A stretch of 64,000 nt of DNA from positions 1 through 64,000 of IMG/VR virus record IMGVR_UViG_3300042691_034899; one strand, given 5' to 3'. Under the pieces are notes generated by a model. The model was given only the letters and a program-made list of their open reading frames with translations, did not search any database and was not told the origin of the DNA. Both the position numbers and the translations under genes were made by a program. This DNA comes from a virus. Positions 1 through 64,000 of the stretch are shown piece by piece. Positions within the stretch are counted from its first letter, which is position 1. Every line of letters begins with the position of its first letter.

Positions 1-406
1 CTCCTAAGTTTTCAAGTAGTGAAATAAAGTACACTGAATAAAAACCTCCAATTACTAGTCCTGGAAGAAGCGAATAAATGACATTTCCTTTTGCCATATA
101 CCAAGATATATGAAGGAGATATGAAGTAGCTATAAAGTAAAGAGGCATTCTCCATATTTTAAAGCTAACAAATCTTTTGTTTACTGCTGCTTTAATTATA
201 CCAGTAGTCCAATCTGCAAACATGAGTGACCATAGTGTCCAAACGGCCAATGGATCATCCCAAATATAGTTTGTTATAAAAGATGTTAAGCTTGCTGTTA
301 CTGCTACAAAAGCATTTATGGTCCAAGACTTTGTTCCTGCTAATGATTCTAAAAAATCTTGGGGGCTTGAAAATCCAATAAATCCTGTTGTTGCTGCTTC
401 TTTCAT
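1..406 (-). CDS. Putative holin (phage holin family 4-like), runs off window edge
   Basis: Hand-translated ORF from ATG at 406: MKEAATTGFIGF...LMFADWTTGIIKAA...YFISLLENLG. Several TM segments plus D-x-x-TG-x-x-KA and S-x-L-EN-LG motifs. Confidence 0.7.
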   Translation of the reverse strand, partial: MKEAATTGFIGFSSPQDFLESLAGTKSWTINAFVAVTASLTSFITNYIWDDPLAVWTLWSLMFADWTTGIIKAAVNKRFVSFKIWRMPLYFIATSYLLHISWYMAKGNVIYSLLPGLVIGGFYSVYFISLLENLG

Positions 407-484
407 TTTTTATTTGAAGTGTAGTTGTGTGTAAATTTCAGTAATTTATTTTTATTATCCTAAAAGATTGAAATATACAAGATT

Positions 485-1636
485 TTACGTATTGTAAGAT
501 GCTAATAGTGCTCCCATATCTGTAACTGAAATTATTGCTGTTCCCGTTGTGTTATCCACTGGTACTCCCACTGCCACTGATGATGCTGATGGAACTTTTA
601 ATGTTCCTGTTAATGCACCACTTGCGTAAGTTGTGCCATCTCTAACATCTGTTACTGCTGGGTTTCCAAGTGCTGTTCCAGCAGAGTATAGGGTTTTATT
701 GGTTGCAACTACATCTGTTTGAAAAGTTATTTGTGTAGGCAATGAATTACTAAGTCTTGTTCTTGTACATGAAATTGGATAACATTCATTGACACAAATT
801 ATTTGACCGCTAATAGTCAATAATCCAGTAGATGATATTGCTAGAACTCTTGCATTATTTGATTGAGTTATACCATTTACTGTTATAGTTGACCCAACGC
901 CTCCAGCTATTGCAACACCTGATGTAGATGCTGGAGCAGAACTAACAGTTCCTGTAACATTTAGTATTCCACCAGTTGCAACACCAAATCCTTGTGTACT
1001 TTCTGACCCCTTTATATTCCCAGTTATATTTACTGTTGATGTTATAGCGCCTCCATTATTACTTATATATCCCCATGAATCAGTTCTAACAAAAGTCATA
1101 TTTCCTACCCAATTTAAAGTTGCAGATACAGCAGTAATATTAATACCATTTTGAGTAGTAATAGCACTAACATGACCACCACTGCCGTTTAGATTGAATA
1201 TACCATTGGCAGTAATGGCAACTACAGTATTATTAATTGCCCAATTTGAATTTAACGTTAGCGTTCCTGTTCCTGATAATCTAACAACAGCATTTAAGGT
1301 GTTAGGGTTACCTCCAGAACCAGATATATTTGTTGAAGTAACTGTTGCTGAATTTGGAGAAGCTAATGTAAAATCTATAAGCGTTGTTGTGCCTGAGTTA
1401 TTTACAAGTCCTGTACCCGTTGCATTTACACTTACTCCATTTGTAAGTACAAAAATTCCTCCAGCAACAGCTGGCGCTCCAGCCGTATTTCTTAAACTTA
1501 ATACTGTAACATTTTGGTCTACTGTTACAGTAAAATTATTTGCATAAACATCATCTGCTGAAGTAGGTAATGTTCCTCCATTCCATGTAGCTGTACTGCT
1601 CCAGTTACCGTTTGCTACGGCATATCTTAGTGCCAT
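485..1636 (-). CDS. Gly/Thr/Asn-rich beta-helix-like virion protein (fibre/adhesin-like)
   Basis: 383 aa low-charge protein with GNWSSTATWNGG start and repeated ITGN/VTGT beta-turns, in the structural operon. Confidence 0.55.
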   Translation of the reverse strand: MALRYAVANGNWSSTATWNGGTLPTSADDVYANNFTVTVDQNVTVLSLRNTAGAPAVAGGIFVLTNGVSVNATGTGLVNNSGTTTLIDFTLASPNSATVTSTNISGSGGNPNTLNAVVRLSGTGTLTLNSNWAINNTVVAITANGIFNLNGSGGHVSAITTQNGINITAVSATLNWVGNMTFVRTDSWGYISNNGGAITSTVNITGNIKGSESTQGFGVATGGILNVTGTVSSAPASTSGVAIAGGVGSTITVNGITQSNNARVLAISSTGLLTISGQIICVNECYPISCTRTRLSNSLPTQITFQTDVVATNKTLYSAGTALGNPAVTDVRDGTTYASGALTGTLKVPSASSVAVGVPVDNTTGTAIISVTDMGALLASYNT

Positions 1637-1830
1637 TACTGATTGATTTCATTTGATGATTCAACAAATAACTTAGCCTCGTCAAAACACTCTTGAAGTG
1701 TAAGTCCTGTCTTTACATCTGATTTAATAGTAACTTGGTTGCCTTCATTGTCAACATACCATGACCTCATTACTAAGGCATTCATTCCGCCTCCCGTTGA
1801 GTTTTGAACTATTGAATATTGTGTCTCCAT
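1636..1830 (-). CDS. Hypothetical protein
   Basis: 64 aa ORF, stop/start coupled with neighbours. Confidence 0.55.
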   Translation of the reverse strand: METQYSIVQNSTGGGMNALVMRSWYVDNEGNQVTIKSDVKTGLTLQECFDEAKLFVESSNEINQ

Positions 1831-1832
1831 AA

Positions 1833-2120
1833 TTATACGTAAGTTAATGAATATCTATTTGTCCATGCACCTGTTGCTTGTAATGTTATTGGTGAGCCAG
1901 GAGTTGTAAAGTCAACTCTTTTTATTGTCCAAGTTCCTGAATCCAATGTGCCTACTGGTGCTGTTCCTGAGTATTGATAAGGATAAACATAATCACTTCT
2001 TCTTTCGTAGTTGGTTCCGCCTCCACCTCCTCCAGTAGTTTTAACCTTTCCATCTGAGCCGATAATAACTATGGAGGAGTTTCCATAGCTATTACCGTTA
2101 GTATCTATTTTAGATATCAT
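1833..2120 (-). CDS. Small putative virion protein
   Basis: 95 aa with poly-Gly linker and C-terminal W-x-I-K-R...W-x-N-R-x-S-L-T-Y module seen in phage structural proteins. Confidence 0.55.
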   Translation of the reverse strand: MISKIDTNGNSYGNSSIVIIGSDGKVKTTGGGGGGTNYERRSDYVYPYQYSGTAPVGTLDSGTWTIKRVDFTTPGSPITLQATGAWTNRYSLTYV

Positions 2121-2413
2121 ATCTCAGTTAGTTCAATTAAGAAAGTTGTATTTGGTGTAGTTGTTTCTACTACTAGTTTGTCTTTTTGGTTTATTGTATA
2201 TGGAGTATTATCAAATACTGTATCTCCTGGATCTAGATTTAGTTTTATTATAGATACTTCAGTGTTATCACTGGCATCATATTTTTTTAATTCTAGATCA
2301 TATGCGGCCAAGTTTGTAAACTTTATAAAGTTAACAACGTGGTTTTTCTTAATACTAGATTCAAATAATACATTTGATCCTACAGCTAATGTACCTTGCT
2401 TAGTATAATTCAT
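2117..2413 (-). CDS. Hypothetical (probable virion) protein
   Basis: 98 aa, 4-bp overlap with the next gene, beta-rich. Confidence 0.55.
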   Translation of the reverse strand: MNYTKQGTLAVGSNVLFESSIKKNHVVNFIKFTNLAAYDLELKKYDASDNTEVSIIKLNLDPGDTVFDNTPYTINQKDKLVVETTTPNTTFLIELTEI

Positions 2414-2434
2414 TTAGATAAAGTTTTTAAACAA

Positions 2435-4180
2435 TTAGGCTCCTCCTTCACAGCTTGTACAATCTCCATAAGTTATTCCTGAAGCTACTGGTACAAATGG
2501 TAATGGAGAAAAATTAGGAGGGTATCCATATCCTATAACTTCTAAACAACCATTGACTGAATCGTATACCTCTCCTATTCCAAGACTGCCTCCTTGTGCA
2601 ACAATTAAAGTGGTAGTAGCTGTTCCACAATATTGAACTTCATATACTTGACAAGTAATAAATAGAAGTTTTCCTCTACATTCTCGACAACTTAGAAATA
2701 TTCCAGGGCCTCTACCTTGACCTATAAAATCAAAAAATAAATAAGTAGCTACTCCTGTAGTGTCATAAGACATTACTTCCCAACAAACCCCCCAGTTATC
2801 TTTTAATATACTTCCTTCAGGGTATTGCATAAATTGAGCAGGTACGCTTACTACTTCTACTCTATCATTATCACAACAGTTTCTTACAGTTAAGAAATAC
2901 TCTTCAGGACAAGGATTATCTGTTGTACAATTCAAGCAATTATTTTCACTTCCTGTATATACACTATCTACTATTATATCATAGTTAGTTGGTAGTGTAA
3001 TTGCTTCTCCGATTACTTTCCAACAAATACCATTAGTATCTACAAATACATCATTTATATTTAATGGAATTGTTGTAGCAATTGTTTCAAATAACTGACC
3101 ACAACATGATTGAACTTTCCAAAAATCAGGACATGGATTTGCTGTAATACAATCGTCACAATTTCCAGTAATTAAAGTATCTACAGTAATAGATTCTTCA
3201 GATATTGGTGCACTTGATTCATCTACTACACTCCAGCATAATCCATTGTTATCCACAAAGGTATCTCCTACAACTAACCCAGGTAAAGATCCAGAAACAA
3301 ATTCAACACCTGCAATACAACAAGATGATATAGTAAGATTTAACGGACACTCATTTGCCGCTTGACATTCTACACAAGAATCATAAGTATCTACAAAGTT
3401 TCTAGTAAAGTTTGTTACATCATTTGATGCAGATATTACTTCCCAACAGTTACCTTCATCATCTACATGGAAACTACCTACTTGTAATCCAGGTATGTTA
3501 ACTAGTTCTGTAATGATAGGTTCACAACAGTTTTTAATAATAAAGTTAGATTCTGATGTTTTTACAGAACAAGGTCTTTCTATGTCTAATGTATAAGATA
3601 CTGTTACTAAGTTTGTTTCAAGTGGAGGAACCTCACATTCTCCTGGACAGGAAACATCTACAATAAATCCTACAAGAAGTCTTGTCTCATGTATGTCAAA
3701 GTTAGATCCTAAAGTAACACTTGTTTCAAAACATACTTGACCTTTTTCATCAACTAAGAATGATTCTACTGGTATAAATGTAAAAGCTGGAGTTAAACTA
3801 CTTTGATTATATGTACAATCAAAATGAAATACACCTATTTTAAATGTTATTATAAAACCTCCAGCTATATAATCATCTGCATTATTAAAAAATGCTGTAC
3901 CAGAAAATGTAATTATATCATCTGGAATTAAATTAATAGGAATTGGTACACCAGCTGTTTTATCTTGTATCTTAACTTCTGGAGCTAATGAAGAATTTAG
4001 ATAATCATAAGCAAATCTTGACCATGTAGCTTGCCCGTCTGGACCATTATTACCACCATAATAAAGAACAGGATCAGGTGTTCCTACATTTATAGATGGT
4101 GACATAAAAAATGAATGTGCCGCTATCTTAGTAAACTCTGGTTTACATTCATTAGGATTTATAAAAATTTGTGTGCTCAT
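2435..4180 (-). CDS. Cysteine-rich repeat protein, probable virion component
   Basis: 581 aa with five ~70-aa units CC...CW.V...CxxC...NPCP. Confidence 0.65.
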   Translation of the reverse strand: MSTQIFINPNECKPEFTKIAAHSFFMSPSINVGTPDPVLYYGGNNGPDGQATWSRFAYDYLNSSLAPEVKIQDKTAGVPIPINLIPDDIITFSGTAFFNNADDYIAGGFIITFKIGVFHFDCTYNQSSLTPAFTFIPVESFLVDEKGQVCFETSVTLGSNFDIHETRLLVGFIVDVSCPGECEVPPLETNLVTVSYTLDIERPCSVKTSESNFIIKNCCEPIITELVNIPGLQVGSFHVDDEGNCWEVISASNDVTNFTRNFVDTYDSCVECQAANECPLNLTISSCCIAGVEFVSGSLPGLVVGDTFVDNNGLCWSVVDESSAPISEESITVDTLITGNCDDCITANPCPDFWKVQSCCGQLFETIATTIPLNINDVFVDTNGICWKVIGEAITLPTNYDIIVDSVYTGSENNCLNCTTDNPCPEEYFLTVRNCCDNDRVEVVSVPAQFMQYPEGSILKDNWGVCWEVMSYDTTGVATYLFFDFIGQGRGPGIFLSCRECRGKLLFITCQVYEVQYCGTATTTLIVAQGGSLGIGEVYDSVNGCLEVIGYGYPPNFSPLPFVPVASGITYGDCTSCEGGA

Positions 4181-4190
4181 AATGTTTTAT

Positions 4191-5438
4191 TTATCTACTT
4201 ATTTCTTCCCAATCTATTGAAGCATATGCTCCTAATGTTCCTCCTGTAGCATCAATAGCCATTTCAATAACTATTTCAAAAGCTGTACCTGTAAAAATAT
4301 TTCTTTCTAATTGAGCTGCAAACAAAGCTTCTTTTAGTATGTCCATACTTGGAGAACCTTGATTAGATGAGTTTATATATCCTTGTGCTAATACTCTACC
4401 GCCTGTGGTTGATGTACCTGTAAGATTATATTCAACAGAAGAATCAGCTGCAGCAGGAGCCCAAGCTCCACCAGTTATTGCAGTTCCATTTAAAATTCTC
4501 CAGGCATAATTTTTACCATTACCTAATCCTAACAATGAAACAGCAGTAAGAATAACAACAGCATCTAATCTAGTAGATCTTAATCTAATACCTACAATAG
4601 GATAAAATGTTCCTGCTGCAGGAAATGTTACTGGAGTAAGTATTGGTGTACCAATAGCTTGTTGTGCTCCTCTTAACTCATATCCTCCTTCAGATATTAC
4701 AGTAGAACAAACTTGCTTTAATGTAGCTGCAGTTGCTGTTCCTTCATTAGTTATTTCACATCTTAATGGTAATGAAGCAGTAGTAATATAGGTAGATGCA
4801 ATTAAGTTAGCATGATTAAATCTATGACAAAGTATAAAGTTTCCATCTATTACAAATCCTAATCTTACAGTTCCTTCACCTAACCACTCAATATCCATAA
4901 ATAGAATCTGAGCTTTGGTTATATCTAAAGTTACCCCAGATGGCCCATTTCCGTCTAGTGTATCTACATTCCAAACAGCTTGAGGTACAATACTTTCAGT
5001 TATCGCACCTGTAACTGAACTTCTTTCTACAAAACTTAAAATATTATCTCTTAACTGAATGTAGATACCATTATCTGTTCCATAGTACCCAACTCTTTGT
5101 CTTAATCCTGTTTGAGCAGGAGCCATTACAAATGTATTAAACACTAGTAAAGACTTACCTGGTTGATAAGAGAATACTTTTGCAGTCTCTCTTACTATTT
5201 GAGATCCACCTGTACTAGTTACATTTAGATTTACTAATCCTTCATTTGAACTAAATACAGCTGTTGCACCACTTGTAGCAAGTGTATTCCATAAACCATT
5301 ATCTCTATATCTATGAGAAGAATCAAATAGAGTTAAAGGTTGTGATACTCTTAGTCTTCCAAAGGCATCAGCCAACATAGGAAGATTTGTAAGAATATTA
5401 GAATTAGAATTTCCTGATGTTGATATTACTGTGCTCAT
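4191..5438 (-). CDS. Putative virion structural protein (lectin/jelly-roll-like)
   Basis: 415 aa; DAFGRLRVS, YQPGKS and EWLGxG motifs of a widespread phage structural family. Confidence 0.6.
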   Translation of the reverse strand: MSTVISTSGNSNSNILTNLPMLADAFGRLRVSQPLTLFDSSHRYRDNGLWNTLATSGATAVFSSNEGLVNLNVTSTGGSQIVRETAKVFSYQPGKSLLVFNTFVMAPAQTGLRQRVGYYGTDNGIYIQLRDNILSFVERSSVTGAITESIVPQAVWNVDTLDGNGPSGVTLDITKAQILFMDIEWLGEGTVRLGFVIDGNFILCHRFNHANLIASTYITTASLPLRCEITNEGTATAATLKQVCSTVISEGGYELRGAQQAIGTPILTPVTFPAAGTFYPIVGIRLRSTRLDAVVILTAVSLLGLGNGKNYAWRILNGTAITGGAWAPAAADSSVEYNLTGTSTTGGRVLAQGYINSSNQGSPSMDILKEALFAAQLERNIFTGTAFEIVIEMAIDATGGTLGAYASIDWEEISR

Positions 5439-5803
5439 TATGCAGTTATCCAGCTAATTAGTAATTCTGTTCCTGCGCCGCTTGCGGTTATTGAATTTTC
5501 TGCAAAATAATTATTCATTGCACTTGCGTCATAATTAACTATTTCACCTGGTTTAATTGTTGTGCCTAACACAGTTCCGTTTCCAGTACCTACATTAGCT
5601 ACAGAAAAACTAAATGTGATTTCTGAATTAGTCCAAGCACCTGTTACTCTTTCAGCATTAGGTATTCTTGCTTGAGGAGATAGTAGAGTAGTAAATGTAG
5701 CTTCTAAATTTGTTACTGAATCTGTAATACAGCACAGTTTATTTTTTAATTCTTGAAGTCGAATTCTTATAACAGAATCTGTACCTCTTCCTGGTCCTGA
5801 CAT
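5438..5803 (-). CDS. Hypothetical virion-associated protein
   Basis: 121 aa, coupled to the downstream gene. Confidence 0.55.
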   Translation of the reverse strand: MSGPGRGTDSVIRIRLQELKNKLCCITDSVTNLEATFTTLLSPQARIPNAERVTGAWTNSEITFSFSVANVGTGNGTVLGTTIKPGEIVNYDASAMNNYFAENSITASGAGTELLISWITA

Positions 5804-5824
5804 AATTAAAATTGTTGTATTAAT

Positions 5825-5867
5825 AAAAAAGGTGGAAGGACAAGCTTATTTAGCAAGTCCCTCCACC
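5825..5867 (-). terminator. Intrinsic terminator
   Basis: GGTGGA-AGGAC...GTCC-CTCCACC stem with A6 on the left (U-tail on minus strand). Confidence 0.65.
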
Positions 5868-5883
5868 ATTTATTTAAGTTAAA

Positions 5884-7896
5884 TTACGCTCCGAATGCTT
5901 GAACTGATGGAACACCTGCGTTAGCCGCTAAGTTGTTCAACAAGTCCTCAATAGCTTGGTGTCTACCTACTTCAACAAAGATATCGTAGTTGATGTCCTC
6001 ATTGATTCGACCAGCGAAACTTTGAGTGTGGTTGAAGTGACTAACTTTCAAAGTATATTGGATGTATTGTTTAGACTCATCCTCCATGTTTGAAGTTTCA
6101 CCACGTAACAATCTACCAAGATAATCTTTTCTGTAGTTAAGTCCTCGGAAGTATGCACGACCTTCGTTCTCAAACGCTCTTAAGTTACCTGCTAGGTGAG
6201 TTCTAGGGATCCATCTAGATAAGTACTTAGGCTCGTAACGTCCTTTTGGAAGACGGCCAATACCTTCACGGATCTCTTCAGGGTATCCTGCAGCCACTCG
6301 AATTTGAGTAGAAGTTTCAGTGAAACCTACCAAGTCACGAAGTGCCTCATCTCCTTGAAGGATGAATTCTCTTGACTTGAATCGGATACCACACAAACAG
6401 TTTCCAGAAGGAAGAACAGATGGTGTAGTTACTAATTCCCACTTGAATGTATCAAAGCTTTCAGGAGCTGAAGTTACATAGTAATCTTTGAAGATTGGAT
6501 CACACTCGTCACAAACGATGTTAGAAATAACTGTAGTTATGTAACGTGTTTGACAAGCTTGACGATCTTCCTCATCAGTTTCAGGATTAATTGCGATTTC
6601 AACAACTGAGTCATAGTTAGCTTGTAATTCAGCTAATCTATCATCTCCACACTCATTGTCTGGAAGGACGATTGTGTAAATTTGCTCAATTACATTACAA
6701 GTACCACAAAGTGTCCAAGAAGTTTCAGAGATAGAATCGTTTTCACAAATAGCAGATACTTTAAATGGCTTGCTGAATGTTGCTGTTCCATTTACTGCTG
6801 GCGAATTTAAAAAAGTTGTTATTTCAGCATCAGTTAGTGGATCGTTAACTACAAATGTATAATATCCAACACCGTCACTTTGACCATCTGCTTTGATTAC
6901 TGTTCCTGCAACAAGTCCTGGAATTGTAATTGCTGTAAAGTTTCCAGATAAATCTGCGCCATCATCTTCTAATGTAACTGCGTACACATATCCTCCAGGA
7001 ACTCCAGTGTAACCTGCTGGACAATCTTCACAACCTTTAATCAAAGATGCAATAGTTTGTACAAAATCATCTGGTGCTCCAGCTGATTCTGGAAGTAAAA
7101 TTTGATAAGTAGATGTTGAACCTACTCGGTTTGTACGAGCAACTTTTGCATTGTATTGTGCAGCAACAAGTGCTAATGCCTCATCAGTTCCTGTATCACA
7201 TACATCTAAACAGTAGTAATCGTAAGCAATCTCATCAAGAGTTGCTGGAGTATCGCAGCTAAATACTGGAGTGATGTCGATCAATTGATCAACAGTTAGT
7301 CCACCAGAAAGTTGCTTTCTCTTCAAACGCTCAATAGCCTCTAATGTGATTGTTTTACAATCAACTGTTGAACACTCATCACAGTCTTCACAGTTGTTGA
7401 AAGGATCACATTCTGGAACTTCTACATTGATGTTAACTACTTCGCTATCTCCTGAACCTCCACGGAATGCTACTGCACCTCCTTTAAGTTCTAAAGATAA
7501 ACGGAAGTATGCATCACCTGTTAAAAAGTTGAATGCAGTATTAGCGTTAAAACCATCATAACCGATGATAACTTCGTCCAAAGACTGCTCAGTTCGGTCA
7601 GGTGCGCTAACTGTAAGTCCTACGATGTCATTCAAAGAGAATGGCATAGTTGACTCATCTTTATTTGTGTAAGAGCGGTTAGGTTCTCTATCAGAAACTC
7701 CAAGTCTAAGAACGAAATCTTTTGCGTCCTTAGCTTTTCCGTTTGCAGATGCGACAACTTTAGCTCCATTTACAGTGGTAACTGATTGGTCAATCAAGGC
7801 CAACTGGCCTTTTGCCAAGTCAAGGGAACCTCCTGTAGTTTTAACAGCACCGTTAATTACGAAAAACGGTCTGTCAAATGCTCTGTTTAATCCCAT
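5884..7896 (-). CDS. Conserved crAss-like structural protein (Cys-rich), third gene after MCP
   Basis: 670 aa in the conserved capsid-module position; codon style resembles MCP (highly expressed). Confidence 0.6.
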   Translation of the reverse strand: MGLNRAFDRPFFVINGAVKTTGGSLDLAKGQLALIDQSVTTVNGAKVVASANGKAKDAKDFVLRLGVSDREPNRSYTNKDESTMPFSLNDIVGLTVSAPDRTEQSLDEVIIGYDGFNANTAFNFLTGDAYFRLSLELKGGAVAFRGGSGDSEVVNINVEVPECDPFNNCEDCDECSTVDCKTITLEAIERLKRKQLSGGLTVDQLIDITPVFSCDTPATLDEIAYDYYCLDVCDTGTDEALALVAAQYNAKVARTNRVGSTSTYQILLPESAGAPDDFVQTIASLIKGCEDCPAGYTGVPGGYVYAVTLEDDGADLSGNFTAITIPGLVAGTVIKADGQSDGVGYYTFVVNDPLTDAEITTFLNSPAVNGTATFSKPFKVSAICENDSISETSWTLCGTCNVIEQIYTIVLPDNECGDDRLAELQANYDSVVEIAINPETDEEDRQACQTRYITTVISNIVCDECDPIFKDYYVTSAPESFDTFKWELVTTPSVLPSGNCLCGIRFKSREFILQGDEALRDLVGFTETSTQIRVAAGYPEEIREGIGRLPKGRYEPKYLSRWIPRTHLAGNLRAFENEGRAYFRGLNYRKDYLGRLLRGETSNMEDESKQYIQYTLKVSHFNHTQSFAGRINEDINYDIFVEVGRHQAIEDLLNNLAANAGVPSVQAFGA

Positions 7897-7928
7897 TGTT
7901 TTGTGTTTAAATTATTATTTATTGTTTA

Positions 7929-8597
7929 TTAGATTTCTGAAAATAATCGATTGCTATCAACTTGGTATCTTTGCGTATCTTCATTAATAGCTGCGAATTC
8001 TTTTGACATTGCGATTAAGATTTTGTTTACAACCTTATCATCAAATTCTGGATCTATACTTTGAGAAGGTGATCCATCCATGTGGATGTATCCAGATATG
8101 TCAACTTGTTTTGGGTATCTGTAGTAAGACAGATTTGCTTTATCAATGCTGAAGTCTTTTTTGTATACTGCTATCTTATTAGATGCTGTTGTGTAAAATG
8201 TCTCAGCCCATTCTACAGAAGGAGAGTTGAATTCATCATAGTACTTCTCCTCTAAATCTTCGTTTTTTATCTCCCAAGTTTTTAATTGAACTAATCCACA
8301 ATTTTTACTACTTGCAAATACAGTTAGATTGGATAGATCAAAATAATCTTTTGGGAGTTCGAAATCTTCGTGTCTTTGCTCTGTTGCTACTTTTACTAGG
8401 GCTTTATCTAGAACTAAAAGTGGTGCAACATATCTTATAACATCCTCGTTTCTTTTTTCTAATATCCAGCTTAGATATCTATTTGAGATGTCGTTAAATA
8501 GAAGTATAAATCTTGGTTTGTCTACGTTTATATTGTTATTAGTCAAGTTTCTGTTTACCTGATTAACAAACCTTAAATATGCTTCCTCAATCTTCAT
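7929..8597 (-). CDS. Conserved crAss-like head-tail/ring-type structural protein
   Basis: 222 aa, second gene after MCP; LPxDY and YYRYP motifs. Confidence 0.55.
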   Translation of the reverse strand: MKIEEAYLRFVNQVNRNLTNNNINVDKPRFILLFNDISNRYLSWILEKRNEDVIRYVAPLLVLDKALVKVATEQRHEDFELPKDYFDLSNLTVFASSKNCGLVQLKTWEIKNEDLEEKYYDEFNSPSVEWAETFYTTASNKIAVYKKDFSIDKANLSYYRYPKQVDISGYIHMDGSPSQSIDPEFDDKVVNKILIAMSKEFAAINEDTQRYQVDSNRLFSEI

Positions 8598-9555
8598 TCT
8601 CTAATAGAAGTGCCTTTTTGACATCTTTTAATTCTTCTGTTCTTGCGATATTAGTAGCGGCTGCTCTTAAGTCTGGACCTATTTCGTAATCTTCATAGTA
8701 GTAAACACCATTTGGATTTTTAGTCACTTTATTGTTTCTTGAGTATGCCTCTTTTAATCTTATATAAATAGCTATCTTTGATCTTCCAACATCGTCTGAT
8801 GTCTCTTCAATTAGTCTTAGGAAAGTGTCTACATTTTTTAAACCTTCACCTGAAGACAAGAACTGATCAAAAATACCTCTAAATGAATCGTCTTCAATTT
8901 CTGGTGATACAACTAAATTTCCGTAATTTAGCATCTCTATCAACCTTGGTCTATCTGTTCTTAGTAGGTTTTCAAAGATTCCAACTGCTTTAAATTTCTT
9001 AGCAGATTTCTCATCTTTTTTCTTAGTATCTTCTGTTATATCTAAACAAACATAAGCAGAGTTACTGTATCTTGAGTCTCCTTCTGACCCCTTTGGTGTT
9101 AACTGTCTTGTTAACAATGCGAAGTAAAGAGTTAAAACGTCTTCTGGATTTTCTGTATTAAACACTTGACCTGTATAAATACTGAAATTTAAGCCTTCCC
9201 AAAAACTATCGTCACCGTGACTAAGCGCATTAGGATCTCCTACTGATTGCTTATATGGATCGATAACGTTCTTTTCTAACCTCTTAAGTTTATCGTGAAC
9301 GATTTCTTTCGGAATTCCTGCATAACAAGGTGAATACTCATAGAATCCTGTATCCCAAACACCTGTTTTAGCAGATTTTTGAATATATCTACACTGGAAA
9401 GTTTCCTTAATCCCATCTGATGGAAGTTTAGTAACTCCAGCTTGGATAAATCCTGATGGTGCAGATAAATCTTCTTTATCTCTTACAACATATATTGAAT
9501 CTTTATATATGTTGAATCCGTCTACGTCAAAGAGCAAATTTCCTTTACTACTCAT
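8587..9555 (-). CDS. Conserved crAss-like capsid-module protein
   Basis: 322 aa immediately downstream of MCP. Confidence 0.55.
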   Translation of the reverse strand: MSSKGNLLFDVDGFNIYKDSIYVVRDKEDLSAPSGFIQAGVTKLPSDGIKETFQCRYIQKSAKTGVWDTGFYEYSPCYAGIPKEIVHDKLKRLEKNVIDPYKQSVGDPNALSHGDDSFWEGLNFSIYTGQVFNTENPEDVLTLYFALLTRQLTPKGSEGDSRYSNSAYVCLDITEDTKKKDEKSAKKFKAVGIFENLLRTDRPRLIEMLNYGNLVVSPEIEDDSFRGIFDQFLSSGEGLKNVDTFLRLIEETSDDVGRSKIAIYIRLKEAYSRNNKVTKNPNGVYYYEDYEIGPDLRAAATNIARTEELKDVKKALLLENED

Positions 9556-9632
9556 AAATTGGCTTTTTATTAGTTTGATACGAATTTAGTTAAAAATATC
9601 AGACCAACAAAAAAGATTAGATTTTATTTGAT

Positions 9633-9658
9633 AAAATGGGGGAGTCTTTCATCCCCCA
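9633..9658 (-). terminator. Intrinsic terminator after major capsid gene
   Basis: TGGGGGA-n8-TCCCCCA stem with adjacent A-run. Confidence 0.6.
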
Positions 9659-9679
9659 CTTACCAAATTTATCTATTTA

Positions 9680-11365
9680 TTACAACATAAGTTCGATAAC
9701 AACGTATCGAGTTGTGTCAAGTACTAGAGCTCCTGACTGAGAAGTTGCCCAGAAAGTTTTACCCATGTACTTCAAGCTGCTCATAACATTTGTAGTCTGA
9801 GATCCATCAGCCATTCTACCTTGCTCATAACCATAAACAACGTGTGCTCCTTCTGGTTTAATGTAGTAGATGTTTGATTTCATTGAACCACCTTCAACAA
9901 GAGCTGCATTTTTAACTTTAGAAGTTACATTGCTATACTCAGGATTAGATGCGTCCCAGATAACCATTGAGTGAGAAGTGTGTGCTTTACCTTCACCGTA
10001 CATTCCTGCACTGAATCGGTCAGCAAGTGGTTGGTAATCCAAAGATGGATCATGCTCAACGATCACTCGTCCAATTCCAGGGATCAATACAGAGTTGATA
10101 ACAACTGCTTGCATTTCAAGTTCATCCAAGTTTCCTTTGAACACTGGCTTGATTTGAGCGTCTGTACCGATCATTCCTGCTGGAAGACCATTCAATTGTT
10201 GTACTGCTTCTTCACGGAAGATTTGCATTACGTTTTGGTATGCGTACCATCCTGCTTTGAACTTAATAGTTCGCTCTCTTACTGGAATTGTAGAATTCTT
10301 GTAAATGTAAGAAGCTGCTTCGTGGATGTGATCTACAGTAATTGAACCTGGCTTAGAGTACTTGATCAATTTACCTCTACGGATTTGATGCCATACACCT
10401 TCGTTTACTCTTTTGATACCATTAGAAGTTTGAATAGTTGCAGCTTTAGCAAACAATAAAGAGTAACACTCCATCATTGCAAGTTCCATAAGTGCAAGGT
10501 ATTCAAGAGTTGTACCGATCATCATTGAGTTAGTATCAAGGTTGTTACCTTGTTTGTTAGCAATGAAGAACATCTCACGGCTCTTACCTCCTAAATAATC
10601 TAATTTTTGTTGAACGCTATCCATCATATCTGATGTAAATTGGTTCAAACCTGGAGATTTCATTTTTGCAGCTTTTGCAGTCATGAAAGTCTCAACACCA
10701 CGAGGTGATCCAAGGATAAACTCATTAGTGATAGATCCAGCAGGATTCTTGATCATGTTGATTCCAGAGAAAGCTGTATCATACTCAGCAAGAGCGTGAC
10801 CAATTTTCATCCACTGGATACCAGCGATCAATTTGTCTTTAGGGAACCACTTACGGTTATCGTTTGTCATGTATACAACATAGTGCAAGAAGTTCTCACC
10901 TACTCGCTCTACTTCATGATCACTTGATACCATAACTTGCTCACCGTACTGAGGATCGTAAGAAAGGATGTCACCTTTAGTAAATTCTTGGCTAAGTACT
11001 ACTTCGAATACACCACCGTCAATACCTGGGTAATCATACTTGCTTGAAGTGTCTTGTGCTGTGTAGCAACGTACTTCAGTTCGAGTTACAGGTAAATCAT
11101 AAGTAATTGATTCTCCTTCTGCTACTTCCATTACAGCTGAATCTGCGAAAAGATCCTTCATAAATGGAATGTCAATTTGGTGCGTAGTCTTGAATAGATT
11201 GATCATACCTAGGTGCTTTCTGTGAGATTGCCCCTCGTCATCCATCAAATACGCAGAAACCTTAGCAGCGTCAACCCAACCTTGAGTCTTAAGCTCCTTT
11301 GCACTAGTAAAACCAATTACAGCATCGCCGTTAATGGTTTCTCTGATGTCAAATCTGTTTTGCAT
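9680..11365 (-). CDS. Major capsid protein (crAss-like, HK97 fold)
   Basis: 561 aa; terminase-portal-scaffold-MCP synteny; followed by a terminator; biased codon usage. Confidence 0.75.
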   Translation of the reverse strand: MQNRFDIRETINGDAVIGFTSAKELKTQGWVDAAKVSAYLMDDEGQSHRKHLGMINLFKTTHQIDIPFMKDLFADSAVMEVAEGESITYDLPVTRTEVRCYTAQDTSSKYDYPGIDGGVFEVVLSQEFTKGDILSYDPQYGEQVMVSSDHEVERVGENFLHYVVYMTNDNRKWFPKDKLIAGIQWMKIGHALAEYDTAFSGINMIKNPAGSITNEFILGSPRGVETFMTAKAAKMKSPGLNQFTSDMMDSVQQKLDYLGGKSREMFFIANKQGNNLDTNSMMIGTTLEYLALMELAMMECYSLLFAKAATIQTSNGIKRVNEGVWHQIRRGKLIKYSKPGSITVDHIHEAASYIYKNSTIPVRERTIKFKAGWYAYQNVMQIFREEAVQQLNGLPAGMIGTDAQIKPVFKGNLDELEMQAVVINSVLIPGIGRVIVEHDPSLDYQPLADRFSAGMYGEGKAHTSHSMVIWDASNPEYSNVTSKVKNAALVEGGSMKSNIYYIKPEGAHVVYGYEQGRMADGSQTTNVMSSLKYMGKTFWATSQSGALVLDTTRYVVIELML

Positions 11366-11388
11366 TTGTTATTTATTTGTTTAAGTTA

Positions 11389-12597
11389 TTATTTTGCTGA
11401 AGCTATTGTTTCAAGAGGGATCAGCCCGTCTCCTCCAAATCTATTTGTATTTTCTTTTAGTGTTGGTCCAGAAGTTGATCTTGCAGAACCAGTAACTATT
11501 TTCAATTTCTTAGCAGTATTAAGTTTTGTGGTCTTCACTGCTTCATTTGTAACTTGATTAATGTACTCTTGTTCATCAAGTAAAAATAAAGCTAACCTAG
11601 CTGCTTTCTTAGGATCTTCTCTTAATGAATAATAGATTCTATCAATTTCGAATCTTCCGTTTTCATCTTCTTTTGTAGCTAACTGAACAATTTTGTTTTT
11701 AACAACTTCATTTAGTTCAAAATCAGAGAGATTATCCTTTATCTCTTTTTTATAATTTTTCAACAAAGCTTTTCGCTTTTCAGCATTTTCGATAGCCATT
11801 TGTTTTGCTCTATCGACTTGCTGTTGCATTGCTGCACGAAGTTCTTGCTCTGCTTTTAAAGCTATGTCTTCAAGTTCTCCATCTGCTTTGTATGATCGGA
11901 TAAGTCTGTGGATAGTATCTTCATCCTGACCTCCTGCTACCATTCGTAAGTAGATTGCTCTTATTTGCCCTTCCTCAGTTGTTAGATCTAATTCATCTAA
12001 TGGATCTGAGAATGACTCTTTAACTTTCATTAGTTCATTGATGTCTCCACCGTTCCTGTCGATATCAATTAAATCTCTAGTAAAGTCTGAGATACCTTTT
12101 ACTGAAATCTTGTCTTTGGAAGCTTCTTCTTTGATTTCTTCCATTTTACTTTTTACGATTTCTCTAAAAGTATCTTCATCAATTTCAAGTTCATTTAGCG
12201 AAACTTCAACTTCATTTCCTTCCTCGTCTTCTTGAATCAATGTATCAATTGAATCTCCGAACATAGTTTTTAAAGTGTTTTTATACACTTCTGAACTAGA
12301 AGAAGAGAACTTGTAATCATCCTTACTATTTAAGGATTCTACACCGTTGCTAAGCTGAGAAGCAATGATTGATCCTGCGCTTTGATTTTTATCGGCAGAC
12401 TCATCACTATCATCAGACTCGTTTTCTACAGCTTTCTTAGCATCAGAAAGATTGAAGAAATTCATGTCAGGTCCTTCTGAACTTATCGCTTTCTCTAAAT
12501 CTTCGGTAGATTTTTTCAACTCGTTTGTTGAATCACCTCCAATGTTGTCTGACATCAAATCAGCCAGACTTACAATTTTTGCGCTTTCGTTACTCAT
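11389..12597 (-). CDS. Acidic coiled-coil scaffold-like protein
   Basis: 402 aa, D/E-rich and helical, between portal and MCP. Confidence 0.55.
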   Translation of the reverse strand: MSNESAKIVSLADLMSDNIGGDSTNELKKSTEDLEKAISSEGPDMNFFNLSDAKKAVENESDDSDESADKNQSAGSIIASQLSNGVESLNSKDDYKFSSSSSEVYKNTLKTMFGDSIDTLIQEDEEGNEVEVSLNELEIDEDTFREIVKSKMEEIKEEASKDKISVKGISDFTRDLIDIDRNGGDINELMKVKESFSDPLDELDLTTEEGQIRAIYLRMVAGGQDEDTIHRLIRSYKADGELEDIALKAEQELRAAMQQQVDRAKQMAIENAEKRKALLKNYKKEIKDNLSDFELNEVVKNKIVQLATKEDENGRFEIDRIYYSLREDPKKAARLALFLLDEQEYINQVTNEAVKTTKLNTAKKLKIVTGSARSTSGPTLKENTNRFGGDGLIPLETIASAK

Positions 12598-12684
12598 GCA
12601 AATTTATTTTATGGTTTTTAATTTTACAAATTCATTGTAATTATATGATATTTCAATCTAAATAATTAGAAAATATTATATAAT

Positions 12685-15453
12685 TTAATTTTTGTTTATC
12701 TCGGCTATGTACTCTTTGCTTTTTCTGTCCATAACTCTCTCTTGAATCTTTTGAGCCTCTAGCTTGAGTTTCTCCATCTTCAATGCCATTTCAGAATTCA
12801 TTTTCTTTTCCTTCTGATTGTAATCTCTTGTCGCTACTTCGTTTTTAAAATTAAGCTCGTTCTCTTTCATAGCAAGATCTGCTTGCTTATTAATCTGCTC
12901 GAATCCAGCTGCATCAGATTGTTTATCTGAAGCTCTACCAAGAGCATTAATTCTTTGCTTATTAAGTTCGTTTTCTCTATCTCTTTGTTTACTTTCTTCT
13001 TCTCTATCAAACTTAGCTTGTTCAGCTTGCTCTTGCATTTGAGCTTTTTGCATTTCAGCTTGCTGTTGTTGCTGGAATTGCGCTTGCTCTTGCTCTGCTC
13101 TTCTTTCTTGAGCCATTCTTGCTATTTCAACAGCTTCAGAGAATTCATCAGATCCGATTAACTTAGCTATTTCTAAAGTATCGGTTCCTAATGTATTTGT
13201 TTGTAGTAAATAAGTTTTGAATTGCTCAAGCTCTTTCCTCTTCTTAGAATCAGAAGATGCTATAAGTCCTATTCTTCTAAATGGAAACTCTGGATCAGTG
13301 AACTTTAAATACTCTATACTTGCGTCAGATTTCGTATAATATAGGGTAATATCTTTTTTATTAGATTGACAATACTGTGCTACAGATAAATGTAATTCAT
13401 ATGTAGCTTTTATATACTGTTCAAAGTTTTCGTAGATTTCAGAAATCTGTGCGAAAGTAGCTTCTTGACTTTGTTTAACTCCTTCAGCAGTTTCGTATTT
13501 TGTAGGAGCTTGAAGAATCTGTGGATTTATACCAATAATCTCGTAAGCTTTTCTTTGAGAAAATTCTGCTAATCTAATTCTATCATTTAACTGACTTGAA
13601 TAAGATAAGTTATAGCTTGATACTTGATTAAAGTTTGTAGGATTTCTTTGCCCATCTTGAGATGTTGCAATAGGTAAGATTCCAGTATCCTTTGCAATAT
13701 TACGCATTGCGATAAGGGCTTCTTGAGCATCTCCCCATCCATCAAATTCAGATGGGATCATTGCTGTATCAAGTAAGAAGAATACACCAATCTCTTTTTC
13801 AAGCATAGAGTATATCTGATTCATACAAAGATTATACTTTGCTTGGTATGGCTCTATCTTCTTAGCTTGTGACTGTCCAATATATCCTGCAACTGGAAGC
13901 CATCTATCAAATTCACTTTCTCCTTTAATCTGATGTTCAGAAGGTCTACAATATAAATATAATGGTCTAACTAAATTCTCTGATTGAATTTTAACTCCTT
14001 CATATACAACTGGCCTATAAGTCCACTGAAGCGTATTAGGTTTAAAATCAGTTACTATCTTTACAAGTTGAGTCTTGTAAGTTTGTTTAATGTTATTATC
14101 TTTTAAAAATTGTGGAAGAATGTCCTCTGTAACTTCCTCAGTTATAATCCTTCCTGTTTCAGAATCTTCATACGTAAGATAACCCCAAAGTTCGTAAGCT
14201 CTGAAATATACTTCAGTTACTTGACAAAGATCAAGTCTTTGCTTAAAGTCATCTCGCATTATTCTTGCGTAGTAACTATATCTACCATGGTAATCTCCCA
14301 TTAATCTTGGAAGGAATCTATCTCTTTCAGATGTAGTTCCATCTGGGTTGAATATAGTCTGAATACCCATAGGTACTCCAGTTTCTTCCTGAAGTCCTAA
14401 ATAGAAGTTATAATCAAAGTAGTTTGCAAATGGGACTCTTACTTGTTTATTAAAGTTACTTTGAATAGACTCTTCAACTGTACCTGTATAGTAACCATCT
14501 CCTACAAAGCTTTTCCATGCTTCATTTCCACCTAATAGTTCTTTCTGATCCTTTGCACTTATCTCGTGACCGTATCTTCTAATAACTTCAGCAGGTGTCC
14601 AGAAGTTCAACCTTCCAACATATTCACCTTTATGCACCATTTCAGCCTCAACCTCTCTTGAGAAAAATGTATTTTTTGCACTCCAGGATTCTGGCTCATA
14701 ATCATCGTATCCCATTCTAAAATGCCTAAAGCATCTACCAGATGTTAAATGATCTTTTAATTCTTGCCTTTCTAGTTTTGAAAAATTAAATCTTTCTTTG
14801 TCTCTTTCAAGAGTAGCTTCTCCCCATTGCATACCAATGGTCTTAAACTTTTTCTTAGAAGATTGTACTGTATCTTTTGGAGTAAACTCTTCAGTAGCTC
14901 TTTGAAGCTGCTCCATATATTGTGCTTGCTCTTCTTCAGATTCAAATTCTTTTCCTTCTTTTGAGAATCCGTTTTTAGCAAGATGCATATCAACTGTATT
15001 CTGAATAACCTTTTTAATAAGGTCCTGAATTTCGTTGTTTTTATGTCTTAAGAAATCATTCTCGGCAACTTCTCCTGTATCTGTTACGTGGAATTTTGGC
15101 TGCATAGAACTATAATAACCAACTAACGCATTGATTACTATTCCAATAATATCGTAATGTTTTAAGAAAGATGGGACACCTACTCCATCAAGAAGACTCT
15201 GAATATCCTTCATGTGAGGTGCGACTTCAGATAACTCCTGGTAGGACAATTTGCCATCTACCATTCTGTAAAGATCTATAAACTGAAGGTTGTCTTTAAA
15301 CTGCTCAATAGCCTCAAATTCAAAAGAATCTAGAACAGCTTCTTGCCACTCCTTAGACTCTTTTACCTTTTTAGGTACAGTCATAGGAGGCAAGTTATCT
15401 GACTTGTATATTCTAGAAAAAATAGTTGTCGGACTAGATCCAATATATCCCAT
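12685..15453 (-). CDS. Portal protein
   Basis: 922 aa after the terminase; long C-terminal Q/E coiled coil typical of crAss-like portals. Confidence 0.75.
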   Translation of the reverse strand: MGYIGSSPTTIFSRIYKSDNLPPMTVPKKVKESKEWQEAVLDSFEFEAIEQFKDNLQFIDLYRMVDGKLSYQELSEVAPHMKDIQSLLDGVGVPSFLKHYDIIGIVINALVGYYSSMQPKFHVTDTGEVAENDFLRHKNNEIQDLIKKVIQNTVDMHLAKNGFSKEGKEFESEEEQAQYMEQLQRATEEFTPKDTVQSSKKKFKTIGMQWGEATLERDKERFNFSKLERQELKDHLTSGRCFRHFRMGYDDYEPESWSAKNTFFSREVEAEMVHKGEYVGRLNFWTPAEVIRRYGHEISAKDQKELLGGNEAWKSFVGDGYYTGTVEESIQSNFNKQVRVPFANYFDYNFYLGLQEETGVPMGIQTIFNPDGTTSERDRFLPRLMGDYHGRYSYYARIMRDDFKQRLDLCQVTEVYFRAYELWGYLTYEDSETGRIITEEVTEDILPQFLKDNNIKQTYKTQLVKIVTDFKPNTLQWTYRPVVYEGVKIQSENLVRPLYLYCRPSEHQIKGESEFDRWLPVAGYIGQSQAKKIEPYQAKYNLCMNQIYSMLEKEIGVFFLLDTAMIPSEFDGWGDAQEALIAMRNIAKDTGILPIATSQDGQRNPTNFNQVSSYNLSYSSQLNDRIRLAEFSQRKAYEIIGINPQILQAPTKYETAEGVKQSQEATFAQISEIYENFEQYIKATYELHLSVAQYCQSNKKDITLYYTKSDASIEYLKFTDPEFPFRRIGLIASSDSKKRKELEQFKTYLLQTNTLGTDTLEIAKLIGSDEFSEAVEIARMAQERRAEQEQAQFQQQQQAEMQKAQMQEQAEQAKFDREEESKQRDRENELNKQRINALGRASDKQSDAAGFEQINKQADLAMKENELNFKNEVATRDYNQKEKKMNSEMALKMEKLKLEAQKIQERVMDRKSKEYIAEINKN

Positions 15454-15509
15454 TCTACAAATATCGTTAATTAGTATAAGAAATTCAAAAAAATTAGAAA
15501 TTGTATAAT

Positions 15510-17573
15510 CTAATACTTCTTACCTCTTGTCATTCCATATCTATTGTTTCCAAGTAAAAGCTCTCTTTTCCTCTCTTCTTTCTGATCAAACTTTTCCCTC
15601 TTTATCTGTTTTTCTGGAAGTATGTTTAATTTATCAAGCTCTCTAGCGTAAACTAAAGCGTGAGAAAATGCTGTAATGCGGTCAAAGTTACCTCCTTTAT
15701 ACCAGTTTGACATTTCCTTAAGTAAATCAATATCATCTATAAACTCAACGCCAAGTTTTATTATTGGGTTGCCATCGTCATCTATACCAACTGTATGCTC
15801 TTCCTTACAATAATCTACAAGTACATTGAATCTATACTGATTATTACCTGCATTTGGATAGAGACCAAACTTAGAGTTTAATGATGGCTTCTTCTTACTT
15901 GTAAGCCCTGAAAAAGATATAGCTGGAGCAAGAATATCATACTCTCTTCCTTTTTGTTCCAAGTACTGCTTGAAACTCATATCTATACTTTCCATTAAAC
16001 ACTCTGCATTCCATACATCAGAAAGCTTTTCACATATCTGATTGAAATCTCTTTGTCTATCTGGTCTTGATGTATAAGCTGCAGCTATAGTTTCACAAGG
16101 TTCATTGGGGGATAAATTTCTTCTTTTAATTACGTAAAAAGATCCTAATGAGTCTGTTTCAGAAGTGTCTAATTTATAGGAGTCAAGCCCTGATACAAAC
16201 GTACCCCTAGGTGGTGGCCCGTCTTCTGGGAAATGAGAAAACAATACAACTGGAGCGTCAATATTACCTCCTGGATGAGATACAGATGCTCTTTTTTTAT
16301 TTACTAGCTCATATTTAAACTTACCTGCATTATCTCTAAATACTCCTATATCTTTTCCAATCTTACCAGTGTCTTCTAGATATCTTATGTGTCTATCTAT
16401 TACTGAAACTGGAAATGGGTTATTGCTATTTGTCAAGAAACAATCAGCTGTTTCAAGAGGATAGTACATCTGGTTTTTCTGCCGATCCTCTTCTTTTTTT
16501 AATGATTTATTTCTATGTTTTATTACCTCTGTTGCTTCTGTCCAATTGGTTACATTTATTTTGATAGAGTCTAGATCTTTACTTTGTATTCCTAAAAATT
16601 CAGATAATTTTTTATTTTCCTTTTCAACTGATAAACGATAACTCATTTGACCTGGAACAAACATTGCAAAATTACTCTTCTTACTCCTTGTCCATGTTAT
16701 GGCCTCTTCAGGCACACTTCTGTCAAGTCTATCCCAATTCATCATCAGTAGATCATAGGCTTCTGGATCAGATAAAATATCTTTTGCGTCTTGAGAAAGC
16801 TCTTTATTACCACCTGTTCCTGATAGTAAATGCACAAGTTTCTGACCATACTGAGTTCTAAATGAAGGCAAAGCAGCATTTAATGGTCCCTTACAATCGA
16901 ACTTACCTATCTCATCCATAATGTAGCCTACAGGAGATAAACCAGCACTTTTTTCAGATTCCTTCTTACTACCCCTATTTACGTTTCTTATAGCGATTTG
17001 AGAATGCACATATCTGTGACCAGTCTTTTCTTTAAGTCCAAATTCTACAAATGAATCCCAATCAGTTACAAGCCTAGGAAGTTGAAGTGCAGGATGTACG
17101 TTATTGAAATGTCTTTCTAGAAGTGCGGATATTGCTTGTAAGTCACCGTCTGATCCTCCGACTATCGATGTAACACCATTTGTTCGAATTGTATTTAGCC
17201 AGGAAGTTAAAGAGGCTAACGATGTTGATTTAGCAAAACCACGAGTTCCGAAAAGACAAAGTCCTTTTCCTTCTTTTTCCGCTTGCTGATAACTTTCAAC
17301 TACATACATGAAGTTGTCATCAAGTGGTGGACACATTATCTTCTCTTCTTTATTCTTTAGTGGAATAGGGGTCTTAAAATAATTTAAATGGTAATACAAC
17401 CAAGGGTGTACGAAAAAACCTCCTATGTATACACCATTGGTTATTTTTGATTTTTCTTCCTCAAAAAATTTTATAACATCTGAGGATTGTTCAAAATAAT
17501 GCTTTCTTGGGTTATACACAGGAGGCTTATTCATATTTATGAACATCTCCTTACTACTGAGAATACTTGACAT
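15510..17573 (-). CDS. terL: Terminase large subunit
   Basis: Walker A-like GTRGFAKS, Walker B YIMDEIGK, motif III SGTGG, nuclease acidic residues (GLDSY, DSLGS, NFDR). Confidence 0.85.
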   Translation of the reverse strand: MSSILSSKEMFINMNKPPVYNPRKHYFEQSSDVIKFFEEEKSKITNGVYIGGFFVHPWLYYHLNYFKTPIPLKNKEEKIMCPPLDDNFMYVVESYQQAEKEGKGLCLFGTRGFAKSTSLASLTSWLNTIRTNGVTSIVGGSDGDLQAISALLERHFNNVHPALQLPRLVTDWDSFVEFGLKEKTGHRYVHSQIAIRNVNRGSKKESEKSAGLSPVGYIMDEIGKFDCKGPLNAALPSFRTQYGQKLVHLLSGTGGNKELSQDAKDILSDPEAYDLLMMNWDRLDRSVPEEAITWTRSKKSNFAMFVPGQMSYRLSVEKENKKLSEFLGIQSKDLDSIKINVTNWTEATEVIKHRNKSLKKEEDRQKNQMYYPLETADCFLTNSNNPFPVSVIDRHIRYLEDTGKIGKDIGVFRDNAGKFKYELVNKKRASVSHPGGNIDAPVVLFSHFPEDGPPPRGTFVSGLDSYKLDTSETDSLGSFYVIKRRNLSPNEPCETIAAAYTSRPDRQRDFNQICEKLSDVWNAECLMESIDMSFKQYLEQKGREYDILAPAISFSGLTSKKKPSLNSKFGLYPNAGNNQYRFNVLVDYCKEEHTVGIDDDGNPIIKLGVEFIDDIDLLKEMSNWYKGGNFDRITAFSHALVYARELDKLNILPEKQIKREKFDQKEERKRELLLGNNRYGMTRGKKY

Positions 17574-17579
17574 AGAGTA

Positions 17580-18065
17580 CTACTGTAAGTTTTCGTACAT
17601 TTCTTTCAAGCTATCGTTAGATGCTTTTCTTGTTTCAAGAGCTTCTGTAATTACTTTCTTAAAGTCTTCATCTGAGAAAACAACATCTCCAGAATCATTT
17701 ACAATAAAGATATCTGACTTCTGATTAGAAATGTTTTTCATAGCTTCTTTTTTATTTTCGTCTAGTCCTAAATCAATATCAAAAATATTTGACATAGTAT
17801 TTAACTCTATAAGAGTATTTAAGATATGTTGAAGATTTTGTTCCATAAGGAATGAGTAATAATGTAAATCCATTAATCGGATTAAATCCGATTTTACATC
17901 TTCATAACTTCCAGATGGATTACTCTTTTTGTGAGATTTTACAACTTCACGAGTTTTCATAAACTCTTCACGATCTGTAAAAATTCTTTTTTCAAACTTC
18001 TCTACTCTATTCAAGAGATCATTAACTCTTGACTTTAAATAGGTTTCAACTGACTCGTTTTTCAT
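17580..18065 (-). CDS. Hypothetical protein
   Basis: 161 aa helical ORF upstream of terL. Confidence 0.6.
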   Translation of the reverse strand: MKNESVETYLKSRVNDLLNRVEKFEKRIFTDREEFMKTREVVKSHKKSNPSGSYEDVKSDLIRLMDLHYYSFLMEQNLQHILNTLIELNTMSNIFDIDLGLDENKKEAMKNISNQKSDIFIVNDSGDVVFSDEDFKKVITEALETRKASNDSLKEMYENLQ

Positions 18066-18085
18066 ATTTGGTTTTTATTTATTTA

Positions 18086-18307
18086 CTATTCAGACTCTTC
18101 TTTGATTGCTTTATCAATTGCAGAGTATATTTGCTGATCTGTTATATTTAATATTGCTTGTCTTGTACTTGTGTCTACTCCAGCTTTATTTAACTGTGTA
18201 AATATGCTAAAGAGTACTTCTCCTATTGTATAGTTTGGCAACCTGTCAGTATATTCAGATAGCTTATCTATAAAAAGAGGTTTATAATTCATGTTACTAG
18301 TTGCCAT
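18086..18307 (-). CDS. Hypothetical protein
   Basis: 73 aa ORF within the operon. Confidence 0.55.
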   Translation of the reverse strand: MATSNMNYKPLFIDKLSEYTDRLPNYTIGEVLFSIFTQLNKAGVDTSTRQAILNITDQQIYSAIDKAIKEESE

Positions 18308-18956
18308 TTTTGTAAATCTTAAATAGAATTGTAATTGTTTTTGTGTTTATTCCAAGATTGTATGTTACGTACATATTCTTTTGAGTCCAAGTATTTTCTG
18401 AAAACTTTAGAGTTGATATATCAATATTGAACTGTGATGTTTCTTCATCTATCACTTCAATACTTCCTACCGTACAAGAGCATCCTGCGTTGTAAGATTT
18501 AACATCAAAACCTCCCTTTCTTTTTAGTTGAAATGAAAATGAAACTTTTGGACTAGACGTTGGATTAAGTTCATATATCAAGTTAGTGCCTTCTAAATAT
18601 ACTGAACCCATGTCATCAGTGATATTTGTAATTGACAGTTTTTTATCGGACAATGACTCTACCTCTAAGGCAACCCAATTTGGACTTAGGCCTATACTTG
18701 CTTTTCCACAAGTCTCTTGTTTTACAGCACACTTACGTTCAATACAACATCCACATGCTGTACAGTGATTACTATTATCACAAATACCTGTAGATATTTT
18801 TATCTTATCAGCTATCTTTAAAGTGTCGTTAGATATATTCTTTGAATTGTACTCACAAGAGTTGCATGTTTCAATTCTATCCTGATACCACTTCTCATCT
18901 ACTGGAAGCTCCTCAAGGAATGCTTTTACAATTGTTTTTGCTTTTTTTAAATTCAT
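18297..18956 (-). CDS. Zn-finger/Cys-cluster protein with C-terminal Ig-like domain
   Basis: RxxxCxxC...CxxCGC..xxK..C and GCSCT motifs. Confidence 0.55.
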   Translation of the reverse strand: MNLKKAKTIVKAFLEELPVDEKWYQDRIETCNSCEYNSKNISNDTLKIADKIKISTGICDNSNHCTACGCCIERKCAVKQETCGKASIGLSPNWVALEVESLSDKKLSITNITDDMGSVYLEGTNLIYELNPTSSPKVSFSFQLKRKGGFDVKSYNAGCSCTVGSIEVIDEETSQFNIDISTLKFSENTWTQKNMYVTYNLGINTKTITILFKIYKNGN

Positions 18957-18965
18957 TTTAATTTG

Positions 18966-19382
18966 TTATTGTGCGTTTTGCCATTCTTCTAATTCCCTAA
19001 GAGACTTCCCTTTACTGAAATAAGTGCTGAATAGTTTAGACCGTTTTCTATGTCTATTGTATCCAGATATTCCTTCAAACTCTCTACCAAATTTCTCTAA
19101 CCTTTTTCTATTTACTCCGATCATCTTTGTCTTATGCTTAGACAACTCCTCTTCTTTATCTTTATAGTATGTGTAGTCTCTTTCTACTTTTGTCCAATTT
19201 AAGTACATTCTACCAACACTTGGAATATTTACAGTAAGAACTTCTGGATCCATTGTAAGTTTTTTTATCCAATGTACCATAAAATCAACATGATCTTCAA
19301 TCAGTTCTTTTGGCATGTTAAGCTCTTTTGCAACAATTTCTGCAATATCACTTGTAAAAGCTATATCAGTTGGCCTTTGCAT
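18966..19382 (-). CDS. HU/IHF-like DNA-binding protein
   Basis: DIAEIVAKELNMPKELIEDHVDF...VNIPSVGRMY fits the HU helix-helix-beta pattern; IHF-like genes occur near terL in crAss-like phages. Confidence 0.5.
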   Translation of the reverse strand: MQRPTDIAFTSDIAEIVAKELNMPKELIEDHVDFMVHWIKKLTMDPEVLTVNIPSVGRMYLNWTKVERDYTYYKDKEEELSKHKTKMIGVNRKRLEKFGREFEGISGYNRHRKRSKLFSTYFSKGKSLRELEEWQNAQ

Positions 19383-19800
19383 TTGTACTATTTACAACTT
19401 GAAATAAAAACATCATGTTTGAATCACCACTGCTATGGACGTATTCCTGTAGCTTCACTAAATCTTTATGCAAATGATTAATCCTTGTATTCATAGGATC
19501 CTTTACAAGATAGTCGTTGTGACGCAGTTCTAAATTCATTGAATTTATAGCAGGTTTTTTCACATTTAAGATTTTAGCTGCCTTTTCTTTAGTTGAGCTA
19601 TTGTACCCATACTTTATGTACAATGCTAAGAGCAATATTAACTTCTCTCTTAGTACATTTGATGTTACTCCACACACTCTTCTATGACAAGAGAATAAAT
19701 AAATTATTTTCTTTAGGCCATCAATCTCGTCATCTTTTACTATATCTGGTGCTAGATATATATTTGGGCCAGTGTTTTTACGTTCTATTTGATCTTCCAA
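19366..19800 (-). CDS. Hypothetical protein, possible wHTH
   Basis: 144 aa; KAAKILNVKKPAINSMNLEL is HTH-like. Confidence 0.5.
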   Translation of the reverse strand: MEDQIERKNTGPNIYLAPDIVKDDEIDGLKKIIYLFSCHRRVCGVTSNVLREKLILLLALYIKYGYNSSTKEKAAKILNVKKPAINSMNLELRHNDYLVKDPMNTRINHLHKDLVKLQEYVHSSGDSNMMFLFQVVNSTNAKAN

Positions 19801-19909
19801 TTGAGTTAGTTTTTAGAAAATTTGCATAAAGAAATATAATATTTTCTAATTATCCAAATAAATAACAATTTTTAACATTATTTTTACATAAAAATACAAA
19901 CATAAGAAT

Positions 19910-19917
19910 TAATTTTG
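19910..19917 (+). promoter_or_regulatory. Bacteroidota -7 promoter element 4 nt before ATG
   Basis: TAATTTTG-atat-ATG(19922). Confidence 0.5.
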
Positions 19918-19921
19918 ATAT

Positions 19922-20152
19922 ATGGAAGAAATAATTCAAACTGAAGAAGAATATTTTTACAAAATCTTCAATACGATATCGGAAAGTATAATTACTGATG
20001 AGTACTTTGATAAAAATGATAAGCTACTAAGTAGTATATCAAGTTCCCTATATGACATTAATATCATAACTGAAGGTAAAATGCCGCCAGAGCTTGGTAG
20101 AAGAGTTATTGAAGAGGTATTCTCAAATGTATTCAAACACGGTATACGTTAA
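19922..20152 (+). CDS. Hypothetical protein
   Basis: 76 aa, first gene of the divergent plus-strand block. Confidence 0.55.
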   Translation: MEEIIQTEEEYFYKIFNTISESIITDEYFDKNDKLLSSISSSLYDINIITEGKMPPELGRRVIEEVFSNVFKHGIR

Positions 20153-20168
20153 ATTTTTCCAAAAAGTA

Positions 20169-20200
20169 TTTGCAGATATTTACTTTTCTGTTTATATTTG
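20169..20200 (+). promoter_or_regulatory. Bacteroidota sigma-A promoter
   Basis: TTTGCA...TATATTTG with no ORF downstream for ~390 nt. Confidence 0.6.
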
Positions 20201-20204
20201 CGGT

Positions 20205-20535
20205 TATATTCGTAAAAAAGTATAAAAAACATAGTGTGTTTTAGATTCAGTTTTGACACGTACAACTCAAAACTACGACTAATAGGGAACTATTCGGCAA
20301 AATAAAAAGCTCAGCTCTGCAACGCCTGCAACTGAGTCCAGCAGACCTTCGGGGGGATCGCCAGAATAGATACAAAAAAGCCATAGCAATTTGAAATTTT
20401 TAAAAATTGCTGAATAAATAAGAAATTGGTACTGGTAGTAGAGTGTCCCTTATTGGTTTAGTAACATAGTTTCTATGTGAAAATCTGGCGGGAGGGATTC
20501 TGCTGGTAATAAGGCGAAGCTATGCATTATAGGTA
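20205..20535 (+). ncRNA. Candidate structured ncRNA, family unknown
   Basis: GC-enriched intergenic stretch with several hairpins (UUCG, GGAA loops) and long-range pairs CCAGCAGA/TCTGCTGG and CGCCAGA/TCTGGCG. Confidence 0.5.
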
Positions 20536-20573
20536 AATTTTTCGTAAAATTTTAATTACTCGAAAAGTTTCAT

Positions 20574-20581
20574 TAAATTTG
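20574..20581 (+). promoter_or_regulatory. -7 promoter element for recA
   Basis: TAAATTTG, 14 nt before ATG. Confidence 0.5.
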
Positions 20582-20595
20582 TAAAAAACCATAAA

Positions 20596-21573
20596 ATGAG
20601 TATATCTAAAGAATCTTTAAGTAAGCTTCAAAAACTATTTGGAAAAGAAGCAGTTATGACTTTAAACGAGTCGATTAATCTTGACATTGAACTCCTATCA
20701 TCTGGATCTCTATTCTTGAACCACGCTTTAGGCGGAGGATTCCCTATGGGAAGAATCATTGAGATAGCTGGCCCAGAGTCTTCAGGAAAAACAACTCTAG
20801 CTATTCACGCTATTTCAGAAGCGCAAAAAGTTGGAAAGAACTGTGCGATGATTGATGCTGAGCATGCATTCGATAAAGTCTATGCAGAAAACTTAGGCGT
20901 GAATACAGACGAGCTTCTAATCTCTCAACCTGATACAGGAGAACAAGCTCTTGACATAGTGGAAGCAATGATTGATACTGGAGAGGTTCAGCTAATTGTA
21001 ATTGACTCTACCTCATCCCTTGTACCTAGAGCAGAGCTAGAAGGTGAAATGGGTGACTCAGCTGTAGGACTACAAGCTAGGCTATTATCAAAAGCTTTAA
21101 GAAAGTTGACAGGAAAAGCAAAGAAAAATAATTGTCTTCTTATTTTCATATCTCAGTTGAGAGAAAAAATTGGAGTTATGTACGGATCGCCAGAAGTTAT
21201 CGGAGTTGGTAATGCGCTTAAATTCTATGCCTCTCAGCGGATTATTGTAAGAAAGTCTACTCAAGTTAGTGGAAAAGATGGCAACGGACCAGAGGGCAAT
21301 CTAACTAAAGCTAAAGTTATTAAGAATAAAATCGCTCCTCCATTTAGAGAAGCTGAGTACACAATCAAATACGGAAAAGGTATTGACAAAGATGGCGAGC
21401 TTATTGACTTAGGAGTTGAAATGAATATCATAGAAAAATCTGGATCTTGGTATTCTTACCAAGGATCTAAATTAGGTCAAGGTAAAGAGAATTCACTTGC
21501 TTTACTTTTAGACAATCCAGAGCTTATGGAAGAGATTAGAGGACTTGTTGAAAAGGGACTTGCCAATCAATAA
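20596..21573 (+). CDS. recA: RecA recombinase
   Basis: [35 protein letters not shown] and KNKIAPPF motifs. Confidence 0.97.
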
Positions 21574-21584
21574 ATCAAATCTAT

Positions 21585-22013
21585 ATGTGGATATTTGAAA
21601 ATAAACCTGTAAATTCTATTGATGATATAGACCCAAAAGCAATTGGGTTTATATACATCATAGTAGATGAAGATGGTAGGGAGTATGTTGGGCAGAAGTC
21701 TTTATATTCAAAAAGAAAGCGAAAGTTTGGTAAGAGAGAAGCTGCAGCTATCACTGATAAGAGAAAGAAGACTTATGAGTATATTGTAAAAGAATCTGAT
21801 TGGCTTACTTATACTGGATCAAACAAAGAACTTAATGAAAAAATAAAAGAGGGTATTAAGTTTACAAAGCACATCCTAAAACTTTGCTACAATAAGAAGC
21901 AATTATCTTACTATGAAACAAAATATCTTATGATTAGAGAATCAATTGAGCCTGGGAATATGTCATACAATGGAAATATCTTAGGTAAGTTTTATCCTAA
22001 AGATTTACTATGA
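21585..22013 (+). CDS. GIY-YIG-like (Seg-type) endonuclease family protein
   Basis: GFIYII...YVGQK...W..YTGS...YN.NI pattern. Confidence 0.6.
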   Translation: MWIFENKPVNSIDDIDPKAIGFIYIIVDEDGREYVGQKSLYSKRKRKFGKREAAAITDKRKKTYEYIVKESDWLTYTGSNKELNEKIKEGIKFTKHILKLCYNKKQLSYYETKYLMIRESIEPGNMSYNGNILGKFYPKDLL

Positions 22014-22204
22014 CAAAAACAGAATACCAATCTATAAGAGGGGAGCAAGACTTTCTCTGCAGGTACTTTAACAAGATGTCAAAAAATGACTTAGATAATA
22101 GAGTTTTTAGTACTATGCTTTCTATGTGGATAATGCAGATTGGCTTACATCCACAGCAAGGTGTTCAGCAAATTTTAAATTTTTTAGATAAGAAGTATGA
22201 ATAA
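22010..22204 (+). CDS. Hypothetical protein
   Basis: 64 aa with ATGA overlap. Confidence 0.5.
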   Translation: MTKTEYQSIRGEQDFLCRYFNKMSKNDLDNRVFSTMLSMWIMQIGLHPQQGVQQILNFLDKKYE

Positions 22205-22218
22205 TCTAAAAGTTTTAC

Positions 22219-22226
22219 TATATTTG
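22219..22226 (+). promoter_or_regulatory. -7 promoter element
   Basis: TATATTTG upstream of the SSB-like gene. Confidence 0.5.
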
Positions 22227-22267
22227 TCTTGTTAAACAATTTATTTATTAATTAAAAGGAAAGCGTT

Positions 22268-23056
22268 ATGGCTAACAAGTATTTACAAATTGAGTTTAAA
22301 TCTGGAAATTTATTTGAGTATTCAAAAGAACAAAAAGAAGGATTTGAAGAACACAAAAATTCTAAAGGAAATGTTTCCTACAGAAAGTATTACAAGGAAG
22401 GTATTTTTGGAGTGTACAAAGGTACAACCCTAAGAGATACTGATTTTGGAAAAGAGGTTTCAATCTTTATGGTTGATGGTAATGGAGACAATAACTTTAT
22501 TAACTTCCCACTTTTTGATCAAAGTAAGAATATCGCAGCTTATGCTGAATCTTTGATTACAGTACTTCCATCTATGGAGCAAAATTATGTTTATAGAATT
22601 TTCCCATATACAATGGAAAAAGAAGGATCAAAGTATAAGTCTTACGGAGTATCTGTAAAACATGCAGACATTACAGATAAAACTGTAAGAGAAGATTTTC
22701 CTCTAGCTAGACTTACCTATACTTATACAAATAAGTCTGGAGAACTTGTAAATGGGGATGTTCCAGCTGTTGTTTGGAAAGAAAATTTTGACGGTTCGAA
22801 AATTAAAGATCAGTTTGAAAAGAATAAATTCTTACATGAGGTTTTAGTAAAGTATGCATCAGAATCTGTAAAAGTAAGTAATAAAGTTACAGGAGGAGAA
22901 GCTCCAAGACCTTATGGTCAGCAGGCTACTAAAGCTCCAACTGAACAGCCTAAGAAAGAAGAAGTTTCAGAATCTGTTAAAGGAACTGTTGCATATGAGC
23001 AAGAGCAACCTAAAGTTGAAAACCAAAAATCTAGTAAAGTAGATTTACCATTTTAA
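22268..23056 (+). CDS. Putative single-stranded DNA-binding protein
   Basis: Beta-rich N-terminus, disordered linker, C-terminal DLPF tail; next to recA. Confidence 0.55.
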   Translation: MANKYLQIEFKSGNLFEYSKEQKEGFEEHKNSKGNVSYRKYYKEGIFGVYKGTTLRDTDFGKEVSIFMVDGNGDNNFINFPLFDQSKNIAAYAESLITVLPSMEQNYVYRIFPYTMEKEGSKYKSYGVSVKHADITDKTVREDFPLARLTYTYTNKSGELVNGDVPAVVWKENFDGSKIKDQFEKNKFLHEVLVKYASESVKVSNKVTGGEAPRPYGQQATKAPTEQPKKEEVSESVKGTVAYEQEQPKVENQKSSKVDLPF

Positions 23057-23063
23057 GTCAAAC

Positions 23064-23091
23064 GCCCCAGCTTTTGTTGGGGCTAAATTTT
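23064..23091 (+). terminator. Intrinsic terminator/hairpin
   Basis: GCCCCAGC-tttt-GTTGGGGC. Confidence 0.55.
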
Positions 23092-23098
23092 TATATAT

Positions 23099-23503
23099 AT
23101 GAAAGCAATCATTTTATTAGTAATCCTTTCTTTAGGATTCCAAGCATTTAGTCAAGTTAATATAGCTTATGGTAAGGCTGGAGATGAAGAGTATATTAAG
23201 CCATATAAGTCTTCTTTTGTAGATTCAAAAGTAGATTTTATTATCGATGATTCAGAGACAATGGTATATTGTAACTTTAGCAATCCAATAATGAATCCAT
23301 TTGAAGATATGTATTGGAGAATTGAGGCATCAGAGACAAATGAGTTTTTTGATATTTACAGAGTAACATCTCAAAGTGGAAAAGAACTGTTCTTATACTT
23401 CTACAGAGATCAACATGGAGTCCTTCTATTAGATAAATCTACAGATAACTTTACATCTATTATCGGAGAAGACTTAAGTTATAAAATAAAAATAAAATCA
23501 TAG
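23099..23503 (+). CDS. Secreted protein
   Basis: Signal peptide ending AFS-Q (Bacteroidota Gln rule). Confidence 0.6.
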   Translation: MKAIILLVILSLGFQAFSQVNIAYGKAGDEEYIKPYKSSFVDSKVDFIIDDSETMVYCNFSNPIMNPFEDMYWRIEASETNEFFDIYRVTSQSGKELFLYFYRDQHGVLLLDKSTDNFTSIIGEDLSYKIKIKS

Positions 23504-23504
23504 T

Positions 23505-23732
23505 ATGGCAAGCGATCAAGCTAGGCAAATTTTTTCTGCAAACTTAAAGTTAATTAAATCTAGCCTTCCAAAAACTTGTACTTATTTATCATCTTATAAA
23601 ACAAAAGAAGGTAAGTATTTAGTTAAAGCTAGAATTAAAGGTAACGATCATTTCTTTTCTGTTCCTGAAGAACTAAAATTTTCTCCTGCAGATTTAAGGC
23701 AACTTAAAAATGTCATACTAGAAAAGTGCTAA
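23505..23732 (+). CDS. Hypothetical protein
   Basis: 75 aa ORF in operon. Confidence 0.5.
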   Translation: MASDQARQIFSANLKLIKSSLPKTCTYLSSYKTKEGKYLVKARIKGNDHFFSVPEELKFSPADLRQLKNVILEKC

Positions 23733-23735
23733 AGT

Positions 23736-23933
23736 ATGTCAATTAACGAAATCAAAGCCATATATGAATCCTTATTAGAAAATGGAGATCTATTTGTGTT
23801 ATTTAGTAATATGACTGGATCATGGGATTCTGATAAGGCAAAGTTTAAAAAACTATATGATCAAAATCAGAAAATGATTGACAATGATTTTTTAGATCTT
23901 GATGAAGGCTTTGACATTTTTGAAGACTATTAA
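23736..23933 (+). CDS. Hypothetical protein
   Basis: 65 aa ORF in operon. Confidence 0.5.
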   Translation: MSINEIKAIYESLLENGDLFVLFSNMTGSWDSDKAKFKKLYDQNQKMIDNDFLDLDEGFDIFEDY

Positions 23934-23935
23934 TT

Positions 23936-25507
23936 ATGAGAAAATATCATAAATATGACAACGATCTAATTGAGGATCTTTGTAAAAAACAACCTGAAGA
24001 CAACTTCAATTTAACAGATGTAGCTAAAAGGTATTGTAAAAAGAAGGATATAGACTTCTCTGTCTATATAGCTAGAAGCATTCAAAAAATTGTTGCAAAT
24101 AATAACTTTAATGTTTCAAACGTAAAACCTTTAAAATCTAAAGCTTATACAGCAGCTGTAAAAAGAAAGTTTAAAAGTAAGAAATCAAACTATATTGTTA
24201 CTTGGGCTCAAGCTCATACTCCAATAGATGAAAATCTATGGAACAATATCAAAGTATACGCTGAATATCACAATGCTGATATTATAGTTATGCCAGGAAC
24301 TTACCTAAATAATAATTCAGTTTTCACAAAACGAGTTGAGGTATGGGATTCTGAATTAGTTGATTACTTATACGCTACAGAAGCATCTGTACACAATCAT
24401 CTAACAATGATACCAGATGCTGATATTATACCAACTGCAGAAAGACCACTACTTGGATTATTTAGTGTAACTGGAATTGAAAGCTGTATCATTGGACATC
24501 CAAGACAACACATGGACATTGTACCTACAATGAAAAATTCAAGAAGGAAGTTCATGTTTACAACTGGGTCAATTACTGTTCCTAATTACAGAAAGTCAAG
24601 AGTAGGTAAGAAGGCTAAAGTCCATCACAAGATGGGTTTTCTTTTTGTTGAAAATCTAAATGAGGATAATTTTACAGCTAGACACGTACATGCAGATGAC
24701 GATGGTTCATTTACAGATCTAGTATTTTCAGTTTCAAATGGTAAAGTATCATTTGAGAAGAGCTGGGAAGCAATGGTATTTGGTGATACTCATTTATCAA
24801 AAGAGGATCCAAAAATGCTAGAAGAATCAAAAAGGTTGTGTAAATTAGCAAACTGTAAAAGAACAATATGGCATGACCTTGCAGATGGGTACTCTATAAA
24901 TCCACATCAAGAGAAAGACTATGTTGAACAAGTTGTAAAAGCAAAGAAAGGTTTAAACAGTCTTGAAGAAGAACTAAATAGAAGTGTGGAGTTCTTAAAT
25001 GGATGGTTAGATTATAATCCAGTAATAATTCCAAGTAATCACAACGATTGGATTGACAAATGGGTTAGATTCAATAGAGGATCAAAAGATATTAACAATG
25101 CTATGATATTCAATAGATTTCAAAATATTCTATTTGAAGAGAAGGCTCCAAAAGGACTCTATGCATATGTTCTAGAAGAGACTTTTGGAGATAGTATTAC
25201 TTGTTTATCAAGAGATGATTCTTATGAAGTTTGTGGAATAGAGCTTAATAATCATGGAGATCTTGGATCTAATGGAGCAAAAGGAACTCCAACAACATTT
25301 GCAAAACTTAACACTCCAGTTGTATCAGGAGATAAGCATTACCCATATACACTAGATAATGCACATGGAGTTGGTCTATCATCTGTACTAGATCACAAGT
25401 ATAATAGAGGTATGTCTAGTTGGGCTCAGAGTAATGGTATAATTTTACCAAACGGAAGATTCCAACACTTACTTTATTTCGATGGTAAATTCACTAATTT
25501 AATTTAA
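23936..25507 (+). CDS. Large phage metallophosphoesterase-like protein
   Basis: GDTH, HDLADG, SNHNDW, HGD and GDKH calcineurin-like motifs. Confidence 0.7.
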   Translation: MRKYHKYDNDLIEDLCKKQPEDNFNLTDVAKRYCKKKDIDFSVYIARSIQKIVANNNFNVSNVKPLKSKAYTAAVKRKFKSKKSNYIVTWAQAHTPIDENLWNNIKVYAEYHNADIIVMPGTYLNNNSVFTKRVEVWDSELVDYLYATEASVHNHLTMIPDADIIPTAERPLLGLFSVTGIESCIIGHPRQHMDIVPTMKNSRRKFMFTTGSITVPNYRKSRVGKKAKVHHKMGFLFVENLNEDNFTARHVHADDDGSFTDLVFSVSNGKVSFEKSWEAMVFGDTHLSKEDPKMLEESKRLCKLANCKRTIWHDLADGYSINPHQEKDYVEQVVKAKKGLNSLEEELNRSVEFLNGWLDYNPVIIPSNHNDWIDKWVRFNRGSKDINNAMIFNRFQNILFEEKAPKGLYAYVLEETFGDSITCLSRDDSYEVCGIELNNHGDLGSNGAKGTPTTFAKLNTPVVSGDKHYPYTLDNAHGVGLSSVLDHKYNRGMSSWAQSNGIILPNGRFQHLLYFDGKFTNLI

Positions 25508-25518
25508 ATAAAACCAAT

Positions 25519-27108
25519 ATGTCAAAACAAATTATTTTTAACAAGGAAGCAAGAGAAAAGCTTTTATCAGGTGCTGATAAATTAGCTGATGCCGTAAGAG
25601 TTACCCTTGGAGCTAAGGGTAGAAATGTTATGATTGGAGAAGGCATGCACTCAGCGTTTGTTACTAATGATGGTGTAACAGTTGCTAGAGCTGTAGAACT
25701 TGATGATCCAATTGAAAATATTGGTGCGTATTTCTTAAAAGAAGCTGCATCAAAAACAGAGGAAATGGCAGGAGATGGTACAACTACTTGTACAATACTA
25801 ACTCATTCGATGCTTAAATTAGGGATGAAGTATCTAGCCGCCGATGCAAATCCGATGGATTTAAAAAGAGGAATGCACAAAACGCTAGAAAAACTTGTGT
25901 CAATGATTGATAAAGATTCTAAGAAGATCAGTATTAATAGTGATGAGTTACGACATGTAGCCACAATATCTGCTAACAATGATCCATTTATTGGAGACTT
26001 AATTGCAGAAGCTATTCATAGAGTAGGTAAATCTGGTATTGTATCTGTTGAGCAATCAACAAATATGGAAACTAGAATTGAAGTTGTTGAGGGTACTGAA
26101 TTTGACAAGGGTTACATTCACCCCTACTTTATGACAAATGTAGAGAAGGAAAGAGCCGAGTTAGATAATGTATATGTCTTAGTTACTGATCACAAGATTT
26201 TTAGTATGCGTGAACTTCTTCCTATACTAGAAAAAGTTGGAAGAAGCAAACCCCTATTGATTATCTCTGACGAGATTGACTCTAATGTTGTTCCAACTAT
26301 TATCTTGAATCACACACAGGGTATTGTAAATGTATGCTGTGTAAAAGCTCCAGGATTTGGAGACACAAGAGTAAGTATGCTTGAAGACATTGCAGCTATT
26401 ACAGGTGCAGAACTTATCTCATCAAGTAAGAGTATGAAACTTGAGGATGTTACATTAGAAATGCTTGGGTATGCTACTAAGGTTAACGTATCAAAAGATA
26501 GAACTACAATCATTGATGGCAACGGAGATGCAGATATTATTGAAGCAAGAATCAAACAAATAGAAAGCCTTATTCAAACTGAGGACGATGCATATGCAAA
26601 AGATAAACTTCAAGAAAGATTGGGTAGACTAACTGGAGGAGCTGCAGTCTTATTTGTTGGAGGGACAACAGAGACAGAAATGGAAGAGAAGAAGTATAGA
26701 GTAGATGATGCTTTATCTGCTACTAAAGCTGCTCTTGAAGAGGGTATTGTTCCAGGTGGTGGAGTAGAACTTGCTGTAGTTGGTCACAAATTCAATAAGG
26801 AAGCCTCAGACATCTTTTTAAATGACGATGAAAGACTTGGTGCAGAAATAGTTTTAAAGTCTCTTAGAGAGCCTCTATATCAAATTCTTAAGAATGCTGG
26901 AATCAGTGGAGATAAAATCTATACTGATATCTGCGAAAGTGAAAGTGGAAAGATGGGTTATGATCTAAATAAGGATCAGTATGTTGACATGCTAGAAGCA
27001 GGTATTGTAGATCCAGCAAAAGTAACTAAAGCTGCATTGATGAATTCAACATCAATTGCATCAATGATATTAACAACAGAAGCTATAATCGCTAAAAAAC
27101 CAGAATAG
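25519..27108 (+). CDS. groEL: Chaperonin GroEL
   Basis: VTLGAKGRNV, TNDGVTVA, GDGTTT, KAPGFGD and EGIVPGGG motifs; no GGM tail. Confidence 0.97.
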   Translation: MSKQIIFNKEAREKLLSGADKLADAVRVTLGAKGRNVMIGEGMHSAFVTNDGVTVARAVELDDPIENIGAYFLKEAASKTEEMAGDGTTTCTILTHSMLKLGMKYLAADANPMDLKRGMHKTLEKLVSMIDKDSKKISINSDELRHVATISANNDPFIGDLIAEAIHRVGKSGIVSVEQSTNMETRIEVVEGTEFDKGYIHPYFMTNVEKERAELDNVYVLVTDHKIFSMRELLPILEKVGRSKPLLIISDEIDSNVVPTIILNHTQGIVNVCCVKAPGFGDTRVSMLEDIAAITGAELISSSKSMKLEDVTLEMLGYATKVNVSKDRTTIIDGNGDADIIEARIKQIESLIQTEDDAYAKDKLQERLGRLTGGAAVLFVGGTTETEMEEKKYRVDDALSATKAALEEGIVPGGGVELAVVGHKFNKEASDIFLNDDERLGAEIVLKSLREPLYQILKNAGISGDKIYTDICESESGKMGYDLNKDQYVDMLEAGIVDPAKVTKAALMNSTSIASMILTTEAIIAKKPE

Positions 27109-27357
27109 ATGAGAGCAATAAAAAATAAGTTAATTGTAAAAGTACAATTGGAAGCAGAGAAATCTGAGTCAGGAATTATAGTTGATACAGAAAAGAAACC
27201 AGATAGAGGTATTGTAACCTCAATTGGAAAAGAGGTCACAGATGAGATCAAAGTTGGTGACACAGTTGTCTTTAGTCAATTCGCTGGAAAAGCGGAGAAG
27301 ATAGGAGAAGATAACTATGTCCTACTTAATGAGGGCGAGGTGTATTACGCAATATAA
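27109..27357 (+). CDS. groES: Co-chaperonin GroES
   Basis: KSESGII mobile loop, KVGDTVVF, 82 aa. Confidence 0.9.
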   Translation: MRAIKNKLIVKVQLEAEKSESGIIVDTEKKPDRGIVTSIGKEVTDEIKVGDTVVFSQFAGKAEKIGEDNYVLLNEGEVYYAI

Positions 27358-27443
27358 TGGATGCTATTGCAGTAATCTTACTAGTTATACTAGCTGCAAT
27401 ATTCGGCAGCAAGAGAAGGATCAATAATAGAAAAAACTTTTAG

Positions 27444-27680
27444 ATGGATATTAAAAAATTGGCAGAAGAGTTTACAAAAAAGCCAGGCAATTCAGTAGTA
27501 TCAGCAGAGATGCTTGTAAACTTCTATAAGTTTATTGAATCTCAAAATGTTGAGGATGAGATGTTAGCATCTAAATTAGGATTAACCTACACAGGGGTAG
27601 CCGACTATTGGGTTATGAGCGGCTCTCCTAGTAGGATTGTTTATGAGTTTACAGGTTTTGGATTTAGAGAGATTAAATAA
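27444..27680 (+). CDS. Hypothetical protein
   Basis: 78 aa ORF. Confidence 0.5.
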   Translation: MDIKKLAEEFTKKPGNSVVSAEMLVNFYKFIESQNVEDEMLASKLGLTYTGVADYWVMSGSPSRIVYEFTGFGFREIK

Positions 27681-27682
27681 AA

Positions 27683-28210
27683 ATGAGAAAGCTTAAGAAG
27701 CGAATTATTATTTGCGGACATGCAGCATCTGGTAAAGATTATCTAGCTGCTGAGTTTATAAATCAAGGATATAAAAAAGATATAAGCAAGACCACTAGGC
27801 CAATGAGATCTGGTGAAAAACCTGGAGTTACTTATAAGTTTGTATCGTATAATGATTTTAAAAATAGTATCTCAAAAGGGGATTTCTTTGAGTACCTAAA
27901 TTTTAACGGCTGGTACTATGGTACTACACTTGACAGTTGGAATACATCTGATATTTTTATCATGGCTCCATCTGCTATAAAAAAATTACCTAAAGAAGAT
28001 AGAGAAGAAAGTGTAGTACTATTCATAGATATCGATAGGTCCGAAAGATTAAATAGAATATCTAAGAGATCTGATGCTGATTCTGTAACGAGAAGATTAC
28101 TTGCTGACGATGATGATTTCAATGGCTTTATAAGCTATGATTATAGGGAGACTTCTCCTAACTTTAATAGTAAATCTATAGTTGAGTTTTTAATACGTAT
28201 AGCTTCATGA
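27683..28210 (+). CDS. gmk: Guanylate kinase-like protein
   Basis: GHAASGKD P-loop, TTRPMRSGE and YYGT motifs. Confidence 0.85.
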   Translation: MRKLKKRIIICGHAASGKDYLAAEFINQGYKKDISKTTRPMRSGEKPGVTYKFVSYNDFKNSISKGDFFEYLNFNGWYYGTTLDSWNTSDIFIMAPSAIKKLPKEDREESVVLFIDIDRSERLNRISKRSDADSVTRRLLADDDDFNGFISYDYRETSPNFNSKSIVEFLIRIAS

Positions 28211-28395
28211 TAATTAATGTAATTACTAATTCTGATAAAAAAGAAAACCTGGACACACTATTATATGAAATGTATCCAGGTTGTAAAATACTAAGTAGTA
28301 GTATTATAAAGGTTGAGTATCACAAAGAATACAAGTATTCAAAGTCTTTTAAAGTACAAAAGGATGGGTTACTCATTTTCCATGATAGAGATTAA
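28207..28395 (+). CDS. Hypothetical protein
   Basis: 62 aa with ATGA overlap; last gene before the convergence point. Confidence 0.4.
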   Translation: MIINVITNSDKKENLDTLLYEMYPGCKILSSSIIKVEYHKEYKYSKSFKVQKDGLLIFHDRD

Positions 28396-28665
28396 ATCTC
28401 TTGCCTCAGCAGCTTTTTCAAACATCTCGTTTTCAACAAAATATTTTTGAGCATTCTCAAGAACATCTTTGATCATATCTGTATGGATGTAAACTTTACC
28501 GAGAACTTCTTCTCCAAAATCAAAATCTACAAGTAGAAGTATCTCTTCTTCTGATCCATTTTCAATAAATTCTCTACATTTTTCCAATCCTTTTTCGTGG
28601 ATTAATGACCTGTTATTCTCAAGCCATTTTTCAATTACATCACTTACGTCTTCTTCGTCTTTCAT
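28369..28665 (-). CDS. Hypothetical protein with UVR-like C-terminus
   Basis: ENEMFEKAAEARD resembles the UvrB/C coiled-coil motif. Confidence 0.55.
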   Translation of the reverse strand: MKDEEDVSDVIEKWLENNRSLIHEKGLEKCREFIENGSEEEILLLVDFDFGEEVLGKVYIHTDMIKDVLENAQKYFVENEMFEKAAEARDLISIMENE

Positions 28666-28666
28666 C

Positions 28667-28930
28667 TTACTTCATTAAATTATGCATAGAGTGCTTTATT
28701 TTATCGATCATTACTTTTACTAGAATCCTGTATATGAAAAGTATAGCAACGCAAATAATAGATGAAGTAATTCCAATTTTTGTTGCATAAGGGAACTCCC
28801 AAACTGCTAATACTAAACTTAAAATTGATAGTATAAAGAATCCTAACTGAGTGTATATCAACCACTTGAATCTTTCAGCGACATAATTTTCAGCGTGATG
28901 CTTAATCATATATTCAATAAAATCTCTCAT
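28667..28930 (-). CDS. Membrane protein (2 TM)
   Basis: Two hydrophobic segments; start moved to ATG 28930, downstream of TATATTTG (28956-28949). Confidence 0.55.
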   Translation of the reverse strand: MRDFIEYMIKHHAENYVAERFKWLIYTQLGFFILSILSLVLAVWEFPYATKIGITSSIICVAILFIYRILVKVMIDKIKHSMHNLMK

Positions 28931-28967
28931 AAAAAATGTATATATGTACAAATATACAAAATATTTT

Positions 28968-29366
28968 TTAATTAGACAACATAGAAGAGACTCTAGACCT
29001 AGATTTCTCCCCTATTGGAATTGGATAACCACCCTCATCTATATGTACAAATTTAATATGTGTTTTTAGAACCACAACTTGTTTACCTGTATATACATTA
29101 TGAGCTCTTGCCTCCATGTATAAATTTATAGAAGAGTTACCTATTGATTGTGGATAACCGTATATTTTAATTAGCTGTCCTTCACGAGCTGGCTTTTCAA
29201 AATTACATTTATCAATTGATACTGTAACCATTCTAGGTGTATCACAAAGCTGCATTGCATAACCTGCTGCTGAAGCATCAATCCATGCTAAAAGTTTTCC
29301 ACCGAATAGGTTACCATGAAAACCTAAATCGGATTTTTTAATTGGGTGTGAGTTTAATAATTCCAT
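28968..29366 (-). CDS. Acyl-CoA thioesterase (HotDog, YciA-like)
   Basis: HGNLFGGKLLAWID and VTVSID..F.KP motifs. Confidence 0.85.
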   Translation of the reverse strand: MELLNSHPIKKSDLGFHGNLFGGKLLAWIDASAAGYAMQLCDTPRMVTVSIDKCNFEKPAREGQLIKIYGYPQSIGNSSINLYMEARAHNVYTGKQVVVLKTHIKFVHIDEGGYPIPIGEKSRSRVSSMLSN

Positions 29367-30400
29367 TAATTTGATAAAGGTGCTTTAATATGTGGATGTG
29401 ATTTATAATCTTCAATCAGAAAATCTTGTACCTCAATATATTCTATTTGTCCTAGTATGTCTGAATCGGGATTCCAGAATTCATCATTAATAGTTAATGA
29501 ACATAATGAATAAGGTTCCCTACTGATTTGTTCTTTAGCTTGATCTACGTGGTTTAAGTATAAATGTGTATCACCTAAATTACCAATTAATTCATCAGGA
29601 ACCATGTTAACTTCTTTTGCAATTATTTCAAGAAGCAGCCCATATGACGCTATATTAAATGGCAAACCAAGAAATGTATCTACCGAACGTTGATTCCACA
29701 TTAGAGAAATAGCTCTGTATTTTCCTGGATTAGTAATCTTTTCCTCTCTAGTTGTTGGTCTTGTATAAAATTGAAAATCAGTATGACATGGTGGAAGTGT
29801 CATTTGGCCCAATTCACCAACATTCCAAGCCGAAACTTTATTACGTCTAGAATCTGGATCTGTTTTAAGTAAGTGGATTGAGTTTGCGATTTGATCATAC
29901 TTTGGGACTTTTTTAAAATCGGTCTCCATTCCATGATTCCATCCAGTAGGTACTTTATGGAACCCTCCCCAACTTCTCCATTGAGCTCCATAAATAGGAC
30001 CTAATTCACCCCACTTCTTAGCAAACTCTTCATCAAGCTTTATCGCTTTTTCGAAGTCTTCTTTTGACAACTTTGGTATTGTACTAAATGGTGAAGTTTC
30101 ATTTGCTTTATCATTCCATTCACAATACTTCTTATATGCATCCCCCATCCAGATGTTACAATCATTCTCAATAAGGTACTTAATGTTTGTATCTCCACGT
30201 AAGAACCAAAGAAGCTCTGCTACTACACCTTTCCAATAAACTTTTTTTGTAGTTAAGATTGGGAACCCTTCTGACATCTTGTGTCTAATCTGTCTTCCAA
30301 ATACTGATAAGGTTCCAGTACCAGTTCGGTCTTCTTTCCTAATACCATTATCTAGGATATCCTGTAAAAGTTCTTGGTACTGTTTATCTAGATTGTTCAT
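29366..30400 (-). CDS. thyA: Thymidylate synthase
   Basis: DRTGTGT, ELLWF, LGPIYG.QWR, LPPCH, QRSVD.FLGLPFN and GDTHLY motifs. Confidence 0.97.
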   Translation of the reverse strand: MNNLDKQYQELLQDILDNGIRKEDRTGTGTLSVFGRQIRHKMSEGFPILTTKKVYWKGVVAELLWFLRGDTNIKYLIENDCNIWMGDAYKKYCEWNDKANETSPFSTIPKLSKEDFEKAIKLDEEFAKKWGELGPIYGAQWRSWGGFHKVPTGWNHGMETDFKKVPKYDQIANSIHLLKTDPDSRRNKVSAWNVGELGQMTLPPCHTDFQFYTRPTTREEKITNPGKYRAISLMWNQRSVDTFLGLPFNIASYGLLLEIIAKEVNMVPDELIGNLGDTHLYLNHVDQAKEQISREPYSLCSLTINDEFWNPDSDILGQIEYIEVQDFLIEDYKSHPHIKAPLSN

Positions 30401-30977
30401 TAAGCTCGCATATTATTTGGTCAGATGATTTATCTTTTCTGTGTGAAAAATGTATATGAGAATCAACAGTCATATTTGATCTGTTAGGATTCTTCTTCCA
30501 TTTCTCATGTCTTATAACTTGTATTATATCAAATGCAATTCTGCAGGAGTCATCAACAGATGGGTTATAGATCCCCCAAGATCCATGAAGTGGCATAGTA
30601 ATATCATTGATCAAAATGTTTCTTGGCCGCAATAAAGCTCTATCCGCATCATCTCTAATCTGATGATACCTTGAATAGTCAGTACTCAACTTAACATCTT
30701 TAAGTTTTATCCAAGCTTTCTCTTCCACCCAATGTCCATCTTTACCAACACTTCCATTAATCAATGCTTTACCATTTTTAATTTCAAGTATCTCACCTTG
30801 AGGAGTCCTATCACCCACCTCTGGTTTTTTAGTTGGCCTACATAAAGACTCAATAAAACTTTGAAATGTTGGATGATCTTTTATTCTTTCGAACTGACCA
30901 GCTCCAATCCTAGAATAGAAATCAAGAGCATCCTGTACAATCCAGAGCTGCTCATCTGTTAGTTTTAAAGTATTCAT
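30384..30977 (-). CDS. Hypothetical protein
   Basis: 197 aa coupled ORF. Confidence 0.6.
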   Translation of the reverse strand: MNTLKLTDEQLWIVQDALDFYSRIGAGQFERIKDHPTFQSFIESLCRPTKKPEVGDRTPQGEILEIKNGKALINGSVGKDGHWVEEKAWIKLKDVKLSTDYSRYHQIRDDADRALLRPRNILINDITMPLHGSWGIYNPSVDDSCRIAFDIIQVIRHEKWKKNPNRSNMTVDSHIHFSHRKDKSSDQIICELNEQSR

Positions 30978-31192
30978 CAGTTTATTTTTCTAAATCTTGG
31001 TACAGGAAATTCCTCACTCACTACCTCATTCCAATGACTGTAAGGTCTTGCAAATACTTGTTCTGATTTATCCGATGTATAGATTACAAGCTCTTCGTTT
31101 GTTTCTGTATGCTTACTCATACAAATAATTTGGTATACACCACCTTTATAGTGTAACCATTTCTCTAAGGGTTGTGGAATACTACCTTCCAT
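30977..31192 (-). CDS. DUF1653-like protein
   Basis: HYKGGVY...HTET.E.LVIY...FARP...RF motif. Confidence 0.8.
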   Translation of the reverse strand: MEGSIPQPLEKWLHYKGGVYQIICMSKHTETNEELVIYTSDKSEQVFARPYSHWNEVVSEEFPVPRFRKIN

Positions 31193-31289
31193 ACTTTTTT
31201 CTTAAGTATGCTGCATATCTAGATTGCTTTCTTCCGTTAATAAAAAACCAACCCCAGTTCATTTCAAACCATTTAATAAGTGCTTTCAT
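31182..31289 (-). CDS. Small hypothetical protein (35 aa)
   Basis: Hand-translated MKALIKWFEMNWGWFFINGRKQ...; fills the gap, overlapping both neighbours. Confidence 0.45.
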   Translation of the reverse strand: MKALIKWFEMNWGWFFINGRKQSRYAAYLRKKYGR

Positions 31290-31507
31290 AATATTACTCC
31301 TTTAACTTTTTTATACTTGGCCACATCATCAATCATATATAGTTTTGATTCATGAGTTCCATACCATGACTCTTGATGAACATTTAAATACACATCTCTT
31401 TCTTCAGATATAACTGGATAGCTATGCCCTCCTTCATATCCGTCTACAAATACATGTAGATCTGGATCTAATCTATTTAATTCTTCGATAAGTTCTCTTA
31501 CAGTCAT
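31286..31507 (-). CDS. Hypothetical phage protein
   Basis: MTVRELIEELNRLDPDL-type N-terminus common in phages. Confidence 0.6.
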   Translation of the reverse strand: MTVRELIEELNRLDPDLHVFVDGYEGGHSYPVISEERDVYLNVHQESWYGTHESKLYMIDDVAKYKKVKGVIL

Positions 31508-31651
31508 CAGTCACCTTCTTCATTGTTAATACCTCGTACTTTCGAAAGCTGAAATTTTATACTTTCTCGCATAGAAAATTCTTTAATGAACCTTAGAAAT
31601 CTATGTTTACTTCCGCATCCAAATGTAGTCCTTTTCATCTTTATTTCAAAA

Positions 31652-32719
31652 TTATTTTCTAAATTTTTTCATTGTGCCATCTTCAAAGATCTTAATGTAC
31701 ACACCTTCTCCAAGTTCACCATGCACTTCTCTTCCAAGCATGTCTACAATCTTTATAACTTTTTTAACTTCAATTCTTGTATTATTTATAACAACAACTC
31801 CTATGATATCCATCGCTCCATCAAAGTCCCACTGTTTCAATCTGTAGTAATTAAGTTTCCCCTGTTCGAAATTGTGATCATTAAACAAGTACTCAGAAAC
31901 TTCATTAGAGAACCCAACACTTTTCACATCTCCAATATATCTCCACTGATCTCCATCAGTACTAGTCTCAATACTAAAGTAATCACTGTTATGTTCAGTA
32001 GCAGTACTCCACAAAAGTACATTTACTCCATCCTTGTTAAGTCCGCTATACTCCATCATCTCTACTGGAAGCGAAGGATCAGCAGTCTCAATAAGTTCGA
32101 TGTTATCAATCCACCACTCTTCACCAGTTGAATTGGCCCTTACAAATATTCTACCTGCAAGCTGAGTTATTCCAGGAGTGAATACAAGAGTGATTGTAGA
32201 ATACCCATCACCAGTAGTTGTTCTGTTACCACCACCAGCTGGGGTATAAGTATTAAGCGAACTATTTCGAACCTTGATTACTGATCCAGCAGGGTTGTAA
32301 TTCCAATATGCATTACTAAAACCTGTCACTCTGATTTCATTTGTATAACTAGTTCCTCCATTTGTACTAACTGATAGCTCCATGTAATCAGTACCATCAA
32401 CTCCAGCAGTAGCAACAGTCGGCCCAGAGAACCTATAAGATCCTAACCTAAATCTAAGTGCATACTCAGATGAAGCAGTAAGCCCAGTCACATTTGGTAA
32501 AACATAAATATTAGATTCCACACTAGAGGATCCATTACCAGCTCCATAAATAGCAGCACTTAAATCTGGAGATACAGATACATTCATAAAGTACCCAGTA
32601 GTAGGAGAGTTCATAGCCCAATAACATGGCCAACTAAATGTTTCTATGTTATCAAATAACACAGTAGTCTGCCCCATAACAGAGAGGGGCATAAGTAGAG
32701 TTAGTAATAATTTTTTCAT
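31652..32719 (-). CDS. Secreted protein with T9SS C-terminal sorting-like domain
   Basis: Signal peptide ending in Q; LPVE...L.W.TATE.N..YF.IE.S.DG..W...YYRLKQ.DFDG Ig-like module; DMLGREV...GVYI...KKF C-terminus. Confidence 0.7.
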   Translation of the reverse strand: MKKLLLTLLMPLSVMGQTTVLFDNIETFSWPCYWAMNSPTTGYFMNVSVSPDLSAAIYGAGNGSSSVESNIYVLPNVTGLTASSEYALRFRLGSYRFSGPTVATAGVDGTDYMELSVSTNGGTSYTNEIRVTGFSNAYWNYNPAGSVIKVRNSSLNTYTPAGGGNRTTTGDGYSTITLVFTPGITQLAGRIFVRANSTGEEWWIDNIELIETADPSLPVEMMEYSGLNKDGVNVLLWSTATEHNSDYFSIETSTDGDQWRYIGDVKSVGFSNEVSEYLFNDHNFEQGKLNYYRLKQWDFDGAMDIIGVVVINNTRIEVKKVIKIVDMLGREVHGELGEGVYIKIFEDGTMKKFRK

Positions 32720-33090
32720 TCTTCAATTAGTGTTAATTCAACCCCAGATGCGAGGTAATAATAAAATAAATTTTGCAACTGATCAACAGTGCTTACAACT
32801 TTCCTATTTGGACCAACAAAGGTTCTTCTACCATCAGCCAGTAGAAGCTCAAAATCATGATCACCAAATCTGACAAACTCACTTTGATTACATCCATTAT
32901 AAATAGACCCACCAAACTCTTCTATCCATTCCCAATCAAGAGGCATCTTAGAAAACTCCTCACACACTCCCTCAACATAATCTCCATCTAAAGTATACCC
33001 ACATACAATAGACTCACTTACACTGAAGACCTCAACAACAACTCCTTTAAAAACAATAAGGTTACCAACCCTAAGATCCATACATAACAT
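32716..33090 (-). CDS. Hypothetical phage protein
   Basis: DLRVGNL...PL..EW...FG...VDQLQNLFY family pattern. Confidence 0.6.
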   Translation of the reverse strand: MLCMDLRVGNLIVFKGVVVEVFSVSESIVCGYTLDGDYVEGVCEEFSKMPLDWEWIEEFGGSIYNGCNQSEFVRFGDHDFELLLADGRRTFVGPNRKVVSTVDQLQNLFYYYLASGVELTLIEE

Positions 33091-33247
33091 CCCTAAGTAG
33101 TTTTATCTTAATATCCAATACATCAATACAACCCTTATGATAATCCATAGACTCTCTACATAGGGTAGTCCTAAACCTATCTACATGGTATTCCCTTGTC
33201 TGTATATAACCATCAAGTAGTTCTTTCAAATCCTCCAAACTTTTCAT
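33071..33247 (-). CDS. Hypothetical protein
   Basis: Start moved to ATG 33247, 5 nt after TAGATTTG (33260-33253). Confidence 0.5.
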   Translation of the reverse strand: MKSLEDLKELLDGYIQTREYHVDRFRTTLCRESMDYHKGCIDVLDIKIKLLRDVMYGS

Positions 33248-33295
33248 AGCCACAAATCTAACAAAAAGAATCAATACAAACAAATAAATTAACAC

Positions 33296-33760
33296 CTATC
33301 TAATTTAATCCCCCCTCCCCAACCATAAGTATAAACACCTACCCCCCATTACACAATTTGCGTTACACAAAATGTAGAATAATATCCTATAGGGAATAAA
33401 CTATTTCCAGATGATGACCCCAGATGTTGCTTAGACTTTTTTTGGGAGGGGTTAAAAATCAAAATACAAAATCGACCATACCTGCGTAACCACTATACCC
33501 CCCCATGCCCCGTAGCTTGGGAGTTTTTGGGGCGCACCCCTATACAAAAAATAAAGAACATACGCAAGTTTTGAGCCCAAAAGTTTTGAAAAAGTTTTGT
33601 TCAAAAGTTTTAGCCCATTTTCTTGGATCTTACGTATATTTTTACTAAAGAGTATACCTAGCAGTATACTAGTAGTGTATACAAAAAACTTTCCTAACTT
33701 GCAAGTTTTTGGGGCTTAACTTACTAACACACAATTGTTAATAACTACATGTAATTATTT
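33296..33760. other. Non-coding divergence region (candidate origin or genome terminus)
   Basis: No ORFs; C/G homopolymer runs; AAGTTTT x4 at ~33565-33610; GTATAC x3 at ~33650-33682; strand switch. Confidence 0.4.
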
Positions 33761-33770
33761 TTACAAATTA

Positions 33771-33979
33771 CTTGCTATATTAATTATAATAACTATATTT
33801 GTATGTGGTCAAAGGACAACGAAACGAATTGAAATAATTGAAAAAAAAGTTTACAAAAAACTTGCACAATTGAAATTGTTTACTTATCTTTACAATATGA
33901 AACAAAGATAAAGGGACAAAAAAAGATTGAAAAAAGTTTACAAAAAACTTGCACAATTAAAAAAAGTTTTGTATCTTTG
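33771..33979 (+). promoter_or_regulatory. Three tandem Bacteroidota-type early promoters
   Basis: CTTGC at 33771/33861/33948, each followed 23-24 nt later by TATATTTG/TATCTTTA/TATCTTTG. Confidence 0.7.
33838..33958 (+). repeat. Direct repeat TTGAAAAAA(AA)GTTTACAAAAAACTTGCACAATT x2
   Basis: Copies at ~33838-33871 and ~33927-33958. Confidence 0.85.
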
Positions 33980-34005
33980 ATAAGTAGAAAATAAAACAAG
34001 TAGTA

Positions 34006-34227
34006 ATGGAAAATTCAACAACGATTTTCCTCCCTAATAAGGAATGCCTAATCGGGAGGGCTAAGGTTACCAAAGTTGGTAAACTTCACAAAGGTAAACG
34101 AACGGTAAAAATTCAGACTGTTCGTGAGAATTTAGAGGGGCAGTTTTTGTACCTAGCTAACAAAGATCGTAGGCGAATTGATCAACAGAATTCTAGGGCT
34201 GAAAAAAGAGCTATGAGAATTAAGTAA
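34006..34227 (+). CDS. Basic hypothetical protein, first early gene
   Basis: 73 aa, K/R-rich, after the triple promoter. Confidence 0.55.
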   Translation: MENSTTIFLPNKECLIGRAKVTKVGKLHKGKRTVKIQTVRENLEGQFLYLANKDRRRIDQQNSRAEKRAMRIK

Positions 34228-34432
34228 TGTTGCAAACATATTGCAAAGTATATGCTACCCTAGTTAGGTAATTGGGAGGGGTACGTTAGAGCCTGAACGT
34301 TAAAAAAGGATTGTAGACAAATGTTAATGTGCATACTGTGTCTTGTTGTGAACAGATATAGTAGGTCTATTCGAGTCGAATAGGTTTAGGTACATGATAC
34401 GCTCAAACATTAACACACAAAAACTCTTTATT

Positions 34433-34834
34433 ATGAAAAATGTAGGAATTACTTTAGTGCAAGGTGAAGCTAAGTTACACTTCAACACGGAATTATCAAG
34501 CAGAAATTTCACTGAAATTTCAGGTACACTAAGCGGACGTATACTCGCTTTAATGTATCGCAAGAAAAAGTACAATATCAATCTAGGTGGATTTTCTTTC
34601 GCCCGTAAATTCGATGTTCGTATTGAAATTGATGGCATGGCTTCCGATGGTACGAACACAATTGCCAATGGTTTAGTGCAGTTTGGGATCACCATTCAGA
34701 ACAATGAGAAATCGTTCGAGAAATTCCATGGCTTTATTGGTGAATTGGTTGAGGATATCTTGACAGGACGTAACGTTTTGGAGGGTACATTGGACGAAAT
34801 ATTGGACGCATACGGAATCCAATTGATCAAGTAA
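34433..34834 (+). CDS. Hypothetical early protein
   Basis: Start moved to ATG 34433; followed by a hairpin. Confidence 0.6.
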   Translation: MKNVGITLVQGEAKLHFNTELSSRNFTEISGTLSGRILALMYRKKKYNINLGGFSFARKFDVRIEIDGMASDGTNTIANGLVQFGITIQNNEKSFEKFHGFIGELVEDILTGRNVLEGTLDEILDAYGIQLIK

Positions 34835-34847
34835 TCACAGACAAAAT

Positions 34848-34871
34848 CCCCCTCTATTAATCGGAGGGGGT
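34848..34871 (+). terminator. Hairpin/terminator
   Basis: CCCCCTC...GAGGGGG. Confidence 0.45.
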
Positions 34872-35044
34872 AAACTCTAGTCACATGAAAACGTACACAA
34901 ACATATTACAGACTTTTATTATTCTATGTATATGCTCACACGTATACCTAGTACATGAGGGGGCAGACAAGTATTTATATACACTAATTACGTTTCTGTT
35001 AATGCTATGTATTGTTTTATTACCAATCTTAAACAAAAAAGATC

Positions 35045-35383
35045 ATGCAAGTAATTGAAAAATTGGAAAAGGCTGTATTCAATACGGCAATAGACAGCAA
35101 TACCATTTCAGGTACATTGTTGGGCAAAGATGTAGAGGTAGATTTACGCACAAAGTTTACCCAACATACAGACTATGTTAAAAAATTCGATCTATTCGTT
35201 CAGGTTATTTTAACCGTGAAGATCGATGGAGAGGTAGTTGTTGTTTGGGGTAGTGAATCAATTGATGATATCAATACTATTGTCAAATGGTTTCTGAAAA
35301 AACATTCAGATGCGGTTAAAAATGAGTATAGTATTAAAGATTGGAAACGATATGAGGGGCAAAGATTCTTTGATTCAATTTAA
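35045..35383 (+). CDS. Hypothetical protein
   Basis: 112 aa with A-rich initiation context. Confidence 0.6.
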   Translation: MQVIEKLEKAVFNTAIDSNTISGTLLGKDVEVDLRTKFTQHTDYVKKFDLFVQVILTVKIDGEVVVVWGSESIDDINTIVKWFLKKHSDAVKNEYSIKDWKRYEGQRFFDSI

Positions 35384-35504
35384 TTACATATGGACAAGAT
35401 AAGAAACCAAAGAGAAAGTGTATATTGGATAATACTTTCTATACTAATGGGTGGACTGTTAGGAATATTAATCTTTAATGGTTTAATCAATCTAAAATAG
35501 GATC

Positions 35505-35729
35505 ATGTTAGAAGCTATATACATAGAACAAGCTTATCAAGAATTGAAGGAGCTTCTGTTCGATGCAAGAAAAGAATTGATCGAGGGTATAGACCATTAC
35601 TGCTCAATGAATCAGGATCAAGACTCAGAGCAAATAGCTATTGCCCTAGCAGAACTAAGTGATCGTATTGAATTAAGCGAGAAAAGGTTTAATCAATTAA
35701 AACAAAAGAGGGCAATTGCCTTTAGTTAG
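35505..35729 (+). CDS. Hypothetical coiled-coil protein
   Basis: 74 aa ORF. Confidence 0.55.
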   Translation: MLEAIYIEQAYQELKELLFDARKELIEGIDHYCSMNQDQDSEQIAIALAELSDRIELSEKRFNQLKQKRAIAFS

Positions 35730-35999
35730 GAATCCAATAATACAAACATACTGTAATTGTCTCCCATGGCAAGGGCATTTTATGCTGAAATGGGGTACAA
35801 AATTGCATGTTAGGATTCCAATAATAGAACATTTTGTGTAAAACTTTTGTGTTGGTTGTGTTTTTGTGTGAAGGTGGGAGGGGGTGGTAATGCTCTGATT
35901 ATCAGTCAATTATCCCCCCTCAATGGGCTAAAAATAAAAAACACTTGTAAATAACAAATTTTTACTATACTGTTATAAGTAGCTTTTAAATTAAAAATT

Positions 36000-36164
36000 A
36001 TGAATTATTGGTTAAAAACAAAAATAGTTTCTAATTGGAGTTTTTTTGGGAAATCAAAAACATTTGTATATCGTAACTTTAAAAATAAAACAGTTACAAT
36101 AGATTTTGGAAATGGTGGAAGATGTACTACTTATGATTATAATGGGAAATGGATAGTAGGATAA
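36000..36164 (+). CDS. Small hypothetical protein (54 aa)
   Basis: Hand-translated MNYWLKTKIV...WIVG. Confidence 0.4.
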   Translation: MNYWLKTKIVSNWSFFGKSKTFVYRNFKNKTVTIDFGNGGRCTTYDYNGKWIVG

Positions 36165-36189
36165 ATAAAAATGATGCTACATTTATACT

Positions 36190-36342
36190 ATGAAACTAAT
36201 TACATTCAATACTAACGATCCCCTACAAATTAAAAGGGCTGAACGTTTAAAGACTAAGTACGAAAACCTAGGTTATTCCCTTGTGAATACCTCTGTTAAT
36301 TCTGTTACTGGTATATGTGTTATTACTTATAAATACATTTAG
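36190..36342 (+). CDS. Small hypothetical protein (50 aa)
   Basis: Hand-translated MKLITFNTND...YKYI. Confidence 0.45.
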   Translation: MKLITFNTNDPLQIKRAERLKTKYENLGYSLVNTSVNSVTGICVITYKYI

Positions 36343-36344
36343 AT

Positions 36345-36542
36345 ATGAAATACTTTCTTATTGTTATTAGCCTATTGGTTGGTTGGTTATTTAGTTGGTG
36401 GTACTATTCCCCTAGCTATGCATATACAGACTATTTCCTAGAGGTACATGAAGACTATGTTATACTAGAATCTGTACATGGTAGAGTCTATTCAGGTAGC
36501 TATTCAGATATAGATAGTTTAGTACTAGTAGATAACTTATAG
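36345..36542 (+). CDS. Membrane-anchored hypothetical protein
   Basis: N-terminal TM segment. Confidence 0.5.
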   Translation: MKYFLIVISLLVGWLFSWWYYSPSYAYTDYFLEVHEDYVILESVHGRVYSGSYSDIDSLVLVDNL

Positions 36543-36576
36543 TTGCACAGGTTTAATTTTTAAAATCAAAGATCCC

Positions 36577-37020
36577 ATGCCGAATATTTCAGAGGTAGAA
36601 ATTACCTACAAGACAAAAGTAAAAGCTTCCGAAAGAGAGAAGGTAGCTACATCGCAAAGGGCATTCGATGTTCTTCGCCCATTCTTTGAAGACGTAATAG
36701 AGTATAGGGAAAAGTTTTGTGTACTATTACTTAACCGTCAGAATCAAGTACTAGGTGTACACACAATTTCCGTTGGTGGTACGTCTTCAACTGTTGCAGA
36801 TTCAAAGATCATCTTTCAGGGTATATTGTTGGCTAATGCTTCTGCTATTATTCTTGCTCACAATCATCCATCGGGATGCCTTAGACCTTCTGACAATGAT
36901 AAGTCACTGACTAAAAAAATTGTTGATGGTTGCAAGTTATTTGACATTAGTTGTTTGGATCATTTAATCATTACGGATGAAAGTTTTTATTCTTTTGCCG
37001 ATCAAGGTTTAATGCAATGA
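36577..37020 (+). CDS. RadC-like JAB domain protein
   Basis: E.F..LLLN and HNHPSG...PS..D...LDHLII motifs. Confidence 0.92.
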   Translation: MPNISEVEITYKTKVKASEREKVATSQRAFDVLRPFFEDVIEYREKFCVLLLNRQNQVLGVHTISVGGTSSTVADSKIIFQGILLANASAIILAHNHPSGCLRPSDNDKSLTKKIVDGCKLFDISCLDHLIITDESFYSFADQGLMQ

Positions 37021-37183
37021 GTAATCGAGAATCATTTGAGAAGTGGATCGCTGATGGTAATGTTGTCAGATTAAATGGCTTCTTTGCCACTCAGGATGCT
37101 CTCTACTGCAATAAAATTGAATCCATGAGGGATTTATACAAATACTTTTTAAAAGAGTTTATATACGTTTAAAATTAAAAGTT

Positions 37184-37468
37184 ATGAATGGGATAACTAA
37201 TGTTGATGTAATCAATGTTGCTAATGATATAGGTATAGATGTTACAGATGATCATATCAGTGAGGTATTAAGAAGGTTTGATTCCGAAGCTAACAATGAT
37301 CCAACCGCAACATGGGATTTGATTGTTGAAAATATACTGTATAGTATTATTGCAAACTGTTTGAATTGTGGACACTCACAAACTTTATCGGAAGAGAATG
37401 TCAAGATTGATAATCTGGGTAGGCATTTGATCTGTGAACAATGTGAAAGTTCATTTGATGTTGATTAA
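37184..37468 (+). CDS. Hypothetical protein with Zn ribbon
   Basis: CLNC...CEQC. Confidence 0.55.
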   Translation: MNGITNVDVINVANDIGIDVTDDHISEVLRRFDSEANNDPTATWDLIVENILYSIIANCLNCGHSQTLSEENVKIDNLGRHLICEQCESSFDVD

Positions 37469-37479
37469 AAAATAATTCT

Positions 37480-37487
37480 TATCTTTG
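37480..37487 (+). promoter_or_regulatory. -7 promoter element
   Basis: Intergenic TATCTTTG. Confidence 0.5.
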
Positions 37488-37512
37488 TATTGTCTAATTA
37501 AAAACATAACAC

Positions 37513-37737
37513 ATGAAAAAAGATTTTAAAATTCAGGCTTATATCATCGGATATGGTATAGCTATTTTGTTTGCTCTCTTGCCAGTTATTTGTAGTGCTA
37601 GTCCTCAAATTGATGGGGGTAAGAACAAGAAGTCAGGCTATAACTACAAGAAACATTACAAGAAATCTGCAAAGAATCGTAGGAAGAGTCTACGTAATAT
37701 GCATTGGACTGGTGAAGGTTGTGGAATTAATAAGTAA
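37513..37737 (+). CDS. Basic membrane/secreted protein
   Basis: TM segment followed by a K/R-rich tail. Confidence 0.5.
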   Translation: MKKDFKIQAYIIGYGIAILFALLPVICSASPQIDGGKNKKSGYNYKKHYKKSAKNRRKSLRNMHWTGEGCGINK

Positions 37738-37744
37738 TAAGATC

Positions 37745-38050
37745 ATGAGACAAATTACTAAAGAATCGGTTAATGCTTTCTTAGAGGTTAAGCCGTTCAA
37801 TAAACAAAACATGAAGGTTGAAGTACTACCAAACGTCACTATACTAAAGTTATTCGGTAATGCTATTGCCTATCGTTACAATGATCCTGAACGTACATTG
37901 TCAATAACTAATTGTGGGTGGCAGACTAACACTACTAAGGAACGTTTGAATGCTTTACTTTCAGCATTAAACATGGGTGGTATCAGTCAACGCAATTGGA
38001 ATTGGTATCTAAACGGTAAGGAATGGGATGGAAGTCTAATTGATTTATAA
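37745..38050 (+). CDS. Hypothetical phage protein
   Basis: LFGNAIA...GWQTNTTKERLNALL family pattern; start moved to 37745. Confidence 0.65.
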   Translation: MRQITKESVNAFLEVKPFNKQNMKVEVLPNVTILKLFGNAIAYRYNDPERTLSITNCGWQTNTTKERLNALLSALNMGGISQRNWNWYLNGKEWDGSLIDL

Positions 38051-38063
38051 AGTAGTAATTGTT

Positions 38064-38633
38064 ATGAGACGTTTTGAATTATCAGATGGTAGGATCATTA
38101 AGATTTTTAATGATGTTAACCCCGATAACCCTAGGCATTGGGATAACCTTACACAAATGGTTTGCTTTCATGGGAGATATAACGTAGGAGATAAGACCTC
38201 TTACAGATCATCTGACTATAACGGTTGGGATGAATTGGAAAAAGATCTTATCAAGAATGAAGATCCAGCGATCATTGAACCTTTGTATATGTACGATCAT
38301 TCAGGTGCATCTATTAGTACAACACCCTTTAATTGTTCATGGGATAGCGGTCAGATTGGTTTTGTTTTTATCAAGAAAGATTCTGTTAGGAAACAACTTG
38401 GTGTGAATAGGGTAACAAAAAAGATAGTAGATAGATTGTCTAAATGTTTACTAGGTGAAGTTGAAACGTACAATCAGTATATTAGCGGTGAAGTTTTTGA
38501 GTATACTATCTTTGATAAGAACGGAGATATTGAGGATCATTGCGGCGGATTCTTTGGGTACGATATTCAAAGTAACGGAATACTTGACAACCTTTCGAGG
38601 GAAGATAGCGATCTACTAATTAAGCAATTATAA
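38064..38633 (+). CDS. Hypothetical phage protein
   Basis: NPR.WDNL...YDHSG...WDSGQIG...CGGFFG pattern seen in phage/plasmid early genes. Confidence 0.65.
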   Translation: MRRFELSDGRIIKIFNDVNPDNPRHWDNLTQMVCFHGRYNVGDKTSYRSSDYNGWDELEKDLIKNEDPAIIEPLYMYDHSGASISTTPFNCSWDSGQIGFVFIKKDSVRKQLGVNRVTKKIVDRLSKCLLGEVETYNQYISGEVFEYTIFDKNGDIEDHCGGFFGYDIQSNGILDNLSREDSDLLIKQL

Positions 38634-38641
38634 TATAAACG

Positions 38642-38830
38642 GTGATAGTGATGGGCTTGGAGAAGGTACTATGCGAAGGTTGTGATGGTGAAGGTGTAAT
38701 TAGCATCGGGCCAAAATGTAGTTATCCTGCTTCTATGTGTTGTGGTGGATGTTATGAAGATGTTGATTGTGAAGACTGCAACGGATCAGGATACATTTAT
38801 GTTGAATCTTATGATGAAGATTATGAATAA
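38642..38830 (+). CDS. DnaJ-type Zn-finger-like small protein
   Basis: CEGCDGEG...CEDCNGSG. Confidence 0.55.
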   Translation: MIVMGLEKVLCEGCDGEGVISIGPKCSYPASMCCGGCYEDVDCEDCNGSGYIYVESYDEDYE

Positions 38831-39008
38831 AGAACTTTTAAATCGTATTCAGCACGATATAAAACAAGCTGAAGCAAGAAGAGACGCATTCGAGAAAGGT
38901 ACAAGAGAGTATGGTTTCAATCAAGGTATTGTTGCCGCTTTGAAGACTGTCCTCTTTGATATGCGAGAACTAGGTTTAATAGAAACAAAAGATTTAAATT
39001 TAAAGTAA
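38823..39008 (+). CDS. Hypothetical protein
   Basis: Start moved to ATG 38823. Confidence 0.5.
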   Translation: MNKELLNRIQHDIKQAEARRDAFEKGTREYGFNQGIVAALKTVLFDMRELGLIETKDLNLK

Positions 39009-39205
39009 TGGAAAACGTAACAGTAAACATACTAGAGTTAGCTTCAGAGTTAGCACATCAGAAGTTAGTTGACAATTGGTCTGATTCTATAAAGATTTTT
39101 GAAGATGATCAAGCTACCGTAACCAACTATACAGATCAGGCTCAGGATATATTCAATGATTATTACGATCATTACTTTGAACTAATTAAATCTATTTCAG
39201 AATAA
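39008..39205 (+). CDS. Hypothetical protein
   Basis: 65 aa coupled ORF. Confidence 0.55.
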   Translation: MENVTVNILELASELAHQKLVDNWSDSIKIFEDDQATVTNYTDQAQDIFNDYYDHYFELIKSISE

Positions 39206-39242
39206 TTATTGCAAAATATTTGTATAGTATTAAAACTTTAAT

Positions 39243-39250
39243 TACATTTG
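39243..39250 (+). promoter_or_regulatory. -7 promoter element 4 nt before ATG
   Basis: TACATTTG-tcac-ATG. Confidence 0.55.
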
Positions 39251-39254
39251 TCAC

Positions 39255-39959
39255 ATGAGAAAGGTTTTTAAATCAGGTGAAAATATTCACATATTCAGAT
39301 TAGGATCTACAACAAACAAAAAGATTTGTGCTGATCCAAAAGAAAAGATTGTGCAGACGTATGCATTTTCTATACAACAGTTTGAATACGTTGTGAATGG
39401 TGGTGCAAGTCTAAAGGAATTCTTTGATCTTGCAAATAGTAATTGTATTGATTGTCCTATGCGATCTTATGGTAAATGTTATACCCATAAGTTTACACAA
39501 GCAAGAGGTTTTCTATCTATGCTCAGATCAATTGGTAAAGAGTTTAATTCTATAGGTGATGTCCCTAGCTACGATCAATCTATTCACGATACAATTGTAG
39601 CAATGTGTACAGACAAGTATGTTAGATTCGGTACGTATGGTGAGCCAGTCTTGCATGGTATTAACCTAGCATCTGATATTGTTGGTGTTGCTAAATCTTG
39701 GACGGGTTACACTCATCAATGGATCAGGAATCCTGAATTCAAAGGGATGTTTATGGCATCTGTTCATACACCACAAATGGAACAGAAAGCTATGGGATTT
39801 GGTTGGAGATCATTCATATCTATTGACAGTCACGTTGATAACTATGTTAATTGTCCAGCTTCTGAAGAGGGAGGCAAGAAGGCTTCATGTGATAAGTGTG
39901 GCTTGTGTAGCGGATCAAATGGTAAAGGTAAAAAGAGTATTTATATTTTAACACATTAG
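39255..39959 (+). CDS. Cys-rich gp88-like (radical-SAM-related fold) phage protein
   Basis: CxDCP...CY, RFGTYGE, TGYTHQW and CPA...CDKCGLC motifs. Confidence 0.55.
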   Translation: MRKVFKSGENIHIFRLGSTTNKKICADPKEKIVQTYAFSIQQFEYVVNGGASLKEFFDLANSNCIDCPMRSYGKCYTHKFTQARGFLSMLRSIGKEFNSIGDVPSYDQSIHDTIVAMCTDKYVRFGTYGEPVLHGINLASDIVGVAKSWTGYTHQWIRNPEFKGMFMASVHTPQMEQKAMGFGWRSFISIDSHVDNYVNCPASEEGGKKASCDKCGLCSGSNGKGKKSIYILTH

Positions 39960-39960
39960 T

Positions 39961-40143
39961 ATGAAAGCAAGTGTAAGAGAAGTAATGGAAGATTACGGAT
40001 TCGATTCCATTCAGGATTTGATCGAATCATTTATGTTCGAATCAATTGTGCCAGCATGTTGCTCACATGGTTGTGAAGTTGAGCCTGATGGTAAGTGTGA
40101 ACATGGTTATAATTCAATATTAATAGAAGTAGGAATAGTATGA
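39961..40143 (+). CDS. Hypothetical protein
   Basis: GCEVEPDG.C.HG motif. Confidence 0.6.
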   Translation: MKASVREVMEDYGFDSIQDLIESFMFESIVPACCSHGCEVEPDGKCEHGYNSILIEVGIV

Positions 40144-40658
40144 AACAGAAGAAAGCATTAAGAACATCAGGTTCGTTTTTCAATTGGTTAATGAGTAACA
40201 ACGAATCAGTTCCAAAGGTTGGTGAATGGGCAACGATTTGCCATTGGTCAGACAGAGACGTATGTAAAGTAGTTGAGGTATCAGATGATCTTAAACGTGT
40301 GAAGATCGAACACTACTCAACTGTAGCACATGAGTCAGCTAAAGAGATCGGAATGGGGCATCAGAATTGGGTGCATACACCAAACGGTAACTTTCAGACA
40401 CTTGTTTATCGAAACGGTGGATGGAGAATTGAAGGAAGCCAAGTTGTATTCACAAAGGAATTCATTGCAAAAGCAGAGAGTGAAGGGAACGAATGGATGT
40501 TGTCAAAGTCATTGACCGAAGATCAAAAATCTGAAATTTATAATGATGATTATCGTCCGCAAAATGTAGTTGAGGGTATAACAAGACTTAAGAAAACATA
40601 TAGTAAAATAAATATATTGTTCGGCGAGTGTAACTACCACTACGATTGGTCTTTCTAA
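40140..40658 (+). CDS. Hypothetical protein
   Basis: 172 aa; WSDR...YDWSF. Confidence 0.6.
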   Translation: MKQKKALRTSGSFFNWLMSNNESVPKVGEWATICHWSDRDVCKVVEVSDDLKRVKIEHYSTVAHESAKEIGMGHQNWVHTPNGNFQTLVYRNGGWRIEGSQVVFTKEFIAKAESEGNEWMLSKSLTEDQKSEIYNDDYRPQNVVEGITRLKKTYSKINILFGECNYHYDWSF

Positions 40659-40690
40659 AATAGTAAGTAATAATAAATAAAAATAAAATC

Positions 40691-41233
40691 ATGGCAAGTA
40701 AAATAACACAACAGCAACAACAAATTATTGATCTAATGATTAATGAATTTCAAAAGATTAATTTATCTAAGCCTAAAGGTTCAGGCTTAGTTGATTGGAA
40801 TAGTATCAACAGTGAACTAGATGAGTGGAATTCTTTTGAGAAGAGTATTGAGATAAAGAATCAACAAATGTTAGCTTTGATTGAATCTGAAATAGCCTCT
40901 ACACATGGCAAATTAGTAGATGAGTTAAGTGATATTTTTAGTTATATTAAAACTCCATCAGTAGAAAGAGGAATTGATTATGGTTGGCATTGGTATCTCC
41001 GCCATAAAGAATGGGGTGATGATTGTATTCAAATCTACCTTAGTGTAATTCGTGGAGCGCATTGGTCTAAGTGTAATAATTTTAAAATAGAAGAGATAAA
41101 AGGGTTTGAATATAGCGGATATGTAAAGAGGGGTATTCATAGTGTTAAGATTCCAGAGTACTCTACGATAGAGGAACTATTCAAATTTGATTCAGTAATT
41201 GACAGAATTAAATATGTTATATCAAACAAATAA
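40691..41233 (+). CDS. Hypothetical protein
   Basis: 180 aa ORF. Confidence 0.6.
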   Translation: MASKITQQQQQIIDLMINEFQKINLSKPKGSGLVDWNSINSELDEWNSFEKSIEIKNQQMLALIESEIASTHGKLVDELSDIFSYIKTPSVERGIDYGWHWYLRHKEWGDDCIQIYLSVIRGAHWSKCNNFKIEEIKGFEYSGYVKRGIHSVKIPEYSTIEELFKFDSVIDRIKYVISNK

Positions 41234-41237
41234 AATC

Positions 41238-41444
41238 ATGGAAAAAGAAACAAGAGTATATGGTATAGATTCCAGCAGAATTTACGATGGGATTACGTTA
41301 ACTAGACTACAAGATCATGAACTAAGTGATGAAGAGTTTATGAGTTTAAGCGAGGCACATGGATTAGTATGGAGCTTAAAAGGTTTCGCCCACGCTTACA
41401 ATATCGATGACATTAGTTATGATGTATACATAAGATTCATTTAA
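41238..41444 (+). CDS. Hypothetical protein
   Basis: Start moved to ATG 41238. Confidence 0.55.
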   Translation: MEKETRVYGIDSSRIYDGITLTRLQDHELSDEEFMSLSEAHGLVWSLKGFAHAYNIDDISYDVYIRFI

Positions 41445-41453
41445 AATAAAGTC

Positions 41454-41672
41454 ATGCAATTAGTAACTGTATATTACAATGATATCTTTATCTCTGTAAC
41501 AAGGGATGACGAACCATTTGAAGTGTATGAGAATTGTCCATACGTAAATCTTCCAATTGAAATAGCTGAAGATATAGCTAGTGAAAAAATTAATAGCCAT
41601 GAGTGGGAATCTTATTTGATTCCTGAGTTAACAACAAGAAAAATAATTTACCATGAGGATAGCAACGGTTAA
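41454..41672 (+). CDS. Hypothetical protein
   Basis: 72 aa ORF. Confidence 0.5.
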   Translation: MQLVTVYYNDIFISVTRDDEPFEVYENCPYVNLPIEIAEDIASEKINSHEWESYLIPELTTRKIIYHEDSNG

Positions 41673-41847
41673 AGAATTAAAAGAAATCTTATCAAGTCTG
41701 AATGACAACGATGATGTTGTTATTGAAACAATAGATGAGAATGGAGACGCAATTGATTTGTATCCTATGTATGTGGATGTAATCGAAGTCTCTGATGGGT
41801 TCAATGAGGTAAGGCTATGCCAAATGAGCCAAGAGTTTTTTAAATAG
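41653..41847 (+). CDS. Hypothetical phage protein
   Basis: TVKELKEILSSL.D.D.V N-terminus, similar to 31286..31507. Confidence 0.55.
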   Translation: MRIATVKELKEILSSLNDNDDVVIETIDENGDAIDLYPMYVDVIEVSDGFNEVRLCQMSQEFFK

Positions 41848-41859
41848 TAAACTAGAAAC

Positions 41860-42060
41860 ATGAAGACGTTTGTAATCGTAGATGAATTTGATAATCATTG
41901 CTTTAGTAATCATGAGTTTAATTCATACGAAGATGCTTGGGATTTTTTATACGTTAAGTTTCCAGTCATTCGAAATGAAGATGGGACTCAAGATGACAGA
42001 GAAGAGGAATTAGATTCATATTTTGTAATATTAAAAACAAGTAACAATGAAAACAATTGA
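41860..42060 (+). CDS. Hypothetical protein
   Basis: 66 aa ORF. Confidence 0.55.
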   Translation: MKTFVIVDEFDNHCFSNHEFNSYEDAWDFLYVKFPVIRNEDGTQDDREEELDSYFVILKTSNNENN

Positions 42061-42403
42061 AGAAAAAAACAGAATGATTTCTGAGTTTATGGGATACGAA
42101 ACTTATGAACATACGAATAGTATATCCATAAGAATAACGGAAGGAAACGAATTTAATTCCTCAGATATTGGACACGTACATACAAAATTCCACACATCTT
42201 GGGATTGGTTGATGCCAGTAATTGAGAAGATAGAAAGGTTGGGATTTACTGTAGAGAAAAACTTTCAACCTATAGATAACGATTGGCAATGTCTAGTAGT
42301 AAAAGGTAACGATATATTGTTTCAGGAATTTAACGAGCAGTCAATACAAGCTATGCACTATGTGGTTGTTGAATTTATCGAAATGTATAACCAAAAAAAC
42401 TAG
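42047..42403 (+). CDS. MKTIEEKN/SWDWLMPV family paralog 1
   Basis: Shares three constant blocks with the next two genes. Confidence 0.75.
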   Translation: MKTIEEKNRMISEFMGYETYEHTNSISIRITEGNEFNSSDIGHVHTKFHTSWDWLMPVIEKIERLGFTVEKNFQPIDNDWQCLVVKGNDILFQEFNEQSIQAMHYVVVEFIEMYNQKN

Positions 42404-42407
42404 AAGT

Positions 42408-42716
42408 ATGAAAACAATTGAAGAAAAAAACAGAATGATTTCTGAGTTTATGGGTATGCAAGAGACTAAAATAGGATGGTATGACGCTGAAGAAAACCTG
42501 CCACTCGAATATACAACTGATAATACATTTGACGAGTTGTTATTTAATAAGTCTTGGGATTGGTTGATGCCAGTAGTAGCTAAAATAACAAGGGATGAAG
42601 AATTCATTGATGATGATTTTAGAGAATCCGTATTAGATGTTGTTGGATTTGGTCGTATAGATGATACCTATAGAGTAGTAGTAGAATTCATCGAAATGTA
42701 TAACCAACAAAACTAG
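42408..42716 (+). CDS. MKTIEEKN/SWDWLMPV family paralog 2
   Basis: Start moved to ATG 42408 by homology. Confidence 0.75.
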   Translation: MKTIEEKNRMISEFMGMQETKIGWYDAEENLPLEYTTDNTFDELLFNKSWDWLMPVVAKITRDEEFIDDDFRESVLDVVGFGRIDDTYRVVVEFIEMYNQQN

Positions 42717-42720
42717 AAAC

Positions 42721-43077
42721 ATGAAAACAATTGAAGAAAAAAACAGAATGATTGCAGAGTTTATGGGGTTCATAAAGGATGATGAGAATTTATACCTTAT
42801 AAACGACTACAGACTCAGAAGTGAGTCAGAGTATCAAGCAACTTACGTTAGTGAAATGAAATTCCACATCTCATGGGATTGGCTTATGCCAGTAGTTGAG
42901 AAGATTGAGAACATTGGATTCAGCGTGAAGATTCAGCGACTTAAGACAAGCATTCACCCTCTAGTTGAAGACAAGGAGTTGTTTGGTTTTGTGTGCGGTG
43001 ATGTATCTAAGAAACTTGAAATTACATACGACACGATTGTGCAATTCATCGAATTTTATAACCAAAAAAACAAGTAA
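42721..43077 (+). CDS. MKTIEEKN/SWDWLMPV family paralog 3
   Basis: Same constant blocks. Confidence 0.75.
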   Translation: MKTIEEKNRMIAEFMGFIKDDENLYLINDYRLRSESEYQATYVSEMKFHISWDWLMPVVEKIENIGFSVKIQRLKTSIHPLVEDKELFGFVCGDVSKKLEITYDTIVQFIEFYNQKNK

Positions 43078-43079
43078 CC

Positions 43080-43259
43080 ATGAGAATTACAGAACAACCA
43101 ATTACAGCAGATAACTTGTTTGAGCAAATGGCTCTTATGACTAAAAAGAAACTTGTTGAGCAAGGGGTATTGCCTTCTGATGCTGACAAGATTGCTATTG
43201 AGTTTGTAAAAGAACGTGGAGAAAAAGTTATTAAAAACGTAGTTAACAAAGACAAGTAA
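43080..43259 (+). CDS. Hypothetical protein (59 aa)
   Basis: Hand-translated MRITEQPIT...VNKDK; fills the gap exactly. Confidence 0.6.
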   Translation: MRITEQPITADNLFEQMALMTKKKLVEQGVLPSDADKIAIEFVKERGEKVIKNVVNKDK

Positions 43260-43516
43260 TGACAGCAGAACAGCAAGCAGAAAAACTAATTGATGAAGCG
43301 TATCAATATGCACCATCTTCAGGAGGAACAAAAGAAGCAATTTCTATAATGATTGCAATTTGGTGTGCAGAAAAAATAGCATCAAGTATTGGTTTTTCTG
43401 TTAATGATGAATATTGGTCTGATGTAATTAAATACCTAAACAACAAGAATAGTATTAACCAAAAAACAAGTAACCATGAAGAGATTCAGAACACTATACC
43501 TGATAGAACATGCTGA
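43259..43516 (+). CDS. Hypothetical phage protein
   Basis: MTAEQQAEKLI...YW..V pattern; C-terminus possibly extended by a homopolymer slip. Confidence 0.55.
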   Translation: MTAEQQAEKLIDEAYQYAPSSGGTKEAISIMIAIWCAEKIASSIGFSVNDEYWSDVIKYLNNKNSINQKTSNHEEIQNTIPDRTC

Positions 43517-43712
43517 TCACATGTATGGAACAATGCATGTATGTGCATTAACTAGACGAGCAAGTCTTAAGTACTTCATATGTATTCAAGGAGAGATCCA
43601 TGAATTTGGAGATGACGATAGCTACAAAGTATGGGAGAATAACATATTGAATGTTGTTGAGAAAGCTAGAGAAATTTGTGAGAAAAATAACTTTGACCTC
43701 TGGTCTTATTAA
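43476..43712 (+). CDS. Hypothetical protein
   Basis: 78 aa after a junction motif. Confidence 0.55.
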   Translation: MKRFRTLYLIEHADHMYGTMHVCALTRRASLKYFICIQGEIHEFGDDDSYKVWENNILNVVEKAREICEKNNFDLWSY

Positions 43713-43885
43713 ACTATGGAAATGAGTGAAAAAAATTTGATCAGAACACTATTGTTCTACAGTGAGATGCTGTCAGACAAAAGAAAATCAGAAGAGTTTC
43801 AAAAAGAAATGGAAAACTTAGGATTGACGTTCGACTATTATGTTCGGGCGATGGAACAAGCAAGAGAATATTTAAACAAATAGTT

Positions 43886-44122
43886 ATGGAAACAAGTAGA
43901 GAAATTGCAATTGCTAACGCAAAGTTAGTATTGAAACAAGCAGGTTATTTCGTTGACAATCTTTGGCACATTGATGACGTTAAACTACGTTACAATTGTA
44001 CAGACAATGATCAGGCCCAGGATATTTTAAATGGTGCGTTAACCAATGATGCCACTATGGGGCAAATATGGTTTGCAATTGATATGGTTGCACAAGATGA
44101 AGGTTTAACTCTAAAAGATTAG
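43886..44122 (+). CDS. Hypothetical protein
   Basis: 78 aa; LW..DDV pattern. Confidence 0.55.
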   Translation: METSREIAIANAKLVLKQAGYFVDNLWHIDDVKLRYNCTDNDQAQDILNGALTNDATMGQIWFAIDMVAQDEGLTLKD

Positions 44123-44124
44123 TT

Positions 44125-44307
44125 ATGAAAGATAATATCTATCACGTATCCGTATTGCCATACAGACATGGTATATACAAAGTTGCCGTTGAGATGAACA
44201 ACGGTATGAAAGTTACATTAGTAGTAACAGACATGGAGATCATTGATCAATGGAAGGATGGTAACCAAGAGCCTTTATATGAATATATTTTAAGACGAGT
44301 ACAATGA
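44125..44307 (+). CDS. Hypothetical protein
   Basis: 60 aa ORF. Confidence 0.5.
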   Translation: MKDNIYHVSVLPYRHGIYKVAVEMNNGMKVTLVVTDMEIIDQWKDGNQEPLYEYILRRVQ

Positions 44308-44690
44308 GTAGAGCATTCAAAGTAAGATTCCATCTAGGACTAGGTGATAACTTTATGAAATGGCGTGTAGAGAATATGAATACAAATGAGGTTCAGTTCT
44401 TTGATCCTCAAGTTTACTCCATAAAAATGAATGACTGTAAGCTACACAATCAAAGAGGATCTGCTGAAAAGATCTTTGATGGCGGATATAAAACAGTATG
44501 CGCATGGATCATGGCATCTAGGATTCAGCTATTGATTGGTGATTCTGGAGACAATATTCCAGTCAGCAAAAGGCTTATGTATAATCCTAGAGTTACACCT
44601 AATTGGACTGACAGTAAGAATACTAACATCGACAAGAAAGAGTTTAAGTCTCTTGTTACTTGTGGTAAAAAATTATTTATAAATGGCTGA
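44304..44690 (+). CDS. Hypothetical protein
   Basis: 128 aa with ATGA overlap. Confidence 0.6.
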   Translation: MSRAFKVRFHLGLGDNFMKWRVENMNTNEVQFFDPQVYSIKMNDCKLHNQRGSAEKIFDGGYKTVCAWIMASRIQLLIGDSGDNIPVSKRLMYNPRVTPNWTDSKNTNIDKKEFKSLVTCGKKLFING

Positions 44691-45003
44691 TATTAAAAAA
44701 TTAGTAGCAGAGAAGATTCAAAATGATCTGCGAGAAAACAATACAGATAGTCTATATGACCTTCTAGTATACATAGAATATTCAGATCTGCTTAAGTTTA
44801 TACCAAAAGATTTGTGGCATAAATTCAGCAAAGGTTTTTGTTGTGATGCTTGTCAGGAGTCAGTATTTCCATGGGATGTCTTTAGGGGTGTAGAAGGAAA
44901 AGATTTATGTGTTACTTGTCTGTTCGAAGTTAAAACACCAACTGACCTTAGACTTGGTAAACTGTTAAACGATGATAGTGATGGGGATGAGACGAAGGGG
45001 TAG
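44683..45003 (+). CDS. Hypothetical protein with Zn finger
   Basis: CDAC...CVTC. Confidence 0.55.
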   Translation: MADIKKLVAEKIQNDLRENNTDSLYDLLVYIEYSDLLKFIPKDLWHKFSKGFCCDACQESVFPWDVFRGVEGKDLCVTCLFEVKTPTDLRLGKLLNDDSDGDETKG

Positions 45004-45004
45004 A

Positions 45005-45184
45005 ATGACTAGAACGATGCTACTATTAAAAGCTTTACAAATACTATTAGCATTAGAAGGTATCTTTATATTAGTAAATGCGATTAAGCTATCTGGTAAT
45101 CAATTCTTTCAGGTATTTATAGGATCTGGGACTATTATAGTAGCAGCACTATTTTCAAAAATAAAAGGTTTAGAAGATGACTAG
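45005..45184 (+). CDS. Small membrane protein (2 TM)
   Basis: Hydrophobic; start moved to 45005. Confidence 0.5.
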   Translation: MTRTMLLLKALQILLALEGIFILVNAIKLSGNQFFQVFIGSGTIIVAALFSKIKGLEDD

Positions 45185-45545
45185 AATAAACTGTGGTATA
45201 CCACCAAAGACTCTGCACAATAAGCATTTGATTGCTGAGCATAGAGAGATAAAAAGAATACCTAATGTAATAAAGTCTGGTAGGTATTCACTTAAAAATC
45301 AGCCTCTTATATTTACACTCGGTGAAGGTCACGTTAAATTTTTCTATGATAAATTAGAGTTCCTAAGAAAAAGATACATATCTTTGTATGACGAATGCAT
45401 AGCTAGAGGTTTTAACGTAACCAACTACATTGATGCGTGGGATAACATTCCTGATAAATTCATGAATGACTATTCACCTACGTCCAATGATACAAGAATT
45501 GTGCAAGAAAGAATTAACGAAAGAATTAAAAACTTTAAGCAATGA
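45177..45545 (+). CDS. denV: Pyrimidine-dimer DNA glycosylase (T4 endonuclease V-like)
   Basis: MTRIN...L...HL.AE.RE..RI, F.LG.GHV.FFYDKL.FL.KRY..L..EC..RGF; catalytic Thr2 and Glu present. Confidence 0.9.
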   Translation: MTRINCGIPPKTLHNKHLIAEHREIKRIPNVIKSGRYSLKNQPLIFTLGEGHVKFFYDKLEFLRKRYISLYDECIARGFNVTNYIDAWDNIPDKFMNDYSPTSNDTRIVQERINERIKNFKQ

Positions 45546-45808
45546 GTTATCCAGAAATAGTACAGAACATTATTGATAATACTGGCGATACATACTCAGA
45601 ATGTAAGCAAGCGATAATGGATCTAAATAGAAATGGTTGGACAGCAGAAATGGATTTAAGTGGAGAGTTGTACCATGTAAGGCCAATGTTTGTAAAGGTT
45701 GAAATTCCTTATGTAGAGAATGAAGACACTGGAGAGTTGTCTATCTCTTTAAAAGCATTAGAAGAAATTATTGAAGAAGAAATTAAAAAAGTAAAAAGAA
45801 TATTATGA
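45542..45808 (+). CDS. Hypothetical protein
   Basis: 88 aa coupled ORF. Confidence 0.55.
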   Translation: MSYPEIVQNIIDNTGDTYSECKQAIMDLNRNGWTAEMDLSGELYHVRPMFVKVEIPYVENEDTGELSISLKALEEIIEEEIKKVKRIL

Positions 45809-46053
45809 CAGAGATTTTAGATAGAAGAGTTTACTATTCAATGAAGGATAGGAGAATATCCACATTGGACTTACATTCAGCTTTGGAAAAAGTTGGTGTA
45901 GACATTCCAAAAAGAACATTGCAATATCATCTTGACAATGATTTCAGAACCACAACTGATGAAAGGTTAAAGTATGTAGCAACGTACATGATCAGGAATT
46001 ACGATAATTTGATTGAAGAACTAAAAAATAAAGTAGAAAAACATGGAGCCTAA
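45805..46053 (+). CDS. Hypothetical protein, possible HTH
   Basis: DIPKRTLQYHL. Confidence 0.5.
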   Translation: MTEILDRRVYYSMKDRRISTLDLHSALEKVGVDIPKRTLQYHLDNDFRTTTDERLKYVATYMIRNYDNLIEELKNKVEKHGA

Positions 46054-46137
46054 TTTAATTCAGAAGATTGCGATGGCCGTAATATACGTACCATTTTTAA
46101 TACTTGTTATTGATCAATTACTTAAAAAACTAAAAGG

Positions 46138-46656
46138 ATGAAAAATTTAAATACTAATAATATCGTAAAGCTGGTTACGATAATCTTTATGATTATAATA
46201 ACAGTACTGTATGTAACTGAAGACAAAGAGAAAGTTAAGGTTATAGTAATTCAAAAAGAGGCTGTTAAAGATACAGTTGAGCATAACATTATATCAAAGG
46301 AGTCACTGATGAATTGTTTAAATGATTTCAAGGTAAAGTTTCCTCATATTGTATTGGCGCAAGCTGTTCTTGAGTCTGGTCATTTTAAATCTGATGTATT
46401 CCTTAGTCACAATAATCTTTTTGGAATGAAGATAGCAGGATCTAGACCTACAACAGCATTAAACAGTGGATCTGGATATGCAAAGTATGAAAGCTGGATG
46501 ATGTCTGTACTTGACTATGCTTTATTTCAGTCAGCATTTATGAGAAAGATAAATACTGAGGCAGAGTACTTTAAGTATTTAGCAAAGAATTATGCTCAGG
46601 ATCCTGGGTACATTAGTAAACTAAAAGAGATAGCATCAGAATGGAATCAGCACTAG
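46138..46656 (+). CDS. GH73 glucosaminidase-like peptidoglycan hydrolase with N-terminal TM anchor
   Basis: AQAVLESG, NNLFGMK, Y.SW..SV.DY and YAQDP.Y motifs. Confidence 0.85.
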   Translation: MKNLNTNNIVKLVTIIFMIIITVLYVTEDKEKVKVIVIQKEAVKDTVEHNIISKESLMNCLNDFKVKFPHIVLAQAVLESGHFKSDVFLSHNNLFGMKIAGSRPTTALNSGSGYAKYESWMMSVLDYALFQSAFMRKINTEAEYFKYLAKNYAQDPGYISKLKEIASEWNQH

Positions 46657-46889
46657 ACTTTTTCAGAAGAGGGGAATCAATACTTAGAATTGAACTCCAA
46701 GATAATGAGATTACACTTGGTGAGTATGCTGTTAAGCACTCTATGCTTTACCAAAAGGCTAAAGAGATGGATAAAGAGCAAAGAGAAAAAATATTTAAAC
46801 AAGCACAAGAATGTTCGGTTAAAGCTGACGGTGTTTATTTTAAATATGAATTTTTTGAGCAATTAGATGAAACCTTTAAATCAGAATAG
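46641..46889 (+). CDS. QTAVEWL/ETFKSE family-related protein
   Basis: KAKEMDKEQ...ETFKSE. Confidence 0.6.
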   Translation: MESALDFFRRGESILRIELQDNEITLGEYAVKHSMLYQKAKEMDKEQREKIFKQAQECSVKADGVYFKYEFFEQLDETFKSE

Positions 46890-46890
46890 T

Positions 46891-47160
46891 ATGAAACAGT
46901 TTATTTTAATAATCCTAACATTCATATTGTTTGGATGTTCTAAAGAACCTAAACAGGTTTATGATACAGAGATTAAGACTTATAGAATTAGTCATAAAGA
47001 AGAAGAGCATCATAAGCTTTCCAATGCTTACTATATACACTTTCAAACTCCAACTTCAACTGAGAGAGCTGAGGTTAGCCAATCAAACTATAATAAGTAT
47101 AAAGTAGGCGATACTATTCAAGTGTTAATTAAGTATTGGGAAAAACCTAAAAAGAAGTGA
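46891..47160 (+). CDS. Putative lipoprotein
   Basis: MKQFILIILTFILFG-C lipobox; start moved to 46891. Confidence 0.65.
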   Translation: MKQFILIILTFILFGCSKEPKQVYDTEIKTYRISHKEEEHHKLSNAYYIHFQTPTSTERAEVSQSNYNKYKVGDTIQVLIKYWEKPKKK

Positions 47161-47161
47161 T

Positions 47162-47407
47162 ATGGCAAATAAACAGCAGACAGCAGTAGAATGGTTGGAG
47201 CAAGAACTTTTAAAACCTAATATAGTTATATCTACTATAATTGATAAAGCCAAAGCAATGGAGAAGGAGCAATGTTTAAAGATGTTGCCTTATGATTTGA
47301 ATGAGTTGGCTGAAAAAGCTTGTCCTGATGTAATATCTTCTGCTCATTCAGCATATAAAGCAGGCTTCCAAAAAGCAATTGAGTTATTAACCTTTAAATC
47401 AGAATAA
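47162..47407 (+). CDS. QTAVEWL/TFKSE family protein
   Basis: QTAVEWL...KAKAMEKEQ...LTFKSE. Confidence 0.65.
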   Translation: MANKQQTAVEWLEQELLKPNIVISTIIDKAKAMEKEQCLKMLPYDLNELAEKACPDVISSAHSAYKAGFQKAIELLTFKSE

Positions 47408-47456
47408 CCACAGAGTATCATCAATGACACTTTGTTAACCTTTAAATCAGAATAAA

Positions 47457-47600
47457 ATGGAAATAGCAATAGGAATATTGATTGTAATGATGGTAATGTT
47501 GATGATATGGGGTGTAAAACTCCATTTACAAATTAAAAATAAGCTAGAACAGTTAAAAGATTTTGACACATGGAAAGAGTGGAAAAACAAACAGCAGTAG
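47457..47600 (+). CDS. Small membrane protein (47 aa)
   Basis: Hand-translated MEIAIGILIVMMVMLMIWG...DFDTWKEWKNKQQ, starting right after motif A. Confidence 0.6.
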   Translation: MEIAIGILIVMMVMLMIWGVKLHLQIKNKLEQLKDFDTWKEWKNKQQ

Positions 47601-47797
47601 AATGGTTGATAGAAATGTTGGTGCAAGAATGTGGATTAGATGACACTGGAGATTCAGCAATTTTTGTTATAGAACAAGCCAAAGCAATAGAAAAAGAAAA
47701 TATAAAAAATGCATTCTTAGATGGCTTTAGTTCTTTAGCAAATAATAAACATCAATACTCAGAAGATTACTACAATGAAACCTTTAAATCAGAATAA
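47570..47797 (+). CDS. QTAVEWL/ETFKSE family protein
   Basis: KQTAVEWL...QAKAIEKE...YYNETFKSE; start uncertain. Confidence 0.65.
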   Translation: MERVEKQTAVEWLIEMLVQECGLDDTGDSAIFVIEQAKAIEKENIKNAFLDGFSSLANNKHQYSEDYYNETFKSE

Positions 47798-47798
47798 G

Positions 47799-47975
47799 AT
47801 GACACAAGAGATGGATAAATTCCTTGACAAGCTAGATAAATTATGTTGGGAATATCACATTGAAATTAAACCCACACATCCAGTACCTAATGATGAACAT
47901 CCAACTATATCCATTATAAATGGTGATGAAGTTGTAAAATTCTTATACATTGATGGAGAGGGGATAGGTAAATAA
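47799..47975 (+). CDS. Hypothetical protein
   Basis: Start moved to ATG 47799; flanked by motif A on both sides. Confidence 0.6.
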   Translation: MTQEMDKFLDKLDKLCWEYHIEIKPTHPVPNDEHPTISIINGDEVVKFLYIDGEGIGK

Positions 47976-47993
47976 AATTTAAATCAGAATAAG

Positions 47994-48215
47994 ATGACAG
48001 TACATTCTAAAAAATTTAGAGTAGTAGAGAACAGATATGCTTTTGGTAAATATCATGTCCTATATAAAAAAGGTTTCTTCTCCAGATGGAAGTACATAAG
48101 AGCTAGTCACATAGGCTTACTAGAAGATCCAAAGCATAATCCCATATGGTCTTGGACAAGTGAAGAAGCAGCTAGGGAGTTTATTAATAAAAATTTAGCT
48201 AAGGTATGTTACTAG
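47994..48215 (+). CDS. Hypothetical protein
   Basis: 73 aa after motif A. Confidence 0.55.
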   Translation: MTVHSKKFRVVENRYAFGKYHVLYKKGFFSRWKYIRASHIGLLEDPKHNPIWSWTSEEAAREFINKNLAKVCY

Positions 48216-48220
48216 AACAA

Positions 48221-48517
48221 ATGAAAACGATAAAAGATAAGGTATTACTTTTACTAGAAAAGAATCCTCATCTAAGAGACAGTGACTTTAAACTTATTGC
48301 AAACTATTACTTCTTTGAAGTAGGCCATGAAAAGATGGCAAAGCTATCTGCAATGGAGTTCCTTGATCTCTTTGCAAAAGGCTCTCTGTCTCATTCCGAA
48401 AGTATTAGAAGAGTCAGACAAAAGATTCAAGAAGACAATCCTCATCTAAGAGGAGAGAGTTATAAGATAAGAAAAAGTGACTCGAAAGTTGTAAGAAATA
48501 ACATAAAAGATTTGTAA
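48221..48517 (+). CDS. Hypothetical phage protein
   Basis: LRDSD..L...ESIRR.RQKIQE pattern. Confidence 0.65.
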   Translation: MKTIKDKVLLLLEKNPHLRDSDFKLIANYYFFEVGHEKMAKLSAMEFLDLFAKGSLSHSESIRRVRQKIQEDNPHLRGESYKIRKSDSKVVRNNIKDL

Positions 48518-48534
48518 TTAATCTGCAAATTTAT

Positions 48535-48542
48535 TACATTTG
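48535..48542 (+). promoter_or_regulatory. -7 promoter element 4 nt before ATG
   Basis: TACATTTG-tacc-ATG. Confidence 0.55.
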
Positions 48543-48546
48543 TACC

Positions 48547-49125
48547 ATGAACAAATCAGAAAAACTAATACCCATAATCATTAATGCTAATGATGAAGGA
48601 AAGGCAATTAAGGCTCTTGTAGAAGTTGTAGAAACACTACATTTATCTCAAAACTATTTCCATTTAGTAGATCTAAAGGATAGGCTAAACGAGTTTAAAC
48701 TTAAGTTTAAATCAATAACAGATAGATATAGACAGATACCAAGCCCCAGGCCATACAATTCTCTACATGAATTAAGAATGGAGCTGAGTTTCTTGTCTAG
48801 AGATTTCTCTGATGAATTAGCGTTTGAAGTTAACAAATCAAAGATATACCACGAGGAACGTAAGACTGAAGCTAGGGCTACTGGAATGCTTGAGCTGGCT
48901 AGTGATGAGAGTTTTCAATCTAAAGTTAAGGCTTCATCGGCTTCTGCTCTAAGAGATCTAGTAGGTGCTTCAAGTGTTTATCAAGAATTTATATCACTAG
49001 CTTCTGTATCATACGGGCTTTATCAAGAGTTCCATAAAGTTGGAGATTCTATGAAATTATTCAATGATGCCTTAGCAAGTGAGTGTAGGGAAGTACAGTA
49101 CCACGATATGAAAGATGCAAAATAA
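48547..49125 (+). CDS. Hypothetical helical protein
   Basis: 192 aa ORF. Confidence 0.6.
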   Translation: MNKSEKLIPIIINANDEGKAIKALVEVVETLHLSQNYFHLVDLKDRLNEFKLKFKSITDRYRQIPSPRPYNSLHELRMELSFLSRDFSDELAFEVNKSKIYHEERKTEARATGMLELASDESFQSKVKASSASALRDLVGASSVYQEFISLASVSYGLYQEFHKVGDSMKLFNDALASECREVQYHDMKDAK

Positions 49126-49137
49126 AAACCAAACCAA

Positions 49138-50130
49138 ATGAAAGTTTTAAGTAAAATAGATAGTAAGCACTTTGTTGCTATCGACATCGAAACAGTTAGA
49201 ATAGCTGAAACATTTTCTGAACTTCCTGAAGAATTTCAGGATGCATGGGAATACAAAAACAAACAAGATGGAGAGATTCCAACTCAAGAAGAATTAGCAG
49301 ACCTTTGGAAAAGGACATCTAGCTTATACGCTGAGTTCTCAAAAGTATGCGTAGTCAGTCTTGCATTTCTAGATAAGTCTGGAGAGAGTCTTATGTGTAA
49401 AAGCTTCTCAAATACCTCTGAGAAAGAATTACTTAAAGAGTTGTCAGAATTTCTTGACAGAATTTCAAGTAGCAGCCCACATTACAGATTAATCGGGCAC
49501 GCATCGAAGTTTTTTGATTACCCATTCCTTGGAAAGCGGTACATAATTAACCAACTTCCAATACCAAGAATACTTGATGATAGTGATAAAAAGCCATGGG
49601 AAACACTTAACACATGCACAAACACGCTATGGAAGTTAGGAGGAACTGGAGCTGGATCTTCACTACAAGCTTTATGCGTATCACTCAATATTCCTATATC
49701 TAAGGTTGATATGGTTGGAGATGAGGTTGGCCGAGAGTACTTTAAAGGTAATATAGAAGGTATAACAGATTACTGCAATAAAGATGCTATAGCTACATTT
49801 AATGTACTTAGAAGGTTTAAGTATGAGAATATCTTTACTTTTGATGAAGTTGTTTACTTAGATAATACCAAAGAAGAAGCAGCAGTAGAGTCTGGAAATG
49901 AGCTTCACAAGTTAGCTATTTCTAAAGAGTTTACTGATGATATTAAAGAAGCTCTAATAAATAGATTCAAAGGAAAGAAAGTCACTAAGAAAGAGTTGGA
50001 TATGCTTCAGGATATGCTTGAGAATCTATACATAAACAATAAGATGTTTAAGAGTGATGCTCAACCAATTAAAGAAGCAAAGAGGGCTGAGGTTAAGGAG
50101 TTTATTAAAGTTTTAAAATCAAGTAAATGA
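49138..50130 (+). CDS. PolB-like 3'-5' exonuclease (DnaQ superfamily)
   Basis: DIET, GH....FD.PFL and YC..D exonuclease motifs. Confidence 0.85.
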   Translation: MKVLSKIDSKHFVAIDIETVRIAETFSELPEEFQDAWEYKNKQDGEIPTQEELADLWKRTSSLYAEFSKVCVVSLAFLDKSGESLMCKSFSNTSEKELLKELSEFLDRISSSSPHYRLIGHASKFFDYPFLGKRYIINQLPIPRILDDSDKKPWETLNTCTNTLWKLGGTGAGSSLQALCVSLNIPISKVDMVGDEVGREYFKGNIEGITDYCNKDAIATFNVLRRFKYENIFTFDEVVYLDNTKEEAAVESGNELHKLAISKEFTDDIKEALINRFKGKKVTKKELDMLQDMLENLYINNKMFKSDAQPIKEAKRAEVKEFIKVLKSSK

Positions 50131-50843
50131 AGTCAAAAGTAGTTTTACCAAGAGTTTATAATAATCCTAGTGGATCGGATAAATTCGAAAAATTTGTAGG
50201 CTTACCAAAAATAAGCTATAGCCAGATCGATAGTTGGAATAATCCTGATTATAAAGGAGAGTACTTCGAAAGTTACTTCCTTGGGATAGGTGATTCTGGA
50301 AATATATTTACACACTTTGGAAGTCTAGTAGGAGAATGGTTTGAGAAAGGTCAAGATGAGTCTGGAGAATTATCTGAATCTGATATTGAAGTGCTATCTA
50401 GTATTGGAAGGCCAGCTAATTGTGAATACGAAAGAGAAGTAGTAATCGTAAGGCCTCTTGGATATGCCATTCAAGGATTTATCGATAGGGCAAGAACGAT
50501 TGTAGATGAGTCTGATAAAAAGCAAATTGAAGTAATTGACTTTAAGACTGGGAACATTGAAAAGAAATCAAGCTTCTATGGGGGAAATGACTACCAACAG
50601 ACAACTTTATATACATTTGGTTTGATTGAAGAGGGTGAAGATGTCGTATGGTCTGGAGTTGTTATGCTTGGGAGAAATGGGAATGGATCTGAGAAATCAC
50701 CGCTTAGATTGAATGGAGATGTTTTAAGCATTGAAACGCCTTATTCAGAAGATAGAATTGATTTATTCTTTAACAAATGTGATAAGACTGTTGAGGAAAT
50801 TAGTGAATACTATAAATTTTACAATAAATTTTTTGTAGATTAA
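50127..50843 (+). CDS. PD-(D/E)XK nuclease (RecB/Cas4-like)
   Basis: SYS, FG..., GFIDR, IDFKTG and Q..LY motifs. Confidence 0.8.
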   Translation: MKSKVVLPRVYNNPSGSDKFEKFVGLPKISYSQIDSWNNPDYKGEYFESYFLGIGDSGNIFTHFGSLVGEWFEKGQDESGELSESDIEVLSSIGRPANCEYEREVVIVRPLGYAIQGFIDRARTIVDESDKKQIEVIDFKTGNIEKKSSFYGGNDYQQTTLYTFGLIEEGEDVVWSGVVMLGRNGNGSEKSPLRLNGDVLSIETPYSEDRIDLFFNKCDKTVEEISEYYKFYNKFFVD

Positions 50844-50876
50844 AAAATAATAACTAAATTTGATAAAAATTAAAAT

Positions 50877-51308
50877 ATGGAAAATCAAGAACAAATGAGT
50901 CAAGAGCAATTGCAAGAGGCAATGCTACAAGAAAGAGCAGAAATGGATCAAAAATATGATGAGCTTTTTGATCAATTAGAAAAAGGAGGTTACTTTAAAC
51001 AAACCTACGGTAAAGATAGTAGGGTTACAATTCCAGGATCTATATTCAATTCGTTTATTTACTTCTGCCACTTACAAGCAAAGCACTTACATTCAGTTCA
51101 AAGTGTATTAAATGTAATTCAACAAACAGTAACTGGTCTTGGGAACAATGTATCAGATATGACAATCCGTTTAATGGAGCAGCATAAAGAAAATGTTGAC
51201 GCTGGATACACAATTACAATGGATCAGATGGATGAGGAAGATGCTCAGGAAAATATTAAAGAGATCATCATTGATGAGAAGCCAAAACGTAAAAAACGCA
51301 AACAATAA
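50877..51308 (+). CDS. Hypothetical protein
   Basis: 143 aa after TAAATTTG (50855). Confidence 0.6.
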   Translation: MENQEQMSQEQLQEAMLQERAEMDQKYDELFDQLEKGGYFKQTYGKDSRVTIPGSIFNSFIYFCHLQAKHLHSVQSVLNVIQQTVTGLGNNVSDMTIRLMEQHKENVDAGYTITMDQMDEEDAQENIKEIIIDEKPKRKKRKQ

Positions 51309-51339
51309 TAAGAAGCTATATTTTTCTTAGGTAAGTAAG

Positions 51340-51367
51340 GCTGCCTACCAATTTGTGGGCAGCTTTT
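51340..51367 (+). terminator. Terminator-like hairpin before the tRNA
   Basis: GCTGCCTAC-caattt-GTGGGCAGC-TTTT. Confidence 0.55.
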
Positions 51368-51372
51368 CATTT

Positions 51373-51446
51373 GGTCCCGTAGCTCAGCTGGATAGAGCAA
51401 CTGCCTTCTAAGCAGTAGGTCACACGTTCGAATCGTGTCGGGATCA
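51373..51446 (+). tRNA. tRNA-Arg (anticodon UCU)
   Basis: Cloverleaf with acceptor GGTCCCG/CGGGATC, anticodon arm ACTGC-CT-TCT-AA-GCAGT, GTTCGAAT T-loop; CCA not encoded. Confidence 0.95.
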
Positions 51447-51449
51447 CAG

Positions 51450-51610
51450 CAGTTACTTGATGTCCTGTAGTACAGTAACAACCATTGGCATGTAGGGCAT
51501 TGCACGAATGGTGGCGCAAGGTAAGATGTACTTGCAACGGTGGAGTGCCGAAGACGTTATGAAACGATATGTGTGAGTGATCATGCATTGGGCTCAAATC
51601 TCCACCACTT
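51450..51610 (+). ncRNA. Candidate structured RNA between tRNAs
   Basis: Three hairpins plus a multibranch closed by GGTGGAG/CTCCACC-A. Confidence 0.4.
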
Positions 51611-51612
51611 TT

Positions 51613-51686
51613 GGATCTGTAACTCAGTTGGTTAGAGTGCAACACTCATAATGTTGAAGTCCTTGGTTCGAGCCCAAGCCGATCCA
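51613..51686 (+). tRNA. tRNA-Met or Ile2 (anticodon CAU)
   Basis: Cloverleaf with CAACA-CT-CAT-AA-TGTTG and GTTCGAG T-loop; one acceptor-stem mismatch. Confidence 0.9.
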
Positions 51687-51689
51687 CAA

Positions 51690-52000
51690 AATACCTACCA
51701 CGCTTCTGGATTGTGGTGTCCATGGTCGAGCGTACCAGGGTAGGTCTTTTGCCCCACCAACAAAACGATGTTGGAATCCTCAAGTGATACTGTTACTTGA
51801 GTTTGAACCCCCCTGTGGATAGTATCTACAGGTCAAGTACCATCAGGCATCCCAACGAACTGCTCACTTGTATGGTCTTTTCCGATACTGGGAAATTGGA
51901 TTGCTGTAATATCTGGCTGACGAGCCACACTTACTCAACCATATAACCATTATCATCCCCTAGTAAGACTGTCTGATCAACAGAAACTGCTAGGGTTTTT
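51690..52000 (+). ncRNA. Candidate structured RNA downstream of tRNA-Met
   Basis: About 7 consecutive hairpins ending in CCCTAG...CTAGGG-TTTTT. Confidence 0.45.
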
Positions 52001-52036
52001 GTTTTAATTATATATTTGATTTCAAATAATAAGTAT

Positions 52037-52555
52037 ATGAGTGTAGTACGTTTTATTGCCGATTTACATTTTGGTCATGAGAATATGGCTAAGAAACGAA
52101 GCTTTGCATCAGCAGAAAAACATGATGAATTTATTGTTCATAAGTGGAACAGTACTGTACACAAACGTGATCTTACCTATATACTAGGTGATGTTACAAT
52201 GGAAAAGGCTAATTATTCTATACTCGATAGATTAAATGGTCGGAAAATAGTCGTGGGCGGAAATCACGACAAACCTAATCATTCTCGTAAAATGCTAGAG
52301 CATGTTGATTATATTGCTGGTATGGTACAGTATAAAGGCCTCTTTTTAACTCACTGTCCAGTTCATCCAATGGAGATGGATTATCGGATTAAATACAATA
52401 TTCATGGTCACATACATGAGAAGTTAGTTGAACGTGATGTTAAGTTATTTGGCATTACTATATTTAAACAAGTAGATCGTAGGTACATATGTGTATCATG
52501 CGAGCATGTTGATTACACACCAAAGACTCTAGCTGAGTTAGGTATAAACAGATAA
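52037..52555 (+). CDS. Calcineurin-like metallophosphoesterase
   Basis: ADLHFGH, LGD, GNHD, THCP and HGHIH motifs; start moved to after promoter TATATTTG (52011). Confidence 0.88.
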   Translation: MSVVRFIADLHFGHENMAKKRSFASAEKHDEFIVHKWNSTVHKRDLTYILGDVTMEKANYSILDRLNGRKIVVGGNHDKPNHSRKMLEHVDYIAGMVQYKGLFLTHCPVHPMEMDYRIKYNIHGHIHEKLVERDVKLFGITIFKQVDRRYICVSCEHVDYTPKTLAELGINR

Positions 52556-52559
52556 TGAA

Positions 52560-52931
52560 ATGAAAATAGAACAAGTTAAAATACCAATGGACATTATTCC
52601 ACCTTCACGAGTAAAACTGGTAAAGAGTAACGGTGAAACACATTACGGAACTCAATTTAAATTTGTTGAGTGGAATGGTGATGAAATAGGTAGTCGAGCA
52701 AAGCAGATGCATGATGAGCCACAAATCGGTTACAGTGTTATAATTGATCCACAATACCTATCGTTTACTTGGCTTACTACACCTATCACAGAAATTATCA
52801 GTGATACTTCTGATAACGGATCTCGAAGCATTCATTTTAAAACTAAGAACTCAGAGTATAAATTACTTGTAGAGGAAGATGATATGGCTTTATGGGATAA
52901 TACATTGTTGGACGGATTAGAAGATTTGTAA
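52560..52931 (+). CDS. Hypothetical phage protein
   Basis: W.TT..TEI...F.T.NS.Y pattern. Confidence 0.6.
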   Translation: MKIEQVKIPMDIIPPSRVKLVKSNGETHYGTQFKFVEWNGDEIGSRAKQMHDEPQIGYSVIIDPQYLSFTWLTTPITEIISDTSDNGSRSIHFKTKNSEYKLLVEEDDMALWDNTLLDGLEDL

Positions 52932-53131
52932 TGGCAAAGATTAAGATAGAATGTGAAATAGAATTCAATGAAGACTCATGGTATAGTCATGCAGATGAAG
53001 AGGAATTAGAATGGTTTATTTCCGTTTTAAACGATAAAGAGAATACTATGGTAATACTTCACTCAAATGATGTGGGTGATACTATTGGACAGACTAATAA
53101 ATTTAAATGGAAAATACTTAAATCAGAATAA
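52931..53131 (+). CDS. Hypothetical protein ending in motif A
   Basis: Ends ILKSE. Confidence 0.55.
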   Translation: MAKIKIECEIEFNEDSWYSHADEEELEWFISVLNDKENTMVILHSNDVGDTIGQTNKFKWKILKSE

Positions 53132-53132
53132 G

Positions 53133-53360
53133 ATGAAAATAAAAGAATGGTTATATGATGTTTGCTATGATAAGCATGGTCAATACTTATGGAATAAAGA
53201 AAAAGATGGTTCTCAAATGATAGGAGAAGTCAGAGGATGGGGAGCAATACAAAAGCTTTTTAAAACAGAAGAAGAAGCAAGTAAATTTCAAGATGAAGTA
53301 GGTGAATTTATAGCACAAGCTATTAGGGAAAAAGTTGAACGGGATTTTAAATCAGAATAG
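53133..53360 (+). CDS. Hypothetical protein flanked by motif A on both sides
   Basis: Start moved to 53133; EVRGWGAIQ; ends DFKSE. Confidence 0.6.
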   Translation: MKIKEWLYDVCYDKHGQYLWNKEKDGSQMIGEVRGWGAIQKLFKTEEEASKFQDEVGEFIAQAIREKVERDFKSE

Positions 53361-53361
53361 T

Positions 53362-54051
53362 ATGAAAGTAATTGTCACAGCGATATCAGATACTCATACA
53401 AAACATAATCAAGTGTTTAAGGACTTACACAAGGGTCATATACTAATTCATGGAGGAGATTTTATGAATTCAGGGTACGAAGTTAATGAGGCATATGAAT
53501 TCTTTGATTCTTTTGATTCAGTAAAAGGCTACACTCATAAGTTTCTTATTGCTGGAAATCACGATAGAGCAATGGAGATTAATAATGAGAAGATGGTAGC
53601 ACTACTAAACCATTTTTCATCAATTACCTATCTTCAGGATAAGTCTGTCTATATTGCTGATCTAGGTGTAAAGGTATATGGATCTCCTTGGCAGCCAGAG
53701 TTCTTTAGTTGGGCTTTTAATCTTCCAAGAAACGGTAAAGAGCTACAAGAAAAATGGGATGCAATACCAGAAGATACGGATATATTAATAACTCATGGGC
53801 CTCCATTTGGGTATCTGGACATTCCAGGAGGGCAAAGTATTAGGACTGGTTGTGAAATATTACGAGATAAAGTTGATAAGATTAAACCAAAAATTCATAT
53901 CTTTGGACACATTCATGGAAGTGCAGGTTATCACTTTAATGGTCATACCCATTTTATAAATGCAGCTGTACTAAATGAAAGGTACGTTTATACAAATCTT
54001 CCTCAAACATTTGAGTGGGATAATATTACAAATGAAGTAAAATTTTTATAA
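53362..54051 (+). CDS. Metallophosphoesterase (MPPED/239FB-like)
   Basis: SDTH, HGGD, AGNHD, YGSPWQP, THGPP and FGHIH motifs. Confidence 0.88.
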   Translation: MKVIVTAISDTHTKHNQVFKDLHKGHILIHGGDFMNSGYEVNEAYEFFDSFDSVKGYTHKFLIAGNHDRAMEINNEKMVALLNHFSSITYLQDKSVYIADLGVKVYGSPWQPEFFSWAFNLPRNGKELQEKWDAIPEDTDILITHGPPFGYLDIPGGQSIRTGCEILRDKVDKIKPKIHIFGHIHGSAGYHFNGHTHFINAAVLNERYVYTNLPQTFEWDNITNEVKFL

Positions 54052-54067
54052 CTTAAAAACAAACAAA

Positions 54068-54430
54068 ATGAAAAAGCTAATTTTAATTGCAACATTATCT
54101 ATTAACCTTTTTAACTCTAACGCTCAATCTCAGCTAGGAGTAGTAACCGTATCAAAACAAGATAAGACTGTTCCAGTTGGTTATTGGTATGTAATGGACG
54201 ATAGAAATTTAAAAAACCAAATGTTCTTCTACGATAAAACAGAAGACGTAATCAAAACTCTAACTGCAATGCTTGATGAGTATGATCAAAATTTTAACGC
54301 ACCATTTGGAAAAGATTTAGAAGGAGATGATTACTGGATTATAACTCATCCAACTGGTAATATTGTTTATCTATACTTTGTGACTGAGCCTGGATCAGAG
54401 TATTCATTCATAACATCGGCAACACGATGA
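54068..54430 (+). CDS. Secreted protein
   Basis: Signal peptide ending SNA-Q. Confidence 0.6.
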   Translation: MKKLILIATLSINLFNSNAQSQLGVVTVSKQDKTVPVGYWYVMDDRNLKNQMFFYDKTEDVIKTLTAMLDEYDQNFNAPFGKDLEGDDYWIITHPTGNIVYLYFVTEPGSEYSFITSATR

Positions 54431-54681
54431 TAAACGAGATAATAGAACAATACCAAGATGAGACATTCTTGAAGGCTGATGGTTTTGATGAGGCCATTAT
54501 CGGAGTATGTGAAGACTTTAATGCCCCCGTTAGATTGATATATTCTGTCCAGAAATGTTTAGATATTCTAATGAAGGATATGTCATACGAAGAAGCATTA
54601 GAATATTTCAATTTCAATGTTAGTGGTGCTTATGTTGGTGAGAAAACCCCGATATGGTGTTGGGACAATTTTAAAAATTAA
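54427..54681 (+). CDS. Conserved hypothetical phage protein
   Basis: ADGFDEAIIG...EEALEYF.FN..GAYVGE.TP pattern. Confidence 0.7.
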   Translation: MINEIIEQYQDETFLKADGFDEAIIGVCEDFNAPVRLIYSVQKCLDILMKDMSYEEALEYFNFNVSGAYVGEKTPIWCWDNFKN

Positions 54682-54699
54682 TTATAATAAACATAAACA

Positions 54700-54891
54700 A
54701 TGAAAATTAAATTCAGTAAAAAGAACCTAAACATTTGGGTGCTATCAGAAGAAGGGGATATTAAATTAATTAAAGTCCCAATCAAGAAAAGATTAGAGTT
54801 CATAAAGATGTTCATTGGAAAAAATGAAATACCAAAAGAGATGGATGTCATTAAGTGGCTAGTAAAAGATAAAGAAGGGTATTACATTTAA
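54700..54891 (+). CDS. Hypothetical protein
   Basis: 63 aa ORF. Confidence 0.45.
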   Translation: MKIKFSKKNLNIWVLSEEGDIKLIKVPIKKRLEFIKMFIGKNEIPKEMDVIKWLVKDKEGYYI

Positions 54892-54894
54892 GTT

Positions 54895-55122
54895 ATGGCA
54901 AAAGTTATATTAGAATTTGATCCCATAGAGGAAAGAGATGACATGGAATGTGCTATCAATGGCTGGAAATGGAAGATGGTAGCATGGAACTTTGATCAAC
55001 ATCTTCGTAATGAATTAAAGTACAATGATCATAACTTAACTAAGGAGCAATATGATTTACTTGATAAAACAAGAGAAGCTTTTCGAGGTATGATATCAGA
55101 GGAAGGTTTAATATTTGATTGA
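54895..55122 (+). CDS. Hypothetical protein
   Basis: 75 aa ORF. Confidence 0.6.
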   Translation: MAKVILEFDPIEERDDMECAINGWKWKMVAWNFDQHLRNELKYNDHNLTKEQYDLLDKTREAFRGMISEEGLIFD

Positions 55123-55123
55123 T

Positions 55124-55687
55124 ATGTGGAGTAAACTAAAGTTATGGTGGCAATTTGAGGCCAGATGGTACTATAGAGATTTCATATTAGGAATTAAAAA
55201 CCTATGGAAATGGTTTCCAACAATATGGAAAGATCGTGATTGGGATGATCATTTTATCTTTGAAATTTTGAAAGTCAAGCTTGAGAATCAAGCAGCTTAT
55301 ATTGAAAAGAATGATAGACATGTAAGCGCAAAAAGAGATGCTGAACAGATGAAGCTTTGTGTTAATCTAATTAAGCTTATCCAGGATGACTATTATAGAA
55401 TGGAATACCTTGATTATTTTAAAGAAGACTACAAATTTATTCCAACAGATGAAACTAAGAAGTGGTATACAGTAGAGACAACAGCTATTGAGGATAATTT
55501 AATCGAGTATTTTGCAAAGTACCCAAGGCAATACCGTAAAGTAGTCTCAGGAGAGATTGATTTCTTTAAAAAGGCAGAGAAGAATTCGCATGTAATAGCT
55601 CTCGAAATTGGTCTGCATAATCAAGAGAAGGCTAAGTGGTTACTATTCAAACTACTAAATAATAACATTGAAAACTGGTGGGAATAA
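55124..55687 (+). CDS. Conserved hypothetical phage protein
   Basis: NL.KW.P.IW.DRDWD...WWE pattern. Confidence 0.65.
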   Translation: MWSKLKLWWQFEARWYYRDFILGIKNLWKWFPTIWKDRDWDDHFIFEILKVKLENQAAYIEKNDRHVSAKRDAEQMKLCVNLIKLIQDDYYRMEYLDYFKEDYKFIPTDETKKWYTVETTAIEDNLIEYFAKYPRQYRKVVSGEIDFFKKAEKNSHVIALEIGLHNQEKAKWLLFKLLNNNIENWWE

Positions 55688-56007
55688 TGAAATTTAAAGT
55701 TGGAGACAAGGTAGTGTGCATTGATGATAATTTTGATACATCTAAACCTAATTTCGAAAAGATATTTCCAAATCTTCCAGTAAAAGATTCTGTATACACG
55801 ATCAGAGAATACCAAGAGCCTTCAATCAAATTAGTTGAGGTTGTTAATCCTACTTCATTAATTAATCTGGATGGTATTATAATAGAGGATGAGGGAGCAT
55901 TTCATGAAAAAAGATTTGCACCAGTTTTGTCTAAGGGTATGAGTATCGAAGCGGAAATTTCTAAGATGATTAAGAAAAAGAAAAGTAAAAAATTAGTTGC
56001 CAGTTAA
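55687..56007 (+). CDS. Hypothetical protein
   Basis: MKFKVGDKVVCIDD start. Confidence 0.6.
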   Translation: MKFKVGDKVVCIDDNFDTSKPNFEKIFPNLPVKDSVYTIREYQEPSIKLVEVVNPTSLINLDGIIIEDEGAFHEKRFAPVLSKGMSIEAEISKMIKKKKSKKLVAS

Positions 56008-56048
56008 AATCTTTTAATTAGATTTGCTCAAATTTAAAAACCAAATAT

Positions 56049-56486
56049 ATGAATAATCAATTTATCTGTAAGGTCCGTTACACAAAGGATCTTGAAAACG
56101 GTACTCTTAAGAGAGTATCAGAATCTTTTCTTGTGCATGCATTCACATTCGGTGGTGCTGAAGAAGAAATCTACAAACACTTAGGCGAAACTATTAAAGG
56201 AGAATTTATAGTTGAGGCTATTACAAAAGTTCAATTCATGGACATCTTTGAATCCGAAGATTTAGGTGATTACTTTGAGGTTAAGATCAAGCATACTTTG
56301 TCTGATGAGGACTCTGGAAAAGATAAGAAAACTGTATATACTTATCTAACTTCCGCAAAAGATGCGAAGAAAGCTTACGATACTGTAATGGGTGAAGTAT
56401 CTAGCTTACTATTTGAGCCTGAGGTATCTGTAGTTAAGGAATCAAAGATTATGGAAGTGTTTCAGCCATCTGAAGTAGAAGCATAA
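56049..56486 (+). CDS. DUF4494-like protein (Bacteroidota)
   Basis: CKVRY.K..ENG..K.V.E..LV.A..F..AE...ESKIMEVF; promoter TAGATTTG at 56019. Confidence 0.75.
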   Translation: MNNQFICKVRYTKDLENGTLKRVSESFLVHAFTFGGAEEEIYKHLGETIKGEFIVEAITKVQFMDIFESEDLGDYFEVKIKHTLSDEDSGKDKKTVYTYLTSAKDAKKAYDTVMGEVSSLLFEPEVSVVKESKIMEVFQPSEVEA

Positions 56487-56505
56487 TTTTAAATGTTCTA
56501 ATTTA

Positions 56506-56573
56506 CTTGCAGGATTCATACCTTGTACGTATCTTTATAGTCCGACTTTTTTCTAAACGAAGTCGGATTTTTT
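56506..56573 (+). promoter_or_regulatory. Promoter followed by a terminator-like hairpin upstream of nrdB
   Basis: CTTGC...TATCTTTA, then TCCGACTT...AAGTCGGA-TTTTTT. Confidence 0.5.
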
Positions 56574-56592
56574 AACCTTTAAACTTTAAAAA

Positions 56593-57570
56593 ATGGGGAT
56601 TTTTGATAAGAGAGTTAGTTACAAACCTTTCGAGTATTCTCACATAACAGATCCGTTGATCGATGCTATGTGGGCGAGTCATTGGACTCACAATGAATTT
56701 AATTTTAAGAACGATGTTCAGGACTTTAAGACAAGGCTTACTGATCAAGAAAGAGGAGTAGTAAAGAGAGCTATTCTTTTGACTTCTCAAGTAGAGGTAG
56801 CTGTAAAATCTTATTGGTCTAACATTGGAAGAGTTCTTCCAAAGCCTGAGATATCTGACTTAGGTGCAGTGTTCGGTGGTGTTGAAGTGATTCATTCAAG
56901 AGCCTATGCAGAGATTTTGTCTAAGCTAGGATTAGAAAATGAATTTGATACACTATTCTCAGAGCCAGTTGTAAAAGGTAGAGTGGATTATCTTTCTAAG
57001 TATGTGAATAAAATCTACAAAGATGACAAGAAGAATATAGTATATTCATTAATCTTATTCACATTATTTACGGAGTACTGCGCTTTATTCTCTCAGTTCT
57101 ACACCATACTTGGGTTCAATAGATTTAGAGGTATACTAAAAGATGTATCTAACATTGTACAGTATACTTCAAAAGAAGAGAATCTACATGCTGAAGGTGG
57201 TATGGCATTGATTAATCAAATACGTGAAGAGCATCCAGAAGTATTTGATGAAGAGCTTACTAGTAAAATTTACTCAGAAGTTCAAGAAGCGTTCACGGCT
57301 GAGTCTAATCTTATTGATTGGATTTTGCAAGGGTACGAAAATGAATTCCTATCTCAAGATATACTAGAGGGGTATATTAAAAGAAGGATGAATGAATGCC
57401 TATCAAAAATAGGTTTTGAAAAACAATTTGAAATTCCTTCCAATATTATTGAGGAAACTAATTGGATGGAGGAAGAGGTATATGCTTCAGCTATGACAGA
57501 TTTCTTTCATAAGAAGCCTATAGACTATGCGAAAAAAACAAAAGTATTTAACGAAGAAGAATTATTTTAA
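56593..57570 (+). CDS. nrdB: Ribonucleotide reductase class I beta subunit (class Id-like)
   Basis: EVAVK, EVIHSRAY, FTE and EENLH ligand motifs; DFF..KP..Y tail. Confidence 0.93.
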   Translation: MGIFDKRVSYKPFEYSHITDPLIDAMWASHWTHNEFNFKNDVQDFKTRLTDQERGVVKRAILLTSQVEVAVKSYWSNIGRVLPKPEISDLGAVFGGVEVIHSRAYAEILSKLGLENEFDTLFSEPVVKGRVDYLSKYVNKIYKDDKKNIVYSLILFTLFTEYCALFSQFYTILGFNRFRGILKDVSNIVQYTSKEENLHAEGGMALINQIREEHPEVFDEELTSKIYSEVQEAFTAESNLIDWILQGYENEFLSQDILEGYIKRRMNECLSKIGFEKQFEIPSNIIEETNWMEEEVYASAMTDFFHKKPIDYAKKTKVFNEEELF

Positions 57571-57571
57571 A

Positions 57572-59218
57572 ATGGAAAACTTTTATTGGCTTAACGAAGA
57601 ATCAAGAAAATTTTTAAATGAAGGCTATCTTTTACCTGGTGTTACTCCAGAAGATAGAATCAGACAAATAGCTGATACAGCTGAACGAATAATGGGTATT
57701 AACGGATTCTCAGATAAGTTCTACGGATATATGGCAAAGGGCTTTTACTCTTTAGCTACTCCAGTATGGATGAACTTTGGACTAGACAGAGGCCTACCTA
57801 TATCGTGTTATGGGATTGACATTCAAGATGACACAGCGGATATTGTAAGAGCTGCTGCTGAGATTGGAATGCTTACAAAACATGGTGGGGGTACTGCTGG
57901 ATTCTTTGGCAAACTTCGTCACAGAGGAGCTCTAATTAAAAGCAATGGGGTATCTAATGGTCCTATATCTTTTATGGAGTTGTTCCAATCAGCTACGAAT
58001 GTTATCACACAAGGTCAAGCAAGGAGAGGTTACTTTGCTGCTTACCTAAACATTGATCATCCAGACATTGAGGAGTTCCTGAAGTGTAGAGAAGAAGGTC
58101 ACCCAATCCAAGACATAGCATTAGCTGTAACTATCCCAGACTATTGGATGCAAGAGATGATTGATGGAGATAAAGGCAAGAGAGCTATAATGGCAAAGGT
58201 ACACAAGAAGAGATCTGAAACTGGATTCCCTTACATATTCTTTTCTGATAATGTAGATAAAGATAAGCCTCAAGTGTATAAGGATAAAGACTTAAAGATT
58301 AATCACAGTCAAATGTGTTCTGAGATAATCGAGTACACTGATGATGAAAAAACATTTGTTTGTTGTTTATCCTCTTTGAACTTAGTTCATTGGGATGAGA
58401 TTAAAGAGACAGATGCAATTGAAACTCTAACTATATTCCTTGATGCTGTATATACAGAGTTTATTGAAAAGGCAGAAGGTATACCATTCTTTGAGAAGGC
58501 CGTAAAATTTGCAAAGGAACATAGAAGTATTGGTCTTGGTGTTTTAGGATGGCATAGTTTCTTGCAATCTAAAATGATTCCTTTTGAAGGTATGGAAGCT
58601 ATGTATCTCAATGCGGAAATCTTCAAGACTATTAATGAAAGAAGCTTAGAGACAAGTAAAAAACTAGCCATATTTTATGGAGAGCCTGAGATGCTTAAAG
58701 GATACGATGAGAGATTCACAACAAGAGTTGCTATTGCTCCTACTACTTCATCAAGTTTTATCTTAGGTCAGGTGTCTCCATCAATTGAGCCGTTGCATTC
58801 TAATTACTTTTTGAAAGACTTAGCTAAAGGTAAATTCTCGTATAAGAATCCTTACTTAGAAGAGCTACTTAAAAACAAAGGACTAGATACTCCAGAAACT
58901 TGGAAAAGTATTATGGTTAAGGGTGGATCTGTTCAGCACCTAGAGGGTCTGACAAAAGAAGAGAAGGATGTATTCAAAACATTCGGAGAGATAAGTCAGA
59001 TGGAAATTGTAAAACAAGCAGCTCAAAGACAGAAATGGATAGATCAGGCTCAGTCATTGAATCTTATGATTCATCCAGACGTTCCGTTAAAGGATGTTAA
59101 TGCTTTGCTTATTGAAGCTTGGAAGCTTGGACTTAAAACACTATATTACCAAAGGAGTGTAAATATTGCACAACAAGTATCAAGAGATATTTTGTCTTGT
59201 GCATCTTGCGAGGCGTAA
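57572..59218 (+). CDS. nrdA: Ribonucleotide reductase class I alpha subunit (no ATP cone)
   Basis: ATP..N.G...ISC, SQMCSEI, CCLSS, APTTSSS, KTLYY and C-terminal CASCE; ATG at 57572. Confidence 0.93.
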   Translation: MENFYWLNEESRKFLNEGYLLPGVTPEDRIRQIADTAERIMGINGFSDKFYGYMAKGFYSLATPVWMNFGLDRGLPISCYGIDIQDDTADIVRAAAEIGMLTKHGGGTAGFFGKLRHRGALIKSNGVSNGPISFMELFQSATNVITQGQARRGYFAAYLNIDHPDIEEFLKCREEGHPIQDIALAVTIPDYWMQEMIDGDKGKRAIMAKVHKKRSETGFPYIFFSDNVDKDKPQVYKDKDLKINHSQMCSEIIEYTDDEKTFVCCLSSLNLVHWDEIKETDAIETLTIFLDAVYTEFIEKAEGIPFFEKAVKFAKEHRSIGLGVLGWHSFLQSKMIPFEGMEAMYLNAEIFKTINERSLETSKKLAIFYGEPEMLKGYDERFTTRVAIAPTTSSSFILGQVSPSIEPLHSNYFLKDLAKGKFSYKNPYLEELLKNKGLDTPETWKSIMVKGGSVQHLEGLTKEEKDVFKTFGEISQMEIVKQAAQRQKWIDQAQSLNLMIHPDVPLKDVNALLIEAWKLGLKTLYYQRSVNIAQQVSRDILSCASCEA

Positions 59219-59241
59219 CTCACCTCCAAATTCCCCCAGGA

Positions 59242-59269
59242 GCCCTCACATTTTGTGGGGGCTTTTTTT
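59242..59269 (+). terminator. Intrinsic terminator
   Basis: GCCCTCACA-ttt-TGTGGGGGC-T7. Confidence 0.75.
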
Positions 59270-59301
59270 GTTTAGCCAAATTTTTTCATTATATTTGCAA
59301 T

Positions 59302-59850
59302 ATGCTAGACAAGAAAGTACAAGACCACATTGATTTGGTCATACCTCCAGCAAAAAAGGAGTTAAAGTTTATAAAAGAACAAAACTGGTCTGAGATATCG
59401 CATCTTGGTAAGAGGGAAAGTATGTATAACCTTCAGTCAATTCTTAATGAAAGGAACATAAATGCTTTGGTAAAACTGTACAACCTTGCAGAAGAAGATT
59501 TAGGTCATCCAGAAGTTAGGAAGTCTATAAAGATTCTTTTGGAATTCTACTACATACTAGAAAAAAGGTATCAAAATGTTGACAAGAAGTTTGACTGGAC
59601 AAAGTTTGATCAAAGTGAAAAGGACATTGAAAAGAAGATGGCCGATGAGATTGAATTTCAATCAGGAGTTCTGAAAGACCTATCAAGATTTAAAGAGAAC
59701 TTACGTAAAATAAATTTCGGTGAGGAGTCTAACGATTTAGATATTCCTATTCACTCAGATAAACCAATACCAGTTATTATGGCAGAGTCTGTCGAAGCTA
59801 GGTATCCAGAGATAAGGGAATTTATTAACAAAAAGCTGACTCAAAAATGA
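59302..59850 (+). CDS. Hypothetical protein
   Basis: Start moved to ATG 59302, 4 nt after TATATTTG. Confidence 0.6.
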   Translation: MLDKKVQDHIDLVIPPAKKELKFIKEQNWSEISHLGKRESMYNLQSILNERNINALVKLYNLAEEDLGHPEVRKSIKILLEFYYILEKRYQNVDKKFDWTKFDQSEKDIEKKMADEIEFQSGVLKDLSRFKENLRKINFGEESNDLDIPIHSDKPIPVIMAESVEARYPEIREFINKKLTQK

Positions 59851-61259
59851 TGCAATTAAGAGACTACCAACGGTCAGCTGTCAATGCTGCGATGAAGTAT
59901 ATTAGTTCAGCTAGTAAATCCCCAGCTATAATAGTAGCTCCAACTGGAGCTGGGAAGAGTTGGGAGATAGCTGGTATTGCAAAAAATTATCCTGATCCAA
60001 TATTGATACTACAGCCTTCTATAGAATTATTGAAGCAGAACTATGATAAGTTTATGCTGATGGGTGGTGAGGCTAGTATATTTTCTGCAGGAGCAAAAGA
60101 AAAGGTAATCAGCCATGTTACCTATGCGACCATTGGAAGTGTCAAGTCAAAGGTAGCTGAACTTAAAAAAGCTGGAGTAAGTCTTGTAATTATAGATGAA
60201 TGTCACCATGGTGTAAGCCCTGAGCCTAGTTCTGAATTCTCAAAATTTATAAGAGCCTTGAATCCCAAAAAAGTTATTGGGCTTACAGCAACTCCTTTCA
60301 GACTTAAGAGTACAATGGAAGGGAGTAAGTTATCTATGCTGAATAGAGTTCGACCTGGGTACTTTAAAGAATTCATTCATGTAACTCAGATCAAAGAAAT
60401 GATTGACCTTGGATACTGGTGTCCATCTATTGAAGAGGAATGGACTATGGACGAGGGAACTCTAAAATTAAATACCAACGGTACAGAGTTTACAGAGGAC
60501 AGTATAAAAAGAGCTGTAGAAGCAAACGGTATAAACAACAAAATCTATCTTCGAGTCAAAGAGTTATTGCATCAGAACAACAGAAACAGTATTCTTGTAT
60601 TTGTGGACTCTGTTTTATCGTGTGAGAAATTCTGCCAATGGATTCCAAATAGTGCATACTTATCGAGTGATACCAAAGATAAAGACAGAGAAAGAATCGT
60701 AAGGGAATTCAAGGAAGGTAAGATAAAAGTTGTATTCAACTACGGAATACTAAGCACTGGATTCGATTTTCCTGGTCTTGACTGTATTATAATGGGAAGG
60801 CCTACAAACTCTTTGTCTGCATTTTATCAGATATACGGAAGAGGTGTGAGAACAATGGATGGAAAGAAAGACTTTTTATTTATTGATTACTGTAACAACT
60901 TCAATAGATTAGCTCATCCAAGAGACATAACCATCGAAAACTATGAAGGTTATGGATGGGGTGTGTTTACAAAAGAAAGATTAGTAACTGGAGTTCCATT
61001 GGATGGACCAGTAGTTACAAGAGAAGATCTAAATAATAAATCAAAAGGGAGTGATGGATCTATTGTCTTCCCGTTCGGAAAGAATAAAAACAAAAAAGTT
61101 GTAGACGTATATAAGAAAGATCCATCTTACATAAACTGGCTCTTAAAACAAGACTGGTTAGACAATGGATTTAAAAAGAAGGTGGAGGACATAGTTAAAA
61201 GTATGACACTTAATGCTATTGCTCCTATAAAACCTAAATCTGTAGGGTATTCTGGATAG
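59847..61259 (+). CDS. SF2 DNA helicase (RadD/UvsW-like)
   Basis: LRDYQ, PTGAGKS, DECH, TATP, TGFD and QIYGRG.R motifs; C-terminal PFGK domain. Confidence 0.9.
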   Translation: MMQLRDYQRSAVNAAMKYISSASKSPAIIVAPTGAGKSWEIAGIAKNYPDPILILQPSIELLKQNYDKFMLMGGEASIFSAGAKEKVISHVTYATIGSVKSKVAELKKAGVSLVIIDECHHGVSPEPSSEFSKFIRALNPKKVIGLTATPFRLKSTMEGSKLSMLNRVRPGYFKEFIHVTQIKEMIDLGYWCPSIEEEWTMDEGTLKLNTNGTEFTEDSIKRAVEANGINNKIYLRVKELLHQNNRNSILVFVDSVLSCEKFCQWIPNSAYLSSDTKDKDRERIVREFKEGKIKVVFNYGILSTGFDFPGLDCIIMGRPTNSLSAFYQIYGRGVRTMDGKKDFLFIDYCNNFNRLAHPRDITIENYEGYGWGVFTKERLVTGVPLDGPVVTREDLNNKSKGSDGSIVFPFGKNKNKKVVDVYKKDPSYINWLLKQDWLDNGFKKKVEDIVKSMTLNAIAPIKPKSVGYSG

Positions 61260-61284
61260 AAAAAGCCCCCTAAAATTGGGGGCC
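61260..61284. terminator. Terminator at convergence point
   Basis: A-run then GCCCCC-taaaatt-GGGGGC. Confidence 0.65.
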
Positions 61285-61335
61285 TAAAACAATGCAGTAA
61301 ACAGATTCTAATAACACAAACAAATATACAAAAAA

Positions 61336-61761
61336 TTATTGGAATATCTCGTTATTTTTTCTTAAGAATTCAAAAAGTTCTTCAGTAACAAGACCCGTTC
61401 CATCTGGATGTGGATCATGCCACAACTCTCCATTCCTATAAATACACACATGGTCAAAGCCTCTATAGCTTTCTCCTATTACTAGGTAGTAACTATTGTC
61501 AAACTGATGACCGTTTAGTGATCCCCAATCATACCCTCTTTCCTGTAGCCATAATGATAAAACAAGAACCCATTTAACATCGGCTTCATCATCTGAAAAA
61601 TGTTCTTGTATTTGAATACAATCTTCGGGGCTTTCTAAGTCCAGGAAACATGCTATAGCTGCAGCGTATGAATTCTCCCTTGTCTTTACATCGTCCCAAA
61701 GGTGATTTAAGACTGAATCTACTCTTGTCTGTACCATCTTCTTCATAAGAGAATTTTTCAC
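61336..61761 (-). CDS. Hypothetical phage protein
   Basis: A.IAC.L.L...G.S.RG..H..IY..G.L.HDPHP pattern. Confidence 0.6.
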   Translation of the reverse strand: MKNSLMKKMVQTRVDSVLNHLWDDVKTRENSYAAAIACFLDLESPEDCIQIQEHFSDDEADVKWVLVLSLWLQERGYDWGSLNGHQFDNSYYLVIGESYRGFDHVCIYRNGELWHDPHPDGTGLVTEELFEFLRKNNEIFQ

Positions 61762-61811
61762 TAATTTAAAAATCTATATTCACAATTCCAAAAAAGTTAA
61801 TTGATTTGTAA

Positions 61812-63749
61812 TTAGTGTACATCTGCATATGTTTTTCCTACTTGAACGTCTACTTCTAATTTGATTGGATAGTTAAAACAGCTATTCACTTTTTCCATGC
61901 ATTCATGTAGAATCTTCTCAGCCCATTCAGCTTTATCCTCATCTACACAAAGTAAAACTTCATCATGGAACTGAGCTACTGGCTTTAATCCCTCTTGAAT
62001 CATGAAGTATACCCAAAGGTCAAACATCTTTACACCAGCATTCTGATTACATGCAGAGAACCTAATATGATCAGATGTAAGATATAACCATAAGCTACTG
62101 TATGGATTATATACCCATGTCTTATCATCAACAACTTTTGTCATCCTATCTTCAGCATATTGCTTTACAGCCCAGTTCCTATCCCAGTAAGCTTCCAATA
62201 CATTCTTAGCTTCTTTCAGTTGAATACTAGCTGATTCTGATATCTTTGCAGGCCCAGCTCCGTATGTCGCAGCATAATTTACAGTCTTGGCAACAGCTCT
62301 CTTTTTGGATAATCTTATATACTCCTTCTCCATAGATTCTTCTGTAAAGTTTCTATAGATATCTGGACAGTCCTCCGCTTTTCTGCCTTTAGACTTGAAC
62401 CACTTAAAGAATTTAATCTCCTCGCTGTTCAACAATCCAGATCGTTCACCAATATCCAAGTGAGCATCCCATCCCTTTACGTTCATCTGCTCAACGTATT
62501 CTGGATCATAGTTATAGATTGCTATTTGTTTTGTTTTATCTTCCAAAGAGGATACGTCACTACCTATTAGAACTTTTCCAGGAGGAGCTATCATTACGGA
62601 TCTAATGTATTCTCCATACTGAGCTGTTGGCTTTGGTAGATTCACAAATGGATTAGAGTGCTTAAGTCTTATTGTCTTTGCAAATCCATTGCATCTAGCA
62701 GCTGCGTATCCATCTTTATCAGCATACTTCAGAAAAGCTTTTAAGTATCCTGCTCTATGAGAAGCTACTGATAACCCATCAAGAGCTTCTAGTTCAGGCT
62801 TTACCTCTATCAACTTCTTAATGTTAGGGCATAGATTCTTATCGTCATCCCTTAGTTGAGGAACTTTTCCATTTGCTCCATCCTTATAGTACTTAGGATG
62901 CCAACCAAGAGATGTGAGAAAATCTTTCATCTGTTGATCTGAATTTGGATTTGGATCTTCGTACTTAACTATTTCTCTTATTTCTCCATCGTAATCTTGA
63001 GGCAGATCAGCTCTTTCAAGTAAATCAAACCACTTCTCTCCAGCTGCAGATAATGATCCATCCTTTTTGAATATAACAGATGGCTTTTTTCTTATACTGT
63101 ACTTAGGAACTTTAGGCATGATGTTTTGAAGCTGTTCTATCTTTTCAGATATAATACCTTCAAGTATTTCTAAGTTCTTCTCTGCTTGCTTAACATCAAT
63201 AAGGATCTTATTTGCTTCTTGGTAATGAAGGCATTCCATCTTGAATGTAAAATACTTTATTACATTTACAATAGCCTGCTCATCCTCATCATAGAGTTCG
63301 TTTAAAAGGTTAAGCATCTTAACCCAAAGATTAGTATTTATCTTAACATCTTCTTCGCATCGGTGTCTGTACTCTTCGTAAGTTAAACTATTCCAATCTT
63401 CTATCTCTGGCTTTGGTACACCAAATCTTTCACCCCATGCTTCAAGCCCATGCTTTAAATACTCGTTGTATAAGTACCAGCTTATTCCAAGTGTATCTAT
63501 TATCTGAGCATTAAATTCAAATCCTAGCTTCTCCAATGCTGGTTTATCATAGGATACAAAGTTATGTCCGACAATAACATTATCATGATTCCCTACTAGA
63601 TTCTGGATTCTACTTCTGTCTGCTGTGCTTATTATTTGCCAACCCCCATTATCATCTTTATATGCAGCTGATAAAACATGGAGCTTTGTAAGCTCATCTA
63701 ATAAACCATCACATTCGATATCTACAACAAACACTTTATTTAAATCCAT
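61812..63749 (-). CDS. polA: DNA polymerase family A with 3'-5' exonuclease
   Basis: DIECDGL and GHN...YD exonuclease motifs; motif A DVSSLE, motif B R..AKTVNYA..YG, motif C HDE. Confidence 0.93.
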   Translation of the reverse strand: MDLNKVFVVDIECDGLLDELTKLHVLSAAYKDDNGGWQIISTADRSRIQNLVGNHDNVIVGHNFVSYDKPALEKLGFEFNAQIIDTLGISWYLYNEYLKHGLEAWGERFGVPKPEIEDWNSLTYEEYRHRCEEDVKINTNLWVKMLNLLNELYDEDEQAIVNVIKYFTFKMECLHYQEANKILIDVKQAEKNLEILEGIISEKIEQLQNIMPKVPKYSIRKKPSVIFKKDGSLSAAGEKWFDLLERADLPQDYDGEIREIVKYEDPNPNSDQQMKDFLTSLGWHPKYYKDGANGKVPQLRDDDKNLCPNIKKLIEVKPELEALDGLSVASHRAGYLKAFLKYADKDGYAAARCNGFAKTIRLKHSNPFVNLPKPTAQYGEYIRSVMIAPPGKVLIGSDVSSLEDKTKQIAIYNYDPEYVEQMNVKGWDAHLDIGERSGLLNSEEIKFFKWFKSKGRKAEDCPDIYRNFTEESMEKEYIRLSKKRAVAKTVNYAATYGAGPAKISESASIQLKEAKNVLEAYWDRNWAVKQYAEDRMTKVVDDKTWVYNPYSSLWLYLTSDHIRFSACNQNAGVKMFDLWVYFMIQEGLKPVAQFHDEVLLCVDEDKAEWAEKILHECMEKVNSCFNYPIKLEVDVQVGKTYADVH

Positions 63750-63766
63750 CCTCTATTTATTTTAAA

Positions 63767-63774
63767 CAAAGATA
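63767..63774 (-). promoter_or_regulatory. -7 promoter element for polA
   Basis: TATCTTTG on the minus strand. Confidence 0.55.
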
Positions 63775-63795
63775 AAAATAAAAAGAGTCATAAAC

Positions 63796-63828
63796 AAAAA
63801 ATCCCCCACCAAATTAATGATGAGGGAC
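63796..63828 (-). terminator. Terminator upstream of the polA promoter
   Basis: A-run, then imperfect stem TCCCCCACCA...TGATGAGGGA. Confidence 0.45.
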
Positions 63829-64000
63829 AAATAAGTGAATTGTGTCTACGGTATTTACGCTTAGAAGTCTTAGGATTTACGATAAACGACCTCTGCTTCC
63901 CCTGTCTGTAGACCTACCAAATTCCAACCTACATAGCAAACATACATAGTATAATCTGAATAAGCAAATAGATGAAATTTAATCCAATATTTTTGGCTGT

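Follow-up and report, generated by a model that had tools for sequence, protein, structure and literature searches.

A candidate pseudoknotted non-coding RNA upstream of recA in a lineage of freshwater phages

Genomic setting and homologues of the RNA

The DNA analysed in this work (the window) is a stretch of 64,000 nt from an IMG/VR virus record that carries terminase and portal genes. Leftward genes (terminase, portal) and rightward genes (recA, replication) diverge at ~19800-19920, and the region around the structured RNA is arranged as follows:

19922-20152, + strand: ORF of 76 aa, directly 5' of the RNA in all loci (homologues: L002, 84% aa; L135, 41% aa)
20169-20200, + strand: Bacteroidota-type promoter, TTTG-N20-TATATTTG, with the -33 TTTG at 20169-72 and the -7 TATATTTG at 20193-200
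20201-20228, + strand: 5' leader, from promoter to stem P1, poorly conserved
20229-20525, + strand: structured-RNA core, 297 nt, supported by nhmmer and covariance-model matches, covariation and strain conservation
20526-20595, + strand: AU-rich spacer, GC 0.171, holding the -7-like box TAAATTTG at 20574-20581
20596-21573, + strand: recA (Pfam RecA, E 4e-109), the downstream neighbour in 3/3 loci

A sequence-only reading of this stretch had described a promoter containing TATATTTG with no ORF after it and a separate -7 element for recA. The first was confirmed at 20193-20200, with TTTG 20 nt upstream, and the second corresponds to TAAATTTG in the spacer. We take the TAnnTTTG/TTTG motif to be the Bacteroidota promoter consensus; 12 copies of the full -33/-7 pattern were counted in the window, where 3.1 would be expected, and the putative promoter motif is conserved, its -7 box being identical in the window and in the homologous loci L002 and L135. 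A sigma-70 promoter scan did not rise above shuffles, sigma-70 not being the relevant promoter type. The leader of L135 is only ~8 nt long, the -7 box ending 8 nt before P1, and the transcript would therefore start at the fold. Between the ORF stop and P1 (20153-20228, promoter included) the window is 60% identical to L002 and 34% identical to L135, and strains differ within the leader at 20209, at 20211 and by an indel at 20224.

The core is non-coding. All reading frames are interrupted within it in the window, L002 and L135 alike, as the sequence-only reading had proposed for the stretch behind the promoter, and every frame of the window sequence contains at least four stops. Its GC content of 0.394 stands against 0.211 and 0.171 in the flanks, a contrast that had been noted correctly. 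The same reading had placed the RNA at the divergence of the two gene blocks, which is not accurate, as the gene for the 76-aa protein lies between; the RNA is ~430 nt from the divergence point and at most 3 kb from the terminase and portal genes. L251 and L252, distant relatives with conserved synteny, carry the 76-aa ORF at 32% identity; the ORF has no Pfam or PHROG match. None of 37 ORF queries (27 ORFs against Pfam, 10 against PHROGs) returned a reverse transcriptase, Cas, TnpB, Ro or RNA ligase, and no partner protein for the RNA stands out among the scanned ORFs.

Downstream, the RNA and recA are on the same strand with a spacing of ~70 nt in all three loci, and the RecA proteins are 88% (L002) and 70% (P0012, encoded by L135) identical to that of the window. 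Further RecA relatives fall into groups of 88-96% (P0001-P0007), ~70% (P0009-P0015) and ~66% identity (P0016-P0022). The spacer is 65% identical between the window and L002 and 47% between the window and L135. Its -7-like box, 14-17 nt 5' of the recA ATG, is TATATTTG at the same place in L002 and TATTTTTA, with one mismatch, in L135. A scan of 19800-20800 with a simple consensus, which may miss Bacteroidota terminators, gave no terminator-like site.

The searches returned just two full homologues of the RNA, L002 and L135, each located 5' of a phage recA (nhmmer/covariance-model E-values 1e-99 and 6e-37), so that three contigs and ~20 sequencing runs make up all its known occurrences. GenBank phages gave no match in blastn at a distant setting. 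A RecA-based search of viral contigs produced 52 loci, with the RNA in L002 only; among the 80 loci listed from metagenome contigs only L055 was close, and L055 and L002 are one contig. The remaining listed metagenome RecAs, 55-59% identical, are taken to be cellular, and RecA P0019 as the query gave no closer relative among the 80 loci listed. A covariance model of the 5' domain matched only the three known copies in 49 viral records (L016 left out) and gave no new copy in five sources searched with filters off, in 89 and 79 further loci, or in G000, G050 and G051. Weak matches to this model were attributed to chance, that in L106 lying in a coding region and that in L161 being seeded by pattern. 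Pattern scans of viral contigs returned only the two known records, and the pattern of hairpin H2 was found at 10 sites in bacterial genome contigs, close to the ~4 expected by estimate and all in unrelated contexts.

Several other RecA loci have upstream gaps of ~440 nt that bear no sequence relation to the RNA. The group tested among them (L011, L015, L028 and L043) has TATAAT-type promoters and folds poorly as a consensus (-12.5 kcal/mol). In L251 and L252 a long non-coding slot is kept at the same position, unrelated in sequence and with no Rfam match. The complete relative is 124 kb. The lineage appears to be a small one of freshwater phages, and its promoters and RecA point to hosts of Flavobacteriales type. 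Among the sequencing runs listed, those that contain the stretch include no RNA run, and the one metatranscriptome, X22, has next to none of its sequence words. Runs X5, X6, X10, X11 and X13 belong to studies in which the phage is present.

To place the RNA among described families, the whole window was scanned with Rfam 15 (4227 models), which at gathering thresholds returned only two tRNAs, at ~51.4 and ~51.6 kb. Within 20100-20650, and with E up to 10, three junk matches of 9-16 bits were obtained against cut-offs of 48-51, and the CRISPR-DR and tracrRNA families did not score. We take the model set to include GOLLD, ROOL, OLE, raiA, HEARO, pRNA, 6S, RNase P, tmRNA and the group I intron, together with riboswitches, CRISPR-DR and tracrRNA. 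An identity as tmRNA or tRNA-like RNA was rejected, since ARAGORN found nothing here and, in the rest of the window, no more than tRNA-Arg and tRNA-Met. The earlier remark that the stretch matches no recognised RNA family agrees with the Rfam scan that had been proposed with it.

Covariation and the proposed fold

The alignment comprises three sequences (window, L002 and L135), and so two independent contrasts, and 69 pairs. On the + strand 95.6% of pair cells are paired, compared with 86.8% on the - strand and 34-42% with slid partners; the + strand is the folded strand, and its better fit is due to 18 G-U cells. Two-sided pair changes number 13, against 0-4 with slid partners and 0/500 shuffles, the shuffle counts not being probabilities since the sequences that were scored had also served to derive the structure. 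Hand-anchoring of hairpins H7 and H8 raises the number to 18. A lack of compensatory changes in homologues had been named beforehand as evidence against the fold; these 13-18 changes are compensatory, and the proposal survives. Folded as a single sequence, the core has a z of -2.7, with 2/200 shuffles folding as well, and for the 331 nt originally delimited z is -2.2 when the + strand is folded and -1.6 for the - strand. The elements of the fold, all on the + strand, are:

20230-20243 with 20510-20524, + strand: P1, closing stem, 12 pairs, 97.2% of cells paired
20249-20274, + strand: H2, hairpin with 8-bp stem and 10-nt loop, stem invariant in 3/3
20260-20263 with 20429-20432, + strand: PK2, pseudoknot of GUAC in the H2 loop with GUAC, one two-sided change
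20277-20288 with 20446-20458, + strand: H3, 12 pairs and one bulge, 100% of cells paired
20290-20295 with 20364-20369, + strand: H4, CUAUUC/GAAUAG, 3 two-sided changes
20296-20309, + strand: A-rich variable linker, with a 2-nt deletion in L002 and a 14-nt extra hairpin inserted in L135
20310-20336, + strand: H5, hairpin of 5 + 4 pairs, 1 + 2 two-sided changes, 100% of cells paired
20338-20350 with 20492-20506, + strand: H6, crossing H3 and H4 (pseudoknot), 8 core pairs all paired
20385-20411, + strand: H7, variable-length hairpin, shortened by 12 nt in L002 and extended in L135
20412-20445, + strand: conserved A-rich strand, mostly unpaired, holding the PK2 target
20464-20478, + strand: H8, hairpin of 4-5 pairs between conserved AGUA and GAA, 2 two-sided changes and one A-U to G-U

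Among the long-range helices, H3 has four two-sided changes and one change from G-U to A-U. H4 reads CUCUCU/AGAGAG in L002 and CUCUUC/GGAGAG in L135, where 6/6 pairs form under an alternative alignment and under the covariance-model alignment. The two-sided change in H6 is from G-C to A-U and is present in both homologues; the helix is extended by 4-5 pairs in all three sequences across a bulge of 2, 4 or 5 nt. In PK2, L135 pairs GGAC with GUCC, and the A>C change at 20431 is the sole change in the surrounding conserved block, the A-rich strand as a whole sharing, by count from the alignment, 31/34 positions between the window and L002 and 25 among all three. Both pseudoknots, H6 and PK2, therefore show a two-sided change. 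Among the hairpins, H7 has 5/5 pairs in the three sequences, 4/5 of them two-sided, when its base is anchored on the flanking conserved motifs, and the AGUA/GAA around H8 may form a loop-E-like motif. P1 has three one-sided wobble-compatible changes, no two-sided change and one pair lost in L135. The pairing of the H2 stem is neither favoured nor disfavoured by the comparison because the stem is invariant. A third pseudoknot, between CGCC in the H5 loop and GGCG at 20487-90, was considered and rejected, with mismatches in 2/3 sequences and one two-sided change.

The 3' strand at 20498-20506 has two mutually exclusive partners, 20338-45 in H6 or the local 20485-93, both with consistent changes. 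The local 3' hairpin has 26/27 cells paired, one two-sided change and several changes from G-U to A-U, including the strain variant 20490 G>A. Duplex energies for H6 are -20.8, -19.5 and -14.6 kcal/mol, compared with -9.9, -10.5 and -8.6 for the local hairpin. With two options for one strand, the conformational switch that the sequence-only reading had offered as an alternative is conceivable.

Of the ten helices proposed in the sequence-only reading, six are kept in the homologues. AGTTTTGA/TCAAAACT is retained and invariant, and CTCAG/CTGAG, CCAGCAGA/TCTGCTGG and ACTAATAGGGA/TCCCTTATTGGT are likewise preserved. Two persist in part, AGCAATTT/AAATTGCT through its basal 5 pairs and ACATAG/CTATGT through 4-5 pairs. 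Four are not conserved, namely AATAG/CTATT, the CC-TTCG-GG hairpin, CATAGC(20382)/GCTATG and CGCCAGA/TCTGGCG; in the last of these, pairing is disrupted within strains too, by 20363 A>T and 20490 G>A. P1, H4, the H6 extension and the H2-loop pseudoknot were absent from that model.

Conservation of the core exceeds that of its surroundings at both evolutionary depths. The window core is 77% identical to L002 and 65% to L135, compared with 53% and 44% at third codon positions of recA and 34-65% in flanking non-coding DNA. Among strain variants, taken from four metagenome runs, the core contig of run X13 has 5 differences and one gap in 305 nt, against 37 differences in 409 nt upstream and 12 in 162 nt downstream. 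The listed core variants break none of the supported helices, with 2-3 differences in the X13 and X20 core contigs unplaced; the 5-pair stem of H8 stays intact in X13 despite 20464 A>G, 20469 G>T, 20471 T>C and 20473 C>T, and in the linker strains lack single nucleotides at 20304 and at 20309. The edges of the core are also where metagenome contigs break, with X20 running into a different sequence 5' of 20160, so the promoter and RNA behave as a module. Compensatory changes, together with a conservation among strains that is higher than in the neighbouring genes, show the fold to be under selection. The reading that the stretch is non-functional, with chance pairings in an AT-rich spacer conserved through recent descent, would draw on the modest margin of the fold over shuffles (z -2.2 to -2.7) and on there being three sequences only, but is scarcely credible given a core far better conserved than recA third positions, adjacent spacers and strain flanks, with all two-sided changes keeping pairing.

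Possible roles of the RNA

We favour, with a probability of about 0.6, the reading that 20229-20525 (+) is a stand-alone RNA gene of ~300 nt and of an undescribed class in a freshwater-phage lineage. The earlier proposal of a novel, promoter-driven phage ncRNA with long-range and crossing pairings stands on covariation in two homologues, strain conservation and the lack of an Rfam match. In the model put forward here, the RNA would be transcribed from its own TAnnTTTG promoter and fold into a compact body closed by the terminal stem P1. Inside this body would lie hairpins H2, H5, H7 and H8 and the long-range H3-H4 stack, with the 12-13-bp H6 crossing the stack and a second pseudoknot formed by the H2 loop and the conserved A-rich strand. 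We infer that the candidate RNA is transcribed, has its 3' end near P1 and would act in trans as a stable fold, made alongside replication and recombination genes and not as a recA leader; it might serve as a protein-binding or self-associating scaffold, or as a catalytic RNA. Among the points for the stand-alone reading, recA has its own -7-like box in a poorly conserved spacer. A terminal stem joining both ends, as P1 would do, is typical of stable processed RNAs. Counting against this reading, P1 and H2 are without two-sided covariation.

The same strand and the short distance of ~70 nt from recA, with no terminator-like site, mean that a cis role fits these data as well, and the foremost alternative is a cis-acting recA leader, riboswitch-like or protein-binding, in which a ligand or protein would shift H6 to the local 3' hairpin and back within a read-through transcript. 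The constant spacing in 3/3 loci, the lack of a terminator-like site between the RNA and recA, the two exclusive partners of 20498-20506 and the long non-coding slot kept at the same place in L251 and L252 are all consistent with such a leader. However, the -7-like box of recA lies inside the spacer, the spacer is the least conserved part with no structure overlapping the recA start, and P1 closes the fold with no recognisable expression platform, the riboswitch models of Rfam giving no match. In each of the three sequences the local hairpin is ~6-11 kcal/mol less stable than H6. The size and two pseudoknots also exceed the needs of known protein-binding leaders. Autoregulation of T4 gene 32 through an upstream pseudoknot provides a precedent (PMC10690425). 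Overall we regard a leader as unlikely.

A replication origin is considerably less probable. Here the stretch would act as a structured primer or R-loop transcript, as in ColE1 RNA II and T4 origins, or as hairpins in single-stranded DNA. The gene divergence ~430 nt away, a change in the sign of the GC skew at ~20 kb, a promoter without an ORF and very AT-rich flanks (GC 0.17-0.21) would all suit an origin. The skew, however, flips with gene orientation at 20, 28, 34 and 62 kb; it therefore follows transcription and says nothing in favour of an origin. Against DNA hairpins, the 18 G-U cells fit one strand only, and two covarying pseudoknots suggest a tertiary fold typical of RNA. No tandem repeats were seen by eye in the stretch.

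The 36 nt at 20238-20273 begin with GTTTTAGA and end with CAAAAC, and we take this length and these ends to resemble type II-A CRISPR repeats. They fall in the most conserved part of the RNA, in which 47 nt are identical between the window and L002. These features could indicate a decoy for host CRISPR-Cas or another RNA-binding defence protein, a solitary repeat in a scaffold akin to an RNA anti-CRISPR. This is very doubtful, since the CRISPR-DR and tracrRNA families of Rfam do not score, and the 36 nt form part of P1 and H2 within a far larger conserved fold. Matches to a 24-nt pattern in bacterial genomes are single sites at approximately the chance rate with no arrays, and type II systems of Bacteroidota are mostly II-C with other repeats.

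The stand-alone RNA remains the preferred account, and its class was judged to be absent from print on the basis of Rfam and a limited literature search. The RNA may be one of the >10,000 unnamed candidates in the supplementary tables of PMC10690425; recA, Bacteroidetes and Flavobacteria are not mentioned in the passages of that paper that were consulted.

Comparison with known RNAs

At 297 nt the RNA is small enough for chemical probing, crystallography and cryo-EM. To our knowledge, it is rare for a newly described structured RNA to combine this size with two covarying pseudoknots, and those similar RNAs whose function was later solved turned out to be ribozymes, riboswitches or RNP cores. 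Freshwater Bacteroidota hosts have, as far as we know, been little explored for RNA biology. The fixed slot beside recA, filled differently in distant relatives, hints at an RNA function, recurring but so far unrecognised, within the early module of these phages.

As with riboswitches and protein-binding leaders such as the T4 gene 32 operator, the candidate RNA shares its strand with a recombination gene and lies 5' of it, contains pseudoknots and has a possible alternative 3' pairing. It differs in the promoter-like box between it and recA and in matching no riboswitch model, and the gene 32 operator is much smaller. The raiA motif and HEARO/omega RNAs, ~200-300 nt with pseudoknots, are of similar complexity and form their own transcription unit. 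The candidate RNA is set apart by the lack of an Rfam match; neither its neighbourhood nor the set of scanned ORFs includes an IscB-, IsrB- or TnpB-like gene, and it does not look guide-like, its 5' end being conserved rather than variable.

Like the pRNA of phi29, the candidate is a phage-encoded, promoter-driven small structured RNA near terminase and portal genes, and one of its loops pairs with a distant complementary site (PK2), a pairing that could in principle be intermolecular. The candidate RNA is about twice the size of phi29 pRNA and has no Rfam match, and its host phage is large with a large terminase, unlike phi29-type packaging.

GOLLD and ROOL, large ornate RNAs that phages or prophages frequently encode, are ~580-800 nt long. 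With GOLLD and ROOL the candidate RNA shares a phage-borne, non-coding and covarying multi-helix fold with pseudoknots and a source in lake metagenomes; it is shorter than their >~500 nt and has no Rfam match. GOLLD, ROOL and OLE are reported to form homo-oligomeric RNA-only complexes (PMC12286853). It is a speculative and rather improbable proposal that the stand-alone RNA is the first member of a compact, doubly pseudoknotted phage RNA class working by itself, either as a ribozyme or as a GOLLD/ROOL-like self-assembling RNA-only particle in which the H2-loop pairing is intermolecular, and used by freshwater Bacteroidota phages in replication, recombination or packaging. If this were so, the non-coding block in L251 and L252 would represent a second such class in the same genomic slot.

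Genomic setting of the candidate RNA upstream of recA

The source IMG/VR virus record spans 80.8 kb, of which the window is a part. The candidate RNA (core 20229–20525, + strand, 297 nt) is held in a 443-nt gap between a 76-aa ORF and recA, with the following genes around it:

12685–15453, − strand, portal, left of the RNA
15510–17573, − strand, large terminase, left of the RNA and followed by five small genes
19922–20152, + strand, 76-aa ORF, upstream of the gap
20596–21573, + strand, recA (Pfam RecA, E 4e-109)
21585–22013, + strand, SegE-like GIY-YIG homing endonuclease, directly after recA (Pfam PF19835, E 1e-22)

The nearest cellular RecAs are Flavobacteriales MAG proteins with ~62–64% identity to that of the window, and the stretch is present in lake, freshwater, lagoon and river metagenome runs as well as in runs labelled ‘fungus metagenome’, possibly the sample of origin. 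Elsewhere in the window, 23936–27108 encodes a homologue of a ‘DNA transfer protein’ (PHROG 1745) and, after it, a GroEL-type chaperonin of full length (PHROG 5725, E 2e-159), and there are two phage tRNA genes, tRNA-Arg(TCT) at 51373–51447 and tRNA-Met(CAT) at 51613–51687. Nucleotide-metabolism and replication genes at 28968–30400 and 56593–63749 include a thioesterase, thymidylate synthase, the small and large chains of ribonucleotide reductase, an SF2 helicase and a family A DNA polymerase. In Pfam and PHROGs, 37 ORF queries revealed no evident RNA partner such as an RT, Cas or TnpB.

The sequence-only reading had proposed a promoter-driven structured RNA of 331 nt (20205–20535), quoting its sequence correctly. 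As it stated, the RNA is GC-richer than its flanks (0.394 for the core vs 0.211 and 0.171) and no ORF follows the promoter, no frame being open through the core in any of the three homologues. The absence of a known family was also borne out, as Rfam 15 was silent at gathering thresholds and gave noise of 9–16 bits at E up to 10. No tmRNA was detected by ARAGORN.

Promoter-like sites of the form TTTG-N17–21-TAnnTTTG, which we take to be the typical Bacteroidota promoter, occur 12 times in the window (3.1 expected), and one of them, at 20169–20200, lies immediately 5’ of the RNA. In L135, the more divergent homologous locus, the −7 box ends 8 nt 5’ of the closing helix P1, which would put the transcript start at the fold; an unconserved leader of ~25 nt precedes P1 in the window and in the closer homologue, L002. 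The recA start codon is preceded by its own −7-like box, 14–17 nt away, in all three loci. The spacer between RNA and recA is very AU-rich and of low conservation, and a site scan found no terminator-like site within it. A contig of metagenome run X20 has the promoter (20160–20193) in common with the window and a different sequence upstream of 20160; promoter and RNA can therefore have another upstream neighbour in some strains.

Homologues and distant relatives

Two full-length homologues were found. L002 is part of a complete phage genome of 124 kb that has terminal repeats and encodes a RecA 88% identical to that of the window, and L135 (nhmmer E 6e-37) is from a 28-kb contig encoding a RecA, P0012, of 70% identity. 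In both, the gene order is small ORF, promoter, RNA, ~70 nt spacer and recA. No further copy was returned by three DNA patterns over IMG/VR, by one DNA pattern over 185,579 species genomes, by a covariance model built on the 5’ domain and run on 49 whole viral records plus 168 other loci, or among GenBank phages. The protein database lists ~20 more phage-type RecAs, from Logan, ENA and JGI, of 59–96% identity, and a scan of metagenome contigs by RecA gave, among the matches listed, RecAs of 55–59% identity that were taken as cellular. One hairpin-like 24-mer occurs at three contig ends of one Blastocatellia MAG (L155:7127–7150, L157:6192–6215 and L160:41–64) with ~60 nt of flank in common; this has the appearance of a dispersed, assembly-breaking repeat, with nothing but the searched pattern linking it to the phage RNA.

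A search with an alignment of the 76-aa ORF identified two distant relatives, L251 and L252, with the same gene order and proteins 25–45% identical to those of the window (RecA 43%, small ORF 32%). In L251 a SegE-like GIY-YIG gene also follows recA, at 45% identity. Between small ORF and recA both carry 615–650 nt of non-coding DNA (L251:2711–3357 and L252:2723–3337), beginning 3’ of a TATTTTTG box in L251 or a TACTTTTG box in L252. Within it, L251 and L252 share a block of ~235 nt at roughly 97% identity; they are much less alike in the remainder. This stretch has no detectable similarity to the window RNA and no Rfam match, and its fold z-score is −2.0; it may represent another class of structured RNA at this position. 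Because a non-coding stretch is kept there, the phage family conserves at least the slot, even where the sequence differs.

Fold and covariation

Folded as a single sequence, the core gains modestly over shuffles (z −2.7), and the 331 nt first proposed reach z −2.2 on their own strand vs −1.6 on the other. The helices were set by comparing the window, L002 and L135, and were scored on a MAFFT alignment of the same three sequences.

Predicted helices (+ strand), with pairs changed on both sides
P1, 20230–20243 with 20510–20524, closes the molecule; three one-sided wobble changes only
H2, 20249–20274, hairpin after P1; invariant in the three sequences
PK2, pseudoknot of H2 loop GUAC with GUAC at 20429–20432 (GGAC and GUCC in L135); 1
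H3, 20277–20288 with 20446–20458, stacks on H4; 4
H4, 20290–20295 with 20364–20369, encloses the A-rich linker, H5 and the H6 5’ strand; 3
H5, enclosed by H4; 1 + 2
H6, 20338–20350 with 20492–20506, 8 conserved pairs and a 4–5-pair extension; 1
H7, hairpin of variable length; 1 (MAFFT alignment), 4 of 5 pairs when anchored
20412–20445, conserved A-rich strand
H8, hairpin, completes the fold with the A-rich strand; 2 of 5 pairs when anchored

The 69 pairs in 11 helices have 95.6% of cells paired, vs 34–42% after shifting the 3’ partners by 1–3 columns, and 13 pairs are changed on both sides, vs 0–4 after the shift; for four of five measures none of 500 shuffles reached the observed values. The MAFFT gaps are wrong in the variable hairpins H7 and H8, and re-anchoring these on flanking conserved motifs raised the two-sided changes to 18, with all their pairs forming save one terminal pair in L135. 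The changes are plainest in H4, with CUAUUC/GAAUAG (window), CUCUCU/AGAGAG (L002) and CUCUUC/GGAGAG (L135). On the other strand 86.8% of cells are paired, as 18 G–U cells would mismatch, and the folded strand is thus that of the promoter. For a set of just three sequences, this is strong evidence of selection on an RNA fold.

Six of the ten helices proposed by the sequence-only reading stand on this comparison. The hairpins AATAG/CTATT and CC-TTCG-GG give way to H3 with H4 and to the H6 extension, respectively, CGCCAGA/TCTGGCG is broken in L002, L135 and the common strain haplotype, and CATAGC(20382)/GCTATG is not conserved, since GCUAUG has the 5’ end as its partner.

As its 5’ strand lies inside H4, H6 crosses both H4 and H3. 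The H6 extension is kept in all three sequences, with a bulge of 2, 4 or 5 nt. Alternatively, the H6 3’ strand can form a local hairpin with 20485–20493 (26 of 27 cells paired; a two-sided change at one pair and consistent one-sided changes at several). In all three sequences H6 is the more stable of the two, by 6–11 kcal/mol, and the local hairpin may represent an intermediate of folding, a second conformational state or a side effect of both strands having to match one partner. L135 carries an extra 14-nt hairpin (2691–2704; 5 pairs, 4-nt loop) in the A-rich linker, where strains of the window phage have 1-nt deletions (20304 and 20309).

Conservation and identity of the element

Identity of the window to L002 and to L135
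RNA core: 77% and 65%
recA, all positions: 78% and 68%
recA, third codon positions: 53% and 44%
ORF stop to P1 (promoter and leader): 60% and 34%
Spacer to recA: 65% and 47%

Strain variants in metagenome contigs from four runs agree with this. Over 305 nt (20229–20533), a contig of run X13 differs at 5 positions and has one gap, while neighbouring contigs have 37 differences in 409 nt (19850–20258) and 12 in 162 nt (20546–20707); metagenome contigs break at the core edges. The core variants with listed positions (the contigs hold 2–3 more differences) fall in the variable linker (20362 C>T and 20363 A>T), in the A-rich linker (the two deletions), at the H8 tip (20469, 20471 and 20473), within H8 (20464 A>G, A–U becoming G–U) and in a linker or the alternative hairpin, where G–U becomes A–U (20490 G>A).

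Most likely, the element is a structured RNA that stands alone and belongs to a class undescribed so far; its transcription, ends and function are inferred. With its closed body, two pseudoknots and conserved unpaired strands, it resembles a molecule with a binding partner or an activity of its own more than it does a leader. Its constant position beside recA would suit a cis role on that gene, which is nonetheless unlikely. Priming of an origin, suggested by position alone, is improbable, and a CRISPR-repeat decoy, based on a possible likeness of 36 nt at 20238–20273 to a CRISPR repeat, is very unlikely. Nothing matching the element was found in Rfam 15 or by full-text literature search. A 2023 survey of IMG/VR reported over ten thousand unnamed candidate structured RNAs (PMC10690425); its main text, to which the comparison extends, mentions neither recA nor Bacteroidota, and the present element might be among the unnamed candidates in its supplementary tables.

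Follow-up and report, generated by a model that had tools for sequence, protein, structure and literature searches.

What is the function of a short DNA word that recurs, letter for letter, where one small phage gene ends and the next one begins? The window analysed here, the first 64,000 nucleotides of the uncultivated virus record IMGVR_UViG_3300042691_034899, contains this word, which we call the joint, at seven gene boundaries (Table 1). It is probably a portable joint of three-frame stop and start within the polycistronic mRNA of Bacteroidota phages and also a favoured crossover for homologous recombination.

Table 1. Copies of the joint in the window and the genes that they end, start or bracket.
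Feature	Position	Strand	Upstream side	Downstream side
Joint copy 1, AACCTTTAAATCAGAATA-GT-ATG	46871..46893	+	ends ORF 46641-46889 (..ETFKSE*, stop TAG)	starts ORF 46891-47160
Two MKQTAVEWL...YYNETFKSE mini-proteins (47162-47407, 47570-47797), membrane-peptide ORF between	47162..47797	+		
Joint copy 2, AACCTTTAAATCAGAATA(A)	47389..47406	+	ends ORF 47162-47407 (..LTFKSE*)	no ATG after
Joint copy 3, AACCTTTAAATCAGAATA-AA-ATG, intergenic	47437..47459	+		starts 47-aa membrane-peptide ORF 47457-47600
Joint copy 4	47779..47801	+	ends ORF 47570-47797 (..YYNETFKSE*)	starts ORF 47799-47975
Cassette-like gene, 58 aa	47799..47975	+	copy 4	copy 5
Joint copy 5, TTTAAATCAGAATA-AG-ATG, intergenic	47978..47996	+	3 nt past the stop of ORF 47799-47975	starts ORF 47994-48215
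Joint copy 6, 13-nt core only	53118..53135	+	ends ORF 52931-53131 (..KILKSE*)	starts ORF 53133-53360
Cassette-like gene, 75 aa	53133..53360	+	copy 6	copy 7
Joint copy 7	53346..53364	+	ends ORF 53133-53360 (..ERDFKSE*, stop TAG)	starts metallophosphoesterase gene 53362-54051

The core of the joint, TTAAATCAGAATA, has seven exact copies in the window, all on the plus strand and starting at 46876, 47394, 47442, 47784, 47979, 53118 and 53347. Shuffling predicts 0.04 copies, and 0 of 100 shuffles reached seven. Beyond these seven, neither strand of the whole 80,848-bp record contains the core, and near-matches with one or two mismatches occur at chance level (11 against 9.06 expected). The longer 18-nt form of the site, AACCTTTAAATCAGAATA, begins 5 nt before the core, and the full element is (T/A)AACCTTTAAATCAGAATAR-N-ATG, with a joint length of 19–23 bases. 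The original prediction of a 13–19-bp site was accurate in its count and coordinates, the first four of which are starts of the 18-nt form, while two others lie 1 nt before the core. It also correctly placed an ATG exactly 2 nt past the core in six of the seven copies (the exception is the core at 47394, and the next copy follows in frame 48 nt downstream), assigned the copies at 47437 and 47978 (cores 47442 and 47979) to intergenic positions, and recognized that both 47799-47975 and 53133-53360 have a copy on either side. Five copies do provide the last codons and the stop of the upstream gene, but the description of the upstream proteins as unrelated does not hold for all of them. The products of 47162-47407 and 47570-47797 belong to one family (MKQTAVEWL...EQAKEMEKEQ...YYNETFKSE), which 46641-46889 matches in its middle and end.

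The joint contains a stop codon in every frame (TAAcc, ttTAAa and gaaTAR) and therefore ends any ORF that runs into it. Of 254 copies collected from viral contigs, 157 terminate an upstream ORF of 40 or more codons in frame c (..TFKSE*), 40 do so in frame b (..NL*) and 20 in frame a; the remaining 37 copies are intergenic or lack an upstream ORF of that length. The motif is conserved as DNA rather than as protein.

The start codon is held in a fixed register. ATG lies exactly 2 nt past the core in 181 of 189 unique copies from a scan that required an ATG, and in 150 of the 159 unique copies retrieved with an 18-mer not demanding one; eight of the other nine have an ATG at 0–7 nt. Relative to the A of ATG as position 0, the motif has adenines at −3, −6, −11, −12 and −13, and the positive determinants of initiation reported for Flavobacterium johnsoniae are A at −3, −6, −12 and −13 (Baez et al. 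2019, PMC6847099). The 82 degenerate copies associated with a start have 34 core mismatches at T-10, C-9, G-7 and T-4 but only four at A-13, A-12, A-11, A-8, A-6 and A-3. Two other joints, ..ACCTTTAAACAACAAGAACAATGA and the window's TATAACCAAAAAAACTAGAARYATG (42–43.5 kb), have A at the same four positions. The joint thus shares with the upstream-adenine ("Kozak-like") starts described for Bacteroidia both these adenines and the lack of a Shine-Dalgarno sequence (PMC6847099). However, the host start regions reported there are degenerate, whereas the joint is one fixed 19–23-nt word that includes the stop codons of the upstream gene and is not enriched in four Flavobacterium genomes (24/17/14/9 uses against 10/19/10/5 for the control). 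A generic A-rich start site would not require C-9, G-7, TTT and CC to be conserved as strongly as they are. Since the host genomes lack an enriched motif and the non-adenine letters are conserved, something beyond the preference of the host ribosome must fix the sequence. Of the possibility raised earlier, that the motif is only a translation-initiation element found before core genes as well, one half holds: the motif looks like an initiation element, but core genes are not preceded by it. Motif-bearing start regions are no less folded than others (p 0.35 and 0.65).

Based on this anatomy, we infer that the joint couples translation of neighbouring genes. The joint would place the next AUG 2 nt after the last stop, and the adenines at −3, −6, −12 and −13 would raise initiation, as in the Shine-Dalgarno-less Bacteroidia. 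Ribosomes finishing an upstream mini-gene would stop within 2–20 nt of an optimised start and, because of the three-frame stops and the adjacent AUG, would restart at the next gene. In this way, a series of small accessory genes on one long mRNA may all remain translated.

The same letters are shared by well over a hundred other uncultivated viral contigs. The viral loci examined contain 232 copies with 0–2 mismatches on the gene strand and 0 on the opposite strand. The 197 downstream proteins (median 69 aa) form 112 clusters with 84 singletons, and complete genomes have 1–9 exact copies each, confined to at most 15 kb. Five homologues of the phosphoesterase in other contigs are without the motif; the joint therefore belongs to the junction and not to the gene. 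This, together with the three-frame stops and the fixed position of ATG, supports the earlier view of a portable stop-plus-start module. Two relatives (L177 and L188, 66–70% amino acid identity) have neither the motif nor the MKQTAVEWL family in the syntenic gap, so that the joint is dispensable for the lineage.

A published description of the joint was not found in the literature, and the Start-Associated Sequence (SAS) of Cluster K mycobacteriophages is among its closest known counterparts. SAS is a 13-bp asymmetric repeat in one orientation, present in about 11–19 copies per genome in the non-structural half only and absent from host genomes; its function is unproven but thought to be translation initiation (Pope et al. 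2011, PMC3203893). According to that description, SAS and the joint both lie a few bases before mostly ATG starts, precede different gene families, sometimes include the upstream stop, keep one orientation and are absent from hosts. In contrast to the joint, which has no Shine-Dalgarno sequence and fits the Bacteroidia adenine pattern, SAS has the Shine-Dalgarno core AGGAG, and its spacing to the start is 3–7 bp rather than a fixed 2 nt. Half of the SAS sites are accompanied by 17-bp inverted repeats (ESAS), none of which were seen at the joint, and SAS is limited to one phage cluster, whereas the joint is common to well over a hundred viral contigs. Three-frame stops distinguish the joint from SAS as characterized there, and the recombination role proposed here is not among the claims made for SAS in that account (PMC3203893).

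The conservation of non-adenine positions, letter for letter and beyond the need of a generic start site, might instead reflect an operator. A trans-acting factor, either a phage translational repressor or activator or an endoribonuclease cutting at the joints, would then control a small accessory regulon, in analogy to RegA and RegB of phage T4. We consider this unlikely, although host genomes do not use the motif sequence and each phage genome has a small, clustered set of copies. The MKQTAVEWL family, which co-occurs with the motif in 91 of 154 loci, could in principle be the factor. However, the co-occurrence arises largely because the motif is the family's own 3′ end, and the predicted fold of the family protein is a simple two-helix hairpin (pLDDT 84.6) that has no structural counterpart at E ≤ 0.001; the protein belongs to no Pfam or PHROG family. 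No other candidate factor emerged. The motif has no Rfam family match, and its pairing is not significant with Flavobacterium 16S rRNA (p 0.36 for the whole molecule and 0.24 for the 3′ tail) or with the ORF-free RNA region of the phage (p 0.83).

The setting of the joints looks polycistronic. The 44–56-kb region has no excess of sigma-70-type promoters (46 against 53.4 expected) or terminators (4 against 4.1), and a T-run precedes only 5 of the 37 intergenic copies. It is rather improbable that the joint is a phage promoter, read by a phage-modified host RNA polymerase or a phage RNA polymerase, from which transcription would start 0–3 nt before the ATG and give each mini-gene a near-leaderless mRNA. 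An uninterrupted asymmetric site of ~20 nt, perfectly conserved and always oriented the same way ahead of genes, does resemble the promoters of single-subunit RNA polymerases and repeated phage early promoters. In a few cases (L003, L154 and L062), the copy comes after the 3′ end of a tRNA or after a hairpin with a T-run, where transcription could plausibly restart, and promoter-carrying intergenic repeats have been described in the halovirus HF2 (PMC8707807). However, 217 of the 254 copies overlap the upstream coding end, and tandem copies are only 48–230 nt apart. The Bacteroidota promoter elements, −33 TTTG and −7 TAnnTTTG, are not visible in the motif by inspection, and there is no conservation upstream of position −20. 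The record, which is 53% complete, has no sigma-70 region 2 match, the copies per complete genome are few for a promoter class, and F. johnsoniae transcripts are mostly leadered according to the available description (PMC6847099).

The second part of the reading that we favour, the portable stop-and-start joint as a crossover, is based on comparisons between contigs. At 43 of the 49 informative motif junctions, and at 92 of 182 control junctions between small genes within 3 kb, a partner was found that is at least 90% identical on one side and unrelated on the other (Fisher odds ratio 7.0, p 1.2e-6); the comparison used related, motif-selected contigs whose pairs are not independent. Among 69 discordant pairs, 43 have a motif copy at the breakpoint in the partner as well. 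One clean event is in contig L161, which has two cassettes (about 480 nt with three copies) at a site occupied by one copy in L007; flank identity is 96–99.7%, and the motif is the only overlap between the two alignments. Genes of the window also recur in other settings. Homologues of 47799-47975 (82% amino acid identity, L068) and 53133-53360 (60.5%, L081) lie between two exact copies with other neighbours, whereas homologues of the latter in L135 and L179 are without the motif. In the closest relative, L176, the homologue of 47799-47975 (67%) is flanked by a copy with one mismatch and a degenerate copy, and that of 52931-53131 occupies a different motif-flanked place. This homologue ends differently (..DFKYEII*), and therefore the KILKSE tail of 52931-53131 was acquired.

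Most differences between close relatives lie elsewhere. Contigs with 88% identity or more differ by 113 indels or replacements, of which 21 touch a motif copy and 92 touch none, and among four events with both ends at the motif only one has exact copies at both. The proposed crossover point is thus supported in part, by the mosaic excess, the L161 indel and the genes recurring with other neighbours, but it is not the only place of exchange. We consider it favoured rather than exclusive, since the same 19–23 bases separate unrelated small genes in many host-sharing phages. Ordinary homologous recombination at the joints, for which the phage encodes a RecA (20596-21573), could shuffle, delete and relocate single genes while leaving expression unbroken.

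A comparable role has been assigned to the PeSL (promoter-early stem-loop) cassettes of T4-type phages (Arbiol et al. 2010, PMC2839356; Comeau et al. 2014, PMC4122927). As described there, these are short conserved regulatory repeats between small non-essential ORFs of hyperplastic regions and serve, as proposed for the joint, as homologous exchange points that explain insertions, deletions and replacements among related phages. PeSL is an intergenic sigma-70-like promoter with a terminator stem-loop, and PeSL mini-circles were physically demonstrated (PMC2839356, PMC4122927), whereas the joint has no stem-loop, promoter or terminator signature. Because the joint reaches into the end of the upstream coding sequence and keeps a set distance from the start codon, it would act in translation and PeSL in transcription.

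The original prediction went further and called the arrangement integron-like. Integron cassettes are promoterless single-gene units with an attC 3′ site, arrayed one way and moved by IntI, and the joint resembles attC/attI sites in accompanying such units with a conserved 3′ site in one orientation. A dedicated site-specific system inserting and excising single-gene cassettes at the motif would account for genes bracketed by two copies, for one gene being found between copies in differing contexts, for the motif-to-motif indel of L161 and L007, and for the tiny remnants that separate neighbouring copies both in the window (47394/47442) and in L176 (3502/3577). The remnant in the window, a 35-nt in-frame stretch between copies 2 and 3 (..DTLLTFKSE*), reads like the tail of a lost cassette; a hairpin in this spacer is no better than in shuffles. 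Nevertheless, such a system is very improbable, and the joint is not integron-like. Neither this record nor any of five other large motif-bearing records, four of which are 95–100% complete, contains a tyrosine or serine recombinase (Phage_integrase or Resolvase) that passes the family cut-off, and no IntI-type integrase accompanies the joint. The site has no inverted repeat and a single-stranded DNA fold of 0 kcal/mol, unlike the folded attC palindrome. Contigs of the phage from four metagenome runs keep the window arrangement at copies 2–3 and 6–7, with no excised or empty-site forms. The joint has a translational register, and its locking to start and stop codons would be unneeded in a recombination site. 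Gradual decay of copies and partial motifs at crossovers (core only at 53118) fit homologous exchange, which is what the exchange looks like, and the 92 indels located elsewhere also argue against a dedicated system.

Genes with the joint at their 3′ end most often belong to the MKQTAVEWL family, in which about a quarter of the members have the full joint. Sampling of the family by its N-terminus only, and thus independently of the motif, provided 73 unique genes. The members ending in TFKSE use TTT AAA TCA GAA in 16 of 16 cases and ACC for Thr in 14 of 16, although the family genes of the earlier, motif-selected loci otherwise use TCA for 34% of their Ser codons and ACC for 6% of their Thr codons. 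Protein-level selection for a ..TFKSE tail as a tag or binding peptide, with an incidental link to the start codon, has a negligible probability and is refuted as the sole explanation by the frame counts (157/40/20 plus 37): 157 of 254 copies do encode ..(T)FKSE*, but 60 terminate an ORF in another frame and 37 lie between genes or follow no ORF of at least 40 codons, the TFKSE-enders sampled independently of the motif have zero synonymous variation, and conservation continues past the stop codon into the purine behind the core and the N-ATG. The other 57 of the 73 genes have different ends (..ETFNK, ..ETFGK and others), and ..YYNET(F/Y)K is conserved as protein even in family members without the motif. 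The probable origin of the 5′ half of the joint is the conserved sequence that encodes the C-terminal ..ETFK in this family.

The core of the joint, TTAAATCAGAATA, occurs seven times in the 64-kb window, always on the plus strand, compared with a mean of 0.04 copies and never more than one in dinucleotide-preserving shuffles. The remaining 17 kb of the 80,848-bp record contains no further copy on either strand, and near-matches to the core, differing at one or two positions, are no more frequent than chance predicts (11 versus 9.06 expected). The recount and the shuffles, which served as a composition-matched null, confirm the original prediction of seven plus-strand copies at gene boundaries. 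Its coordinates were right, and their small offsets from those in the table are start positions of the longer form AACCTTTAAATCAGAATA, which is present in four of the seven copies. Six copies are followed by two bases and an ATG. In five copies, the upstream ORF takes its final codons and its stop from the joint, and the other two are intergenic.

The record is a linear fragment with 34% G+C and an estimated completeness of 53% (CheckV). Both ends of the record carry virion-size genes on the minus strand, and the replication and accessory genes form a long plus-strand block at 19.6–61.3 kb. Annotated products include RecA, a SegE-like GIY-YIG endonuclease, a chaperonin, thymidylate synthase, a helicase, a PolB-exonuclease-like protein, and a PD-(D/E)XK nuclease. 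The surroundings of the motif consist of very small ORFs, and no family match was found for motif neighbours other than the glucosaminidase/endolysin-like protein and the metallophosphoesterase. Sigma-70-type promoters and intrinsic terminators are not overrepresented at 44–56 kb, and Rfam identified two tRNAs and no other family in this region. The phage has no close DNA relatives among named phages, the best matches covering 1–2% of the query. Sequence in common with named phages is limited to tRNA genes and two short gene fragments, one from a Flavobacterium phage and one from a Bacteroides phage. Because of these matches, the A-rich start regions of all genes, which lack Shine-Dalgarno sequences, and the bins that hold multi-copy contigs, we infer that the host belongs to Bacteroidota.

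Positions of the joint copies, related joints, and associated genes (window coordinates unless a locus of another contig is named)
Feature	Position	Strand	Context	Basis
Joint core, seven copies	46876, 47394, 47442, 47784, 47979, 53118, 53347	plus		exact match
Flavobacterium chromosomal copy TAACCTTTAAATCAGAATAAAATG	L137, about 3985-4005		orthologous in L125, L137, L138	exact
Sister joint ..ACCTTTAAACAACAAGAACAATGA (..TFKQQEQ*/M)	L152, L031, L052, L050, L053		stop overlaps next ATG	
Second joint of the window, TATAACCAAAAAAACTAGAARYATG			before genes at 42-43.5 kb	sequence
Same second joint, range	41849-43480		at least five consecutive starts: 41860, 42408, 42721, 43083 region, 43476	
MKQTAVEWL family members	47162-47407, 47570-47797; 46641-46889 in part		also loci L189-L268	
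SegE-like GIY-YIG homing-endonuclease gene	21585-22013		directly after recA	PF19835, E 1e-22
Glucosaminidase/endolysin-like protein	46138-46656		motif neighbour	family match
Metallophosphoesterase	53362-54051		motif neighbour	family match

A scan of IMG/VR for TTTAAATCAGAATANNATG matched at least 119 contigs, and 45 of those listed contain two to four copies. The listed matches together with the window provide 193 copies in 189 unique contexts, and none of these loci has copies on both strands. Among the matches listed, the ATG starts exactly 2 nt past the core in 181 of the 189 unique contexts, in a scan that required an ATG, and a purine directly follows the core in 185 of the 189 contexts, resulting in TAA or TAG. 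Because the first scan required the ATG, it was repeated with AACCTTTAAATCAGAATA alone and matched at least 120 stretches. Among the matches listed, with no ATG required, NNATG follows 150 of the 159 unique copies, and in eight of the remaining nine an ATG lies 0, 1, 3, or 7 nt away. When up to two mismatches are allowed, all 232 copies in the fetched viral loci are on the same strand as the genes. Five large motif-bearing records, four of which are 95–100% complete, have one to nine exact copies each, which are on a single strand and span at most 15 kb of the 121–224-kb genomes.

The GTDB matches with multiple copies are short contigs within metagenome bins. One orthologous chromosomal copy is common to three Flavobacterium isolates, in which it is located between tandem small paralogues. 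The paralogues are about 107–131 residues long, end with ..EERKI.E..EK....W(E/K), and adjoin one sensor-kinase-like and one response-regulator-like gene. The gene upstream of the chromosomal copy terminates at the second stop inside the joint (..NGNNL*). This single copy may be a product of chance or of an old transfer. Near-copies in four Flavobacterium genomes are not above a reversed-pattern control, and a host-wide signal was rejected owing to this lack of enrichment. The viral spread of the joint, its fixed register, and the absence of enrichment in the four Flavobacterium genomes indicate that it is a phage word and not a host signal.

The extended consensus of the joint, (T/A)AACCTTTAAATCAGAATAR, contains a stop in each reading frame (TAAcc, ttTAAa, and gaaTAR). 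We determined where upstream ORFs of at least 40 codons end in 254 unique copies with sufficient upstream sequence. In 157 copies the ORF terminates at the third stop (..TFKSE*), in 40 copies at the second (..NL*), and in 20 copies at the first; it ends up to 90 nt upstream in another 20, and 17 have none. The stops in three frames and the fixed spacing to the ATG support the view that the motif is a portable stop-plus-start module, as originally predicted. The commonest carrier of the joint is a family of mini-proteins with the pattern MKQTAVEWL...EQAKEMEKEQ...YYNETFKSE, to which 116 of 187 upstream proteins belong. The 197 downstream proteins, with a median length of 69 residues, form 112 clusters, including 84 singletons.

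Members of the MKQTAVEWL...YYNET(F/Y)K family are 60–95 residues long and consist of constant blocks parted by hypervariable segments. A scan for the family matched at least 600 stretches, and 333 of those listed encode relatives. The family matches no Pfam or PHROG family, and no Pfam domain was found among 120 of 161 MKQTAVEWL matches (E ≤ 0.001), which are mostly nameless or annotated as 'hypothetical protein'. The predicted structure is a two-helix hairpin, and the model has no match in the PDB at E ≤ 0.001. In metagenome runs X2, X3, X6, and X8, the summed depth of contigs with the family blocks and joints of positions 46737–47921 was 10–300 times that of the phage's own contigs, and the same short blocks are carried by many other contigs in these runs.

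To avoid selection through the motif, 73 unique family genes were fetched using the N-terminal and middle blocks only. The 3' end contains the exact 13-nt core in 19 of these genes and the exact 18-mer in 15, and most of the others end with ..YYNETFNK, ..ETFGK, ..ETFKQ, or similar sequences. All 16 genes that end with TFKSE use the codons TTT AAA TCA GAA and are followed by N-ATG, and 14 of them use ACC for the threonine. Elsewhere in family genes from the motif-selected loci, TCA makes up 34% of serine codons and ACC 6% of threonine codons. Given this uniform codon usage, the TFKSE peptide is a consequence of the DNA word. The possibility that the joint encodes a protein tag was rejected, because ORFs end in it in three frames and synonymous variation is absent. 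The 5' half of the joint (..GAA ACC TTT AAA) plausibly originated from the conserved ..ETFK coding end of the MKQTAVEWL family.

With the A of the ATG numbered 0, the joint contains adenines at positions −3, −6, −11, −12, and −13, and its last stop occupies positions −4 to −2. In F. johnsoniae, which belongs to a lineage blind to Shine-Dalgarno sequences, ribosome profiling and reporters showed that initiation is increased by A at −3, −6, −12, and −13 (Baez et al. 2019, PMC6847099). As read from its sequence, the joint displays this upstream-adenine pattern of Bacteroidia (−3, −6, −12, and −13) and contains no Shine-Dalgarno sequence. In 82 degenerate start-associated copies, 34 core mismatches are located on T-10, C-9, G-7, and T-4, and four in total on A-13, A-12, A-11, A-8, A-6, and A-3. 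Part of this bias may be due to AT-biased mutation.

Two other joints have adenines at the same four positions. The sister joint terminates members of the MKQTAVEWL family, and the 5' half AACCTTTAAA is common to it and the main joint. The second joint of the window, which occurs in the forms TATAACCAAAAAAACTAGAA(A/G)(C/T)ATG and ..AACCAAAAAACAAGTAACCATG, is built like the main joint, with an AACC box, an A-run, a stop, and an ATG, and with A at −3, −6, −12, and −13. The adenine pattern, the sister joints, and the polycistronic setting support the reading of the joint as a three-frame stop with an optimised restart site. This explanation leaves the constancy of the non-adenine letters unaccounted for.

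Three other candidate explanations based on RNA were rejected. The RNAduplex energy of −12.1 kcal/mol for pairing of the joint with 16S rRNA was matched by 36% of shuffles for the whole molecule and 24% for the 3' tail; this is a weak negative, as the rRNA was taken from one Flavobacterium genome, which may not be that of the host. Pairing with the ORF-free region of the phage at 51.3–52.0 kb was equalled by 83% of shuffles, and there is no antisense copy of the joint in the phage genome. RNA structure is not lower at starts with the motif, either in the window (p 0.65) or in the loci (p 0.35).

The fetched loci contain 2,276 gene junctions, 164 of them with the motif. We considered a junction informative if one of its 250-nt flanks was at least 90% identical to another contig and the other flank was either equally matched or wholly unmatched. 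A discordant partner was found for 43 of the 49 informative motif junctions, compared with 92 of 182 control junctions of small genes located less than 3 kb from a copy (odds ratio 7.0, p 1.2e-6, which overstates independence because the pairs are related and motif-selected). Among junctions that involve a large gene, 117 of 268 were discordant. Of 69 discordant pairs, 43 had a copy at the projected breakpoint in the partner as well. In one contig pair, a stretch of about 480 nt in L161 comprises two cassettes and three copies, and L007 has a single copy at that place. The flanks of the two contigs are 96.4% and 99.7% identical, and the alignments overlap in the motif alone.

Indels and replacements of at least 80 nt were catalogued between contigs at least 88% identical, with up to two mismatches permitted in a copy. 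Both ends of the change are at a copy in four of the 113 events, one end in 17, and neither in 92. Two of the four events with both ends at a copy are at one common site and involve degenerate copies. The comparison of junctions and the catalogue together indicate that each site of the joint is a hot junction, but that joints take part in a minority of events. The original prediction that the motif is a crossover point, in which the gain and loss breakpoints of relatives fall, holds in part. It agrees with the excess at motif junctions, the L161–L007 pair, and the relocation of cassettes, but most of the catalogued events touch no copy.

Homologues of the cassette genes of the window were found in other arrangements. 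The 58-residue product of the gene at 47799–47975 has a homologue with 82% amino acid identity between two exact copies in locus L068, where the start of the downstream gene is different. In L176, the closest relative of the phage, with a complete 124-kb genome and core proteins 69–86% identical, the homologue (67% identity) is located between a copy with one mismatch and a degenerate copy, with other genes on both sides. Right behind it, in the upstream cluster, L176 has the homologue of the gene at 52931–53131, without the ..LKSE tail. The homologue of the 75-residue product of 53133–53360 in L081 (60.5% identity) is placed between two exact copies and has different neighbours, and more distant homologues in L135 and L179 are without the motif. 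The start regions of five phosphoesterase gene homologues are different. Relatives L177 and L188, with 66–70% identity, have neither the motif nor a MKQTAVEWL family member between the same conserved anchors, and the gene content between the anchors varies among L176, L177, and L188. An alignment query for relatives of the window identified one locus, L188, and a single-protein query with the 192-residue gene product had no match in metagenome or viral contigs.

Integrons encode the tyrosine recombinase IntI together with the cassette array. Their attC sites are imperfect palindromes that fold as single-stranded DNA, and excised cassette circles and empty sites exist. The joint arrays differ from integrons in that searches for recombinases did not identify an IntI. 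Phage_integrase (PF00589) has no matches in the 53%-complete record and none above the cut-off in the five large motif-bearing records, four of them 95–100% complete. Resolvase (PF00239) has none above the cut-off in the record or in the same five. Unlike attC, the joint does not fold as single-stranded DNA, its minimum free energy being 0 kcal/mol with the flanks included. A hairpin of the spacer between copies 2 and 3, considered as an 'empty cassette', was rejected, since its energy of −2.6 kcal/mol was equalled by 150 of 200 shuffles. Among assembled contigs from four runs, those of the phage itself show an unchanged arrangement at copies 2–3 and 6–7, and the many rearranged connections listed have sides of 18–37 nt and come from other phages with the same word or family blocks. 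The integron-like insertion and excision of genes in the original prediction, which suggested a search of the rest of the genome for a recombinase, is not supported, given the lack of integrase and resolvase matches above the cut-off in the record and the five large records and a site that does not fold.

Two types of phage repeats resemble the joint more closely. The Start-Associated Sequences (SAS) of Cluster K mycobacteriophages are described as 13-bp asymmetric repeats in one orientation, of unproven function, which sit a few bases before the ATG starts of non-structural genes (PMC3203893). Their consensus GGGATAGGAGCCC includes a Shine-Dalgarno core, and ESAS inverted repeats accompany about half of the sites (PMC3203893). 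The joint is likewise a short asymmetric one-orientation repeat before varied non-structural starts, but it differs from the SAS consensus, contains no AGGAG, and has no conserved upstream inverted repeat. Judged by sequence, it is an analogue of SAS and not a member. PeSL cassettes of T4-type phages are described as regulatory repeats of hyperplastic regions that undergo modular shuffling and mediate mini-circles (PMC2839356, PMC4122927). The joint shares with PeSL the location of repeats among small accessory ORFs in a hyperplastic region and the breakpoints in the repeat, though only 21 of the 113 events touch a copy. It differs from PeSL in lacking the sigma-70-like early promoter and the terminator stem-loop, and no stem-loop is present in or beside the joint. 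SAS is the closest analogue of the joint and PeSL the other. The joint has a logic common to both and is a member of neither, because it has no Shine-Dalgarno core, ESAS, promoter, or stem-loop. It is a start-associated or linker-type repeat and does not represent new recombination machinery. In the portions of the literature retrieved, the 13-mer appeared in no relevant context, the one occurrence being in an unrelated Borrelia paper. Publications on 'start-associated sequence' concern mostly mycobacteriophages, and our search found no description of such joints in phages of Bacteroidota.

The joint is notable for being fixed, widespread, and directly testable, with an explicit design that combines three stops with the adenine pattern of Bacteroidia. 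We speculate, while considering it rather unlikely, that it is the standard connector of an accessory-gene pool shared by unrelated freshwater Bacteroidota phages, equivalent to an integron without an integrase. A gene with the 23-nt stop/restart word could be dropped by homologous recombination into any array and would be expressed immediately. Selection for both translation and exchangeability would then hold the letters of the word constant, and several such words would exist side by side (TFKSE*/M, KQQEQ*/M, and the second joint at 42–43.5 kb in the window). If the main reading of the joint, as a stop-and-restart site that also serves as a crossover, is correct, the 23-nt coupling element with stops in all three frames would be a candidate explanation for how chains of tiny genes are translated in Bacteroidia, which ignore Shine-Dalgarno sequences. 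The common micro-homology would likewise be a candidate explanation for how accessory genes move between unrelated phages without integrases, and it would guarantee their expression after transfer. The ideas of PeSL as recombination-linker repeats and of SAS would be extended to a large group of uncultivated aquatic phages, and expression work in Flavobacterium and Bacteroides would gain a ready-made bicistronic connector.

The joint and its parts were also observed in less common settings. A 20-codon mini-ORF (MRLKSENEEQPLVVIEFINL*) at 3517–3579 of L176 occupies the 75 nt between two joint copies and terminates at the second stop of the latter copy. The 35-nt remnant between copies 2 and 3 of the window resembles this mini-ORF. 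In L003 (about 1100–1185) and L062, a joint copy is positioned directly past an apparent tRNA 3' end (..GGTTCGAATCC..), so that structured RNA genes, too, can precede the joint. A T-run separates the apparent tRNA 3' end from the joint copy in L003. At 56557–56595 of the window, a T-run followed by AACCTTTAAAC precedes the start of the ribonucleotide reductase beta gene (56593); AACCTTTAAAC corresponds to the 5' half of the joint with another spacing to the ATG.
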